Assembly: GCA_964590575.1 (NCBI GenBank)
Contig: CAZPWM010000026.1
Coordinates: 1 to 37,030, forward strand
Direction: 5' to 3'
Length of the DNA: 37,030 nucleotides
Source of the DNA: an uncultured archaeon
GTDB lineage: Archaea; Asgardarchaeota; Thorarchaeia; Thorarchaeales; Thorarchaeaceae
In this document: positions 1 through 37,030 of the stretch, one piece after another
Position numbering within the stretch: position 1 is the first letter of the stretch
Layout of the letters: the number at the start of each line of letters is the position of its first letter
Notes under the pieces: generated by a model
What the model saw: the letters and a program-made list of their open reading frames with translations, nothing else
Told to the model about the DNA's origin: nothing
Database searches by the model: none
Translations under genes and position numbers: made by a program

Positions 1-2727
1 GAACACAACCCCGACGAGTATCAGATTTGTATAGAATGCTGCTCCCCCTAGAGTGACCTGATATCTTATCAGACCAGTGGCATTTTGATTCAACTGCGCA
101 GCCTGACCTAGATTCTGCACAACCCCAACTAGTACTCCTAATAATAGAGAGAACAAGACTGTAACCATAACTTCCGCTAGAAGAGTCTTGAATACCTGCC
201 ACTTGCTAAATCCTCGAACAGATAATAAGGCAATTTCTGCATCTTTCTCCCTCAAGGTAAGTAGAACAACAAGACCTGTGCCCACCATCGCGAGAATGAT
301 TGCAAAACTGATTGCCATCCACTGTATTTTAGTCGTACCGCTTCTGAGTGCGCTTGATTGGTAATCAGCCACCTCAGAAGTCACTGAATAACTGGTATAA
401 GCCTCATCTTGAAAATCTTGGATAAACTGCTCTTGGAGCATCGTACCGTTCATACCTGGACTTGTGTCCACCAACACATTAGCAGTTGATGTGTAGATGA
501 GCATGCTGTCATTCAAGAAGGTCTCTGATACAATCGAGATGTAATCACCACCCAATGTGAAGGAGAATCCAGCAATAGCAATCTCAATGATAGATTGATA
601 TCCAATCAGACCGACAATCGTCAAAGCAAAGGTGCCAGAACCAAAGGCACCAGCGACATTGATCGTGTCTCCAACATTTAGTTCAAGTCGCTTTGCTATA
701 TCTCGAGAAATGATTATTCCATCGTCTCCTAATGCCCCTATCATCTCATTAACGTCGCCTAAGAACCATTGAGATTCCCAATATCCTACATCAAGCCATT
801 CATCGGGTCGTATCCCACGAGTTTCAATAGTATTTGTACCCGCTTTAAGGTCGAGATGGTATTCGGGAGTCACACCTTCTACATTTGCATATGCAGCAAC
901 AGCATCAAGCATCTCAGTCATATTAGTTCCAGAATTGAGTTGAATTCGGACATCAGCACCCACATTATAACTTGCATTTCGTTCTATGTAGTCATACTGC
1001 GAGTAAAGACTTCCAGTTGCGAAGATCCCATAGGAAACAATCAGCGCTATAATAAACACAAGTGAGGCTGTCCGAGCGGGATTACGTTTTACATTTCTGG
1101 TAGCTAGAGTTCCAAATGCTCCAAAAAACCTCTGACCTAGATTAACTACCGCTTCTTGGAACCTTAGTGATCCTTTCATGAATACGCGTGTCGCACCGTA
1201 GAGGAAGAGAAGCGGCCCAATGTAATTGAGGACACTATCAATGAGAGCCCATACAATAATCAGCAATGCGATTACGAAATTCCCAAAATTAATTGAGCTA
1301 GTCAAACCTCCTATATCGATACCTAGAATCCAAGTTATCAGTTTGTATGAACCTAGGAGTAAAGATAATGTTGGGAGAAGTCGCTTGTATTCCGATACAT
1401 CCTCAACGTAGATGTATTGTTTTAACGCATCTAGTATCTCAAGCTTCGATGCACGCCCAGCTGGTCTCCAAACTGAAAATAGACCGAGAAACATTCCTAC
1501 AATTATCGCTAGAATCACAGAAACAATATTGCTGAGTACTGCGGTGAATATGTTAACTCCTGTGACTCCTAGAACAAAGTATGCCGCTCCTGTCCCTAGG
1601 AAAATTGAGAATGCACCAGCAATCCCACCGACTAAGATCCCTTCAACAAGAAACATCCGTTTAATGGTGTGCCGTTGATATCCTTTGGTTAAGAGAAGAC
1701 CAATCTCACGTCTGCGAAAGTTGTATCCAACATCACTTACCATTGTACCAGTGAAATACGCAAGCAGGAATATTGGTAGAGATAATGAGATGAACTGAAA
1801 GTTCATTCCAAGTTGAGTGAACACATATGCAGAAAGAGGTGATTGAAGGTTTGAAATAATGGTCGCGTCATAGGGACTAGCGCGAACACTTATGACAGCT
1901 CCTAGATCAGACAGTCTTGAGAGTGATGTTTGAATATCATAAGGATCAAGAAATCTTTGGCGATTAATCTGAAGATGAACGATGTTGCGAACATCCACCT
2001 TCGAGTGGCCTTCAACCTGTGAAGCTTCCTGAAGAATAGAGGTTGCAGACAGGTCCCAATCAGTGAGCATTAAGTTGTACGAAGTCTGACCAAACAGACC
2101 AAATGCACCAATTGCACCTCCGCCTCCACCCATCAAGAGGTCGAAGATACTTCCGAATCGCCTTTGGAATATTGCATCTCTAGTAATCTCAGGAAGGTAA
2201 ACATATCCTGCGACAGTGAAATTCCGTTGAATTATAGTTGGGAGGACGAAAGGTTTGTAAACAACAATTTCTATCTCAATTTCTTGGTCTAATGCAAAGA
2301 GTGACTCATTTGCTGAACCACTTACAATGTATGTTTCATTGGGTCCAAGACTAGACCGACCAGATATCAATTGCATCCCAGAAGTCAGGTTAGATAACAT
2401 ATCAAGTCCTGCAAGTGTTATGTTCAAGCCAGTATTGTTGTATTCAAATGTGAATTGTGAAGAATGAGTTGTCGCAATTATTCCATCAATTTCGGATAGG
2501 GAATCCTCCAAGGTATTGATGTCGGAAACAGTCCAATTTGAAGTAGTGCTCGCAACACCGAAATCATACAAATACTCCTCAACGCTTGCATCAAGCGCAT
2601 CTCTGGATATGACATCAGCCGCAACATTCGTGGCTGTAAAGAATGTCGTGGCTAGCAGAACACCTACAGTCAATGCAATGAAGAGTCGATAACTGCGTGC
2701 AACTCTCTTGAATGCATATCTGAACAT
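1..2727 (-). CDS. ABC transporter permease, FtsX/MacB-like with two FtsX domains (3' end runs off the window)
   Basis: Not in the ORF track because the stop lies outside the window. I translated it by hand in parts: ATG at 2727 gives MFRYAFKRVARSYRLFIALTVGVLLATTFF..., preceded by GGAGG. FtsX-type motifs RRREIGLLLTKGY (~1680-1715) and LREKDAEIALIIVRGFSKWQV (~200-260) are present. The same frame reads as a TM segment at position 1. Confidence 0.88.
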   Translation of the reverse strand, partial: MFRYAFKRVARSYRLFIALTVGVLLATTFFTATNVAADVISRDALDASVEEYLYDFGVASTTSNWTVSDINTLEDSLSEIDGIIATTHSSQFTFEYNNTGLNITLAGLDMLSNLTSGMQLISGRSSLGPNETYIVSGSANESLFALDQEIEIEIVVYKPFVLPTIIQRNFTVAGYVYLPEITRDAIFQRRFGSIFDLLMGGGGGAIGAFGLFGQTSYNLMLTDWDLSATSILQEASQVEGHSKVDVRNIVHLQINRQRFLDPYDIQTSLSRLSDLGAVISVRASPYDATIISNLQSPLSAYVFTQLGMNFQFISLSLPIFLLAYFTGTMVSDVGYNFRRREIGLLLTKGYQRHTIKRMFLVEGILVGGIAGAFSIFLGTGAAYFVLGVTGVNIFTAVLSNIVSVILAIIVGMFLGLFSVWRPAGRASKLEILDALKQYIYVEDVSEYKRLLPTLSLLLGSYKLITWILGIDIGGLTSSINFGNFVIALLIIVWALIDSVLNYIGPLLFLYGATRVFMKGSLRFQEAVVNLGQRFFGAFGTLATRNVKRNPARTASLVFIIALIVSYGIFATGSLYSQYDYIERNASYNVGADVRIQLNSGTNMTEMLDAVAAYANVEGVTPEYHLDLKAGTNTIETRGIRPDEWLDVGYWESQWFLGDVNEMIGALGDDGIIISRDIAKRLELNVGDTINVAGAFGSGTFALTIVGLIGYQSIIEIAIAGFSFTLGGDYISIVSETFLNDSMLIYTSTANVLVDTSPGMNGTMLQEQFIQDFQDEAYTSYSVTSEVADYQSSALRSGTTKIQWMAISFAIILAMVGTGLVVLLTLREKDAEIALLSVRGFSKWQVFKTLLAEVMVTVLFSLLLGVLVGVVQNLGQAAQLNQNATGLIRYQVTLGGAAFYTNLILVGVVF

Positions 2728-2771
2728 AGAGACATTATCCTCCAGTATATTGTTATTACTTGTTCATTCCC

Positions 2772-2814
2772 TTATAAATCAAGTTTGATATTTGACAAAT
2801 ATCAAACTTGATTT
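2772..2814 (-). promoter_or_regulatory. TATA box of the permease gene overlapped by a perfect 39-bp palindrome (candidate operator)
   Basis: AAATCAAGTTTGATATTTG-A-CAAATATCAAACTTGATTT at 2776-2814. TTTATAA lies on the minus strand at 2778-2772, about 45 nt upstream of the ATG. Confidence 0.65.
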
Positions 2815-2902
2815 GAATATCGGTCATACTTAAGCACTCAAAAAATGACATCACAAAATGACGCCATGATTTTCTTGAATTATGAACTTATAAAACTCGT
2901 GA

Positions 2903-2922
2903 TTATATCATATATGATATAA
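2903..2922. repeat. Perfect 20-bp AT-rich palindrome
   Basis: TTATATCATATATGATATAA is its own reverse complement. Confidence 0.8.
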
Positions 2923-2941
2923 ATAGAATGAATTCGTTTTG

Positions 2942-3520
2942 CTAAGGGTCGCCTCTTCTCCAACAAGCACATTTCTTTCTATCATAGACCATTGCGAGCA
3001 CAGTAACTAATACAATTAATCCCAAACTTGATCCTACTACATAGGGCATCGTCAAGGAAGGATCTATGGTCACTACTGGATTTGACTCATAGACAATTAT
3101 GATACTGTTGCTTGTCCTAGTTACGTTTGCCATGTCATAAGCCCGGATATAAACGTAGAATGTTCCATCATTTGGAAAAGCTGGGACCGAGCCAGTATGA
3201 AAGGTTCCATTGAAGGTCATTAGATTATTGATGGTCATGTTTGGACCGTTGACCTGAACGGTGACATTTCTCAATCCTGATCCGTCATCTGTCACATTTG
3301 CCCAGACATCGAAACCAGTACCCAATTCTGGCTCTCCATCAATTCCCCATTCCCATATATCTGGTTGACTCAGAATAAAACCTGAATTCATTGCAGTGAC
3401 ATCTTGAGCTGGTATGAAAACAAGAACTCCAATAACTACTAATCCGAGTAAAGGAAGAATTCGAAGTCTGGTCATTGCAATCATCAAGTCAATCGTGTTT
3501 TCCTTAATTAGCTCGTTCAT
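2942..3520 (-). CDS. Small membrane-anchored surface protein with one Ig-like beta-sandwich domain
   Basis: Hydrophobic signal (LRILPLLGLVVIGVLVFIPA), beta-rich domain (WANVTDDGSGLRNVTV...YIRAYDMAN) and C-terminal TM followed by basic residues. The true start is probably a downstream Met (MTRLR). Confidence 0.7.
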   Translation of the reverse strand: MNELIKENTIDLMIAMTRLRILPLLGLVVIGVLVFIPAQDVTAMNSGFILSQPDIWEWGIDGEPELGTGFDVWANVTDDGSGLRNVTVQVNGPNMTINNLMTFNGTFHTGSVPAFPNDGTFYVYIRAYDMANVTRTSNSIIIVYESNPVVTIDPSLTMPYVVGSSLGLIVLVTVLAMVYDRKKCACWRRGDP

Positions 3521-3625
3521 TCACGCACTAACAGCACGACCATTCATCGCTTTAGCGACGGATTAAAAGATAGGTGCAACATTAAATCAGGAACTTTATG
3601 TTTATTTCATTAATCTAAATCCCAA

Positions 3626-3656
3626 TAGGAGAAAAAGGGGATTTAGATTGATCCCC
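3626..3656 (-). terminator. Hairpin plus U-tract downstream of the LURP/scramblase-like gene
   Basis: The minus strand reads GGGGAT-CAATCTAA-ATCCCC-TTTTTCTCC, 30 nt after the stop at 3686. Confidence 0.5.
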
Positions 3657-3685
3657 ATAGACGATTGCATTTTTTTAAGGGTTAT

Positions 3686-4276
3686 TTACAAGAAGGATAG
3701 AAGAATTACTGCAATGAAGAAGACAGCTATAAGTCCAAAGCAGCAGAGCAATCTACAACCACAGCTACTGCCTTTGAAGAATATACGGTCCACAACAATA
3801 GCAGATGCCACAGCATGTTTCCAGTCCATATAGTCGCCTACTTGAACTCGGAACTGGTCGCGTATTGCAAGAATCTTTTTATCAAATCTGAAAGCAAAAA
3901 TTCCGCCGCTACTCAGAGCTTCAAATCCCCATGCCAATAATCCGCCTTGGGCCTTGACCTCTTCATCCCTATAATACATCTTGAAATTCTTTCGTAAAGC
4001 AATCCAAGGTCTAGTTAGTTTTACTAGTTTATTACCAGCTTGGTCCTCAAGCCAGAAAGTCTTGTCAAAAAATCCTCCCTTCGCAGTTAGAATCCTGTTT
4101 CCTTGCATGTCCTCTATATGGACTGTGGACCTTAGAAAACTCAACCATGTCTGACGAGCTACGCCGACTTGCTCGCCTGTTATTTCATCAAAAATCTCAT
4201 AGACTGGTCTCATTGCTAGTATCTTTTGTTGAACCTTGTAATTATAACGTCCTGAATCGCTGGGTGTTACTTCCAT
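3686..4276 (-). CDS. LURP-one-related / scramblase (tubby C-terminal-like) protein with a Cys-rich C-terminal membrane anchor
   Basis: Repeated beta-hairpin units of the type xxQKILAMRPVYEIFD / KKILAIRDQFRVQV followed by the terminal helix AVASAIVVDRIF match the tubby-C/LURP pattern. Start set at ATG 4276, which is preceded by AGGGGGT. Confidence 0.75.
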   Translation of the reverse strand: MEVTPSDSGRYNYKVQQKILAMRPVYEIFDEITGEQVGVARQTWLSFLRSTVHIEDMQGNRILTAKGGFFDKTFWLEDQAGNKLVKLTRPWIALRKNFKMYYRDEEVKAQGGLLAWGFEALSSGGIFAFRFDKKILAIRDQFRVQVGDYMDWKHAVASAIVVDRIFFKGSSCGCRLLCCFGLIAVFFIAVILLSFL

Positions 4277-4362
4277 ACGAATACCCCCTAATCTTGGGAT
4301 GACAAACCCCCTAATAAGAAATAGGAATTTCATTTAGTTGTGTAAACAGAACGAAAGAAATC

Positions 4363-5001
4363 CTATTCGAGGACAGGACCTCTATCGAACACCGCAAACC
4401 ATGCACCACAGTTGGGACAATTGATGCCTCGCTGGTCGTCCACACTCGTAGGACCAACGACCACCGGTGCTCCGCAATGAGGACAATTAATTTGTCTGTC
4501 ATGAACAGACGCCAGTTGCTCTGTGCCTTCAAGCTCACCTTCAAACTCCGCTGCAATATACTTCCCAAGATATCCACCAATTAAAGCGAGCACTAAGAAG
4601 AGTGCCCCATATACCACAAATCCATAGAAAAATGTCAACGAGTATGTTAGTAGAACGATTGTGAAGAACGGATCAAAAATGTAAGACATAAAGACCAACA
4701 GAATGCCCTGACCAGCAAAACTCAAGCAATCTTGCCTGGGTCTAATATCCCACAGTGCCGCTGCAAAGACACTATTCAAAGTGCCCATCAATAATATGAA
4801 TGCTATCGCCATTACAATCATGATAGTCAATATGTTGGCAATATCAGTGAAGAAAAAGCCCCATAGGAAATTTTCAAACAGCCACAATAGTCCAATCGAC
4901 ATTATGGCAAATGGAACGCCTTGGATAAAGTATTTCAATAGTATATTTTGATCCTTGAACCTGTTCCCGTAGTTGTCATAGCTTACCCATCTATCTTCCA
5001 A
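4363..5001 (-). CDS. Multi-pass membrane protein with a C-terminal zinc ribbon
   Basis: About 4 hydrophobic segments, then CPHC-x17-CPNC. TTG start preceded by GAGGGTGA. Confidence 0.75.
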   Translation of the reverse strand: MEDRWVSYDNYGNRFKDQNILLKYFIQGVPFAIMSIGLLWLFENFLWGFFFTDIANILTIMIVMAIAFILLMGTLNSVFAAALWDIRPRQDCLSFAGQGILLVFMSYIFDPFFTIVLLTYSLTFFYGFVVYGALFLVLALIGGYLGKYIAAEFEGELEGTEQLASVHDRQINCPHCGAPVVVGPTSVDDQRGINCPNCGAWFAVFDRGPVLE

Positions 5002-5088
5002 AGAAACTTCACCCTCATGAGAATTGACTACTTACATACTGAAAAAGACTTTGCCTTGCCTCCAAAAGGGATTTGAATAGAAAAGGGT

Positions 5089-5242
5089 GGGCGCAGCCCC
5101 GTGCGAGCAACGCGGTGCATTGCCGCGCCACCACCTAATGTTTTGTGCGCCGCATTCCGAAGAACCCATTTTGAGGTTGATCGCAAGATAAGCTCCGCAC
5201 GCCAAAGAGCTTTATCGGCTCGCACATTTATATGCTACGCCC
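5089..5242 (-). ncRNA. Candidate structured non-coding RNA (family not recognised)
   Basis: 57% GC by hand count. Nested stems GGGCGUAGC/GCUGCGCCC and GUGCGAGC/GCUCGCAC enclose several hairpins, including a cUUCGg loop, and a U-rich tract follows on the minus strand. Confidence 0.5.
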
Positions 5243-5600
5243 TTGGTTTGGTTAAGAATAGGAAGCATTCGCAGATATACCTTTGTGTCCACGAAACTTC
5301 AGCGCGACTCTTGACCGTGCTATAGATGATAGCTCATATTAGGATATAACAATTTTGTATAAAAACAATGTGGGCGCGTCTATTTATCACAAATTGCCAT
5401 GCAATACGATGTCATTTTCATTCTTACGTTTCTTTCACCCTCAATCGTAACCTTTAACCGACATTCAGCATGTTCAATCTTTAAGGCCAACGTAAAGAGA
5501 GAAAGACCTTAATGTGAGACTGAGTGCGACAGTCCCCTCTGAACCGGGTTTATATGTCAAGACTTGGCCAGAATATCAATACATTCGGAGACAAGACTAC

Positions 5601-7421
5601 ATGCGTGTATATCTCGACGCGAACTTCTTCATATCGGGCTTTTCAGAACGACCCAAAGATGTAGCTACTGTGAAGAAAGCCGCAGACAATGCAGAGATGG
5701 AACTCTGGATCACAAGACAGGTGTTTCAGGAACTGCGTTGGTACTTACGAAGAGAGGTTGAGAAAATAGTCCAGATTGATGAAACACTCTCAAAAGACAT
5801 TAAATCGTTCATGGATAGCATGAGTCGTCCTGAATCTTCACTCCCGCAGCCAAACGACATGTCTCTGATTCTGGGTGCGATGCGTAACAAGAAGTCAAAG
5901 ATAGTCACAAGTGACCTGAAGCTATTAAATACAATCCAAGACCTGAAGATTGATGTTGAAGGTATTGTCGGTTCTGCATTTGCACTGGAACTAATGGAAT
6001 CAGTTTCCGACGAGAAACTAAAGAGTAACCTTTCAATAATTAGAGACCGTATTTACTCAGAAGAGGTCAGATACAGTATCTCCCGACAGGAATCATATGA
6101 TCCTGTTACTAGGATTCGTATCATTGAAGACCACGCTCTGCGTGTTCTCAGGACCGTTAAGCGGCCAGCAGAGGGACTCGATAGGAAACTCACGAAAGGA
6201 CAACCCCTTTTTGTCCTGGACTTTCTAGAGGATATCAAAGCTGAAATACCCCACATGTTTGATGACTTCCAAGAAGGTAAGTATGATACCCTTGCCCATG
6301 AAATTAACGCTGTCCAAAATGAAATAGAACGACTTCTGATCGTATCTACATTGACAGAAGATAGCGAAACCCATGGTCAGCTAGTACGCCAAGCATCAGA
6401 CCTTACATTGTTTCTCTATTATTTGGAAATGATTTGTCACCTATACCGAGGAACTCGAGATGGAATCGAAGACGCCCTGAGTATAAGTGATGAGGCATTC
6501 AGATTACTCATGTTTGCGGAAGTTGCTAATGATGAACTGAAAGCTTCTGTCTTCTTTGTAAGAATTGTCTTGGCTCTGATAAAAGAAGATTATGATGAGA
6601 TTGATTATTACTACAGCCTTTATGATAGCATGATTAACAGGTTAGGACTTGAAGACATGTTAGAGACCTCAGAGGGTCTTTACATCACAATGCAGATACT
6701 CAGGAAGTTTATGGGTGGTTTCAGCCTCACAAAGAACAAATTGCAACATCCTGATGTGACAATGTCTATGCTCAATGATTTAGCTAAATACGCAATCCAA
6801 TTCGATGACCATGACAGTGCATGGCAATTGGCTGTTACAGCATACAAGATTGGAGTAGCTTACAACAAAGAAGAAGGAGCGCTAGGATCCTTCCTGATGC
6901 TCTATAAGGTTTCATCTTCATCGCATGATAGATTCAAACCAGCTCTTGAGAAGATTGCAGAACATGCATTGAAGGCTTTCGTGAAGAAAGGCTGGAATAC
7001 ATCCCTAGTCACCCCTATTCTAAATGAAATCCAGGGAGATCTACCACCTATTGATGGTATGACCACAAATGGTTCAGTTGACAAGAAAAAGTTGAAGAAA
7101 GAACTTACTGGATGGATGGATGTCCTCTCGCTGGAGAAGATTGATAGTATGGAGATGCTAGTGGTCAGGAATGATAAGTTGCAAGCACGCGTTGCAATTG
7201 CAATCGGGAACCATCCTGAATTAAGTACGTTAAAGACTGGACACAAAATAGCACTCACAAATGGGAGCTATGAGGTCTCGGATGCAAAACCTGAAGTGGT
7301 CAAAAAGCACTCTGTAGTATTAATGATCACCCCAAGTGAAAGTGCAGAGATATCATTTGAAGGTGAATATGGCTTTAGTTGTCTCAAAGTGGCTAAACCA
7401 GAAGCTGAAGCAAAATCGTAG
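5601..7421 (+). CDS. PIN-domain ribonuclease fused to a long alpha-helical region and a C-terminal beta domain
   Basis: VYLDANFFI...ITRQVFQEL...PNDMSLI...IVTSDLKL carries the four PIN acidic residues. ATG 5601 preceded by GGAG is preferred over the track's GTG at 5514. Confidence 0.8.
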   Translation: MRVYLDANFFISGFSERPKDVATVKKAADNAEMELWITRQVFQELRWYLRREVEKIVQIDETLSKDIKSFMDSMSRPESSLPQPNDMSLILGAMRNKKSKIVTSDLKLLNTIQDLKIDVEGIVGSAFALELMESVSDEKLKSNLSIIRDRIYSEEVRYSISRQESYDPVTRIRIIEDHALRVLRTVKRPAEGLDRKLTKGQPLFVLDFLEDIKAEIPHMFDDFQEGKYDTLAHEINAVQNEIERLLIVSTLTEDSETHGQLVRQASDLTLFLYYLEMICHLYRGTRDGIEDALSISDEAFRLLMFAEVANDELKASVFFVRIVLALIKEDYDEIDYYYSLYDSMINRLGLEDMLETSEGLYITMQILRKFMGGFSLTKNKLQHPDVTMSMLNDLAKYAIQFDDHDSAWQLAVTAYKIGVAYNKEEGALGSFLMLYKVSSSSHDRFKPALEKIAEHALKAFVKKGWNTSLVTPILNEIQGDLPPIDGMTTNGSVDKKKLKKELTGWMDVLSLEKIDSMEMLVVRNDKLQARVAIAIGNHPELSTLKTGHKIALTNGSYEVSDAKPEVVKKHSVVLMITPSESAEISFEGEYGFSCLKVAKPEAEAKS

Positions 7422-7436
7422 AATGGAAGGAAAAAA

Positions 7437-7865
7437 ATGGACATAGTAACTTGGATAGTTCTTGTTGTTGTAGTTCTATTTGCTTCAGCGCTTAATTATT
7501 ATCTCAATCTAGCGCCTGGAGCTGACCCAGAGGACTTTCAAGTGGGACCACCCCAATTGGGTATTACATGCGACTGTTCGCTCAATGTCTTGATTATTGG
7601 AGGTATAGTGGTTTTAGCACTCAGCGCGGTTTCAGGGATATTCGAGTCAAGGGTTGAACTATATCTGGTTGGTATCGCCGCTTTCACTATAATTACCGTC
7701 GCAGGTATTATTGGAAGACTGCGTAGACATCGCGAATGGAAAGAGGTGCAAAGTGCAATTGAACGGGCAGTTCCAGCATCATCCTATTTAGGCTTTGGAA
7801 GAGCTCCAGTGGATATTACATTCGATGATGAAGATGACGATGAATTTGATTATGATGAATACTAG
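7437..7865 (+). CDS. Small membrane protein (about 3 TM) with a highly acidic C-terminal tail
   Basis: Three hydrophobic segments and the tail FDDEDDDEFDYDEY. It starts 15 nt after the PIN gene. Confidence 0.75.
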   Translation: MDIVTWIVLVVVVLFASALNYYLNLAPGADPEDFQVGPPQLGITCDCSLNVLIIGGIVVLALSAVSGIFESRVELYLVGIAAFTIITVAGIIGRLRRHREWKEVQSAIERAVPASSYLGFGRAPVDITFDDEDDDEFDYDEY

Positions 7866-8236
7866 GTCTCATTTCCTCTAATTGGTACAACTTTATCATC
7901 CTTGATGTTAGGAAATTTCAAAGCAAGTATTTGTCCAGCTTGGTCAATCTCAGTTTCAAAGGAGTGCGCTTCACCAGGTTGAACAACCACAACATCCCCT
8001 TCTTTAAGGTCAAAATACGCATCATTAACTATGATACGGATCTTTGTCAGTGCAATGAATACTTCCTCCAAATGATTATGTGAATGAGGTGAGCTTTTGC
8101 TATTTTTTTGAATTGTAACTAGAATCACACCACAACTATCAAGAGACCTATGGAAAGCGAGATCAGCAACATAGTTTACTTCATATCCAGCTCTACAAGC
8201 CTTTGTGGAGTCCGCAGCTCTAAAGATACGCACCAT
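7862..8236 (-). CDS. Cupin-domain protein (cupin_2-like)
   Basis: Cupin motif 1 PHSHNHLEEVFI and motif 2 GDVVVVQPGEAHSF. Confidence 0.88.
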   Translation of the reverse strand: MVRIFRAADSTKACRAGYEVNYVADLAFHRSLDSCGVILVTIQKNSKSSPHSHNHLEEVFIALTKIRIIVNDAYFDLKEGDVVVVQPGEAHSFETEIDQAGQILALKFPNIKDDKVVPIRGNET

Positions 8237-8350
8237 TTTCTTCAGCAACTGAATATCAGGTTACAAAAAATACCTTCCCCCCTGCACCAATATCAAGGAT
8301 AAGATGACCCATAGGTGTTAGTTCAAAAATTCATATGTTTCTAACTGAGA

Positions 8351-8467
8351 ATGAAGTCACTTCTTGAGGTTGCCAAAGAACGTGTGAAGGAAGAAAGACT
8401 CTCAAAAGATATTTACAGTATGCTCAAAAAGAAGCTACGCAGTCTTGAATCATCACGCAACCATTGA
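8351..8467 (+). CDS. Small 38-aa ORF, possibly a small protein or gene remnant
   Basis: Hand translation MKSLLEVAKERVKEERLSKDIYSMLKKKLRSLESSRNH. It is charged and helical, and ends 16 nt before the next gene. Confidence 0.35.
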   Translation: MKSLLEVAKERVKEERLSKDIYSMLKKKLRSLESSRNH

Positions 8468-8483
8468 AACGTGGAGATGTATT

Positions 8484-8987
8484 ATGCCAGAAAGAGTAAT
8501 TTCTGTAATTGGAGGTTCCGATAGTAGTCCAAACAATCTCGATTTAGCCGAGCGTGTAGGTGCTGAAATCGCAAAGAGGGGAGTTATTTTAGCGTGTGGT
8601 GGACTTGGAGGAATCATGGAAGCAGCTTGCAGAGGTGCGAAAAAGGAAGGAGGGAAAACTTTGGGAATCCTTCCATCTGACGTTAAGGAAGATGCTAACG
8701 AATATGTTGACATAGCAGTTCCCACAGGCTTGGGATACGCAAGAAACTTTCTCGTCGCAAAAGCAGGAGATGCAGTTATTGCCATCGACGGGTCTGCTGG
8801 CACTCTGAGTGAAATCGCCATAGCTTGGTTCTCAAACAAACCAGTTATTTCGCTTCTTCAATCCGGAGGTTGGGCAGCTAAGCTCGCTGGAGAAAGAATC
8901 GATGATAGGCGTGCTGATATGGTGTATGCTGCAAATAGTCCTGAGGAAGCTGTGGAACTGGTCTTTCAGGCGATGAATTGGAAGTAG
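8484..8987 (+). CDS. TIGR00725-like SLOG/LOG-superfamily protein
   Basis: ISVIGG, CGGLGGIMEAACRGA, PTGLGYARN and GSAGTLSEIAIA motifs. ATG 8484 preceded by GGAG. Confidence 0.9.
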   Translation: MPERVISVIGGSDSSPNNLDLAERVGAEIAKRGVILACGGLGGIMEAACRGAKKEGGKTLGILPSDVKEDANEYVDIAVPTGLGYARNFLVAKAGDAVIAIDGSAGTLSEIAIAWFSNKPVISLLQSGGWAAKLAGERIDDRRADMVYAANSPEEAVELVFQAMNWK

Positions 8988-9035
8988 GTTGTGAAATAAA
9001 ACTTGGAGCTTGTTCATTCCATACTCGGAGGCAAA

Positions 9036-9842
9036 ATGGATGCTTCACGTGAGGATATAGAACAACTGACTGGAATGATTATAGACCTCTATCACGACAA
9101 ACCCAATGTAGTGAAAATACCTTCTAGTAATGTTATTTTCATAGGAGATCTCCATGGAGAATTTGAATCCATAACTAGTGTTCAGAAGCTCTTTACTAAA
9201 TACAAGACACATTCATTCGTATTTCTTGGAGACTATGCCGACAGAGGATCAGCTCAGATAGAAACCATCAATTTAGTCATGGCTCTTGCAATGAGTGACT
9301 CCGAACGCGTGATCATGCTCCGAGGAAATCATGAGTCAGATGAGGTGGCTCAACGCTATGGATTCTATTCAGAAGTAACAAGAAAATTCTCAGTTGATAT
9401 CTATAGCAAGTATCTCGAAGTCTTTCAAGTGCTGCCTATGGCTGTATACAATTCTGAGGGAATCTTCGCATGTCATGGAGGTATTCCAGAAGCAGTGACT
9501 TCCATAGATAATATCCAGAAATGCAACAGGTTCAACCTGAACTTTCCTGATGACATTCTCTTTCAGCTTGTATGGAATGACCCAAAGGAGGCTGATTTCA
9601 AATTTGCAGCTAATTCACGAGGCCATAGAGTGAAAGCCTTTGGTCGGAAGGCATTCGAAGAATTTAGTGAGAATCTTGGTGTAAAGAAAATGGTGAGAGC
9701 ACATGAAGTGTTTTCAGATGGGTTCAAGACATTCTTTGATGGCAGGCTGATCAGTATCTTTAGTGCTACATACCGGGGAGCTGCGGTACCCACAGTACTA
9801 CGACTAGGCAAAGATTTCGAAATAGAACTATTGAAGCTATAG
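9036..9842 (+). CDS. Ser/Thr protein phosphatase, PPP (PP1/PP2A-like) family
   Basis: GDLHG, GDYADRG, LRGNHE, HGG, WNDP, FG, RAHE and SIFSA motifs. ATG 9036 preceded by GGAGG. Confidence 0.92.
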   Translation: MDASREDIEQLTGMIIDLYHDKPNVVKIPSSNVIFIGDLHGEFESITSVQKLFTKYKTHSFVFLGDYADRGSAQIETINLVMALAMSDSERVIMLRGNHESDEVAQRYGFYSEVTRKFSVDIYSKYLEVFQVLPMAVYNSEGIFACHGGIPEAVTSIDNIQKCNRFNLNFPDDILFQLVWNDPKEADFKFAANSRGHRVKAFGRKAFEEFSENLGVKKMVRAHEVFSDGFKTFFDGRLISIFSATYRGAAVPTVLRLGKDFEIELLKL

Positions 9843-9936
9843 CTCACCCAACTCGTGTTATTGAGGCAAGTTATTAAGATGAATATCAGCCAACAATGTC
9901 AAATACGTAAACCCACTTAGATAGGGTTGATTTACC

Positions 9937-11016
9937 ATGCCGAAGGTAGCCGTTGTCAAGACCACTCCCAAGACGATAGATGCAGATATTGCGAGAGTGA
10001 TGGATCTCGCAGACTATGACAAATTTGTATCAAAGGATGTAGCTACTAGTATCAAACTCAATCTATCATGGAGCAAGCTTTATCCTGCATGCTCTACTAA
10101 TCCGTACATCTTCGATGGACTTCTCAAGAAACTAATCTCAGACGGGTTTGATCATAAGACAATAACCGCTGTAGAAAACGAAACCGTTGTGACGAACATC
10201 TATGCAGGAGTCAAGAACAATAATTGGTATCCTGTGATTAAAAAACACAGAATCAAGTTTCTTCCTCTGATTAATGCAACTTATGTGAACGTGGATTTAC
10301 CTCAGAAGACTCTAGTTATGGAAGACATCTTTGGTGAAACCATTGCACCAAAGGAGATCTTTGGGACTAATATTATTCACCTACCAACCATCAAGACCCA
10401 TGGGCATACTCAGATGACTGGAGCAATGAAGGATTCATTTGGCCTCTACCTCACCAAAAACAGACATCTCGCACACCTGAAAATACATGAAATACTTGTG
10501 GATCTGTTGCTGATGCAGAAGACAATCTCACATTCTGAATTTGTGCTTACTGATGGCACAGTAATGGGTGATGGAGCAGGTCCAAGAACAATGATACCAA
10601 AGATTGGCAACGTGCTCCTTGCCACTTCTGACATGGTAGCAGCAGACACGGTTCAAACAAGACTCATGGGTATCGATCAAAGACTTGTCCATAAGCTGCA
10701 GATAGCGAATAAACTTGGACTCGGAGAATCTAATCCAGAGAAAATTGAGATTGTTGGTGACTTTGAGTCTTGGGAGGACCTTCCGAATTTTAACCTCAGC
10801 CCAGGTAAGAGTCCAGTTATCGTTTTTAATCGCGGTTTTCTGAAATTCCCAGGAATGGAAACATTCTTGTTCCGGTCTCCACTCATGTGGTTGCCCACTC
10901 AGCTCTCAGGTTTATATCATGATGGCATCTGGCTTCCTCTGAAGGGAAAGAAGTGGGTGAAGTGGTTCCTAGAGGAAACCGAATGGGGTAAGCTTTGGAG
11001 TTCGTATTCAGAATGA
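9937..11016 (+). CDS. DUF362-domain protein
   Basis: IKLNLSW...CSTNP, LPTIKTH...TGAMKDSFG, G.GP and DMVAADTV...MG motifs typical of DUF362. Confidence 0.8.
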   Translation: MPKVAVVKTTPKTIDADIARVMDLADYDKFVSKDVATSIKLNLSWSKLYPACSTNPYIFDGLLKKLISDGFDHKTITAVENETVVTNIYAGVKNNNWYPVIKKHRIKFLPLINATYVNVDLPQKTLVMEDIFGETIAPKEIFGTNIIHLPTIKTHGHTQMTGAMKDSFGLYLTKNRHLAHLKIHEILVDLLLMQKTISHSEFVLTDGTVMGDGAGPRTMIPKIGNVLLATSDMVAADTVQTRLMGIDQRLVHKLQIANKLGLGESNPEKIEIVGDFESWEDLPNFNLSPGKSPVIVFNRGFLKFPGMETFLFRSPLMWLPTQLSGLYHDGIWLPLKGKKWVKWFLEETEWGKLWSSYSE

Positions 11017-11039
11017 AGGATTGTTAGGGGTCTTCGAAA

Positions 11040-11996
11040 ATGGGATTCTACGAGTATCTTATACTTATGCGACCACACCAATGGTACAAGAATGTGCTTG
11101 TTTTTTTGCCGGTTGTGTTTGGAAAATTAGAGAGCTTTGAAGCATGGTTTGATTTTGTTATAAGCAGTCTGCCAGTTCTGATATTTGGGTTTGGAATTTT
11201 ATGCGCAATTTCGAGTGCAGGGTACATATTCAATGACATCGTGGATCTTGAGAAAGATGCTGCGCATCCTGAGAAGAAGGAGAGACCTTTACCTTCTGGT
11301 CGAGCCTCTAGGTCTAACGCCAGAGTCTTAGCTGCAGTTTTACTCATTTCTGGTCTCATATTATCATGGCTTCAAAACGCGGCTTTTCTTCTCATGGTCG
11401 TGTTATATATCATTAATAGTCAACTTTACAATTGGCAGCTACGTAATTTTGCAATTGTTGATGTTTGTGTTATTGCAGTTGGATTCATTATCAGAGCTAT
11501 CGCAGGTACCTTCCTCATTAGCCAACCTTTCACATCATGGCTTGTTATAGGAGTCTTCTTTGTTGCTCTGGTGTTAGGTTTTGGGAAACGCAAGAATGAA
11601 CTTCAGTTGTTAGGTGATGATGCAGCTCTTCACAAACCTGTTTTTAAACAGTACACTGAAACAATGCTTGACCACGGAGTGGCTATGTCAGCTACCTGGG
11701 TCGTAGCATTCTATGCATTATACTGTTATGAAAACTATCGATCAACTTTAGACACTCAACCTGTTATGATGACAGTGCCTATAGCTGCGGGATTGGTTTT
11801 GAGATATGTTCACTTGGTGTATTCAGGAAGCGATGTCGGAAGAAAACCTCATCTAGCCATCAAAGACAAAGGAATTCTAATAGGTAGCATTTTGTTCATA
11901 GCAGTTCTGATTGTTACATTATTCTTCTATCCAGGCATTCATGATTTCTTCTTCAATCTCTTCCCTCCACTGTTCCCACCAATAATACCTCCATAG
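11040..11996 (+). CDS. UbiA-family prenyltransferase, polyprenyl-phosphate phosphoribosyltransferase (DPPR synthase-like) subgroup
   Basis: RPHQWYKNVLVF, YIFNDIVDLEKDAAHPEKKERPLPSG and GKRKNEL motifs, with multiple TMs. Confidence 0.88.
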   Translation: MGFYEYLILMRPHQWYKNVLVFLPVVFGKLESFEAWFDFVISSLPVLIFGFGILCAISSAGYIFNDIVDLEKDAAHPEKKERPLPSGRASRSNARVLAAVLLISGLILSWLQNAAFLLMVVLYIINSQLYNWQLRNFAIVDVCVIAVGFIIRAIAGTFLISQPFTSWLVIGVFFVALVLGFGKRKNELQLLGDDAALHKPVFKQYTETMLDHGVAMSATWVVAFYALYCYENYRSTLDTQPVMMTVPIAAGLVLRYVHLVYSGSDVGRKPHLAIKDKGILIGSILFIAVLIVTLFFYPGIHDFFFNLFPPLFPPIIPP

Positions 11997-11997
11997 G

Positions 11998-12687
11998 GTG
12001 AATAATTTGAGCTCCAGACTTTCCGCTTTCGACTTACATATGCACACAATTCATTCGAAGGATGGAATGCAGAATCCATACTCACTATTCAAACTCATGA
12101 AGAAAAAGGGACTGACAGGAGTAGCACCGACTGAACACTGGCGTGCTGCTACTCTTAAAGTCATTCAACGAGACGGTCGATTCATTATTCCAGCTTGTGA
12201 ATATAAGTCATCAGACTATGGAGAGGTGATAGGTCTCTTTGTTTCAGAACATATTGAGAATCGATCCTTTGCGGAGATAACAGAAGACATCCGCGACTGT
12301 AACGGACTTGTAGTTCTTCCTCATCCCAGAGACCCCCTTCGCAAATACACTGCAATCAGGTGTGGTTTACCTGATGAAATGATCACTAAACACGTGGACT
12401 TGATAGAGGGGATCAACTCAAGATGTATCATTGACCTGTTTAACAAGAATGCGCAGAGATTGGCTAAACGGTTGAACAAACCAATGACTGCTGGAAGTGA
12501 CGGACACACATCTTTGGAAATGGGTCATGCGAAGACATGGCTCCAGGATATAGAAACTGCAGATGACATATATGAGGAACTTAAGAAAGGACGAACCCAG
12601 ATAACAGGTTACCCGTCGTTCTTTATGCTACATATCCCAACAATGTTATGGCAAAGAGTGAGGAAGATTGCTTATGACAGCTGGTGA
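11998..12687 (+). CDS. PHP-domain metal-dependent phosphoesterase
   Basis: DLHMHTIHSKDG, TEH, PHP, IEGINSR and GSDGH motifs. Confidence 0.88.
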   Translation: MNNLSSRLSAFDLHMHTIHSKDGMQNPYSLFKLMKKKGLTGVAPTEHWRAATLKVIQRDGRFIIPACEYKSSDYGEVIGLFVSEHIENRSFAEITEDIRDCNGLVVLPHPRDPLRKYTAIRCGLPDEMITKHVDLIEGINSRCIIDLFNKNAQRLAKRLNKPMTAGSDGHTSLEMGHAKTWLQDIETADDIYEELKKGRTQITGYPSFFMLHIPTMLWQRVRKIAYDSW

Positions 12688-13705
12688 AGAAACGAATAAT
12701 GAAACTCAGCAGTCAATGATCAGTACACAGAAGGTCATCTTGTTTGTAATATTCAGCATTGTTGTCTTCGCGTTTGTGGGACTCTACGGTCAAATAGGCG
12801 CAGTCATAGATGCTCTCGCGTCCATTCCATGGTGGTGGGTCATACCAACCATGATGGGCGTGTCATTCCTAAACTACATCATTCGATATGTGAAGTGGCA
12901 ATACTTTCTTGGTCGCATCGAGGTCAATCTCTCACATAAGGATAGCTTTAGTGTTTTTCTTGCTGGATTCACGTTGACAACAACACCGGGTAAGATTGGA
13001 GAAGCAATCAAAGGATACTTCATTCGAGACATTGATGGAACACCTGTAGCCAGAACGGTCCCAGTAGTAGTTTCAGAACGAGTAACAGATCTACTTGCTC
13101 TTGTTCTGCTTGCAATGATTGGGTTTGGAATTGGAGTGAACACTGGAGATCAGCTTCTCACAGTCCTAATGTTAGGTGGTGTTGTTCTTGTTGCAGCCAT
13201 TGTTCTCAGCCAGAAAACGTTCTATGAGAAGATACTCAAACGGTTCATGTCAATTGGTCCTCTGAAGCGCTTCGCGAGCAGTTATGATGAAATCGAGAAT
13301 ACGATGACTAGGACACTAGGTCCAAAACCACTTATCCTGAGTACCATTGTCTCGATCCCTGGTTGGTTCATGGAATGTCTCGAGCTATGGCTGCTGCTCA
13401 GCTTGTTAACAGTCACGCCTGCGTCAATCATTCTCTTACTGCAAGCTACGTTTGTTCATGCGACAGCTTCTATTATTGGTGCGGTGTCATTCCTACCTGG
13501 AGGAGTTGGCACATATGAAGCCACATCCGTCTTATTGATGCAACTCCTACTAGGAATTCCAGTTGCTCTTGCAGGTGCAGCCACAATTCTAATTCGCGTA
13601 GTCACCTTATGGTTCAGTGTCATTGTAGGATTTGTCGCACTTGGAATTGTAACCCGCGCCACAAGAAAACGTCGAGGGACTAGCGAGTTATCTGATAACT
13701 CTTAA
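12674..13705 (+). CDS. Lysylphosphatidylglycerol-synthase TM / flippase-like (UPF0104) membrane protein
   Basis: R.vKW..fL, TPGKIGEAIK, ERVTD, LPGGVGTYE and LIRVVTLW motifs, with about 8 TMs. Confidence 0.88.
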   Translation: MTAGEETNNETQQSMISTQKVILFVIFSIVVFAFVGLYGQIGAVIDALASIPWWWVIPTMMGVSFLNYIIRYVKWQYFLGRIEVNLSHKDSFSVFLAGFTLTTTPGKIGEAIKGYFIRDIDGTPVARTVPVVVSERVTDLLALVLLAMIGFGIGVNTGDQLLTVLMLGGVVLVAAIVLSQKTFYEKILKRFMSIGPLKRFASSYDEIENTMTRTLGPKPLILSTIVSIPGWFMECLELWLLLSLLTVTPASIILLLQATFVHATASIIGAVSFLPGGVGTYEATSVLLMQLLLGIPVALAGAATILIRVVTLWFSVIVGFVALGIVTRATRKRRGTSELSDNS

Positions 13706-14768
13706 CGAGCTCCAGCATCTCTCGTGCGCTCTTCGTCTTCTCGAAGTGTGTGCGAACAGGTTCGACCATCTTATCTAGATAAGTGACCATTGTATTCTTC
13801 AAATCAAGAGGATGAAGGTTTCCAGCTACATACGATTTCTCTAACTCCATGTAGCTTGTGAAGTCTATATCGCCACCGAATTTTGGTTTTCGCTCAACCC
13901 TCACGCTACTGTTACCACGGAAAACAATGTGTTTAGCATAGTCAAGTAAGGGATTTCCTTCTGCCACTTTTGGTGGACAGTAGGCGGCCATGACTTTCTT
14001 TCGAATATCGTCCACATTATCGTGAACAAAGATACTTGATTCGGGCTTGCTCTTACTCATTTTGGATGAGATCTGCACATCAAACCCCTTTTCCTCATCA
14101 AAACCCTCAGGTTCCGCTGCCCCCTCCAAGTTCATGAGCATGTGATGACTGATGACAACAGGTTTCCACCAACCTAGTTTTGGCCCAACCTCTCGTGCAA
14201 GTATATTGGCTCTGCGTTGGTCGAGACCTAGTTGAGTGATATCAGCTTCAAGATGGAAGATATCAGACACCTGCATCATTGGATAGAAGTATTGAGCAAC
14301 CTCTTTCATCTCGCCTTCTTTTCGCCCCATTATTGTAAGCGCTCGAGTAGCTCTAGCTACTGTTGTGTTCTTAGCTATTTTCACAACGCGAGACCAGTAG
14401 TCCACGGAGTCCATTGCTTCTGAAGCCCAGAGAAACTCCACTTTATCGGTTGGAACACCGGCAGCTTTCCAGACCTCAATGAAATACTCACCAACCTGCC
14501 TGATTTTCTCTAGATCTCCATCCATCTTATTGTTAATCCAAGCGAACCAGTCTGCCAGCCAGATCTTGAATCTAACTCCAGCTTTTATGAGATCCTTGAG
14601 AAGTAATGGCCTATAAACACCAAAAGGCATATGCGCTAACCCAGAGGGTTCGAATCCATCATATGCGATTGGATTCTTCTTCTCTTCCAAGAGCTGCTTT
14701 AGCTCAGGCATTGTGACTACTTCTTCACCTACTCCGGCGATTAGTTTGATTCGTTCATCGAGGTCCAT
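13680..14768 (-). CDS. tyrS: Tyrosine--tRNA ligase (archaeal/eukaryotic type)
   Basis: AYDGFEPSG, ADWFAWIN, YPMMQVSD, GLDQR, KMSKS and LHPLDLK motifs. Start set at MDLDERIKL. Confidence 0.96.
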   Translation of the reverse strand: MDLDERIKLIAGVGEEVVTMPELKQLLEEKKNPIAYDGFEPSGLAHMPFGVYRPLLLKDLIKAGVRFKIWLADWFAWINNKMDGDLEKIRQVGEYFIEVWKAAGVPTDKVEFLWASEAMDSVDYWSRVVKIAKNTTVARATRALTIMGRKEGEMKEVAQYFYPMMQVSDIFHLEADITQLGLDQRRANILAREVGPKLGWWKPVVISHHMLMNLEGAAEPEGFDEEKGFDVQISSKMSKSKPESSIFVHDNVDDIRKKVMAAYCPPKVAEGNPLLDYAKHIVFRGNSSVRVERKPKFGGDIDFTSYMELEKSYVAGNLHPLDLKNTMVTYLDKMVEPVRTHFEKTKSAREMLELVKSYQITR

Positions 14769-14809
14769 AATAGTTGAAAGAAATTCGTTCTCACTTAACT
14801 TTTCTCCAA

Positions 14810-14856
14810 GATGGAATGAAAAGAAGTAGATACCAGCTGGCACAAAACCAGCTGGT
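14810..14856 (-). terminator. Hairpin plus pyrimidine tract after the giant-gene pair
   Basis: ACCAGCTGG-7nt-CCAGCTGGT at 14832-14856, followed on the minus strand by TCTACTTCTTTTCATT. Confidence 0.5.
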
Positions 14857-14870
14857 TCTTTGTTGTATTC

Positions 14871-17800
14871 CTAGTCAATGTCGATACCAAGACTGCTCAG
14901 AAGAGCATCAAGATCAGCTTTTGAGAGACTCTTAGCTTCTTCAATTATGACATCAATCTCATCAACCATCATTCCCTTCTTGATGAGTTTCCTGCGCAAG
15001 TCTTCAAGCTCTTCAGGTCGCTGTTCTAGGGGTACATCCTCGAGAACTGGTTCACCCACTGGGGGTTTGGCGAGCACGTCAGCACGGCGAGCTTTCTCTT
15101 GGTCAATAACTTCCTTAAGGAAGCCTGGACGCTCACTAGCCTTCATTCTAGCTAAATCAGCTCGGAATGCCTCGATCTCGACAACACCAAGCCCAGTGAT
15201 ACCAGCGAGTTCTTCGAGTAATTCATTGACTTCTGGCACAGTTGTCTCAATCGGGTATTCAACAATCTCATCAGGTTCTTTTGATAGATTCATCGGTTTT
15301 GCTTCTTCATTGACAATACCCATCGCTATGCTTTGCCTACTAGGTGCTCTTGGAGGCTTTGGAATACGACCCTTACCAAGTGCTCGAATCATCCTATTCA
15401 AAGTTCGAATCTGCTTTGGAACACTCCAAACTCTTACGTAAGCCACGATGAGCAAAGCTATGAAAATCAGGGCGGTGCCGCCGACCATCGTTAATGCTTG
15501 CTGGAATTGCTGCTGCGCAGTAGTATCAGACTTGATTGTGAATATCAAATATTGTGAGAAATGATCCTCTTTTTCGAAGGTTATGGTAATGGTGAAAGTT
15601 CTTTCTCTTTCGACTCGGAAGAATAGTGTGTAGACACCATTCTCATCAAGGGTCCACTCTTCCAAGTATGTGATGTTGGTTTGACTATATGTAACAGTTA
15701 CATTGGCATCTGATATTCCAACTTGGTGGTCTAGATCGAAATAGGTAATCGAGATATCAAAGGTTGTTCCGGGCGATGTGTATTCTATGTCAGTGAGATA
15801 TCTCAGTTCAGTTAGAATTCGACGAATGGTGAGTTCAAGGTAGACTGGTGATGTGGTATACTTTGCTGAAGTAAACCCGATAGCAAAACTGTAAGTTCCG
15901 TAGGGGAGGTTACTGTCCAAAATCAAAGAATAGTTGCCATTAGGTAACAATTGCAACGCAAAATCACCAAGAGCATCGGAATGTGCGAAGCAATTCACAT
16001 CAACAATAGAAGAACCATCCAAGGTGTTGTTGACTAAGTATTCAATCTCAACACCTTCGTTCACAGGAGCTGATAGTTGAATTGGGCCTAGTATCTCAGT
16101 GGGAGTAGCATAGATCTCTATCTTTGTCGTGGTTGTTCTTGCAGTGTAGTTCGTAAGACTGAATTGTACAACAATATCATAGACGCCTGGAGTTGTCAGA
16201 GTTATGTCAACACTAACCAGATAATAACCGTTGAGTAAATCAATCACTGGAAGAGAACCGCCATCCCATGAAGCGACAACAGTCGCACCAGGGATTGGTA
16301 CTTTATGCTGATCGTCATAATAGTAGAAGGTGTAATTCTTCTGGGAACCAAAATATCCAGATTGAAGTGGCGTGTCTACTGAAGAAAGCGTGGGGATTGG
16401 TAGGATTGTTACAATGATAGATTTGATACCAGTAGCATACCCATCCTTTATTGCGATTATTCGCAGATATATCGACTGAGCTGCTAATGAGCTTACATCA
16501 ATAGTTGCGCTATATGTCCCATTCCCCCAAGATGTTAGGTTGCCTGTGAGACTTCCAAGTGTGTAGGTCACATTAGCACCAGTGACTAGAAGTGCATGGT
16601 ATGTGTCATTGAACACTACCAGAATGTCAAGCGTGTCTCCAAAGAAGACGTTCAACAATGTGCTTCCATCAGATAGAGCAAGAGTAGTCGGAATTGGTGT
16701 CACGCTGATGTCAATGGTGGTTTCAAGAAATGCATGATTGGGTGCTGTTGCCCTTATCGTCAAAGGATACTGACCAATCGCAAATCCAGTTACATCGACA
16801 GTTCCAGTGTAATAACCAGGAGTACCAGTAGGAGTCATTGGATAAACGGTTCCGTTCCATTCGGCGGTAACCGTCGCGCCAGTCACGGATGTATTAGAAA
16901 CCGTATCATTGAGATAGACAGTAAAGCCTCCTGTTGTATCTATGATAATATCATAGAGGGAGAACTCAGGTATTATCTGCCCAGTCGCTTTAGATACGAC
17001 CAGTGTGAATGTTGTCTGTCGTTGCTGATAGAACTGTTTAGTTACTGTGAATTGAGGTTTGTAAATCCCATAGTCTTCAATAGATGTATCAAGCAGAATG
17101 CCATAGAATCCGTTTCCAAGTTCTGAAACTGGATGCACCATTCCATTCCAGAGAAGCGTCGCAGTCATCCCTGTTACTGGAGTGTTATAATAGGGTTCTC
17201 GAACTTGGAATGTGATATTAAGAACTTCACCCCAATCACCATAGTATGCTGTCTTGGACAGAAATATCTCAACAGTTGCTGCTCCAGGTTGAACAGATAC
17301 GGTAGCAATTGCACTGTCGTAGAATGGCTTCTCAGCCCAGATTTGAAATATATGATTCTCTGCAAGAAGGCCAGTGGTATTGAGCGTAATCTTGTATACA
17401 CCATTACCAATTTCCTCAATTTGATAGCTTGTGCCAAATAGAAGAGTCCAGTTTGTGACGATGGACGCACCTGCTAAAGGCACATCGTGATCGAAGTCGG
17501 TCAGAGTGAGTATGACCTCGATTGGAACTCCAACAGCTGTGCTTCCAGCAGGAGGTGCTTCAGCCAATAATGATGTCTGAATATTTTTGACTGTTGCAGG
17601 AACATTTAGAGTAGTTCTAGTCGCATAGAAGGGAGAACCGGTCTTGCTCATAGTCAAATCAAAGTAGACAGTTCCAGTGTTGCCGAAGATTGTGCTATTG
17701 ATGTAGATTCTGTAGGTTCCGCCAGCTTCACGAACAAGCTGATAACCTGAAAGTGTCCCATTAACACTTGTAATTAGGAGAACTGCATCATCAATTCCAA

Positions 17801-20800
17801 GACCAGTGAGATAGTCTATGTAACTGAGCTCGATTGTTATATTGTCATAGTAAGGAGTATCCACAACCAATGGGAAGAGGATTTGCGTTGGTCGTTCAGT
17901 TGTTGTAACTCGAGTCACAGTATCTCTTGGTGCATAATAAGGCTCTCCACTACCAGTATCAATAGACAATTGAATCTCATATCCAGTTACTAGAGCGGTA
18001 GGATTAAGGATTGTAGAAGCGAATGATATCTCATAGTATGTTGGATACTCAGTTAATACATAATCAACAGACGCAATAATAGTATGTGAAGGGCCATGGG
18101 ATAATGTGATATTGGTTTGATCGATGGCAATCTTTGTACCAAGTAAGAAGTCTGTATACTTGAACCTGAATACAACATTCTCTAGAAATGCTACCTCTCC
18201 AGGCGTCTTGGTGATCAGAATTTGAGTTGTCCTTGTGGTAACCCGCGCAATCACATTAAGAAACTGTGGTAAGTAGAATGGTTCTCCTGTGAATGAAACA
18301 GAAACAGATAGTGCATAAGGACCTGGTGAACCAAGCGCTACTGTGTCTATATCGATTACATACTGTCCTGAACCAATGTAAAAGACCCAATAGTTTGAAT
18401 TTAGTATCAATGAGCTTGTTCCGTTTCCAGTTACAACAATGTTAGCGCCGCTAACACCTCTACCTGTGCTATCATCTATGTAAATCACGACGAAAGTAAC
18501 ATTTGCCTGATAGGGCGCGGGGTCAGGGCTATCATACCCAACCTGTGTAGAACGCTTCAATATCGAGAAATCAAAGATATCAATTGCTGTAGCATAATTT
18601 GAATTTGTATGAACGATTGAAGCATTCACCTGATATACGCCATCAGATACGAAAGCAGTTGTATTTAGAATTACTAGAAAGTGTCCATTCCCAATAGAGA
18701 TGACCGTGTATTTACTTGAATCTACATCAAGTGTCAATGTACCAGTCATGCCAGTTGTTGTGCCAGCTACTAGATCAGTATAGACAAACTCTATTGTGAC
18801 ATTATTTCCCCATTGACCTGGTGCAAATGAAAGATGAGTTAGCTGAGTACTTCTTAGAGTCACAGTTACCGTAAATACATGGCCTCCAACAGCCGCATAG
18901 AATGGGATTCCTGTCCAAGTTACATTGAGGTGAAGAATGTGAGTACCTATACTAGGTAACGTTGCTGTGTCAATCATTACTGAAAATTCATGTAATAAGA
19001 AATCATAGGTAACATTAAAGATGACTCCAAGCTCGTTAATGGAAACTTGGAGCTGAATTGAATCATCTATCTCTGTGTTTGTCAGTGCGTCTATGTAACT
19101 AAATGTAAGCTCCGCCCATTCACCATAGGCTGTTGATGGGACCGGTGCATAATCCACATACGTTGGTCGATCTAGTACTATCAAGGATACAACCATCGTC
19201 TGGTTCTCATAAAGCGGTGATACTCCCTTACTCCACATGATGTCAAGCTGGAATCTGAAAGTGGTTGTGTCTGGAAATAGTGAGCTATCCAGAAGGAAAA
19301 TATAGGTTCCAGGAGTACTTGAGGATTCGTAGATTGTGAAGTCACTCTGTGTGACTGAATGACCAAGGTCCAAGGGAGTAATCTGGAGCAATACATCGAA
19401 TGTGCTGTTGTCAATCCTGTCAAGTCCAATGGCGTCCCAATAAACTGCGGTGAAGTTGAAGGAGTTCAGATAATAGGTCGCAGTCGGGGCTAGTTCAAGA
19501 TAGAGATCCGTGTCAGTTCCTGTAATCTTGACCGTAGTCACGATCGTCTGACTATAGAACTTATCAACTACACCAGTCCATTCTATAAAGATGGTCAAAT
19601 CTTTTACACCAATGCTGCCCCATTGATCACTAAGGAAAGTGATATTGTAATGTCCCAACCCAAGTGAAGAGTCAGTACTTACATAATAAAGGCTCGAAAT
19701 ACCTGGTGATGTAACGGTGATTCGAACTTCTCCAGTTACATTTCCTATACCAACTCGTAGGTCTGTGTCTTGATAGAACACTAGGATACTAATTGTGTCA
19801 CCATATTGCGTCTGTGAAACAGGCTTGTCCAGAATAAAGAGGGTATTTCGTTTTCTAATCTCTATACCAATATCGAAGGTGTGATTCTGATGGTTACCTT
19901 TCATCACATTGAATGTCACAACATAGAGATCATCACCCACTGTGAGTGGGTCTTCATTCTTGGTGTAGATTGTGATATTATAAACGCCTGCTGTTCCTGT
20001 TTCAATTACTGTATAGTTCTTATCACCGGATTGATGGAAATCAGTCCAGTTGCAAGTTATTGATGCATTAGAACCAGAAATAGGAGTATCATGATCCGTA
20101 TCGGTCCAAGTGAATAAGAATGAAGAAGCTTCACCAACTGGGATTGATAGCTGATTTGATGTATATTTTATAGAGTTATAGATCTCCCGAACTTCTGCAT
20201 ACATCACCATACTCTGCGGTTCAATATATGGTCCGGTTGCATACACACTGATTGGATAATCACCAATTGGTAGTCCTGACGTGTCAAGTACAAACTTATA
20301 CTGTCCTGATCCCAAGGGCGTCATTGTATATGGGTTTGACCAATCACACCAGACGGTTGCAGTAGTGATTCCAGTTCCATTCACATTCTTAAAATTGACA
20401 GTGAAGGTTTGATCATCGTTTACAGGACCTGAGATACCTGGATACTCTGGCGAAGTGAGTGTAGCTGCATAGTTCACATTTATAGTCAAGGCTGTAGCGG
20501 ATGGATCATAGTTGGGATGAGCCCAATCAAGATCCATCACGTAATGGCCCTTACCTGGAAGACCTGAGGTGTCAATGACTTTCGTGTATTGGCCATTACC
20601 ATTGTCATCAAAGGTATCGGTTCCTAAGACCCAATCCAGTGTCAAAGTCCCGCCAGGTACTAGAACCGAACTGTCGGTGTCTGTCGTTTCCAGAATAATG
20701 AGTAGTAGGTCACCGAATGTGACATTAGTCAACATAGTACCAATTGCATCAGTCGGATATAGTAGTTCTATATCAGAAGCATGAGTGACCTTGAAGGGTC

Positions 20801-22622
20801 TCTTGAAGAAACCACTTGAGGTCCAGTCACCACCAACTCCAATGTCGTGGCTAGAAGCTTGGACCATCCAATCACCAGCGGTCGCATTGGCGCCGCTAAG
20901 AGTGAATGTTGTAGTGGTCGCATACCCAGTTCCATCTACTGTAGATGTTAGAGTTAGCCACTCTGATTCATCTGGCCCAATGATTGTGATATTCACATCT
21001 GCTCCATTGAACTGAAGTCCAATGTAAACACGAGCTCTTGTTGTGGCTCCAGCCCTGAGATTTACGTTCCGCTCCCAAGTACCACCCACTGGTTCCCAAA
21101 GCTCCAAGTCTGAGATCATATTCGGAGACGTGCTAAGAACTCGCCAGTACCCGTACCGTCCCGGTTCGTTTGTAATGTCATAAGTTGAAACATTGAGATA
21201 TCCATCACCAGCATTACCACCACTCCACCCTGATGTAAGATTTGAAGTCGGTGCGAGAGGTTGCGCAACAAACGTGACATCTCGATTAGCAGGTAATGTT
21301 TCATTGAAGAAATACAGATTTGCATAGCCAGTTGGGATGTCAGCACGGAAGTAGGACGTGAATCTAGCTGAAGTTCCATTTGATATCGTGAACCGTTCCC
21401 CAAATGCTGTGGGGTTTATTTCTCGGTGACTGGGTATATCTAAGCTTCTAGCGAACATGTTGACATTGATATCAAAATCAATGTGTATCTCGTTGTCGGG
21501 ATTGGGTGTTGAAGGAATAGGAGTCCATGAGAAGGTAAGAGGGACAGGATTGGTAATCCATGGACTTCCAGGAGTTTGAGTTATGGAACAGGCTCCGCGG
21601 GCGGCTCCGTCGCTGATATCTAGACCATTCATTTGGAGATTTATCTCACTTGGATCAACGTAGGTCTTCATGAATAGTTCAATGTTATCAAATCGGGCAC
21701 GTGGATGTATGTTTGGTGCATAGCCTACACTTGCCAGGGAAACAAGTCCTACTTCTGTTGTGACCGTTGAGTCTCCAGGCAATCCGAAGATTGAAGGACT
21801 CACACTAACTAGACCAGAGTTGTACCATGTTTCCTCAGCATCAATTTCCTCAAACACAAGATTCCAGATTTCTACACCTTCAACACTAGCGTATACACGA
21901 AACGAACCAGTCATGCCATAATGGGAGTCATCCTGTGTATCCGCCCAATAGTCTAAACGTAATCCAGCCCATACTACGGAGCCTCTGGAAACAGAAGTGT
22001 CTTGATCATATGCGGCTCTATCATTGGTATCGTAGTAGAAGGGTTGACTACCACTGTTTGAATCGATATCGACTTCAATGCAATCGTCGTTGAGACCGTG
22101 CCCATCATCACTCCATAATATTGTAGGTGTGCTATAAGAACCAACATTGAGTATTGCATTATTCCAACCATTTGCATTTCCTTGGAATCCAGGATTTGTA
22201 ATCCACGTACGATTCTCAGTAAGGTCGTTAATACTGACTTGTGCTTCATATGCTTCCCAATCTAATCCTGTTGGAACGTTTGCTTGGACACTTGTAGTCC
22301 CACTGCCGGGGACATATGTCATCTGCTGGTCATTAAGGATGTTTGTGCTGTTACCATATTCTGAACCAATCAGGGGCGAGCTGATACCATTCCACGCAGT
22401 CCAGCCCTGCTCAGTTAGAATATACCGCTGAAGTATTTCATTGGGGGCAAGTTCGATGAATTCGCCATTTCCGATATCCACCAATCGAGTGTCTTCTATG
22501 ATTGAACCGCTGGCATCAGGTATAGTCGAGGCAGGAATATAGCCTTGCGGAGTCACAAATATGGGTGCTAGCATTAATGCAAGGAGAAGTGCAATTGGTA
22601 TGAAACGTCGTATGTTCCTCAT
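14871..22622 (-). CDS. Giant single-pass surface protein B (2583 aa): signal peptide, N-terminal beta-rich head, Ig-like repeat stalk, TM, cytoplasmic helical tail
   Basis: N-terminal signal and ~100-aa repeats (F/Y-x-D...I-x-GA...GxGxY-x-I-x-(L/I)DT...GxY). Many N-x-S/T sequons. TM GGTALIFIALLIVAYV and a ~190-aa charged tail. Confidence 0.85.
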   Translation of the reverse strand: MRNIRRFIPIALLLALMLAPIFVTPQGYIPASTIPDASGSIIEDTRLVDIGNGEFIELAPNEILQRYILTEQGWTAWNGISSPLIGSEYGNSTNILNDQQMTYVPGSGTTSVQANVPTGLDWEAYEAQVSINDLTENRTWITNPGFQGNANGWNNAILNVGSYSTPTILWSDDGHGLNDDCIEVDIDSNSGSQPFYYDTNDRAAYDQDTSVSRGSVVWAGLRLDYWADTQDDSHYGMTGSFRVYASVEGVEIWNLVFEEIDAEETWYNSGLVSVSPSIFGLPGDSTVTTEVGLVSLASVGYAPNIHPRARFDNIELFMKTYVDPSEINLQMNGLDISDGAARGACSITQTPGSPWITNPVPLTFSWTPIPSTPNPDNEIHIDFDINVNMFARSLDIPSHREINPTAFGERFTISNGTSARFTSYFRADIPTGYANLYFFNETLPANRDVTFVAQPLAPTSNLTSGWSGGNAGDGYLNVSTYDITNEPGRYGYWRVLSTSPNMISDLELWEPVGGTWERNVNLRAGATTRARVYIGLQFNGADVNITIIGPDESEWLTLTSTVDGTGYATTTTFTLSGANATAGDWMVQASSHDIGVGGDWTSSGFFKRPFKVTHASDIELLYPTDAIGTMLTNVTFGDLLLIILETTDTDSSVLVPGGTLTLDWVLGTDTFDDNGNGQYTKVIDTSGLPGKGHYVMDLDWAHPNYDPSATALTINVNYAATLTSPEYPGISGPVNDDQTFTVNFKNVNGTGITTATVWCDWSNPYTMTPLGSGQYKFVLDTSGLPIGDYPISVYATGPYIEPQSMVMYAEVREIYNSIKYTSNQLSIPVGEASSFLFTWTDTDHDTPISGSNASITCNWTDFHQSGDKNYTVIETGTAGVYNITIYTKNEDPLTVGDDLYVVTFNVMKGNHQNHTFDIGIEIRKRNTLFILDKPVSQTQYGDTISILVFYQDTDLRVGIGNVTGEVRITVTSPGISSLYYVSTDSSLGLGHYNITFLSDQWGSIGVKDLTIFIEWTGVVDKFYSQTIVTTVKITGTDTDLYLELAPTATYYLNSFNFTAVYWDAIGLDRIDNSTFDVLLQITPLDLGHSVTQSDFTIYESSSTPGTYIFLLDSSLFPDTTTFRFQLDIMWSKGVSPLYENQTMVVSLIVLDRPTYVDYAPVPSTAYGEWAELTFSYIDALTNTEIDDSIQLQVSINELGVIFNVTYDFLLHEFSVMIDTATLPSIGTHILHLNVTWTGIPFYAAVGGHVFTVTVTLRSTQLTHLSFAPGQWGNNVTIEFVYTDLVAGTTTGMTGTLTLDVDSSKYTVISIGNGHFLVILNTTAFVSDGVYQVNASIVHTNSNYATAIDIFDFSILKRSTQVGYDSPDPAPYQANVTFVVIYIDDSTGRGVSGANIVVTGNGTSSLILNSNYWVFYIGSGQYVIDIDTVALGSPGPYALSVSVSFTGEPFYLPQFLNVIARVTTRTTQILITKTPGEVAFLENVVFRFKYTDFLLGTKIAIDQTNITLSHGPSHTIIASVDYVLTEYPTYYEISFASTILNPTALVTGYEIQLSIDTGSGEPYYAPRDTVTRVTTTERPTQILFPLVVDTPYYDNITIELSYIDYLTGLGIDDAVLLITSVNGTLSGYQLVREAGGTYRIYINSTIFGNTGTVYFDLTMSKTGSPFYATRTTLNVPATVKNIQTSLLAEAPPAGSTAVGVPIEVILTLTDFDHDVPLAGASIVTNWTLLFGTSYQIEEIGNGVYKITLNTTGLLAENHIFQIWAEKPFYDSAIATVSVQPGAATVEIFLSKTAYYGDWGEVLNITFQVREPYYNTPVTGMTATLLWNGMVHPVSELGNGFYGILLDTSIEDYGIYKPQFTVTKQFYQQRQTTFTLVVSKATGQIIPEFSLYDIIIDTTGGFTVYLNDTVSNTSVTGATVTAEWNGTVYPMTPTGTPGYYTGTVDVTGFAIGQYPLTIRATAPNHAFLETTIDISVTPIPTTLALSDGSTLLNVFFGDTLDILVVFNDTYHALLVTGANVTYTLGSLTGNLTSWGNGTYSATIDVSSLAAQSIYLRIIAIKDGYATGIKSIIVTILPIPTLSSVDTPLQSGYFGSQKNYTFYYYDDQHKVPIPGATVVASWDGGSLPVIDLLNGYYLVSVDITLTTPGVYDIVVQFSLTNYTARTTTTKIEIYATPTEILGPIQLSAPVNEGVEIEYLVNNTLDGSSIVDVNCFAHSDALGDFALQLLPNGNYSLILDSNLPYGTYSFAIGFTSAKYTTSPVYLELTIRRILTELRYLTDIEYTSPGTTFDISITYFDLDHQVGISDANVTVTYSQTNITYLEEWTLDENGVYTLFFRVERERTFTITITFEKEDHFSQYLIFTIKSDTTAQQQFQQALTMVGGTALIFIALLIVAYVRVWSVPKQIRTLNRMIRALGKGRIPKPPRAPSRQSIAMGIVNEEAKPMNLSKEPDEIVEYPIETTVPEVNELLEELAGITGLGVVEIEAFRADLARMKASERPGFLKEVIDQEKARRADVLAKPPVGEPVLEDVPLEQRPEELEDLRRKLIKKGMMVDEIDVIIEEAKSLSKADLDALLSSLGIDID

Positions 22623-25600
22623 TCTTCCATACCTCCTATCTCTCTGAGTAGAGCGTCTATTTCCGCTCTTGACAAGTTCTTGGCTTGTTCAATCATTAAT
22701 TCAGCCTCAGTTTCTTCAATGCCCATATTCAATAGTCGCTCCTTCAAATGGACCAACTCTTCGTCAGACAGGCGTGCTTCCTCAACCTCCGCAGGTACGC
22801 CTTCCTCTGCTACACGCTCAGCGTCAGCAAGCTCTCGAGCTCTCCTAGAACGTTCCTGTTTGAGGACTTCGTTTATGAAACCAGCTCTTTCGCTAGGTCT
22901 CATCTTATCGAGATCCTGACGTAATGTCTCAACATCTGTTGGTGTTAAACCAACAACAGTTGCTAAATCGCTAAGCAGATCCTCGACATCCATTGCAGCT
23001 ACATCAACTGTGGATATACTAATGTCATGCATAGATTTCTGAATTCCAATAGGTGACAAGTCTTCATTCATTATATCTAGAAGCATCTCACGCCGGAGTC
23101 GTACGTTTGCAGGCTTGGGTATTCTACCCTTGCTGAGAACTGCAATCATTCGTCTTATGATTCGCAAGAGACGAGGAACTGAAAGGACTCGGAAGTAAAG
23201 AGCAGCAAGAGCTGCAATTGCAAGAATTCCTATTGTACCAAACTGGAAACCCATCACTAGAGCCTCTTGTTCGGGGCTCAAAGCTGTATAGATGTCAAAA
23301 GAAAGAGAATACAAAGCATAATCGACCTTACTAACATCTATCTGAAGGGTATAGAATGCAAGATTAGGAGCACGGAAAGCCAAAGTATAAGTCCCGTTAC
23401 CATAATCTACGTCAAGGTTTAATTCTCGGACCAAACCCGGGTCAGTCGCAAAACTGCTTGTCGAGAACGGATTAAGGTCAGCATCTTGGATGGGAACATT
23501 GTGATCAGTATCCCAATATGTGAAGTTAACTAAGATTATGTCTCCAACTTGGATAATACTCGGGAGAGGATCCCAGTACACTTCTGTTGCTATTTCTCGT
23601 ATTGTCAGAGTTACAGAAACAACATTGCGAGAATAGTTACCACGAGAAATAGCTAGTGATAGTATATAGGGTACAACCCGATCTTGTAGCGGGGTTGGAA
23701 GGTTAGCTTCGCTGGGACCAAATAAGTAGGATCCATTGTTCAGGTTTGTTAAAACTGCAGTTCCAAATTCCCAAGTAATTGTTGCGTAAGCGTCTGTGAT
23801 CCATTCGTTATTGAGAGTGTCATTGAAGCTAAATATAATACTATAGTTATCATATACTGCAAATTCCGCTGTAAGAGAACCAATGATTTCAGTTGGAATG
23901 GGATTGACTAAGAGTTTCACAAGACCGTATGCAAAGTCATAGTTATCTTTTCGAAATGAAACAGTGATGTCATGAGGTACACCTCCAGCAGATACTACTG
24001 AAGTGTCAATAGTCAAGGAGTACATACCATTACCAAGTTCAACAAGTGAACCTCGTACGTGTTCAAGTGTGTAGTTTGTGATTGCACCAGGTATTCCTTC
24101 ACTTGCGTGTGTGTCGGTGAATATGAAGTAAAATGTAACAGTCTCCCCATAGTTTCCTGCTAAGGTAGCGGGAGTATTATAAAGCTCGATAGATGTTTCT
24201 ATGTTTTCAATCCTCAGAGTAAATTGTATTGAGGAGGGCGCAAACCCAGGTTTCACACTGGAAATGGAAACCGTCCATTCTTGAACACTAAGATATGATG
24301 TGTTGATGTAAGCACTGTAGTAGCCAGGTGTTCCTAGCTCAGTAAGATTTCCAACGATAGGCCCAACTCCAAACGAGATTGTTGCTCCATCAACAGGCAA
24401 GTTGAGATCGGTATTATTCAAATACACTGTTATGTTTGTAAAATCACGGAAGTTGACTGTTTCTACACTGCTAGATATTGGAACCAATTGGGTTGCAATC
24501 TCAGTGATCTCAATAGTCAGCTGATAACTAACACTCTTGAAATTCGCAGAAGAGGCCTGTACTAGGATCTGATGAGATCCTACCGATGCGCCGCTGACTT
24601 GAAAGTCAACAATATATTTTCCATCAACAGCAGACCAAGAGAGAACACCTGTTCCTCCCACCCAACTATAAGTCACATACCCAACATCTTCTATCGGTAA
24701 GCTACTGGAATATATGAGGTAATCAACCTCAATGGTGACAATTTGACCATTGACGGCTGTTTGGGGATCAAGAGAAGCAGTGATTTTAGCAGGTATCTTT
24801 TCAATCCTGATTTGGAAATCTCTTACTCGAGATTCAAAATTGACTAGGGATGATTCCACCGTAATTGTATACTCTCCAGAACTGAAAGATGAAGTGTCTA
24901 CAGTGCAGTTGTATAATCCATCTATGACCCAAGTCAGATTACAACTAATCGTAGCTATTGTGAGATTGACATATGCACCGATAACAGGCTGTCCTGTTAG
25001 AAGGTTTGTCACATTAGCCTGTATCTGAACCAAATCTCCCCAAACAGGATTCGGGGGTGAGAAAACAAGTTCAATCTGAACAGGTATGGCTGCAAGAAGA
25101 ATATCTGCAGATATTGATTGAGACAAGTATTGAGATTTAGTAGCATTGACAGTGAAACGATACAATTGTGCATCGAGACCTGATGTGTTGATTGCCATTT
25201 GATAGATACCAGGAGCTATTGTTGTAATCGTATAGTTTGTTCCATAGAGTGTTTCCCAATCAGTTGTGATAGTAGCACCTGCGATTCCTGTACCAAACGC
25301 TATTGCGGTATAGGTGATATTTGCATATACAACATCTCCAAGATAATAGGTGACACTCCCAGGTAGCACAAAGTTCAGTGACGTAGAAACAGGATTCACG
25401 TTGATACTGAATCTTAAGCCAGTGACATTACTATAGTAAGGACTACCAGTCCAAGTGAAGTTTGCTTCGAAGAAGAAACGGCCTAGTCCAGCTAGAGTGT
25501 TAGAATCGATCAGGGCGGTATATGTTCCATCAAGATTGTCTATCTCCCAGTGGGTGAAACTTGTTGTGTTCAGACACTTAATGGTCAGTGTAGCACCTGA

Positions 25601-28600
25601 TACAGGAGTACCAGTCAAGTAATCACTGAATCTAAGTAGGGCACTGATATTGAAGTAGTAGTATCCCGGTGGTGTCTGTAAGACAGTTCCTTGAGTGAAT
25701 CTACCTATAATTGTGACCTCAGTTGAAGTAGTGGAGTTAGAAAAGTACGGTGATACATCGCCCCAAACAAACTTCACGAAGATCGGATATTCGTCCACAA
25801 GTACTGATGAAAGAACCAATGAACTAATTGAGATTGTATAGACACCATTGGAACCAGTGATAGAATACTGAGAACTGGTGATAACTGTCCCACCATTATG
25901 AGTGAGAATAAGATTAGATTTGTCAAATGCAATTCCCGTATCAGTTAAACCATCAGTCACTGACACTTCAAAGGTCACATTTGCTAGGAAGGGCGTATTA
26001 AGTGGTGATTTTGTTACCGTTAAACTTGCAGGACGACGAGAGACCTCAATAGCAACGTTGCGAATTCTTGTTTGGTAGAATGGTTCACCTGCAGTCCAAG
26101 ATACTGTAATGGTTATTGAATATGGTCCAAAGTTACCAAGAGCAACAGTATCGATATGCACTGTATATGATCCATCCAAGTTATCATCAACCCAATAGTT
26201 CACACCAAGTTGAAGTGGTGTCGATGCTGCGGGACATGAAGCAATTACTTGCGCTCCAGAGATTCCTGAACCAGTACTATCATCAGTATAGTAAACTGTA
26301 ATATTTGCTTGAGTCAGAAAAGGTGCGAGATCTGGTAAGTCACTAGTCAGCTGTGTACGTCTTACCACAAGTGTGAGATAAAATAGGTCAGTGGCGTCTG
26401 CGCAGTACCTAGTTCCTCCGTAAAGAATTGAAACATTCACATTGAAGGTTCCTATTAATCCAAAGGCGGATGTATCAAGATGTAATGTATAGGTTCCATT
26501 CCCTATATCATCTACTGTGTAGTAAAACTCTAACCACGCATCAAGTGAGAGAGTACCACCATCCATATTGAGAGTGGTGTAGTCGTCTAGGTCTCTGAAT
26601 GTGAAATTGAGATTCAAAGTTCTACCAAATTCCATAGGTGAGTAGGTGCCATGAGTGAGTGATGTGTAACGCTCCCTAACACTAATACGAATCTGAACAC
26701 CAGTACGGTTCTGATGGAATGGAGCTCCTACCCATTCAACATTGATTGTAAAAGTGTGGCTTCCTGGTGTGAATGCTAATGTGTCCACTTCAATGATAAA
26801 GAGTCCAGTCGCATCACCATCATAATAGATGTTGAATGAATAACCGGGGATTGTGATTGTGAGTTGACTGCTGTTTTGAATTGGTAAGCCCGTCAATGAG
26901 TCTCGATAAGTCAAAGTTAGATTGACGGTTTCATCATATGGTGTCAGTGGGAGTGGATTCCAATCTACGGTTGTTAATCGTTGGCTGGCATAGACTGTTA
27001 CAACTATCACTTTATTGTTATAATATGGTAATTGTCCACTAGACCAGTTCAACCATACCCGGAGTTCACACTCACCAAGACCTGTCAATAAATCAGTGTC
27101 AAATGTAATTCTGTATTCACCAGGGCGAGTAGCAAAATCGATTTCTAAAATTATCATATCAGCTTGAGTTAAAGTTTGACCGGGGGTAAGGACATCAATG
27201 TAAATGTGGAGATTACCAGCATAGGGTCCGGTGGTATTAACAATGCCAGTATCACCACCAATATCAAAGTAGATTATGCTGAAAGAAACATCCTCGCCAA
27301 AAGCAGTATTAACTGGACTTTCACCGATATAGATGTCAGATGGAGCTGCTGTAATTCTCACTGTTGTTGATAACGAAAGGTTGGAATATTTCAGATTCAC
27401 TCCAACCCAGTTCATTGTTATATCAAGGTCTATGATTCCTGTGTCACCCCATTGATTTGCAGGAATGTGGATGATATAGAGACCCTCAGGAGATATACTA
27501 AACACATAGTAGGCGGGTGAGGGCAAAGTTGGACTAGTAATGATTAGTTCCACATATCCTCCCAGAGTAGTACCATTAACAATTCCAGTTGTTGCATCGA
27601 CATCGTAGTAAACGAGTCCCACTGTGATATTCCCAGTATACGGAGTCGGGTCAACTGCATTATTGAGATAGAATGAAGTTAGGTGTGTTCGAAGCTCGAC
27701 AGTGACAACAAAGGATTGATTCTGAGCTCCGTATTTTTCAACCATAAAGACAACATCGTAGGAATCCAGTATATCATCATCCATTGAATATATGACAACC
27801 TCATAAACACCGGGAGTTGCAGTTTCTGTAACTGTGTAATTCTGATCACCACTCTCGTGAATATCAGACCAATTGCAGCTGATTGCACTCGCGGCTCCTG
27901 TAATTGGTGCAAGAAAATCTGTGTCTCGATATGTAATCCTGAATGATGTAGTATATCCAACTGGAAGTGAAAGCAAGCTTGACGATGGAATAGCAGATGT
28001 ATGAAGCTCACGCACATTTACTGTTAGAATAATCGATCGTGATTCGAAGTAATTCTTAGCGGATGTAATCCGTATAGGGTATATCCCGAGGGATTCTCCT
28101 GTTGTATCTAGACTTAAGACATAATGACCAGCAGACTCCTCAACAATACTATAAGATTGAGACCAGTTGCAACTGATACTTGCAGTTGTCACAGGTTGAG
28201 CAAGCATATCCTCAAAATAGACATGCAGGTCTGCATCATAACCGCTTGGAACATTAATACCAGGTGCATCTGATGAATACAAGTCGGTATCATAAATCAC
28301 GTTCACAGTGAACGTTTCTAAGAGAGAATCGTAGTTTGCTTTAGTCCAGTCAAGGTCAACATCATACTGGCCATTTGATGAAAGGATGCTCGTATCGAGC
28401 GTAACACTATACTCACCAGTACCCATATCATTCACAGTACCTGAACCAAAATCACCAGAATAAGTCATCACACCAGCAGGAAGAAGGGCACCGTTGTCGG
28501 TGTCATTAACACGAAACTGAAGGAAGACAATTTCACCAAATGTAACATTGTAGCTCCATGTGGTTTGACCTGAAATCGGATATTTGACTGTCATTTGGGT

Positions 28601-30466
28601 TGAGTGGTCGATATCGAAACTTCGTGCGAAATATCCAATATTGTGGACTTCACTACCAGAAGCAGAATCATCAACAGACACATGTACTTCCCAGTTTCCA
28701 ACTCCTGCTGAAACAGCATCTAAATTAACATATGAGGTGATTGCATATCCACTCGAATCCACAACCACAGTTAGTGTATCCCATATTAGACCATCTGAAT
28801 CATAAATAGTGAAATTAACTTGGTCACCTTGATAACCTGTAGGAAGCACTGCGCGGAACCTAGTGTCTTCATTTGCTCTGAAAGTCTTGGTTTGTACCCA
28901 CTGTCCAATACCGTCATCCCATACTTGAAGATTGGTGACCATATTGGGTGAAGTCCCTCGTATCATCCAGAAACCATTCGGATCAGATAATCCAATTTCA
29001 TAGACGGATACATTGACCACGCCATCACCAGGGTTTCCCAAAGCCCAATTGCTAGTTAGGTTCGTATACCTATGGAATGGTTCCGAAACGAACGTAATAT
29101 CCCGATTCAATGGCAAGGTGACATTGAAGAAGAAGAAGTCACTATAACCACTTGGCACAGAAACATAATAATTCGTTTCCCAACTCACTTCCGTCGCGTT
29201 ACTCACAACATAATTGTCTCCTAACGTAATGAGTTCAGTATCATTAATCGTAGGTGTCTGTAACTTCCTGGCAAACACCCAGACATCAACATCAAAATTC
29301 ACAAAAATATCTAAATCTGGATCTGGAGGATTTGGAGTTGGAGTCCAAGAAAAGTTTGCCCAAGCAAGTCCTTGAGTCCATGGAGTGACGGGAGTGTATC
29401 TTGCGGTTCCTAGACCAAAAACTGGAATGGAACCCTGAAGGACATTGTCAACATCAACTCCATTCATTTGAAGATTGACATCTTCAGGTGTTGCCTTAGC
29501 AGTCACGTAAACTACAACATTGTCTAATCTTCCTTTTGGTATAATATCTGGTCTCCACCACTCAAGAGCAGTGGTTCTAAGTCCAGCCCAAATTGAAACA
29601 TTGGGTAATGTTAAGAAAGAAGTATCAATCTCAATATACCCGGTTGAGTACCAAGTCAGATCATCTTCAAAAGCGTCATATGGCAGGTGCCAAAGATAGG
29701 TTCCGCCATTATCTGGGTCACCAATTGAAACAAAGAGCTCAAAGAATCCAGTCATAATGCCCCATGCAACATCACCCCAATAATCCAATGAAATGCCAAT
29801 TGAAGATACGTCACCTCGATTAATGGAAAGGTTCTGAACCATGTATGATTTATCCCCAACTTCGTACCACCAACCACGTAGTCCTCCACCCTCATCATGA
29901 TAGTATCCAGTCATATCAAAATAAGCTGCACCATTTCCTGCTCCATGACTGTTAGCTTGCCATTCTGATGTGAAAGCATTATCATAGGTCGGACCACTCC
30001 CAAAGATTGAAGGTTCATCGTGGGATAGAAAAGTCCAGTTAGTGCTATCATCCAGTCCGGGATTTTCTATCCAGTTTCTATTCTCAGTGACACTTGTGAT
30101 ATTGGTGTACACATCGTAACCTTCCCAACCACTGCCCAGTGGTACGGATAGGTCAGCTGTTGTTGTAGTCTGACTTGCGGATACATAATCCATCTGTTTG
30201 TCAGTGAATGTATCAATGCGGATTCCTGATTCATCAGCCAACAACGGATCACCTGTTCCTGACTGTTGAGTTGGTATATCAGAAAGAGCATATTCTGTGA
30301 TCACTTCATCCGGAGCAATCTGAATGACCTCTCCGTTTGAGAGCTCGACAGTTTTGCTATCCGCAGATTCTTGTGTAAATGCCAATGGATTTTCAGGTAT
30401 GATAAGTATACCTAAAAATAAGGGCAGAAACACAATAAGCAAACCTATCATCTTCTTTAGCTTCAT
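22619..30466 (-). CDS. Giant single-pass surface protein A (2615 aa), colinear paralog of B
   Basis: Same architecture as B, with TM FGTIGILAIAALAALYF. Its stop overlaps the start of B (ATGA at 22622-22619). Confidence 0.85.
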   Translation of the reverse strand: MKLKKMIGLLIVFLPLFLGILIIPENPLAFTQESADSKTVELSNGEVIQIAPDEVITEYALSDIPTQQSGTGDPLLADESGIRIDTFTDKQMDYVSASQTTTTADLSVPLGSGWEGYDVYTNITSVTENRNWIENPGLDDSTNWTFLSHDEPSIFGSGPTYDNAFTSEWQANSHGAGNGAAYFDMTGYYHDEGGGLRGWWYEVGDKSYMVQNLSINRGDVSSIGISLDYWGDVAWGIMTGFFELFVSIGDPDNGGTYLWHLPYDAFEDDLTWYSTGYIEIDTSFLTLPNVSIWAGLRTTALEWWRPDIIPKGRLDNVVVYVTAKATPEDVNLQMNGVDVDNVLQGSIPVFGLGTARYTPVTPWTQGLAWANFSWTPTPNPPDPDLDIFVNFDVDVWVFARKLQTPTINDTELITLGDNYVVSNATEVSWETNYYVSVPSGYSDFFFFNVTLPLNRDITFVSEPFHRYTNLTSNWALGNPGDGVVNVSVYEIGLSDPNGFWMIRGTSPNMVTNLQVWDDGIGQWVQTKTFRANEDTRFRAVLPTGYQGDQVNFTIYDSDGLIWDTLTVVVDSSGYAITSYVNLDAVSAGVGNWEVHVSVDDSASGSEVHNIGYFARSFDIDHSTQMTVKYPISGQTTWSYNVTFGEIVFLQFRVNDTDNGALLPAGVMTYSGDFGSGTVNDMGTGEYSVTLDTSILSSNGQYDVDLDWTKANYDSLLETFTVNVIYDTDLYSSDAPGINVPSGYDADLHVYFEDMLAQPVTTASISCNWSQSYSIVEESAGHYVLSLDTTGESLGIYPIRITSAKNYFESRSIILTVNVRELHTSAIPSSSLLSLPVGYTTSFRITYRDTDFLAPITGAASAISCNWSDIHESGDQNYTVTETATPGVYEVVIYSMDDDILDSYDVVFMVEKYGAQNQSFVVTVELRTHLTSFYLNNAVDPTPYTGNITVGLVYYDVDATTGIVNGTTLGGYVELIITSPTLPSPAYYVFSISPEGLYIIHIPANQWGDTGIIDLDITMNWVGVNLKYSNLSLSTTVRITAAPSDIYIGESPVNTAFGEDVSFSIIYFDIGGDTGIVNTTGPYAGNLHIYIDVLTPGQTLTQADMIILEIDFATRPGEYRITFDTDLLTGLGECELRVWLNWSSGQLPYYNNKVIVVTVYASQRLTTVDWNPLPLTPYDETVNLTLTYRDSLTGLPIQNSSQLTITIPGYSFNIYYDGDATGLFIIEVDTLAFTPGSHTFTINVEWVGAPFHQNRTGVQIRISVRERYTSLTHGTYSPMEFGRTLNLNFTFRDLDDYTTLNMDGGTLSLDAWLEFYYTVDDIGNGTYTLHLDTSAFGLIGTFNVNVSILYGGTRYCADATDLFYLTLVVRRTQLTSDLPDLAPFLTQANITVYYTDDSTGSGISGAQVIASCPAASTPLQLGVNYWVDDNLDGSYTVHIDTVALGNFGPYSITITVSWTAGEPFYQTRIRNVAIEVSRRPASLTVTKSPLNTPFLANVTFEVSVTDGLTDTGIAFDKSNLILTHNGGTVITSSQYSITGSNGVYTISISSLVLSSVLVDEYPIFVKFVWGDVSPYFSNSTTSTEVTIIGRFTQGTVLQTPPGYYYFNISALLRFSDYLTGTPVSGATLTIKCLNTTSFTHWEIDNLDGTYTALIDSNTLAGLGRFFFEANFTWTGSPYYSNVTGLRFSINVNPVSTSLNFVLPGSVTYYLGDVVYANITYTAIAFGTGIAGATITTDWETLYGTNYTITTIAPGIYQMAINTSGLDAQLYRFTVNATKSQYLSQSISADILLAAIPVQIELVFSPPNPVWGDLVQIQANVTNLLTGQPVIGAYVNLTIATISCNLTWVIDGLYNCTVDTSSFSSGEYTITVESSLVNFESRVRDFQIRIEKIPAKITASLDPQTAVNGQIVTIEVDYLIYSSSLPIEDVGYVTYSWVGGTGVLSWSAVDGKYIVDFQVSGASVGSHQILVQASSANFKSVSYQLTIEITEIATQLVPISSSVETVNFRDFTNITVYLNNTDLNLPVDGATISFGVGPIVGNLTELGTPGYYSAYINTSYLSVQEWTVSISSVKPGFAPSSIQFTLRIENIETSIELYNTPATLAGNYGETVTFYFIFTDTHASEGIPGAITNYTLEHVRGSLVELGNGMYSLTIDTSVVSAGGVPHDITVSFRKDNYDFAYGLVKLLVNPIPTEIIGSLTAEFAVYDNYSIIFSFNDTLNNEWITDAYATITWEFGTAVLTNLNNGSYLFGPSEANLPTPLQDRVVPYILSLAISRGNYSRNVVSVTLTIREIATEVYWDPLPSIIQVGDIILVNFTYWDTDHNVPIQDADLNPFSTSSFATDPGLVRELNLDVDYGNGTYTLAFRAPNLAFYTLQIDVSKVDYALYSLSFDIYTALSPEQEALVMGFQFGTIGILAIAALAALYFRVLSVPRLLRIIRRMIAVLSKGRIPKPANVRLRREMLLDIMNEDLSPIGIQKSMHDISISTVDVAAMDVEDLLSDLATVVGLTPTDVETLRQDLDKMRPSERAGFINEVLKQERSRRARELADAERVAEEGVPAEVEEARLSDEELVHLKERLLNMGIEETEAELMIEQAKNLSRAEIDALLREIGGMEE

Positions 30467-30645
30467 CGAATGGTCTCCTCAATGGGCATGTATACGACTA
30501 AGTCGACTGGATGGTTCAAAAGTGTCTTACCTCTATATGAATAGATGTGTGTTATAGAAATCGACGAGCCTTTCGATTTTTCGAGAGTTAAATGAATATG
30601 CCCTCATATCATGTAATTTGAACTCAAGATCTCTGCTTCGAGTAA

Positions 30646-32808
30646 TCACTCTCTCCGGCGTATCACTAAGACGCCCACTACAATGACAACAGCTGCAACA
30701 CAAGCCATAATCGTTAGAGTCATGATAAAATCTGGAGTAAAAGGAGGGGGTTCCGTATTGACGAGGGCAGTAATTTTTCCACCCTCGACCATGTTCATTC
30801 CCCAATCCCATGCAATCACCCACATTGTAAGATTCAATGTGTAGCTAGCAGCAGGCACCAAAATGAACCAATTATTTCCGTCATATGACATTGGAAGTTC
30901 ATAGATGCCACTTTGATCAATCTGGACATAAAGAGTTACATTCTCCACTCCAGCCAAATTGTCCGTAACATGCGCCCAGTAGGTGAAATTGTCTGATCCA
31001 ATTTCTAATGGTTCTGTACCCCAAGCATCGATAGCAGGAGGAGTATCATCGAGAGTTGAATACAACATTCGCTTAGTCCAGTCTCTGGCATCTTCTAGTG
31101 CATCATATGCTCCAAGCCAGTCCATTACATTGTAGAGTTCTATTGCTTTATCAAATGCATCACTAGCAGCTTGTTCTGCAACGTATGTTTCTGGCCGCTC
31201 GGCTACTCCGAGTTTTCCCTGTTCTTCAAGAAAGTTAATCCAGAGCTCTGACTCCATTTGATCTAAGTATGTTCCCTGCACCCAGTTCTTATCAAAAGTA
31301 GATGTACCATTGTGAAAGGCAAAGTAACCCATGGGCCCGAATGAAAAGTCGCTTGAATAATGCTCATGCTGCCAAGTGTGGTGAAATCCAATAGCGTGCA
31401 TGGTCTCATGAAGTTGAATAGACGAGATTCCATCCTTCGGAGTGATGCCATCTGGACGGTAGTATCTCTCCCATGATTTCCAGATGACCGTCTGTCCTCC
31501 ACCCCCTAAACCAGTATATGTCCTATTATCGGCATGCATCTCCATTTGCTTCTTGATGAATACAACTCCGAAAACATTGATGTTATCGTCATCAGCCACA
31601 TAAGAAGGACGCATCAAGCTTCGAATCACGTAGAACATGTTGTATCCATCAGCAATGGTCGTTCCATTTGAATCAATAGATGCGTAAGTCCAGAAGAGTG
31701 ACTCCCAATCAGGTTCATTGCGAAAATCGAGATACTCAACATCCACTGTCCATGGTATGAATGGATACAGTTCTTCAAGGTGAGCCTTCTGCATCTCCGC
31801 ATCTGTCACCCATTCAAGACTCTCAACCGAGGTCCCAGTAGCAACATCCATTGCGAAAACTAAGGCTTTCAGGGTTCCTGATTCTACATAAGACGCAGGT
31901 TGATGTTGATATGGGAAGAACAGTAGATTGATTGGATCCCAGATACATTCTCTCAAGTAAACATTGAGCGCGTCAACATCAGCAGGAATTGCGAGATTCA
32001 GAAACCCAACTTTGTCTTCCAAATCTTGAGTCCAGAAATCATACTCTGTGAAGATATCCTCACTCCACCAAATTCGGCACCATTTCAAGTACCACTGATG
32101 AGCGCTTGGATCAACAACGAATGTGTTGTATCGTCCACCAAAGAATGGGTAGTCCATTGTGACATTGGGATTCATTGAGTTATCCCATTCGAGTCTGAAC
32201 CAATCCTGTTTCTCGCCTGTGTCAGGATCAATTGGATGGTAATCATACCAATGTTCAAGGCTATGGTCTTCACTATCAAACTCTGAGAAATTTACCAAGT
32301 AGAGCGTGTATCCTAAGGTGGGTGGGATCATGTATGGATTTTCTTCAAGCCAATCCTCAATAGCATATCCATCAATCACGCGACCGCTCCGAGGATAGAA
32401 TATTCTCTGTGGTTCATCTAAATTGATTTTCTGATACGACAATGCACTCTCGTTAAGTCTGGTTCCAGTATCAGTTCCATTGATTGAGTTGTCAAGCATC
32501 TCCTGTCGAAGGTCATCGACGTATGTTGAATCTGCATATGCAATAGTGTAATCTATGTTGTAAGTGATGTGAAGATCCTCAGGATAGTAATCTCGAACCG
32601 TAGGCATCCCCTGTAAAAGAATGGTTTCATCAATATACGCAGGGTCATACCCTACTATAACGATGTTTGCAGTCCAATCCCTGACAATAGGTACAAGACC
32701 TTGGCTGAGGGTCGTAGTTTCAATGGTCTGCGTCGAGGTGGTCTCATAACTGTACGGGATTGTTACTAGAAAGAAGATAGTAATGACAAGAACAAGAGTG
32801 CGACGCAT
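30646..32808 (-). CDS. Exported, C-terminally membrane-anchored zinc metalloprotease (metzincin-like)
   Basis: Signal peptide. HETMHAIGFHH fits HExxHxxGxxH (31378-31410) and is followed by a Met-turn-like GPMGY. Then a helical segment, an Ig-like domain and TM+RRRE. Confidence 0.8.
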   Translation of the reverse strand: MRRTLVLVITIFFLVTIPYSYETTSTQTIETTTLSQGLVPIVRDWTANIVIVGYDPAYIDETILLQGMPTVRDYYPEDLHITYNIDYTIAYADSTYVDDLRQEMLDNSINGTDTGTRLNESALSYQKINLDEPQRIFYPRSGRVIDGYAIEDWLEENPYMIPPTLGYTLYLVNFSEFDSEDHSLEHWYDYHPIDPDTGEKQDWFRLEWDNSMNPNVTMDYPFFGGRYNTFVVDPSAHQWYLKWCRIWWSEDIFTEYDFWTQDLEDKVGFLNLAIPADVDALNVYLRECIWDPINLLFFPYQHQPASYVESGTLKALVFAMDVATGTSVESLEWVTDAEMQKAHLEELYPFIPWTVDVEYLDFRNEPDWESLFWTYASIDSNGTTIADGYNMFYVIRSLMRPSYVADDDNINVFGVVFIKKQMEMHADNRTYTGLGGGGQTVIWKSWERYYRPDGITPKDGISSIQLHETMHAIGFHHTWQHEHYSSDFSFGPMGYFAFHNGTSTFDKNWVQGTYLDQMESELWINFLEEQGKLGVAERPETYVAEQAASDAFDKAIELYNVMDWLGAYDALEDARDWTKRMLYSTLDDTPPAIDAWGTEPLEIGSDNFTYWAHVTDNLAGVENVTLYVQIDQSGIYELPMSYDGNNWFILVPAASYTLNLTMWVIAWDWGMNMVEGGKITALVNTEPPPFTPDFIMTLTIMACVAAVVIVVGVLVIRRRE

Positions 32809-32932
32809 ATCCTACATTCTAGAACTTGACCATATTAACAAAATGGTTCAAGTACCCGCGAGGACAATGTCTTCAGGTGATACGAATATATACACGTATA
32901 TTATATTAAGAACTATGAATCTGATTTAGCTG

Positions 32933-33047
32933 TGCGTCGGTTAAGATAAATTCCATCGGTAATCCTCGCTATACCCTCTCGGGTTGTCGCGCTCGTTTCC
33001 GCAGGCTAGCGCAGAGATGCATCGATCCCCCAGATTCTGCCGGCGCA
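32933..33047 (-). ncRNA. Candidate structured non-coding or cis-regulatory RNA (strand uncertain)
   Basis: 57% GC by hand count with nested stems. The minus strand shows a three-way junction with cgGAAAcg and acccGAGAgggt GNRA hairpins. Confidence 0.4.
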
Positions 33048-33149
33048 TCCTCCTCACCAATATTCGTTCTAATATCTCAACTATTTAGTGTCTATCAGGT
33101 ACTCTTAAATCGAAGGTGAATTCCCTCGACCCTCACCGGAGACACCTAA

Positions 33150-34586
33150 ATGACCCAGACAAAGAAGCTTTCGATTTCTGAAATCCTCGATATCAAATCA
33201 GTGGCCATAATTGGAGTTTCCCAAAGTATGGGCTACTACTGGGCACATTCAATGTTGCAATGGGAGCATGACCTCAGAGTGTGGCTTGTTTCCAAACGTG
33301 AAGGAGAAGTCTTGAACCACAAAATACTGACGAGTATTGAAGACATCCCCGAGAAGATTGATTATGCCATAATCAGAGTTCCATATAGAGCAGTACCCCA
33401 AACCTTGAGAGAGTGTCATAAGCAAGGTGCGAAAGGTGTCACAATATTCACAAGCGGGTTTTCTGAACTCGGGACTGAAGAAGGCAGGCAACGAGAGAAT
33501 GAGGTTCTCAAGATACTTGAAGAAACTGGAATGAGAGCATTTGGACCTAATTGTATGGGGTTGATGTATCCGAAAATAGGATTCTCATTCATGCCAACTG
33601 TAAAGAGACTCTCTGGAAATGTGGGATTTCTCTCACAATCAGGTGGTGTAGCAATAACTAGCTACACTGCAGGTGTTGAGGCGGGAGTAGGTTTCAGTAA
33701 AGTCTTCAGCTTCGGAAACCAAGTTGACATTACCCCGCAAGAGCTTCTGGATTACTTCCAAGATGATGACGAAACTTCGGTAATTGGAGCATATATTGAG
33801 GGTGCCAAGAATGGTAAGCAGATTCTTGATTCTATGACGCGAATAGCACGTGAGAAACCGCTAGTAGTTCTAAAGGGCGGTCGGTCATCTGAAGGTTCTC
33901 GTGCAGCGGCGTCTCATACAGGAGCCCTTGCAGGAAACAGAGAGATCTGGAGTGCAGCTTTTAGTCAAGCTAATGTTCCAACAGTTAACACGATTGAAGA
34001 CCTGGTGGCAACTTTAAGCATCTTCTCATTGAGTCCAAAACCTAAATCAAGAAACGTGGGAATTGTGGCAATTAGTGGTGGAACAAGTGTCATCTATACA
34101 GACCTATGTATAGAGAAGGGTCTCACGGTTCCAAATACTTCTGAGGAAACAATCAAGAAATTGGACCCATTGATCTTGGATGTGGGAACAGGTTTAGGAA
34201 ATCCAATAGACCTCGCTGCAGATTACTACCAAGATCAGACAACATCAGAAGTGATTAGAATCGTTGGAGAAGAAACCAGGTTTGATTCATTGATTCTCAG
34301 CGCGGATGTTCATAACATGTACCAAGCGGCTTCCATCATGGGAGCCACAGATGTTCTACTAGACTACTGGAAAGCAATGGCTGAAGCAGCCAAACAGGTT
34401 GTAGAAAAGGAAGGCAAGCCAGTTCTTGTAGCAATCCCCGAAGTGGCGTATACACTACCAAGGGCTGACGCATGGAGTGCATTTGTTGGCGGTCGACTTC
34501 CAGTTTTTCGGAACATCAACGAAGCAGTAAGTGCATTGGTTCGAGTTTGTGACTACTATGAAACCAGAGAACGAAGAAACTCCTAG
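33150..34586 (+). CDS. Acyl-CoA synthetase (NDP-forming) alpha subunit, AcdA-like
   Basis: CoA-binding N-terminus, SGFSE, GPNCMG, SQSGG, YIEG, KGG...AAASHTGALAG (phospho-His) and NPIDL motifs. Confidence 0.9.
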   Translation: MTQTKKLSISEILDIKSVAIIGVSQSMGYYWAHSMLQWEHDLRVWLVSKREGEVLNHKILTSIEDIPEKIDYAIIRVPYRAVPQTLRECHKQGAKGVTIFTSGFSELGTEEGRQRENEVLKILEETGMRAFGPNCMGLMYPKIGFSFMPTVKRLSGNVGFLSQSGGVAITSYTAGVEAGVGFSKVFSFGNQVDITPQELLDYFQDDDETSVIGAYIEGAKNGKQILDSMTRIAREKPLVVLKGGRSSEGSRAAASHTGALAGNREIWSAAFSQANVPTVNTIEDLVATLSIFSLSPKPKSRNVGIVAISGGTSVIYTDLCIEKGLTVPNTSEETIKKLDPLILDVGTGLGNPIDLAADYYQDQTTSEVIRIVGEETRFDSLILSADVHNMYQAASIMGATDVLLDYWKAMAEAAKQVVEKEGKPVLVAIPEVAYTLPRADAWSAFVGGRLPVFRNINEAVSALVRVCDYYETRERRNS

Positions 34587-34588
34587 TT

Positions 34589-35221
34589 CTATGCTTTGAC
34601 AATCCATTTGACTAGTTCTGCATCAACTGGATTTTCATTTACAAAAGTCTCCCTATATATTGGGTTCCTCATTGCTAACCAGACATATTGTAGCTCAAAA
34701 TCAAAACCGATGATTCTTATGGAATCCTCTAGGGCAGATGGACAGAAGGCAACATAAACAAATAATCCCGAGAGAAGTAGGACAAGCAGGTATGAATAAA
34801 CCCACGGGCTCACTGGTCTTCCAGCCCAATAATCAGCCCCCGTAAAAATCAGCGCAAGCACCGAGAAGGCAACTACAATCGATGCGACAAGAGTAGCAAG
34901 GCCACGCGCTCTCATTTCAGCATTATCTGCGACCGAATGATCCTCACAGACTTCCACTAAGAAACTCTTTGATTCTGTATCAGCTAATTGGTTCTTTCCC
35001 CAAGGATTAAACCCATGATCCCAACCGGGTTGTAGCCAAACTTTTCTTCTAGGATTGATCGTGATACGCGCGGTTTTTGAAGTAGGGTGCCCACAAACTG
35101 GACAGGATTTAGGAAATCGGATTCTACTGACCTTAGCTCGAACAAGCGGTTCATCAAAATAGTAACGACGTCTTGTTGTTGTCAAGGTTAGATTCACCGG
35201 AGTTAGAAAGACTCTTACCAA
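34589..35221 (-). CDS. Hypothetical two-TM protein with a possible Zn site
   Basis: FPKSCPVCG...VCEDH followed by two hydrophobic helices. Confidence 0.7.
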   Translation of the reverse strand: MVRVFLTPVNLTLTTTRRRYYFDEPLVRAKVSRIRFPKSCPVCGHPTSKTARITINPRRKVWLQPGWDHGFNPWGKNQLADTESKSFLVEVCEDHSVADNAEMRARGLATLVASIVVAFSVLALIFTGADYWAGRPVSPWVYSYLLVLLLSGLFVYVAFCPSALEDSIRIIGFDFELQYVWLAMRNPIYRETFVNENPVDAELVKWIVKA

Positions 35222-35261
35222 GCTAATTGAGTCTTACGAAAAAGGTAAGAATATCAAATTC

Positions 35262-36392
35262 TCATAGGTATGCTCTCTCTATCAGATTGAAGACAAAGTG
35301 TTTCATGCTTTGAGAAACAACCATTGGCTCTTTAATTTCATCAGTTTCAAGTGATTCGACCTCACAGGTATTAATTGAGAATCCAAGGTCTTCGAGACTT
35401 TGTTTTACCTTTTCAAGTTCGACCCCAAAATGTCTAATCCCAATACCCAATACTTCAAGAATCTTGTAGCCATAATGAGTCAGCCATAGAGCATTCATTA
35501 AGGAAGTACTACCCCTAGTGAGAATTGTAGTATTTTCGATTTCCAGTTTTCTAGCCTCTGCTATCTTAGCTATAAGCTTTGAGGCTCGCGTTTCCTTCAT
35601 TACCTCTATGTCCAGAAAAAGTGTTGGTCCTCCATTGGAAATCTGTTCATCAAGAAGTTCTACAGCATTGTCATAGATTATTTCTCTAGCTGTTTCATAA
35701 TCAATTGAATCATTAGTGTTTTCAAGTAATTTTGCAGGATTGCCATCATATCCAGCAAGCTCCTCCATTCCAAAACCAATTAAGAAACCCCGTTGTATTG
35801 CATACCAATCGTTTTCTGTAATTTGATTCAAGACCGTCAAAATCCTTTCCCGAATCTCCGACCACTCCATTTTCTTTGCTAAGGTCTCATATGAAACCCA
35901 CATCAGAACTGGAGGTGATGTCCATGGTGCTCTATCAGGTCGAACCAGCAAGAATCTCTCAGCGAGCTGGTTGTTAGTGAGTAGATAGCGAAGCAGATTG
36001 TCAGAATAAATCACAACTGATGAATCGAGTAAAACGTGTGAGCTCGCAAAAACTGGTGTGAGATCAAGAGATTGGATACGGTTTTGTGTAAGATTTACTC
36101 GAAACAGTGCACTACAACTGCATAATGGCCATAGATCCAGCGTTCGTAAATGATTGTTCTCAACACGGAGTTCGACTATTGTATTGTTTTCAGAGAGTGG
36201 AGAGAGATCAAGTTCTTCGAGCATGTTATTAGCCAAGTTTAAGGTCAAGAGCCGGTTACACTTTCGCAGATGTGAAAGATCCACCTTAATTGCAGCTCGC
36301 ATTGTCAGGTCAATATTATTGTCGTCGCACAGAAATTTTCTTTCTTCTTGCCTTCCATGTGGACTCCAATACCTTATGATAATTTCTTCCAT
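35262..36392 (-). CDS. Leucine-rich repeat protein with a helical C-terminal domain
   Basis: Repeats of about 23 aa: LLTLNLANNMLEELDLSPL, IVELRVENNHLRTLDLWPL and LFRVNLTQNRIQSLDLTPV. Confidence 0.88.
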   Translation of the reverse strand: MEEIIIRYWSPHGRQEERKFLCDDNNIDLTMRAAIKVDLSHLRKCNRLLTLNLANNMLEELDLSPLSENNTIVELRVENNHLRTLDLWPLCSCSALFRVNLTQNRIQSLDLTPVFASSHVLLDSSVVIYSDNLLRYLLTNNQLAERFLLVRPDRAPWTSPPVLMWVSYETLAKKMEWSEIRERILTVLNQITENDWYAIQRGFLIGFGMEELAGYDGNPAKLLENTNDSIDYETAREIIYDNAVELLDEQISNGGPTLFLDIEVMKETRASKLIAKIAEARKLEIENTTILTRGSTSLMNALWLTHYGYKILEVLGIGIRHFGVELEKVKQSLEDLGFSINTCEVESLETDEIKEPMVVSQSMKHFVFNLIERAYL

Positions 36393-36467
36393 CTACTATT
36401 CTACCTAAGCTTCGAAGAATAGAATTCCTGATAAATGAAATCCATCCCAAATCATATGACAAAGCGT

Positions 36468-37030
36468 TTAATCCTTAGGTTTAACTGGGGAAGGAAGTTT
36501 CTTCTCTGCTGCGATTAGGTACCCATTATCGACAGCCTCTAGCACATCACTATATGCCCTTCTCTCACCGTAGCCTAGTATACTGGCTGACTTGATAATA
36601 CCCTCAACGGATACGCCATGGTCTATCTCCATCGCATCAACTGCAGCTGATACAGCGTGGAGGTGTTTTGGTAAACTCTTGTTCACACCGACATATCGTT
36701 TCATCAATTGTCCATCAAAGTAACTTTCAAAGATGTCATCAAAGGTATCATTAAGGGTTGGAGATCTGACCATTGTTCGCATTGTGTCATCCTCGTGATC
36801 ATAGAGACCCCCTACTTCCCTGCCGAAGGTTTCTAGCTGTGTCTTTTGCCTTGCTGAAGCTGATTCAACTGTTATAATAGCACAGATGAGAGCCTCTGTC
36901 TGAACCGCAGTTATGACCTCAGTAATTGGTATTGCTGTCCAAGTAGTTTCTTCCATGGAAAACTCAGATCTGAATTGTGAGATAGCTGAAATGAAGGAGC
37001 TAAGGAGAGCTTCTTCAAAACCACCTTTCA
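36468..37030 (-). CDS. Longin-like domain plus C-terminal winged-helix-like domain (5' end outside the window)
   Basis: The frame stays open upstream of the track's Met at 36956 and reads KGGFEEALLSSFISAISQFRSEFS, like the longin/roadblock helix motif. The C-terminus has a wHTH-like pattern ending LEAVDNGYLIA. Confidence 0.55.
   Translation of the reverse strand, partial: KGGFEEALLSSFISAISQFRSEFSMEETTWTAIPITEVITAVQTEALICAIITVESASARQKTQLETFGREVGGLYDHEDDTMRTMVRSPTLNDTFDDIFESYFDGQLMKRYVGVNKSLPKHLHAVSAAVDAMEIDHGVSVEGIIKSASILGYGERRAYSDVLEAVDNGYLIAAEKKLPSPVKPKD

Follow-up and report, generated by a model that had tools for sequence, protein, structure and literature searches.

Co-inherited tandem genes for giant, predicted type-I surface proteins with Ig-like rods in Thorarchaeia

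The window, the whole stretch of DNA analysed (37,030 nucleotides from an uncultured archaeon of the Thorarchaeaceae, contig CAZPWM010000026.1), carries two very large neighbouring genes, A and B (Table 1). An earlier note on this DNA had described two genes for proteins of ~2600 aa that overlap by ATGA, with GGAGGT inside the 3' end of the first, and both the open reading frames and the junction sequence bear this out. The junction reads ...GGAGGTatggaagaATGAgg, and the overlap is formed by the ATG of B (22622-22620) and the TGA of A (22621-22619). The two products are colinear but diverged paralogues, as had also been proposed. BLASTP aligned them from about residue 36 to the C-terminus with 878/2624 identities (33%), 52% positives, 5% gaps and a score of 1231 bits, and the peptides cited for the comparison in that note were found in the A and B translations. 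A terminator-like element begins 16 nt past the stop of B.

Table 1. Features of the A/B locus. Coordinates are positions in the window.
Feature	Position	Strand	Basis or remark
Gene A (P0001), giant type-I membrane protein, 2615 aa	22619..30466	-	ORF and translation
A signal-peptide-like N-terminus, ~residues 1-29	30380..30466	-	Basic n-region, then hydrophobic stretch
A non-repetitive all-beta head, residues 30-620	28607..30379	-	AlphaFold model, pLDDT 89; without Pfam match
A beta-jelly-roll, carbohydrate-binding-module-like, residues 128-323	29498..30085	-	VIA-align
A macroglobulin/Ig-like beta-sandwich at base of head, residues 507-620	28607..28948	-	VIA-align
A rod, 17 Ig-like repeats, residues ~621-2390	23297..28606	-	17 HMM matches
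A transmembrane helix, ~residues 2402-2426	23189..23263	-	Hydrophobic segment; helix at model positions 99-129
A cytoplasmic tail, ~189 aa	22622..23188	-	Alignments, model helices
GGAGGT, Shine-Dalgarno-like, within 3' end of A	22631..22636	-	8 nt before ATG of B
Gene B (P0002), paralogue of A, 2583 aa	14871..22622	-	ORF, translation, BLASTP against A
B head, residues ~28-612, colinear with A head	20787..22541	-	BLASTP against A
B rod, 17 Ig-like repeats, residues ~613-2362	15537..20786	-	17 HMM matches
B transmembrane helix, ~residues 2373-2396	15435..15506	-	Hydrophobic segment
B cytoplasmic tail, ~187 aa, three modules as in A tail	14874..15434	-	Alignments, HMMs
Terminator-like element: CCAGCTGG, 7-nt loop, CCAGCTGG, T-rich run	14819..14855	-	Read from sequence; putative function
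Upstream neighbour, 720 aa: signal peptide, HExxHxxGxxH (metzincin-type) at ~residues 464-474, C-terminal TM	30646..32808	-	ORF

The domain architecture of both proteins was investigated using sequence profiles and predicted structures. In both proteins, a hydrophobic, signal-like segment at the N-terminus and one TM-like segment towards the C-terminus were detected. An HMM iterated from a single repeat matched exactly 17 Ig-like repeats in each protein (643..2381 of A, 636..2352 of B). The repeats recur every 100-110 aa or so, and the same HMM detected 16-18 of them across 59 full-length orthologues. The AlphaFold model of A residues 30-934 (pLDDT 89) showed all-beta head domains followed by Ig-like beta-sandwich repeats, while that of residues 2300-2615 (pLDDT 84.6) showed an Ig-like repeat, a single long TM helix and a helical tail. 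Using VIA-align, the repeat fold of A was found to resemble filamin, invasin and intimin (Z 7.2-8.3, rmsd 2.3-2.6 Å, 82-91 residues). The signal peptide, non-repetitive head, ~17 Ig-like repeats, single TM and long tail previously read from the letters were thus recovered by HMM, AlphaFold and VIA-align. The earlier note had proposed structure prediction with Foldseek as a check. The Foldseek matches of the A model were generic multi-Ig arrays, with an archaeal S-layer protein among the best rows; the carbohydrate-binding-module (CBM)-like jelly roll described below was recognised with VIA-align. The ectodomains are rich in N-glycosylation sequons, with 54 in A (27 expected from shuffled sequence) and 47 in B (25 expected), and each tail contains one.

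Sequence searches did not place the proteins in a family. At E <= 0.01, Pfam gave no family on A, B or their parts, and relaxing the cut-off to E 10 for the tail, the head and a piece of three repeats brought up noise only. The PDB sequence profile of the head and repeats yielded nothing significant; the best E, 0.0059, was a 35-residue stretch of MS2 coat protein. In structural comparison, the jelly roll of the A head aligned with the hyaluronan-binding module 4d0q (Z 11.9, rmsd 2.9 Å, 137 residues), with CBM16 2zew (Z 11.7) and with CBM61, CBM4, CBM36 and CBM27 (Z 9.6-10.8), and matches of this strength (Z about 10-12), made with a predicted model, indicate a fold class and not a ligand. The base of the head (residues 507-620) aligned with an MG domain of alpha-2-macroglobulin, 2p9r (Z 11.3, rmsd 2.0 Å, 92 residues).

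Prokaryotic adhesins usually end right after their anchor. In A, the stretch after the anchor opens with a basic juxtamembrane motif (RVLSVPR..R...KGRIPKP) and continues with two three-helix modules, one in the middle and one at the C-terminus, joined by an acidic linker. Both A and B matched all three tail HMMs (E 1e-21 to 1e-30), and the tail, seen on giant proteins of this kind only, is their best conserved part. Tail matches were recovered from 155 of 1.84 billion representative proteins and, in long matches, always lay at the extreme C-terminus. The tail profile was present in 82/85 genomes of the family and in the one genome of its sister family (1/1). Nothing significant was found with the PDB sequence profile of the tail (best E 0.086), and an ESM Atlas search with the tail gave no usable match. 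The Foldseek and VIA-align matches of the A 2300-2615 model fell on the Ig-like repeat alone and carry no verdict on the helical tail. A likeness of the C-terminal three-helix module to UBA or SAP/HeH-type motifs had no tool support and was dropped.

Within this genome, the tail modules are confined to six giant proteins, which form three tandem pairs. The proteins of the other two pairs are 3,100-5,200 aa long, have heads unlike those of A and B, and have equal repeat numbers in the two partners (19 and 19). In the tree, the first and second proteins of each of the three pair types grouped together in a clade apart from the other types, an arrangement that points to duplication having happened repeatedly, with both copies retained; the three tandem pairs of this genome appear to be three separate duplications.

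The distribution of the pair was then surveyed across the class, a survey that the earlier note had proposed together with a tree. The head was found in 65/87 class genomes, including 22/24 high-quality ones, and in 17/17 genera. The order A then B on one strand was kept in 32/32 loci (31 genomes), and the coupled arrangement proposed earlier is conserved, with the same ATGA-type overlap at 20/32 A-to-B junctions. The pair was not found in 22/87 class genomes; among these, the one-contig genome G049 gave a weak match only (E 2.4e-8) and G073 a fragment only. Some loci depart from the simple tandem: in G063 one locus has A split in two pieces, G075 has four genes in the order A-B-A-B, and in another Asgard family the array has three genes. 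None of the loci examined had an intact singleton. Homologues in databases were named "hypothetical protein" or, where a propeller is inserted, "6-bladed beta-propeller". This refers to A orthologues of ~2,890 aa, which contain an NHL-type beta-propeller inserted in the head without a matching change in B, so the two proteins are not strictly symmetric.

A tree of 66 full-length sequences separated an A clade (31 A sequences plus p1 and p3 of G075) from a B clade (31 B sequences plus p2 and p4 of G075), each with support of 100. In both clades the genome from the other family was basal, and the two topologies mirrored each other. Because A and B form two mirrored, reciprocally exclusive clades, the duplication predates the sampled class. 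This agrees with the old duplication, kept as a pair, that had been suggested. Among the outcomes that the earlier note had named as speaking against its proposal were homologues occurring mostly as singletons or as recent duplicates, and they are neither; another was a match to a characterised S-layer family, and no characterised family was matched by sequence in Pfam or PDB.

The trees also showed a mosaic evolution of the proteins. The distal ectodomains fall into two deep types, v1 and v2, and A and B were concordant in 31/31 pairs, with the type groups having been set after the full-length tree was seen. The membrane-proximal parts and tails of both proteins track genus, and this includes the A tail, which lies between the two ectodomains and tracks genus and not type. 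In both A and B, the change from type-like to genus-like sequence occurs near residue 1900. When v1 and v2 were compared at one syntenic locus within a single genus, in genomes of different species and not of one population, the heads were 34-48% identical and the tails 79-84%, while the upstream neighbour was 64-72% and the aminoacyl-tRNA synthetase (aaRS) neighbour 78-88% identical. In the AU test, tail trees with monophyletic types were rejected (A, p 0.0086; B, p 4.9e-6).

On the basis of these results, we give about an even chance to the reading that the A/B pair is specific to Thorarchaeia and encodes giant, N-glycosylated type-I surface proteins that are expressed and inherited together and most likely also act together. 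Both would be exported via a Sec-type signal peptide; a single C-terminal TM helix would hold each in the membrane, and 18 beta-sandwich domains (17 Ig-like, one MG-like) would make up the outward-projecting rod. At about 4 nm per Ig-like domain, the extended rod would measure roughly 70-90 nm. The head, with its CBM-like jelly roll, would be displayed at the distal end of this rod, and the ~190-aa helical tail would presumably dock to a cytoplasmic partner. In its simplest form, the pair would be a parallel hetero-oligomeric stalk showing two different lectin-like heads, and this stalk could either attach to the glycans of partner cells or particles or be a major element of the cell envelope.

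The case for cooperation between A and B is a comparative one: they are inherited together, have the same number of repeats and switch ectodomain type in concert. From such comparisons, a physical A-B heterodimer is plausible. Complex prediction for the last repeat, TM and tail of A (29 rows) against those of B (30 rows) gave a score of 0.04 (mark 0.32) without controls and carries no weight either way. Co-inheritance, gene order and type concordance can stem from tight linkage and operon structure alone, and by default a duplication leaves both copies with the same number of repeats.

These points lead to a possible, though rather unlikely, alternative in which A and B are independent paralogous adhesins or envelope glycoproteins, tandem duplicates in one operon that each work alone or as homo-oligomers and give the cell two binding specificities. 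Tandem duplication is common in the family, as the three pair types, the G075 array and the three-gene array of the other Asgard family indicate. The A and B heads are strongly diverged (30-40% identity), and the beta-propeller insertion is confined to A. However, both copies, their order and their overlap have been retained since before the radiation of the sampled class, with no intact singleton among the loci examined. The types are concordant in all 31 pairs although the intervening A tail has a different history, and two retained, diverged neighbours arose three times. These features speak against independent work of A and B.

The two ectodomain types raise a further reading, which we regard as improbable, that the pair serves recognition between cells: A would bind, in trans, the B (or A) of another cell, the two types would differ in specificity, and the conserved tail would relay the contact into the cell. 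It would then be an analogue of the paired, polymorphic recognition proteins with Ig repeats known from eukaryotes. The presence of two deep types at the same syntenic locus in one genus, with heads far less alike than tails, would fit such a system, as would tail trees that follow genus (supported by the AU test) and a switch point common to both proteins. Nonetheless, an ancestral A-B-A-B array, such as that of G075, followed by homogenisation of the tails and differential loss, gives the same pattern without recognition, and the pattern was drawn from different species with types defined post hoc from the full-length tree. An equally slim chance is given to a more specific form, in which the distal two thirds of A and B would be a matched specificity cassette, with two ancient types switched together, that binds partner glycans or a counterpart in trans, and the genus-specific base and tails would couple contact to an intracellular partner, for example the cytoskeleton or membrane-remodelling machinery.

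Less probable still is that an S-layer-like envelope or canopy is built mainly of A and B, which would then not be adhesins or receptors. The best Foldseek rows included the Nitrosopumilus maritimus S-layer protein 8c8o (E 4.5e-14, with a TM-score of only 0.16), SlaB and SbsC were among the VIA-align rows, and the ectodomains are sequon-rich. The N. maritimus protein and Sulfolobus SlaA/SlaB (8qox) are, like the predicted A and B, glycoproteins of the archaeal cell surface in which many Ig-like beta-sandwiches follow one another. Yet the low TM-scores reflect shared Ig-like domains only, a similarity at the level of the domain fold, and neither Pfam nor PDB gave a sequence relationship to S-layer families. 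Of the co-encoded SlaA and SlaB, one is membrane-anchored, whereas A and B are paralogous and both carry a TM anchor and a long conserved cytoplasmic tail. To our knowledge, a conserved tail of ~190 aa is not a feature of known S-layer proteins. The pair was also not found in 22 class genomes, one of them in one contig, and two further pairs with other heads occur in the same genome.

Finally, the possibility that the pair is cargo of an aloposon-type mobile element was rejected as very improbable. Aloposons of the Otus/Ephialtes kind, known from Heimdallarchaeum, likewise have two neighbouring, mutually similar giant genes in an Asgard archaeon, and Wu et al. call the tandem giants of Thorarchaeota distantly homologous to one aloposon giant protein (PMC8813620). 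The marks given for aloposons are tandem giants of 3,000-6,000 aa, integration at a downstream tRNA gene, mobility, and a conserved set of four genes upstream, one of which encodes a MinD/ParA-like ATPase (PMC8813620). A and B are tandem but, at 2,615 and 2,583 aa, fall below this size range (the other two pairs, at 3,100-5,200 aa, do not). ARAGORN found no tRNA gene in the 37-kb window, Pfam scans of the window ORFs found no MinD/ParA, integrase or transposase, the flanking genes recur in loci of the genus and of other genera, and the A and B trees broadly follow genera.

Tandem giant genes in Thorarchaeota have already been mentioned in print, in passing and for two MAGs, by Wu et al. (2022, Nat Microbiol, PMC8813620), whose list of giant proteins covers those of >3,000 aa. 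The domain architecture, tail, phylogeny and pairing of these genes are absent from the account given in the passages of that paper on giant genes, and our literature search found no description of the A/B family beyond this mention. The family is, in these terms, conserved yet wholly unannotated. Consecutive genes for very large extracellular surface proteins are also found in Apilactobacillus kunkeei, where Giant1-5, going by the abstract description, differ in being bacterial and five genes instead of a pair, and appear unrelated to A and B (PMC12863079).

Among characterized adhesins, invasin, intimin, InvD/InvE, FdeC and RTX adhesins share with A and B a rod of many Ig-like repeats that bears a distal binding head. 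The A repeat aligned with invasin, intimin and FdeC at Z 7.2-8.2 (rmsd 2.3-2.6 Å) and with an RTX-adhesin tetra-repeat at Z 10.9, and no match to Pfam Big_1/Big_2 or another repeat family was found in A or B. These bacterial adhesins are anchored by an outer-membrane barrel, a type-1 secretion plug or a cell-wall sorting signal, in contrast to the single C-terminal TM helix and cytoplasmic tail of A and B. The type-I layout predicted for A and B, with big ectodomains and tails that would suit docking to partners inside the cell, resembles that of integrin alpha/beta, two single-pass chains that form an obligate non-covalent heterodimer and are not mutual paralogues. A and B differ from integrins in being paralogous, in their much longer, helical tails, and in heads built of a jelly roll and beta-sandwiches, without an FG-GAP propeller or beta-I domain (Pfam) and without a sequence match. 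The allorecognition pair TgrB1/TgrC1 of Dictyostelium, encoded by adjacent paralogous genes, is single-pass with repeats of an Ig-like fold and has highly variable, co-varying ectodomains. It thus resembles A and B in adjacent paralogy, Ig-like repeats and co-variation of the partners. It differs in that A and B lack an IPT/TIG match (Pfam) and are tandem, overlapping genes instead of divergent ones.

A life in close physical contact with partner organisms is assumed for Asgard archaea, and the means by which they touch and sense other cells matter for models of how eukaryotes arose. A lectin-like head, a long Ig-like rod and a conserved tail make a layout that suits linking the outside to the inside. 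The threefold retention of pairs, the equal rod length of partners and the joint switching of ectodomain type with genus-tracking tails provide testable handles. If the recognition cassette were true, the two-chain adhesion receptors of eukaryotes would have in this pair a prokaryotic forerunner by analogy. If A and B are independent adhesins, the analysis still annotates 15.6 kb, about 0.5% of the 3.4-Mb genome, in addition to the larger sister pairs.

The neighbouring genes were also compared. An orthologue of the 720-aa protein lies directly upstream of A in 20/32 loci, with the zinc motif kept in 20/20, and in this genome the gene is single-copy. Pfam returned Astacin alone for this protein (E 0.41), on the zinc motif. 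Judging from its sequence and position, it may be an accessory protease of the A/B pair. A class-I aaRS gene lies downstream of the pair, and this flanking arrangement of metzincin-like gene and class-I aaRS gene recurs across the genus and in other genera.

Logan contigs from one metatranscriptome run were near-identical to parts of gene A, with gene B little covered. These contigs are a weak hint of transcription of gene A, being short, with none spanning the A/B junction, and coming from a library in which DNA carry-over is possible; the uncovered stretches carry no meaning. The DNA runs X1 and X4 carried the habitat labels salt marsh, aquatic and sediment.

Genes A and B, two giant paralogues on the minus strand, overlap at a junction that reads GGAGGT, 8 nt, ATGA, with the ATG of B (22622-22620) overlapping the TGA of A (22621-22619). 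In BLASTP, the A/B alignment is colinear, starts near residue 36, and extends to the C-terminus (878/2624 identities, 33%; gaps 5%), and no Pfam family was matched by A, B, or any part of either. Both N-termini are basic and then hydrophobic, resembling signal peptides, and each protein has one hydrophobic segment near its C-terminus. An HMM grown from one repeat detected exactly 17 Ig-like repeats in A (643..2381) and 17 in B (636..2352), as well as 16–18 in each complete orthologue (n = 59). The earlier note had described colinear but strongly diverged genes with this ATGA overlap and GGAGGT, each encoding a signal peptide, a non-repetitive head, a rod of Ig-like repeats (about 17, guessed from length), one transmembrane segment (TM), and a long cytoplasmic tail. 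That observation was confirmed in all details, repeat number included: the layout was seen in topology, repeat HMM, and structural models, and the peptides it quoted were found in the A and B translations.

Genes and loci considered in the analysis (first seven rows: positions on the forward strand of the window; C, contigs of its genome; L, loci)
Feature	Location	Strand	Description
LPG_synthase_TM-family run	9937-13705	plus	DUF362, UbiA prenyltransferase, PHP-domain, and LPG_synthase_TM-family membrane protein genes
Class-I Tyr/Trp-type aaRS	13680-14843	minus	downstream of B; syntenic in genus
Gene B	14871..22622	minus	ORF, 2583 aa
Gene A	22619..30466	minus	ORF, 2615 aa
Metzincin-motif gene	30646-32808	minus	720 aa; directly upstream of A, 179-nt gap
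Leucine-rich-repeat-like protein gene	35262-36392	minus	376 aa
ORF off window end	36468-37028	minus	
Sister pair	C13:15330-42802 (L011, L012)		5180 aa + 3979 aa, overlap as in A/B
Sister pair, first protein	C72:2-16302 (L013), with C129 (L015)		>3141 aa on C72
Sister pair, second protein			>2256 aa, probably continuing on C1:2-2881 (L014)
Propeller-bearing A orthologues	L095, L096, L103-L107, L115, L117, L121		~2,850-2,900 aa

Modelled with AlphaFold from an alignment of 59 orthologues, residues 30-934 of A were all-beta (mean pLDDT 89). VIA-align on this model identified residues 128-323 as a carbohydrate-binding-module-like jelly roll (best row 4d0q, Z 11.9, rmsd 2.9 Å over 137 residues; next CBM16 2zew, Z 11.7, then CBM61, CBM4, CBM36, and CBM27) and residues 507-620 as a sandwich of macroglobulin/Ig-like type (2p9r, Z 11.3, rmsd 2.0 Å, 92 residues). 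With the full 30-934 model, Foldseek returned only generic multi-Ig arrays at low TM-scores (0.1-0.2), namely the N. maritimus S-layer, complement C3, titin, desmocollin, and an RTX adhesin. The model of residues 2300-2615 (63 rows, pLDDT 84.6) contained one Ig-like repeat, a TM formed by a long helix (2398-2428), and eight more helices, with low confidence in the acidic linker at 2556-2564. All structural matches to this second model fell on its repeat, the fold of which resembled filamin, invasin, and intimin domains (Z 7.2-8.3, rmsd 2.3-2.6 Å, 82-91 residues). Since an Ig-like domain is about 4 nm long, the rod would measure roughly 70-90 nm if extended. N-x-S/T sequons numbered 54 in the A ectodomain vs. 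27 in shuffles and 47 vs. 25 in that of B, with one in each tail; judged from sequence, this excess fits a glycosylated extracellular part.

Three parts of the tail are conserved: a juxtamembrane motif (R-V-W/L-S-V-P-K/R..R...K-G-x-I-P-K-P), a three-helix module in the middle, and a C-terminal three-helix module behind the acidic linker. Only six proteins of the genome that contains the window (3.4 Mb, 194 contigs, 91% complete) were matched by HMMs of these parts: A, B, and two more tandem pairs. One of these pairs is divided over contig ends (C72, C129, and C1) and amounts to about 4,000 + about 3,200 aa; one peptide is found both at the end of C129 and at the start of the C72 ORF, and these contigs probably join. 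Both partners of each sister pair contain 19 repeats, and about four to five repeats of the C-terminal three-helix module are present in the 3979-aa protein. A search of 1.84 billion representative proteins with the tail profile gave only 155 matches at E <= 0.001, 94 of them at <= 1e-30, and in the long matched proteins (2,000-5,500 aa) the tail was always the very C-terminal end. Relatives are named "hypothetical protein" in the databases, or "6-bladed beta-propeller" for those of ~2,890 aa with an inserted NHL-type propeller. This insertion of ~290 aa, an NHL/SGL-type six-bladed beta-propeller by precomputed Pfam assignments (PF17170, PF01436, PF08450), occurs in the head of A in several genera and is absent from the B head.

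The 72 related loci came almost only from Candidatus Thorarchaeota MAGs. The tail profile matched 24/24 other genomes drawn from the window's genus and, among 400 sampled genomes of the phylum, strongly matched 82/85 genomes of the family and 1/1 of the sister family. Matches in other families were weak (E 2e-14 to 8e-6; e.g., f12 17/19, f3 4/4, f9 21/135). Those of one f12 genome, from another Asgard family, are three tandem genes (L122, G035:C24:86000-104000; >1390, 1515, and 2182 aa) with the Ig-like repeat type of A/B, a TM, a related juxtamembrane motif, and differing tails that are helical and acidic with short repeats of their own. The A head, which is specific to the A/B pair type, was found in 65/87 genomes of the class, the window's own counted (22/24 high-quality genomes, 17/17 genera). 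By hand count, the head matched twice at a spacing of 7.7-8.8 kb, on the same contig and strand, in at least 37 of these 65, and most of the remainder have ORFs that are cut off by contig ends. The pair does not occur everywhere: the one-contig genome G049 gave a weak match only and G073 a fragment only.

We compared 32 orthologous loci from 31 genomes. Gene order was A then B on one strand in all 32, an ATGA-type overlap was present at 20/32 junctions, and 5 further junctions had a gap of <=9 nt under first-ATG calling. At one locus (L116, G063:C3:351000-370999), A is split into ORFs of 1407 + 830 aa beside an intact B, which could reflect a pseudogene or an assembly error. One genome, G075, carries a four-gene array A-B-A-B (G075:C22:1-34000; L110, L111). 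A FastTree phylogeny of 66 full-length rows, partial rows included, separated 31 first genes plus p1 and p3 of this array from 31 second genes plus p2 and p4, with support of 100 on each side; the halves mirror each other, and the genome from another family is basal in both. The two clades and the fixed order across loci indicate that the A/B duplication is older than the radiation of the class as sampled and that the genes were inherited together. The proposal that the duplication is old and was retained as a coupled pair is thereby well supported, and homologs occurring mostly as singletons or recent duplicates are contradicted by the tree and the 32 loci.

A quick IQ-TREE phylogeny (midpoint root) of 28 proteins representing the three pair types, built on the ~1,500 C-terminal residues that they share, resolved each type into a first and a second clade, all with support of 100, and did not group the firsts of all types against the seconds. 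The simplest reading is three independent tandem duplications, each kept since before the split of genera g1 and g25. The same topology could also result from early gene conversion between neighbouring genes.

In four species of the window's genus (G005, G006, G014, G018), the A/B locus carried a second ectodomain type. Identity to the window genes rose from 34-48% in the heads through 51-54% in the rod and 66-74% in the TM plus juxtamembrane part to 79-84% in the tail; the upstream neighbour had 64-72% and the aaRS neighbour 78-88%. In the full-length tree, the genes of these species fell with genera g25 and g27. TM-to-C-terminus trees united all g1 rows (support 98 for A and 99 for B), and for this region an AU test rejected monophyly of the types, which had been named only once the full-length tree was known (p 0.0086 for A, 4.9e-6 for B). 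Sliding windows located the switch from type-like to genus-like near residue 1900 in A and B alike. Ectodomain types of A and B agreed in 31/31 pairs, which are not 31 independent events, and the genus-like A tail sits between A and B ectodomains of concordant type. Much of this would follow from an A-B-A-B array in the ancestor, had its tails been homogenised and its copies differentially lost; in the G075 array there is one pair per ectodomain type, and the tails of the two B copies group together. Co-selection of A and B ectodomains is the more interesting alternative.

Giant Ig-repeat surface proteins are an already known kind, and the distinctive features here are the unusual conserved cytoplasmic tail and the repeated, stable pairing. 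We found no literature account of the tail, pairing, or mosaic evolution of this Thorarchaeia family. The available part of a huge-protein survey lists three Thorarchaeota proteins of >=5,000 aa without further description (PMC11573180). We consider the chances evenly balanced that A and B jointly form one surface stalk or adhesion unit, and they may do so as a heterodimer. That they are independent paralogous surface proteins seems less likely. We give still less weight to a role in recognition, to one in an S-layer, and to a mobile element; for the last, tandem giant genes are described in aloposons of Heimdallarchaeum by Wu et al. (2022, PMC8813620), who also note tandems of this sort in two Thorarchaeota MAGs and call them distantly homologous to one aloposon giant protein. 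A figure in that paper covers proteins >3,000 aa and may show the larger sister pairs. The window contained no ParA/MinD, integrase, or transposase families. DNA of the stretch occurs in salt-marsh and aquatic metagenome runs. One sediment metatranscriptome run yielded 151-336-nt contigs in gene A with 0-2 mismatches, none spanning the A/B junction, a weak hint that A is transcribed, with DNA carry-over possible.

The 720-aa protein encoded upstream of A has a signal peptide, a metzincin-type HExxHxxGxxH motif (HETMHAIGFHH), and a C-terminal TM. It matched no Pfam family (best only Astacin, E 0.41) and nothing in a PDB sequence search. An orthologue lies upstream of A in 20/32 loci, with the motif kept in 20/20, and the gene is single-copy in the window's genome and unlinked to the two other giant pairs. 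The stop of B is followed by a palindromic hairpin and a T-rich run. The aaRS ORF as called starts at GTG, its extra 5' part overlaps this hairpin and T-run, and orthologues start at ORF residue 26; the true start is probably the internal ATG. No tRNA genes were found in the window. The same-strand run that includes UbiA, adjacent to the locus, may serve as a cluster for modifying lipids or the envelope. The 376-aa protein has a leucine-rich-repeat-like first half and no Pfam match at E <= 0.001. Finally, the ORF running off the window end starts with a peptide that is also the C-terminus of a 1009-aa ORF, located at the end of contig C126 of the same genome, and the two contigs are probably neighbours.

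Follow-up and report, generated by a model that had tools for sequence, protein, structure and literature searches.

The window, a 37,030-nucleotide stretch of DNA from an uncultured Thorarchaeaceae archaeon, encodes two giant surface proteins, here called A and B, that end in related helical tails of 190 and 187 residues, respectively. We favour, with a probability of about one half, the interpretation that this tail is the cytoplasmic C-terminal domain of lineage-specific giant type-I surface glycoproteins and acts as a non-enzymatic docking platform. As such, it probably gives the cell interior a grip on the giants or a means of sensing them. According to this model, the tail would be pinned to the membrane at its start by a cationic amphipathic helix that probably lies against the inner face and that ends in a conserved KG(R/K)IPKP turn. 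One or more conserved cytoplasmic partners would be bound by the core module and by the end modules, which are flexibly tethered and in some cases multivalent. Through this docking, the giant ectodomain would be linked to the inside of the cell and could thereby be anchored, be positioned or serve in sensing.

Gene B (P0001) occupies positions 14871..22622 of the minus strand and, based on its open reading frame and translation, specifies a giant type-I surface protein of 2583 residues. Gene A (P0002), at 22619..30466 on the same strand, codes for a paralogue of 2615 residues, and its stop codon overlaps the listed B start by 4 bases. The coordinates given in the initial annotation were correct, with both genes on the minus strand. 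Each protein is composed of a signal/anchor, a sequon-rich ectodomain (47 N-x-S/T sequons in B), one transmembrane helix and a basic-then-acidic tail. The Kyte-Doolittle profile of B displayed an N-terminal and a C-proximal hydrophobic segment, the latter being the single one of its kind in each protein. The transmembrane helix of B is encoded at 15435..15497 (minus strand; residues ~2376-2396, with Kyte-Doolittle windows above 1.8 at 2375-2403) and that of A at 23192..23254 (minus strand; residues ~2405-2425, hydrophobic windows 2402-2431).

We have then compared the two sides of the transmembrane helix. In B, the 30 residues before it contain 2 K+R and the 30 residues after it 9, the corresponding counts in A being 1 and 8. 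Sequon density falls from 2.0-2.3 per 100 residues in the ectodomain to 0.5 in the tail, whereas the KRDE fraction rises from 0.14 to 0.35; the net charge of the two tails is -7 and -11. By the positive-inside rule and the sequon density, the tail is thus predicted to be cytoplasmic, in agreement with the initial annotation. The ectodomain repeats gave a weak match to an S-layer chain (4uid, E 0.01).

The last two residues of the B transmembrane helix correspond to positions 15435-15440, the tail itself, which begins with RVWSVP, to 14874-15434, and the stop codon to 14871-14873 (all minus strand). In the AlphaFold2 (AF2) model, tail residues 1-27 (15354..15434) comprise the KGRIPKP turn and, ahead of it, a juxtamembrane helix (7-20) that is cationic and amphipathic. 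The hydrophobic moment of this helix is 0.80 in B and 0.81 in A, values equalled or exceeded in 7 and 30 out of 1000 shuffles, respectively, and its net charge in B is +4. The family medians are 0.65 for the moment and +7 for the net charge of the first 30 residues. Judged from composition alone, the helix probably binds the membrane. Residues 28-65 (15240..15353) comprise a second helix (33-48, carrying an SRQ...N motif) and an extended connector, with pLDDT values of 79-88 for the block. The core three-helix module (“block 2”) covers residues 66-122 (15069..15239), with helices at 67-80, 84-95 and 99-116 and pLDDT values of 93-97. It is followed by an acidic variable linker (residues 123-138, 15021..15068), where the pLDDT reaches the minimum of the model (68 at residues 121-130), and by the C-terminal three-helix module (residues 139-187, 14874..15020), with helices at 140-152, 157-167 and 172-181. 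The A tail (22622..23191, minus strand) has the same architecture according to the A/B alignment and BLASTP, its juxtamembrane part, core module and C-terminal module mapping to 23111-23191, 22826-22996 and 22622-22771, respectively. In windows of 20 residues, the net charge over tail residues 41-80 is -4 and -5 in B and -2 and -5 in A; beyond residue 80 it ranges from 0 to -5, except for one +2 window in A.

The AF2 model of the B tail had a mean pLDDT of 86.7 with no stretch below 50 and eight main helices, although high pLDDT on single helices is no proof of tertiary packing. Both three-helix blocks were predicted as helix-loop-helix-loop-helix. The tail is therefore, as modelled, a folded helical domain, and the disorder that the initial annotation had considered as a counter-indication was not borne out. 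The pTM was only 0.49, so that the mutual arrangement of helices and modules is not defined by the model. When the C-terminal module was modelled alone, the pLDDT was 77.4 and three helices were obtained (11-24, 28-40 and 43-53 in the numbering of the isolated model). The alignment used in this case included the rows of P0098 and P0101, two representatives that look like chimeric gene calls and that were given no weight for the architecture.

The A and B tails are 40% identical, and BLASTP of the C-terminal ends returned 76/191 identities with an E-value of 2e-40. The three A/B motif strings quoted in the initial annotation all fall in invariant columns of the tail alignment. Because A and B are paralogous from end to end, with 18-47% identity in each 100 columns of the alignment, the tail (35-41%) stands only slightly above the rest in this comparison. 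Orthologues were more informative. The tail and the adjacent ~1000 ectodomain residues shared 85 vs 76, 79 vs 55, 79 vs 55 and 58 vs 39% identity in B orthologues, and 86 vs 82, 78 vs 58 and 56 vs 48% in A orthologues. The tail was hence the more conserved part in 7/7 comparisons, which, with the family-wide matches, supported the conservation expected for it. In the A/B alignment and in 32 sequences, residues S4, P6, R10, G22 and P25 vary little or not at all. Over the same 32 sequences, R33 and N42 are nearly invariant, and L72, L76, M97, S100, F105, E108, V109, Q112 and E113 are invariant in the core module, whose helix 3 presents a row of invariant polar residues (S-E-R...E...Q-E...R-R).

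A search of 1,835,955,588 proteins retrieved 114 representatives of the tail at E≤1e-3. The match begins at the juxtamembrane motif in 94 of 116 proteins (the 114 representatives plus A and B). In these 94, in A and B and in six ORFs of the same genome, the tail directly follows the only C-proximal transmembrane helix, and the protein is large and exported. Alignments, domain tables and the collinear hhalign result show the same order, in which the juxtamembrane motif comes first, the core module second and one or more end modules last. Tails fall into length classes of ~185, ~240 and ~407 residues; linker length separates the first two, and the longest carries four end modules, the copy number of this module in relatives being 1 to 4. 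In the genome of origin, six giant ORFs have the tail, and the modules occur only in these six and in one small membrane protein; no soluble protein with a matching module is thus available there as a homotypic adaptor, which counts against docking.

Scanning 301 genomes of the phylum, we have found the tail in 72/76 genomes of the same family (Thorarchaeota), in 1/1 of the sister family and, weakly, in 18/19 of the Hermodarchaeota family. A reciprocal Hermodarchaeota profile matched 19/19 genomes of its own family and 54/76 of the Thorarchaeota family at E≤1e-5. Judging from these profiles, Hermodarchaeota carry a divergent form of the tail. The Hermodarchaeota tails compared (loci L021-L032 and L035-L083) resemble the Thorarchaeota ones in following a single C-proximal transmembrane helix and in having a juxtamembrane R-V-x-S-I/V-P, core module, linker and end module(s) in the same order. 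Whole-tail profile-profile comparison gave a probability of 97.7% (E 2e-12) over 184 collinear columns, in addition to the reciprocal genome matches in both directions. The two forms differ in that identity is only ~24% in the profile alignment, the Hermodarchaeota juxtamembrane motif has PW where the Thorarchaeota one has PK, and the linker is proline-rich in some Hermodarchaeota copies, whereas the Thorarchaeota linker is acidic.

The first-versus-later module repeat also separates them, being plain in Hermodarchaeota and faded in Thorarchaeota. The initial annotation had viewed the last two blocks of the tail as an internal repeat. Gapless self-comparison of the Thorarchaeota profile produced two near-equal offsets, +56 and +73, the latter approximating the register of the annotation, whose strings differ from it by one residue in helix 1. 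The best score was reached in 213 of 1000 column permutations, and hhalign aligned only 15 columns of the two blocks, in the +56 register. On Thorarchaeota sequences alone, the repeat is thus not beyond chance by permutations and hhalign. In Hermodarchaeota, the first and later modules aligned with a probability of 94% (P 1.2e-7), and the B core module aligned with the first Hermodarchaeota module over 50 columns. Column shuffling reached the observed hhalign score in 0/50 cases for three pairs and in 1/50, due to one outlier shuffle, for the Hermodarchaeota first-versus-later pair; this control is lenient because it destroys helical periodicity. Since the Hermodarchaeota repeat is plain and in a register close to that of the annotation, an internal duplication is likely through these intermediates, and the end module probably arose long ago by duplication of the core module.

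We have compared the tail with named families and folds. Searches of Pfam, NCBIfam, PDB sequences and folds gave no significant match, and none to an enzymatic family (Pfam and NCBIfam), which is consistent with the non-enzymatic character assigned to the tail in the initial annotation; ESM Atlas contained no usable match. At E≤1, Pfam returned one family for the B end (PF07704) and none for the A end. Foldseek gave best E-values of 0.9 for the whole tail and 1.2 for the end module. In the VIA wide search, the best match to the whole tail was a designed helical protein (Z 6.6, rmsd 2.6, 56 residues aligned) and that to the end module the C-terminal helices of adenylosuccinate lyase (Z 5.1, rmsd 2.1, 50 aligned); Z values of 5.1-6.6 are common for helical models and correspond to generic three-helix bundles. 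A compact three-helix bundle of UBA-like size (~40-50 residues) is indeed present in the AF2 C-terminal module. Nevertheless, UBA was absent from the 25 listed of 51 Pfam families matching 32 members, and no UBA, CUE, SAM or death-fold chain was among the fold matches listed. With no significant match by any of these approaches, the proposed UBA-likeness is unsupported. The interpretation given in the initial annotation is supported in part. The generic helical-bundle fold carries no functional information, and partner binding is the most likely candidate function of the modules.

Several candidates were rejected. Thf1/Psb29 (5mjo) appeared at E 6.4e-4 with a two-sequence profile and was discarded because the deeper profiles (32, 13 and 10 sequences) did not reproduce it at E≤1. 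Matches to EF-Tu domain 2 (E 0.02-0.1) paired a beta-barrel region with predicted helices and were attributed to chance. RecX_HTH1 (6/32 members, best E 0.0017), Bap31_Bap29_C (7/32, best E 0.1), and Pex14_N and PYRIN (1-2 members each of 32) stayed below cut-off. The same applied to VapB/MazE antitoxins (PF07704, 16.2 bits vs a cut-off of 28.3; NF050104, 17.1 vs 65). One source wrongly names a partial homologue as an antitoxin of this type.

Other functions could be served by a conserved folded tail. The tails might bind each other, as lateral or heterotypic modules that pair A with B or cluster the giants and so organise the coat, which we hold to be possible but doubtful. The A-B tandem is conserved: in at least 33 genomes (counted by eye), one strand of one contig carries a pair of tail matches separated by 7.6-7.8 kb; the genes overlap by the four bases mentioned above, and Hermodarchaeota genomes have arrays of 3-4 such genes. 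Variation from one to four end modules is what avidity-driven association would predict, and the modules are missing from soluble proteins of the genome. The ectodomains could, however, equally do the pairing, and the net acidic charge of both tails is unfavourable to self-association without a bridging factor. A role in biogenesis, with the tail working as a stop-transfer, retention or targeting element that recruits insertion or quality control factors during export of a 2400-5000-residue ectodomain, appears to us unlikely. It would explain why a strongly basic, amphipathic stretch is conserved right at the membrane and why only very large exported proteins have the tail; helices of the SRP54 and FlhF N-domains were also among the VIA rows of the end module, at Z values (3.9-5.2) that are noise for helical models. 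Yet only 6 of the 24 ORFs of at least 1500 residues in the genome carry the tail. Because most giants lack it, several of them having no more than 1-12 residues after a C-terminal anchor, the tail is no general requirement for giant export. A folded domain of 190-400 residues with invariant surface residues also exceeds what a topogenic signal needs.

The neighbouring gene P0003 (30646..32808, minus strand), which is not part of the tail, raises a further alternative. It lies directly upstream of A and encodes a 720-residue membrane-anchored protein with a conserved HExxHxxGxxH motif, kept in 7/8 aligned sequences. An orthologue is present in 34/41 family genomes, and in at least 13 genomes it precedes A directly on the same strand (coordinates compared by eye). 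P0003 might cut the ectodomain and the tail relay the event inward, as the output of proteolysis-gated signalling. The motif, the gene order and the conservation of the tail, which in the candidate substrates exceeds that of any other part, point in this direction. However, P0003 matched no Pfam or NCBIfam entry, so that its putative protease activity is read from the motif, no protease family being among its matches. Neither a cleavage site nor an intramembrane protease or DNA-binding feature could be identified, and the gene order may reflect co-assembly only. This scenario is, in our view, very improbable. Least credible of all would be that the modules are helix-hairpin-helix (HhH)-like nucleic-acid binders tethering DNA or RNA to the membrane. 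The hairpin between core helices 1 and 2 has a hydrophobic-G-L-G pattern (ITGLG in B, IPGLG in Hermodarchaeota) resembling the HhH signature, and a RuvA chain was among the VIA rows of the end module. Its Z of 3.9, however, is noise for helical models, no HhH Pfam model matched the A, B or Hermodarchaeota tails at E≤1, the charge windows show the modules to be acidic, and the G-L-G hairpin is confined to the first module, G-x-G being lost in later copies.

Returning to the docking platform, the closest likeness of kind is to small three-helix docking modules, such as UBA/CUE, KIX, the paramyxovirus phosphoprotein (P) X domain and polyketide synthase (PKS) docking domains. These are similar to the tail modules in size (40-60 residues), topology and the lack of catalytic residues. 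In VIA, whose scores at this level are common for helical models, the core module matched KIX (2k0n, Z 5.3; 4i9o, Z 4.8) and a PKS docking domain (4myy, Z 4.7), and the end module matched the P X domains of Hendra (Z 4.2) and mumps (Z 4.0) viruses. None has a sequence-profile match to the tail, so the likeness is not one of family.

At the level of the whole protein, integrin beta subunits and cadherins have comparable parts: their ectodomain is large and glycosylated, one transmembrane helix crosses the membrane, a basic stretch lies close to it, and the conserved tail, which is non-enzymatic, recruits adaptors that lead to the cytoskeleton. No relation to them in sequence or fold was found, and no NPxY or catenin-binding motif was seen in the tail; a functional analogy would be speculation. 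Archaeal surface-layer glycoproteins of the PGF-CTERM/archaeosortase type are likewise sequon-rich, exported and anchored by a C-terminal hydrophobic segment, as are A and B. After such an anchor come only a few basic residues, and in many cases it is cleaved and lipidated. In contrast, the transmembrane helix described here precedes a folded domain of 187-414 residues.

A bolder extension, which we regard as distinctly unlikely, is that the giants correspond, in archaea, to the adhesion or signalling receptors of eukaryotes. A and B would then form a heterodimer, the metzincin-like neighbour would process it and the Asgard-specific helical tail would recruit cytoskeletal or membrane-remodelling proteins. 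If it were true, outside-in coupling of surface and interior would already have existed in the Thorarchaeota/Hermodarchaeota branch of the relatives of eukaryotes. For cultured Lokiarchaeum ossiferum, PMC9834061 reports that an ordered S-layer is lacking and that the single membrane instead bears protruding “complex surface proteins”, to which the authors ascribe a possible role in cell-cell contact. The tail makes the question of how Asgard surfaces connect to the cytoplasm experimentally concrete, as a compact, conserved and expressible bait of ~190 residues that marks one surface-protein family in two Asgard lineages.

The tail further defines a domain family without a name, whose members are now labelled “hypothetical protein” or, once, antitoxin. 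Among 79 proteins (query included), all source names but two are “hypothetical protein”, and many entries are nameless. This agreed with the suggestion, in the initial annotation, of a possibly unnamed Asgard domain, and the domain is restricted to Asgard archaea. Full-text literature searches returned no description of the tail. The tail-coding DNA is matched at 95-100% by short metatranscriptome contigs from three libraries of three studies (151-271 bases, depth 2-3, parts of 14871-16400); as such libraries can contain DNA, these matches are only a hint of expression.

In another family of the phylum, the locus L033 encodes a 1558-residue surface protein with one module in its cytoplasmic part. 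A longin- or roadblock-like region noticed by eye before this module received no support from Pfam or PDB sequence searches. As for the size of such proteins, PMC11573180 counts three proteins of at least 5000 residues in Thorarchaeota, in passages that make no mention of tails.

The giant surface-protein genes A and B are adjacent on the minus strand, with ORF B at 14871-22622 (2583 residues) and ORF A at 22619-30466 (2615 residues), with a four-base overlap between the stop of A and the listed start of B. Each protein has one N-terminal hydrophobic segment and exactly one other, near its C-terminus (residues 2402-2431 in A and 2375-2403 in B). The tail following the latter comprises 190 residues in A (22622-23191, minus strand) and 187 in B (14874-15434, minus strand). 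Thus, the interval 14871-15440, initially assigned to the tail of B, covers its stop codon, the entire tail and two membrane-helix residues. The ectodomains (14871-30466) contain repeated units of ~100 residues with a G-x-G-x-Y motif, which weakly matched filamin/gelation-factor Ig repeats (1wlh, E 0.034) and the S-layer chain 4uid (E 0.01). No Pfam family scored above its threshold on full-length A and B. Behind B, separated from it by 27 bases and read from the same strand, comes a class I Trp/Tyr-tRNA synthetase gene (13680-14843, minus strand; PF00579, E 6.4e-34).

The positive-inside rule and the N-glycosylation of exported archaeal domains are established topology rules. The 30 residues past the membrane helix contain 8-9 Lys+Arg and no acidic residues, compared with 1-2 Lys+Arg and four acidic residues in the 30 preceding it. 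The ectodomains hold 54 and 47 N-x-S/T sequons (2.0-2.3 per 100 residues) and each tail holds one; the fraction of charged residues is 35% in the tail and 14% in the ectodomain. This pattern would place the ectodomain outside and the tail inside the cell, in agreement with the cytoplasmic location proposed in the initial annotation.

The C-terminal ends of A and B share 76/191 identities in pairwise alignment (E 2e-40), and the three motif strings originally described are all found among the invariant columns of the tail alignment. Since A and B are paralogous end to end (18-47% identity per 100 columns), this comparison alone does not single out the tail. Among Thorarchaeota contigs, the tail was more conserved than the preceding ~1000 ectodomain residues in 7/7 orthologue comparisons (tail vs. 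ectodomain identity of 85 vs. 76, 79 vs. 55, 79 vs. 55 and 58 vs. 39% for B, and 86 vs. 82, 78 vs. 58 and 56 vs. 48% for A), which upholds the conservation expected across orthologues.

The AlphaFold2 model of the tail, built from a 32-sequence alignment, had a mean pLDDT of 86.7 and no stretch below 50, with helices at tail residues 7-20, 33-48, 67-80, 84-95, 99-116 (on to 122), 140-152, 157-167 and 172-181. Hence, the tail is predicted to be folded and helical rather than disordered, and its two proposed blocks, the core and end modules, were both modelled as helix-loop-helix-loop-helix units; the end module modelled by itself again gave three helices (pLDDT 77.4). The pTM was low (0.49), so the mutual arrangement of the tail parts is undefined by the model. 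The first helix is cationic and strongly amphipathic, with hydrophobic moments of 0.80 (B) and 0.81 (A); of 1000 shuffles, 7 and 30, respectively, gave a moment at least as high. The family medians are 0.65 for this moment and +7 for the net charge over tail residues 1-30. Such features would suit an in-plane membrane-binding helix.

Comparison with known families returned nothing significant in Pfam on either tail, on the Hermodarchaeota tails or on 32 family members (among the matches listed), and only sub-threshold matches in NCBIfam; no catalytic signature was visible either, as initially noted. A marginal PDB sequence match to the C-terminal helices of Thf1 (E 6.4e-4) disappeared with three deeper profiles. 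In fold searches, where Z below ~13 in helical models may mean a common arrangement only, the core module matched designed three-helix proteins, the adenovirus cement protein and KIX domains (Z 4.8-6.6), and the end module matched adenylosuccinate lyase helices, SRP54/FlhF N-domain helices and paramyxovirus P X domains (Z 3.9-5.1). Foldseek gave E-values of 0.9 or worse for the whole tail and the end module. The modules are alike in general kind to UBA domains, as small non-enzymatic three-helix bundles, but with generic helical bundles as the only matches listed, membership of the UBA family is unsupported.

We have searched 1.84 billion cluster representatives with a two-tail profile, obtaining 114 representatives at E<=1e-3 (101 at 1e-10 and 47 at 1e-30). 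Together with A and B, the match starts at the juxtamembrane motif in 94/116 proteins. Counted from this motif to the protein end, 32 tails have 180-199 residues, 8 have 220-239, 39 have 240-259 and 5 have 400-419, besides 10 truncated fragments; the acidic linker is longer in the 240-259 class, and the 400-419 class carries the end module in four copies. Among 301 sampled genomes of the phylum, the profile matched 72/76 genomes of the window's family, 1/1 of its sister family and, weakly, 18/19 of a third, with records labelled mostly Hermodarchaeota or Promethearchaeota. Five further families gave 3/4, 3/68, 2/4, 1/5 and 1/3 genomes, and the remaining 22 families of this sample gave no match. 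The Hermodarchaeota giants bear a divergent tail with its parts in the same order, the two tail profiles aligning over 184 collinear columns (probability 97.7%, E 2e-12), and the reciprocal profile detected 19/19 Hermodarchaeota and 54/76 Thorarchaeota genomes at E<=1e-5. Within the scope of these searches, the tail represents an unnamed domain family confined to two Asgard lineages; the initial annotation had suggested an unnamed Asgard domain as a possibility.

Source names among the 79 proteins listed, query included, are "hypothetical protein" with two exceptions, one carboxypeptidase-like regulatory domain protein and one VapB antitoxin. The latter, the partial homologue P0126 ("type II toxin-antitoxin system VapB family antitoxin"), is likely misannotated, its name probably stemming from the PF07704-type resemblance of the core module, which stays below threshold (16.2 bits vs. 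a cut-off of 28.3).

The proposed internal repeat was poorly resolved with Thorarchaeota sequences. There, hhalign gave a shifted register and 15 aligned columns for the two blocks (probability 51%), and gapless profile self-comparison gave near-equal registers of +56 (that of the hhalign alignment) and +73 (approximately the one originally proposed), with 213/1000 permutations doing as well, making a weak case for duplication. The Hermodarchaeota modules brought support in a register close to the original one. First and later Hermodarchaeota modules are visibly alike (31 columns, probability 94%, P 1.2e-7), the first aligning with the Thorarchaeota core module (50 columns, 77%, P 2e-5) and the later ones with the end module (29 columns, 82%, P 1.1e-5; all by hhalign). 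Both Hermodarchaeota-to-Thorarchaeota pairs gave 0/50 in column-shuffle controls, which are lenient for amphipathic helices. An HMM of eight later Hermodarchaeota modules scored >=5 bits in 84 tails 13 times on the Thorarchaeota end module, 12 times on the core module and once elsewhere; among control tails, the top score was 5.0 bits for the 420 shuffled sequences and 2.0 bits for the 84 reversed ones. In the AlphaFold2 model, helix and loop lengths of the two modules are congruent at +73. The end module, certainly an independent repeat unit given its copy number of 1 to 4, is likely, but not proven, to be a duplicate of the core module.

The constant part of the tail consists of the juxtamembrane helix, the second helix and the core module. 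In the third helix of the latter, Ser, Glu, Arg, Glu, Gln, Glu, Arg and Arg are invariant in 32 sequences and spaced along the helix; being polar, not the hydrophobic kind for a bundle core, they suggest a putative binding surface. A variable acidic linker carries the end modules, and their number differs between tails, a pattern that would be expected of tethered, avidity-tuned binding units. The conserved polar helix, the variable end modules and the absence of a catalytic signature point to the tail as a candidate docking platform for one or more cytoplasmic partners, a function to which we give a probability of about one half. The initial observation was confirmed and its interpretation partly supported, with UBA-likeness unsupported.

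Tails might instead associate with one another or pair A with B, which we find rather unlikely. In its favour, the A-B tandem is old: in at least 33 genomes (counted by eye among the matches listed), a pair of tail matches lies 7.6-7.8 kb apart on the same strand, and Hermodarchaeota genomes contain arrays of three or four tail-bearing genes. A role in the biogenesis of giant exported proteins seems less probable still: in the window's own genome (3.4 Mb, 194 contigs), 18 of the 24 ORFs of at least 1500 residues have other C-terminal ends and six bear the tail, including a tandem of 5180 and 3979 residues, the latter with four end modules. Participation in a proteolysis-gated relay is the most doubtful of these three alternatives. 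Directly upstream of A lies P0003 (30646-32808, minus strand), a 720-residue membrane-anchored protein (signal/anchor at the N-terminus, transmembrane helix at the C-terminus). Its metzincin-like HExxHxxGxxH string, at residue 467, is kept in 7/8 aligned sequences; the protein occurs in 34/41 family genomes, directly upstream of an A-type giant gene in at least 13, and matched no protease family, Pfam or NCBIfam entry. Against the docking platform, no soluble protein of the window's own genome carried a matching module, the modules being confined to the six giants apart from one small membrane protein.

This protein (contig C87, 9433-9978, minus strand; 182 codons) is single-pass and almost devoid of ectodomain, with a juxtamembrane-like motif after its membrane helix (E 5.8e-6 among 22,028 ORFs) and, by eye, an end-module-like stretch; it may be a "tail-only" relative. 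Two further giant membrane proteins of this genome (C25, 11163-18257, plus strand, 2365 residues; C35, 10116-17657, minus strand, 2514 residues) share a different helical C-terminal motif after an acidic linker; giants with conserved cytoplasmic ends may be more widespread in this genome.

Helical non-enzymatic tails on single-pass surface proteins are familiar in eukaryotes; no description of such a tail in archaea, in its present form, was found in the full-text literature searched. Passages of PMC9834061 report cryo-tomography of a cultured Asgard archaeon whose surface proteins protrude from the membrane, and the tail-bearing giants are proteins of this kind.

Short metatranscriptome contigs from three libraries matched parts of the tail-coding region at 95-100%, at best a hint of expression. 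P0098 and P0101 combine the end of the tail with N-terminal parts unrelated to it, MogA/MoaB-like in one and helix-turn-helix-like with a membrane helix in the other; both proteins look like chimeric assemblies or gene calls. A genome of another family encodes a 1558-residue surface protein (locus L033, 1605-6281, plus strand; genome G282). Its ectodomain units are repeated, it has a glycine run and a single membrane helix, and its cytoplasmic part of ~430 residues carries one module copy; the region before the module appeared longin-/roadblock-like by eye, an assignment dropped for want of Pfam or PDB sequence support.
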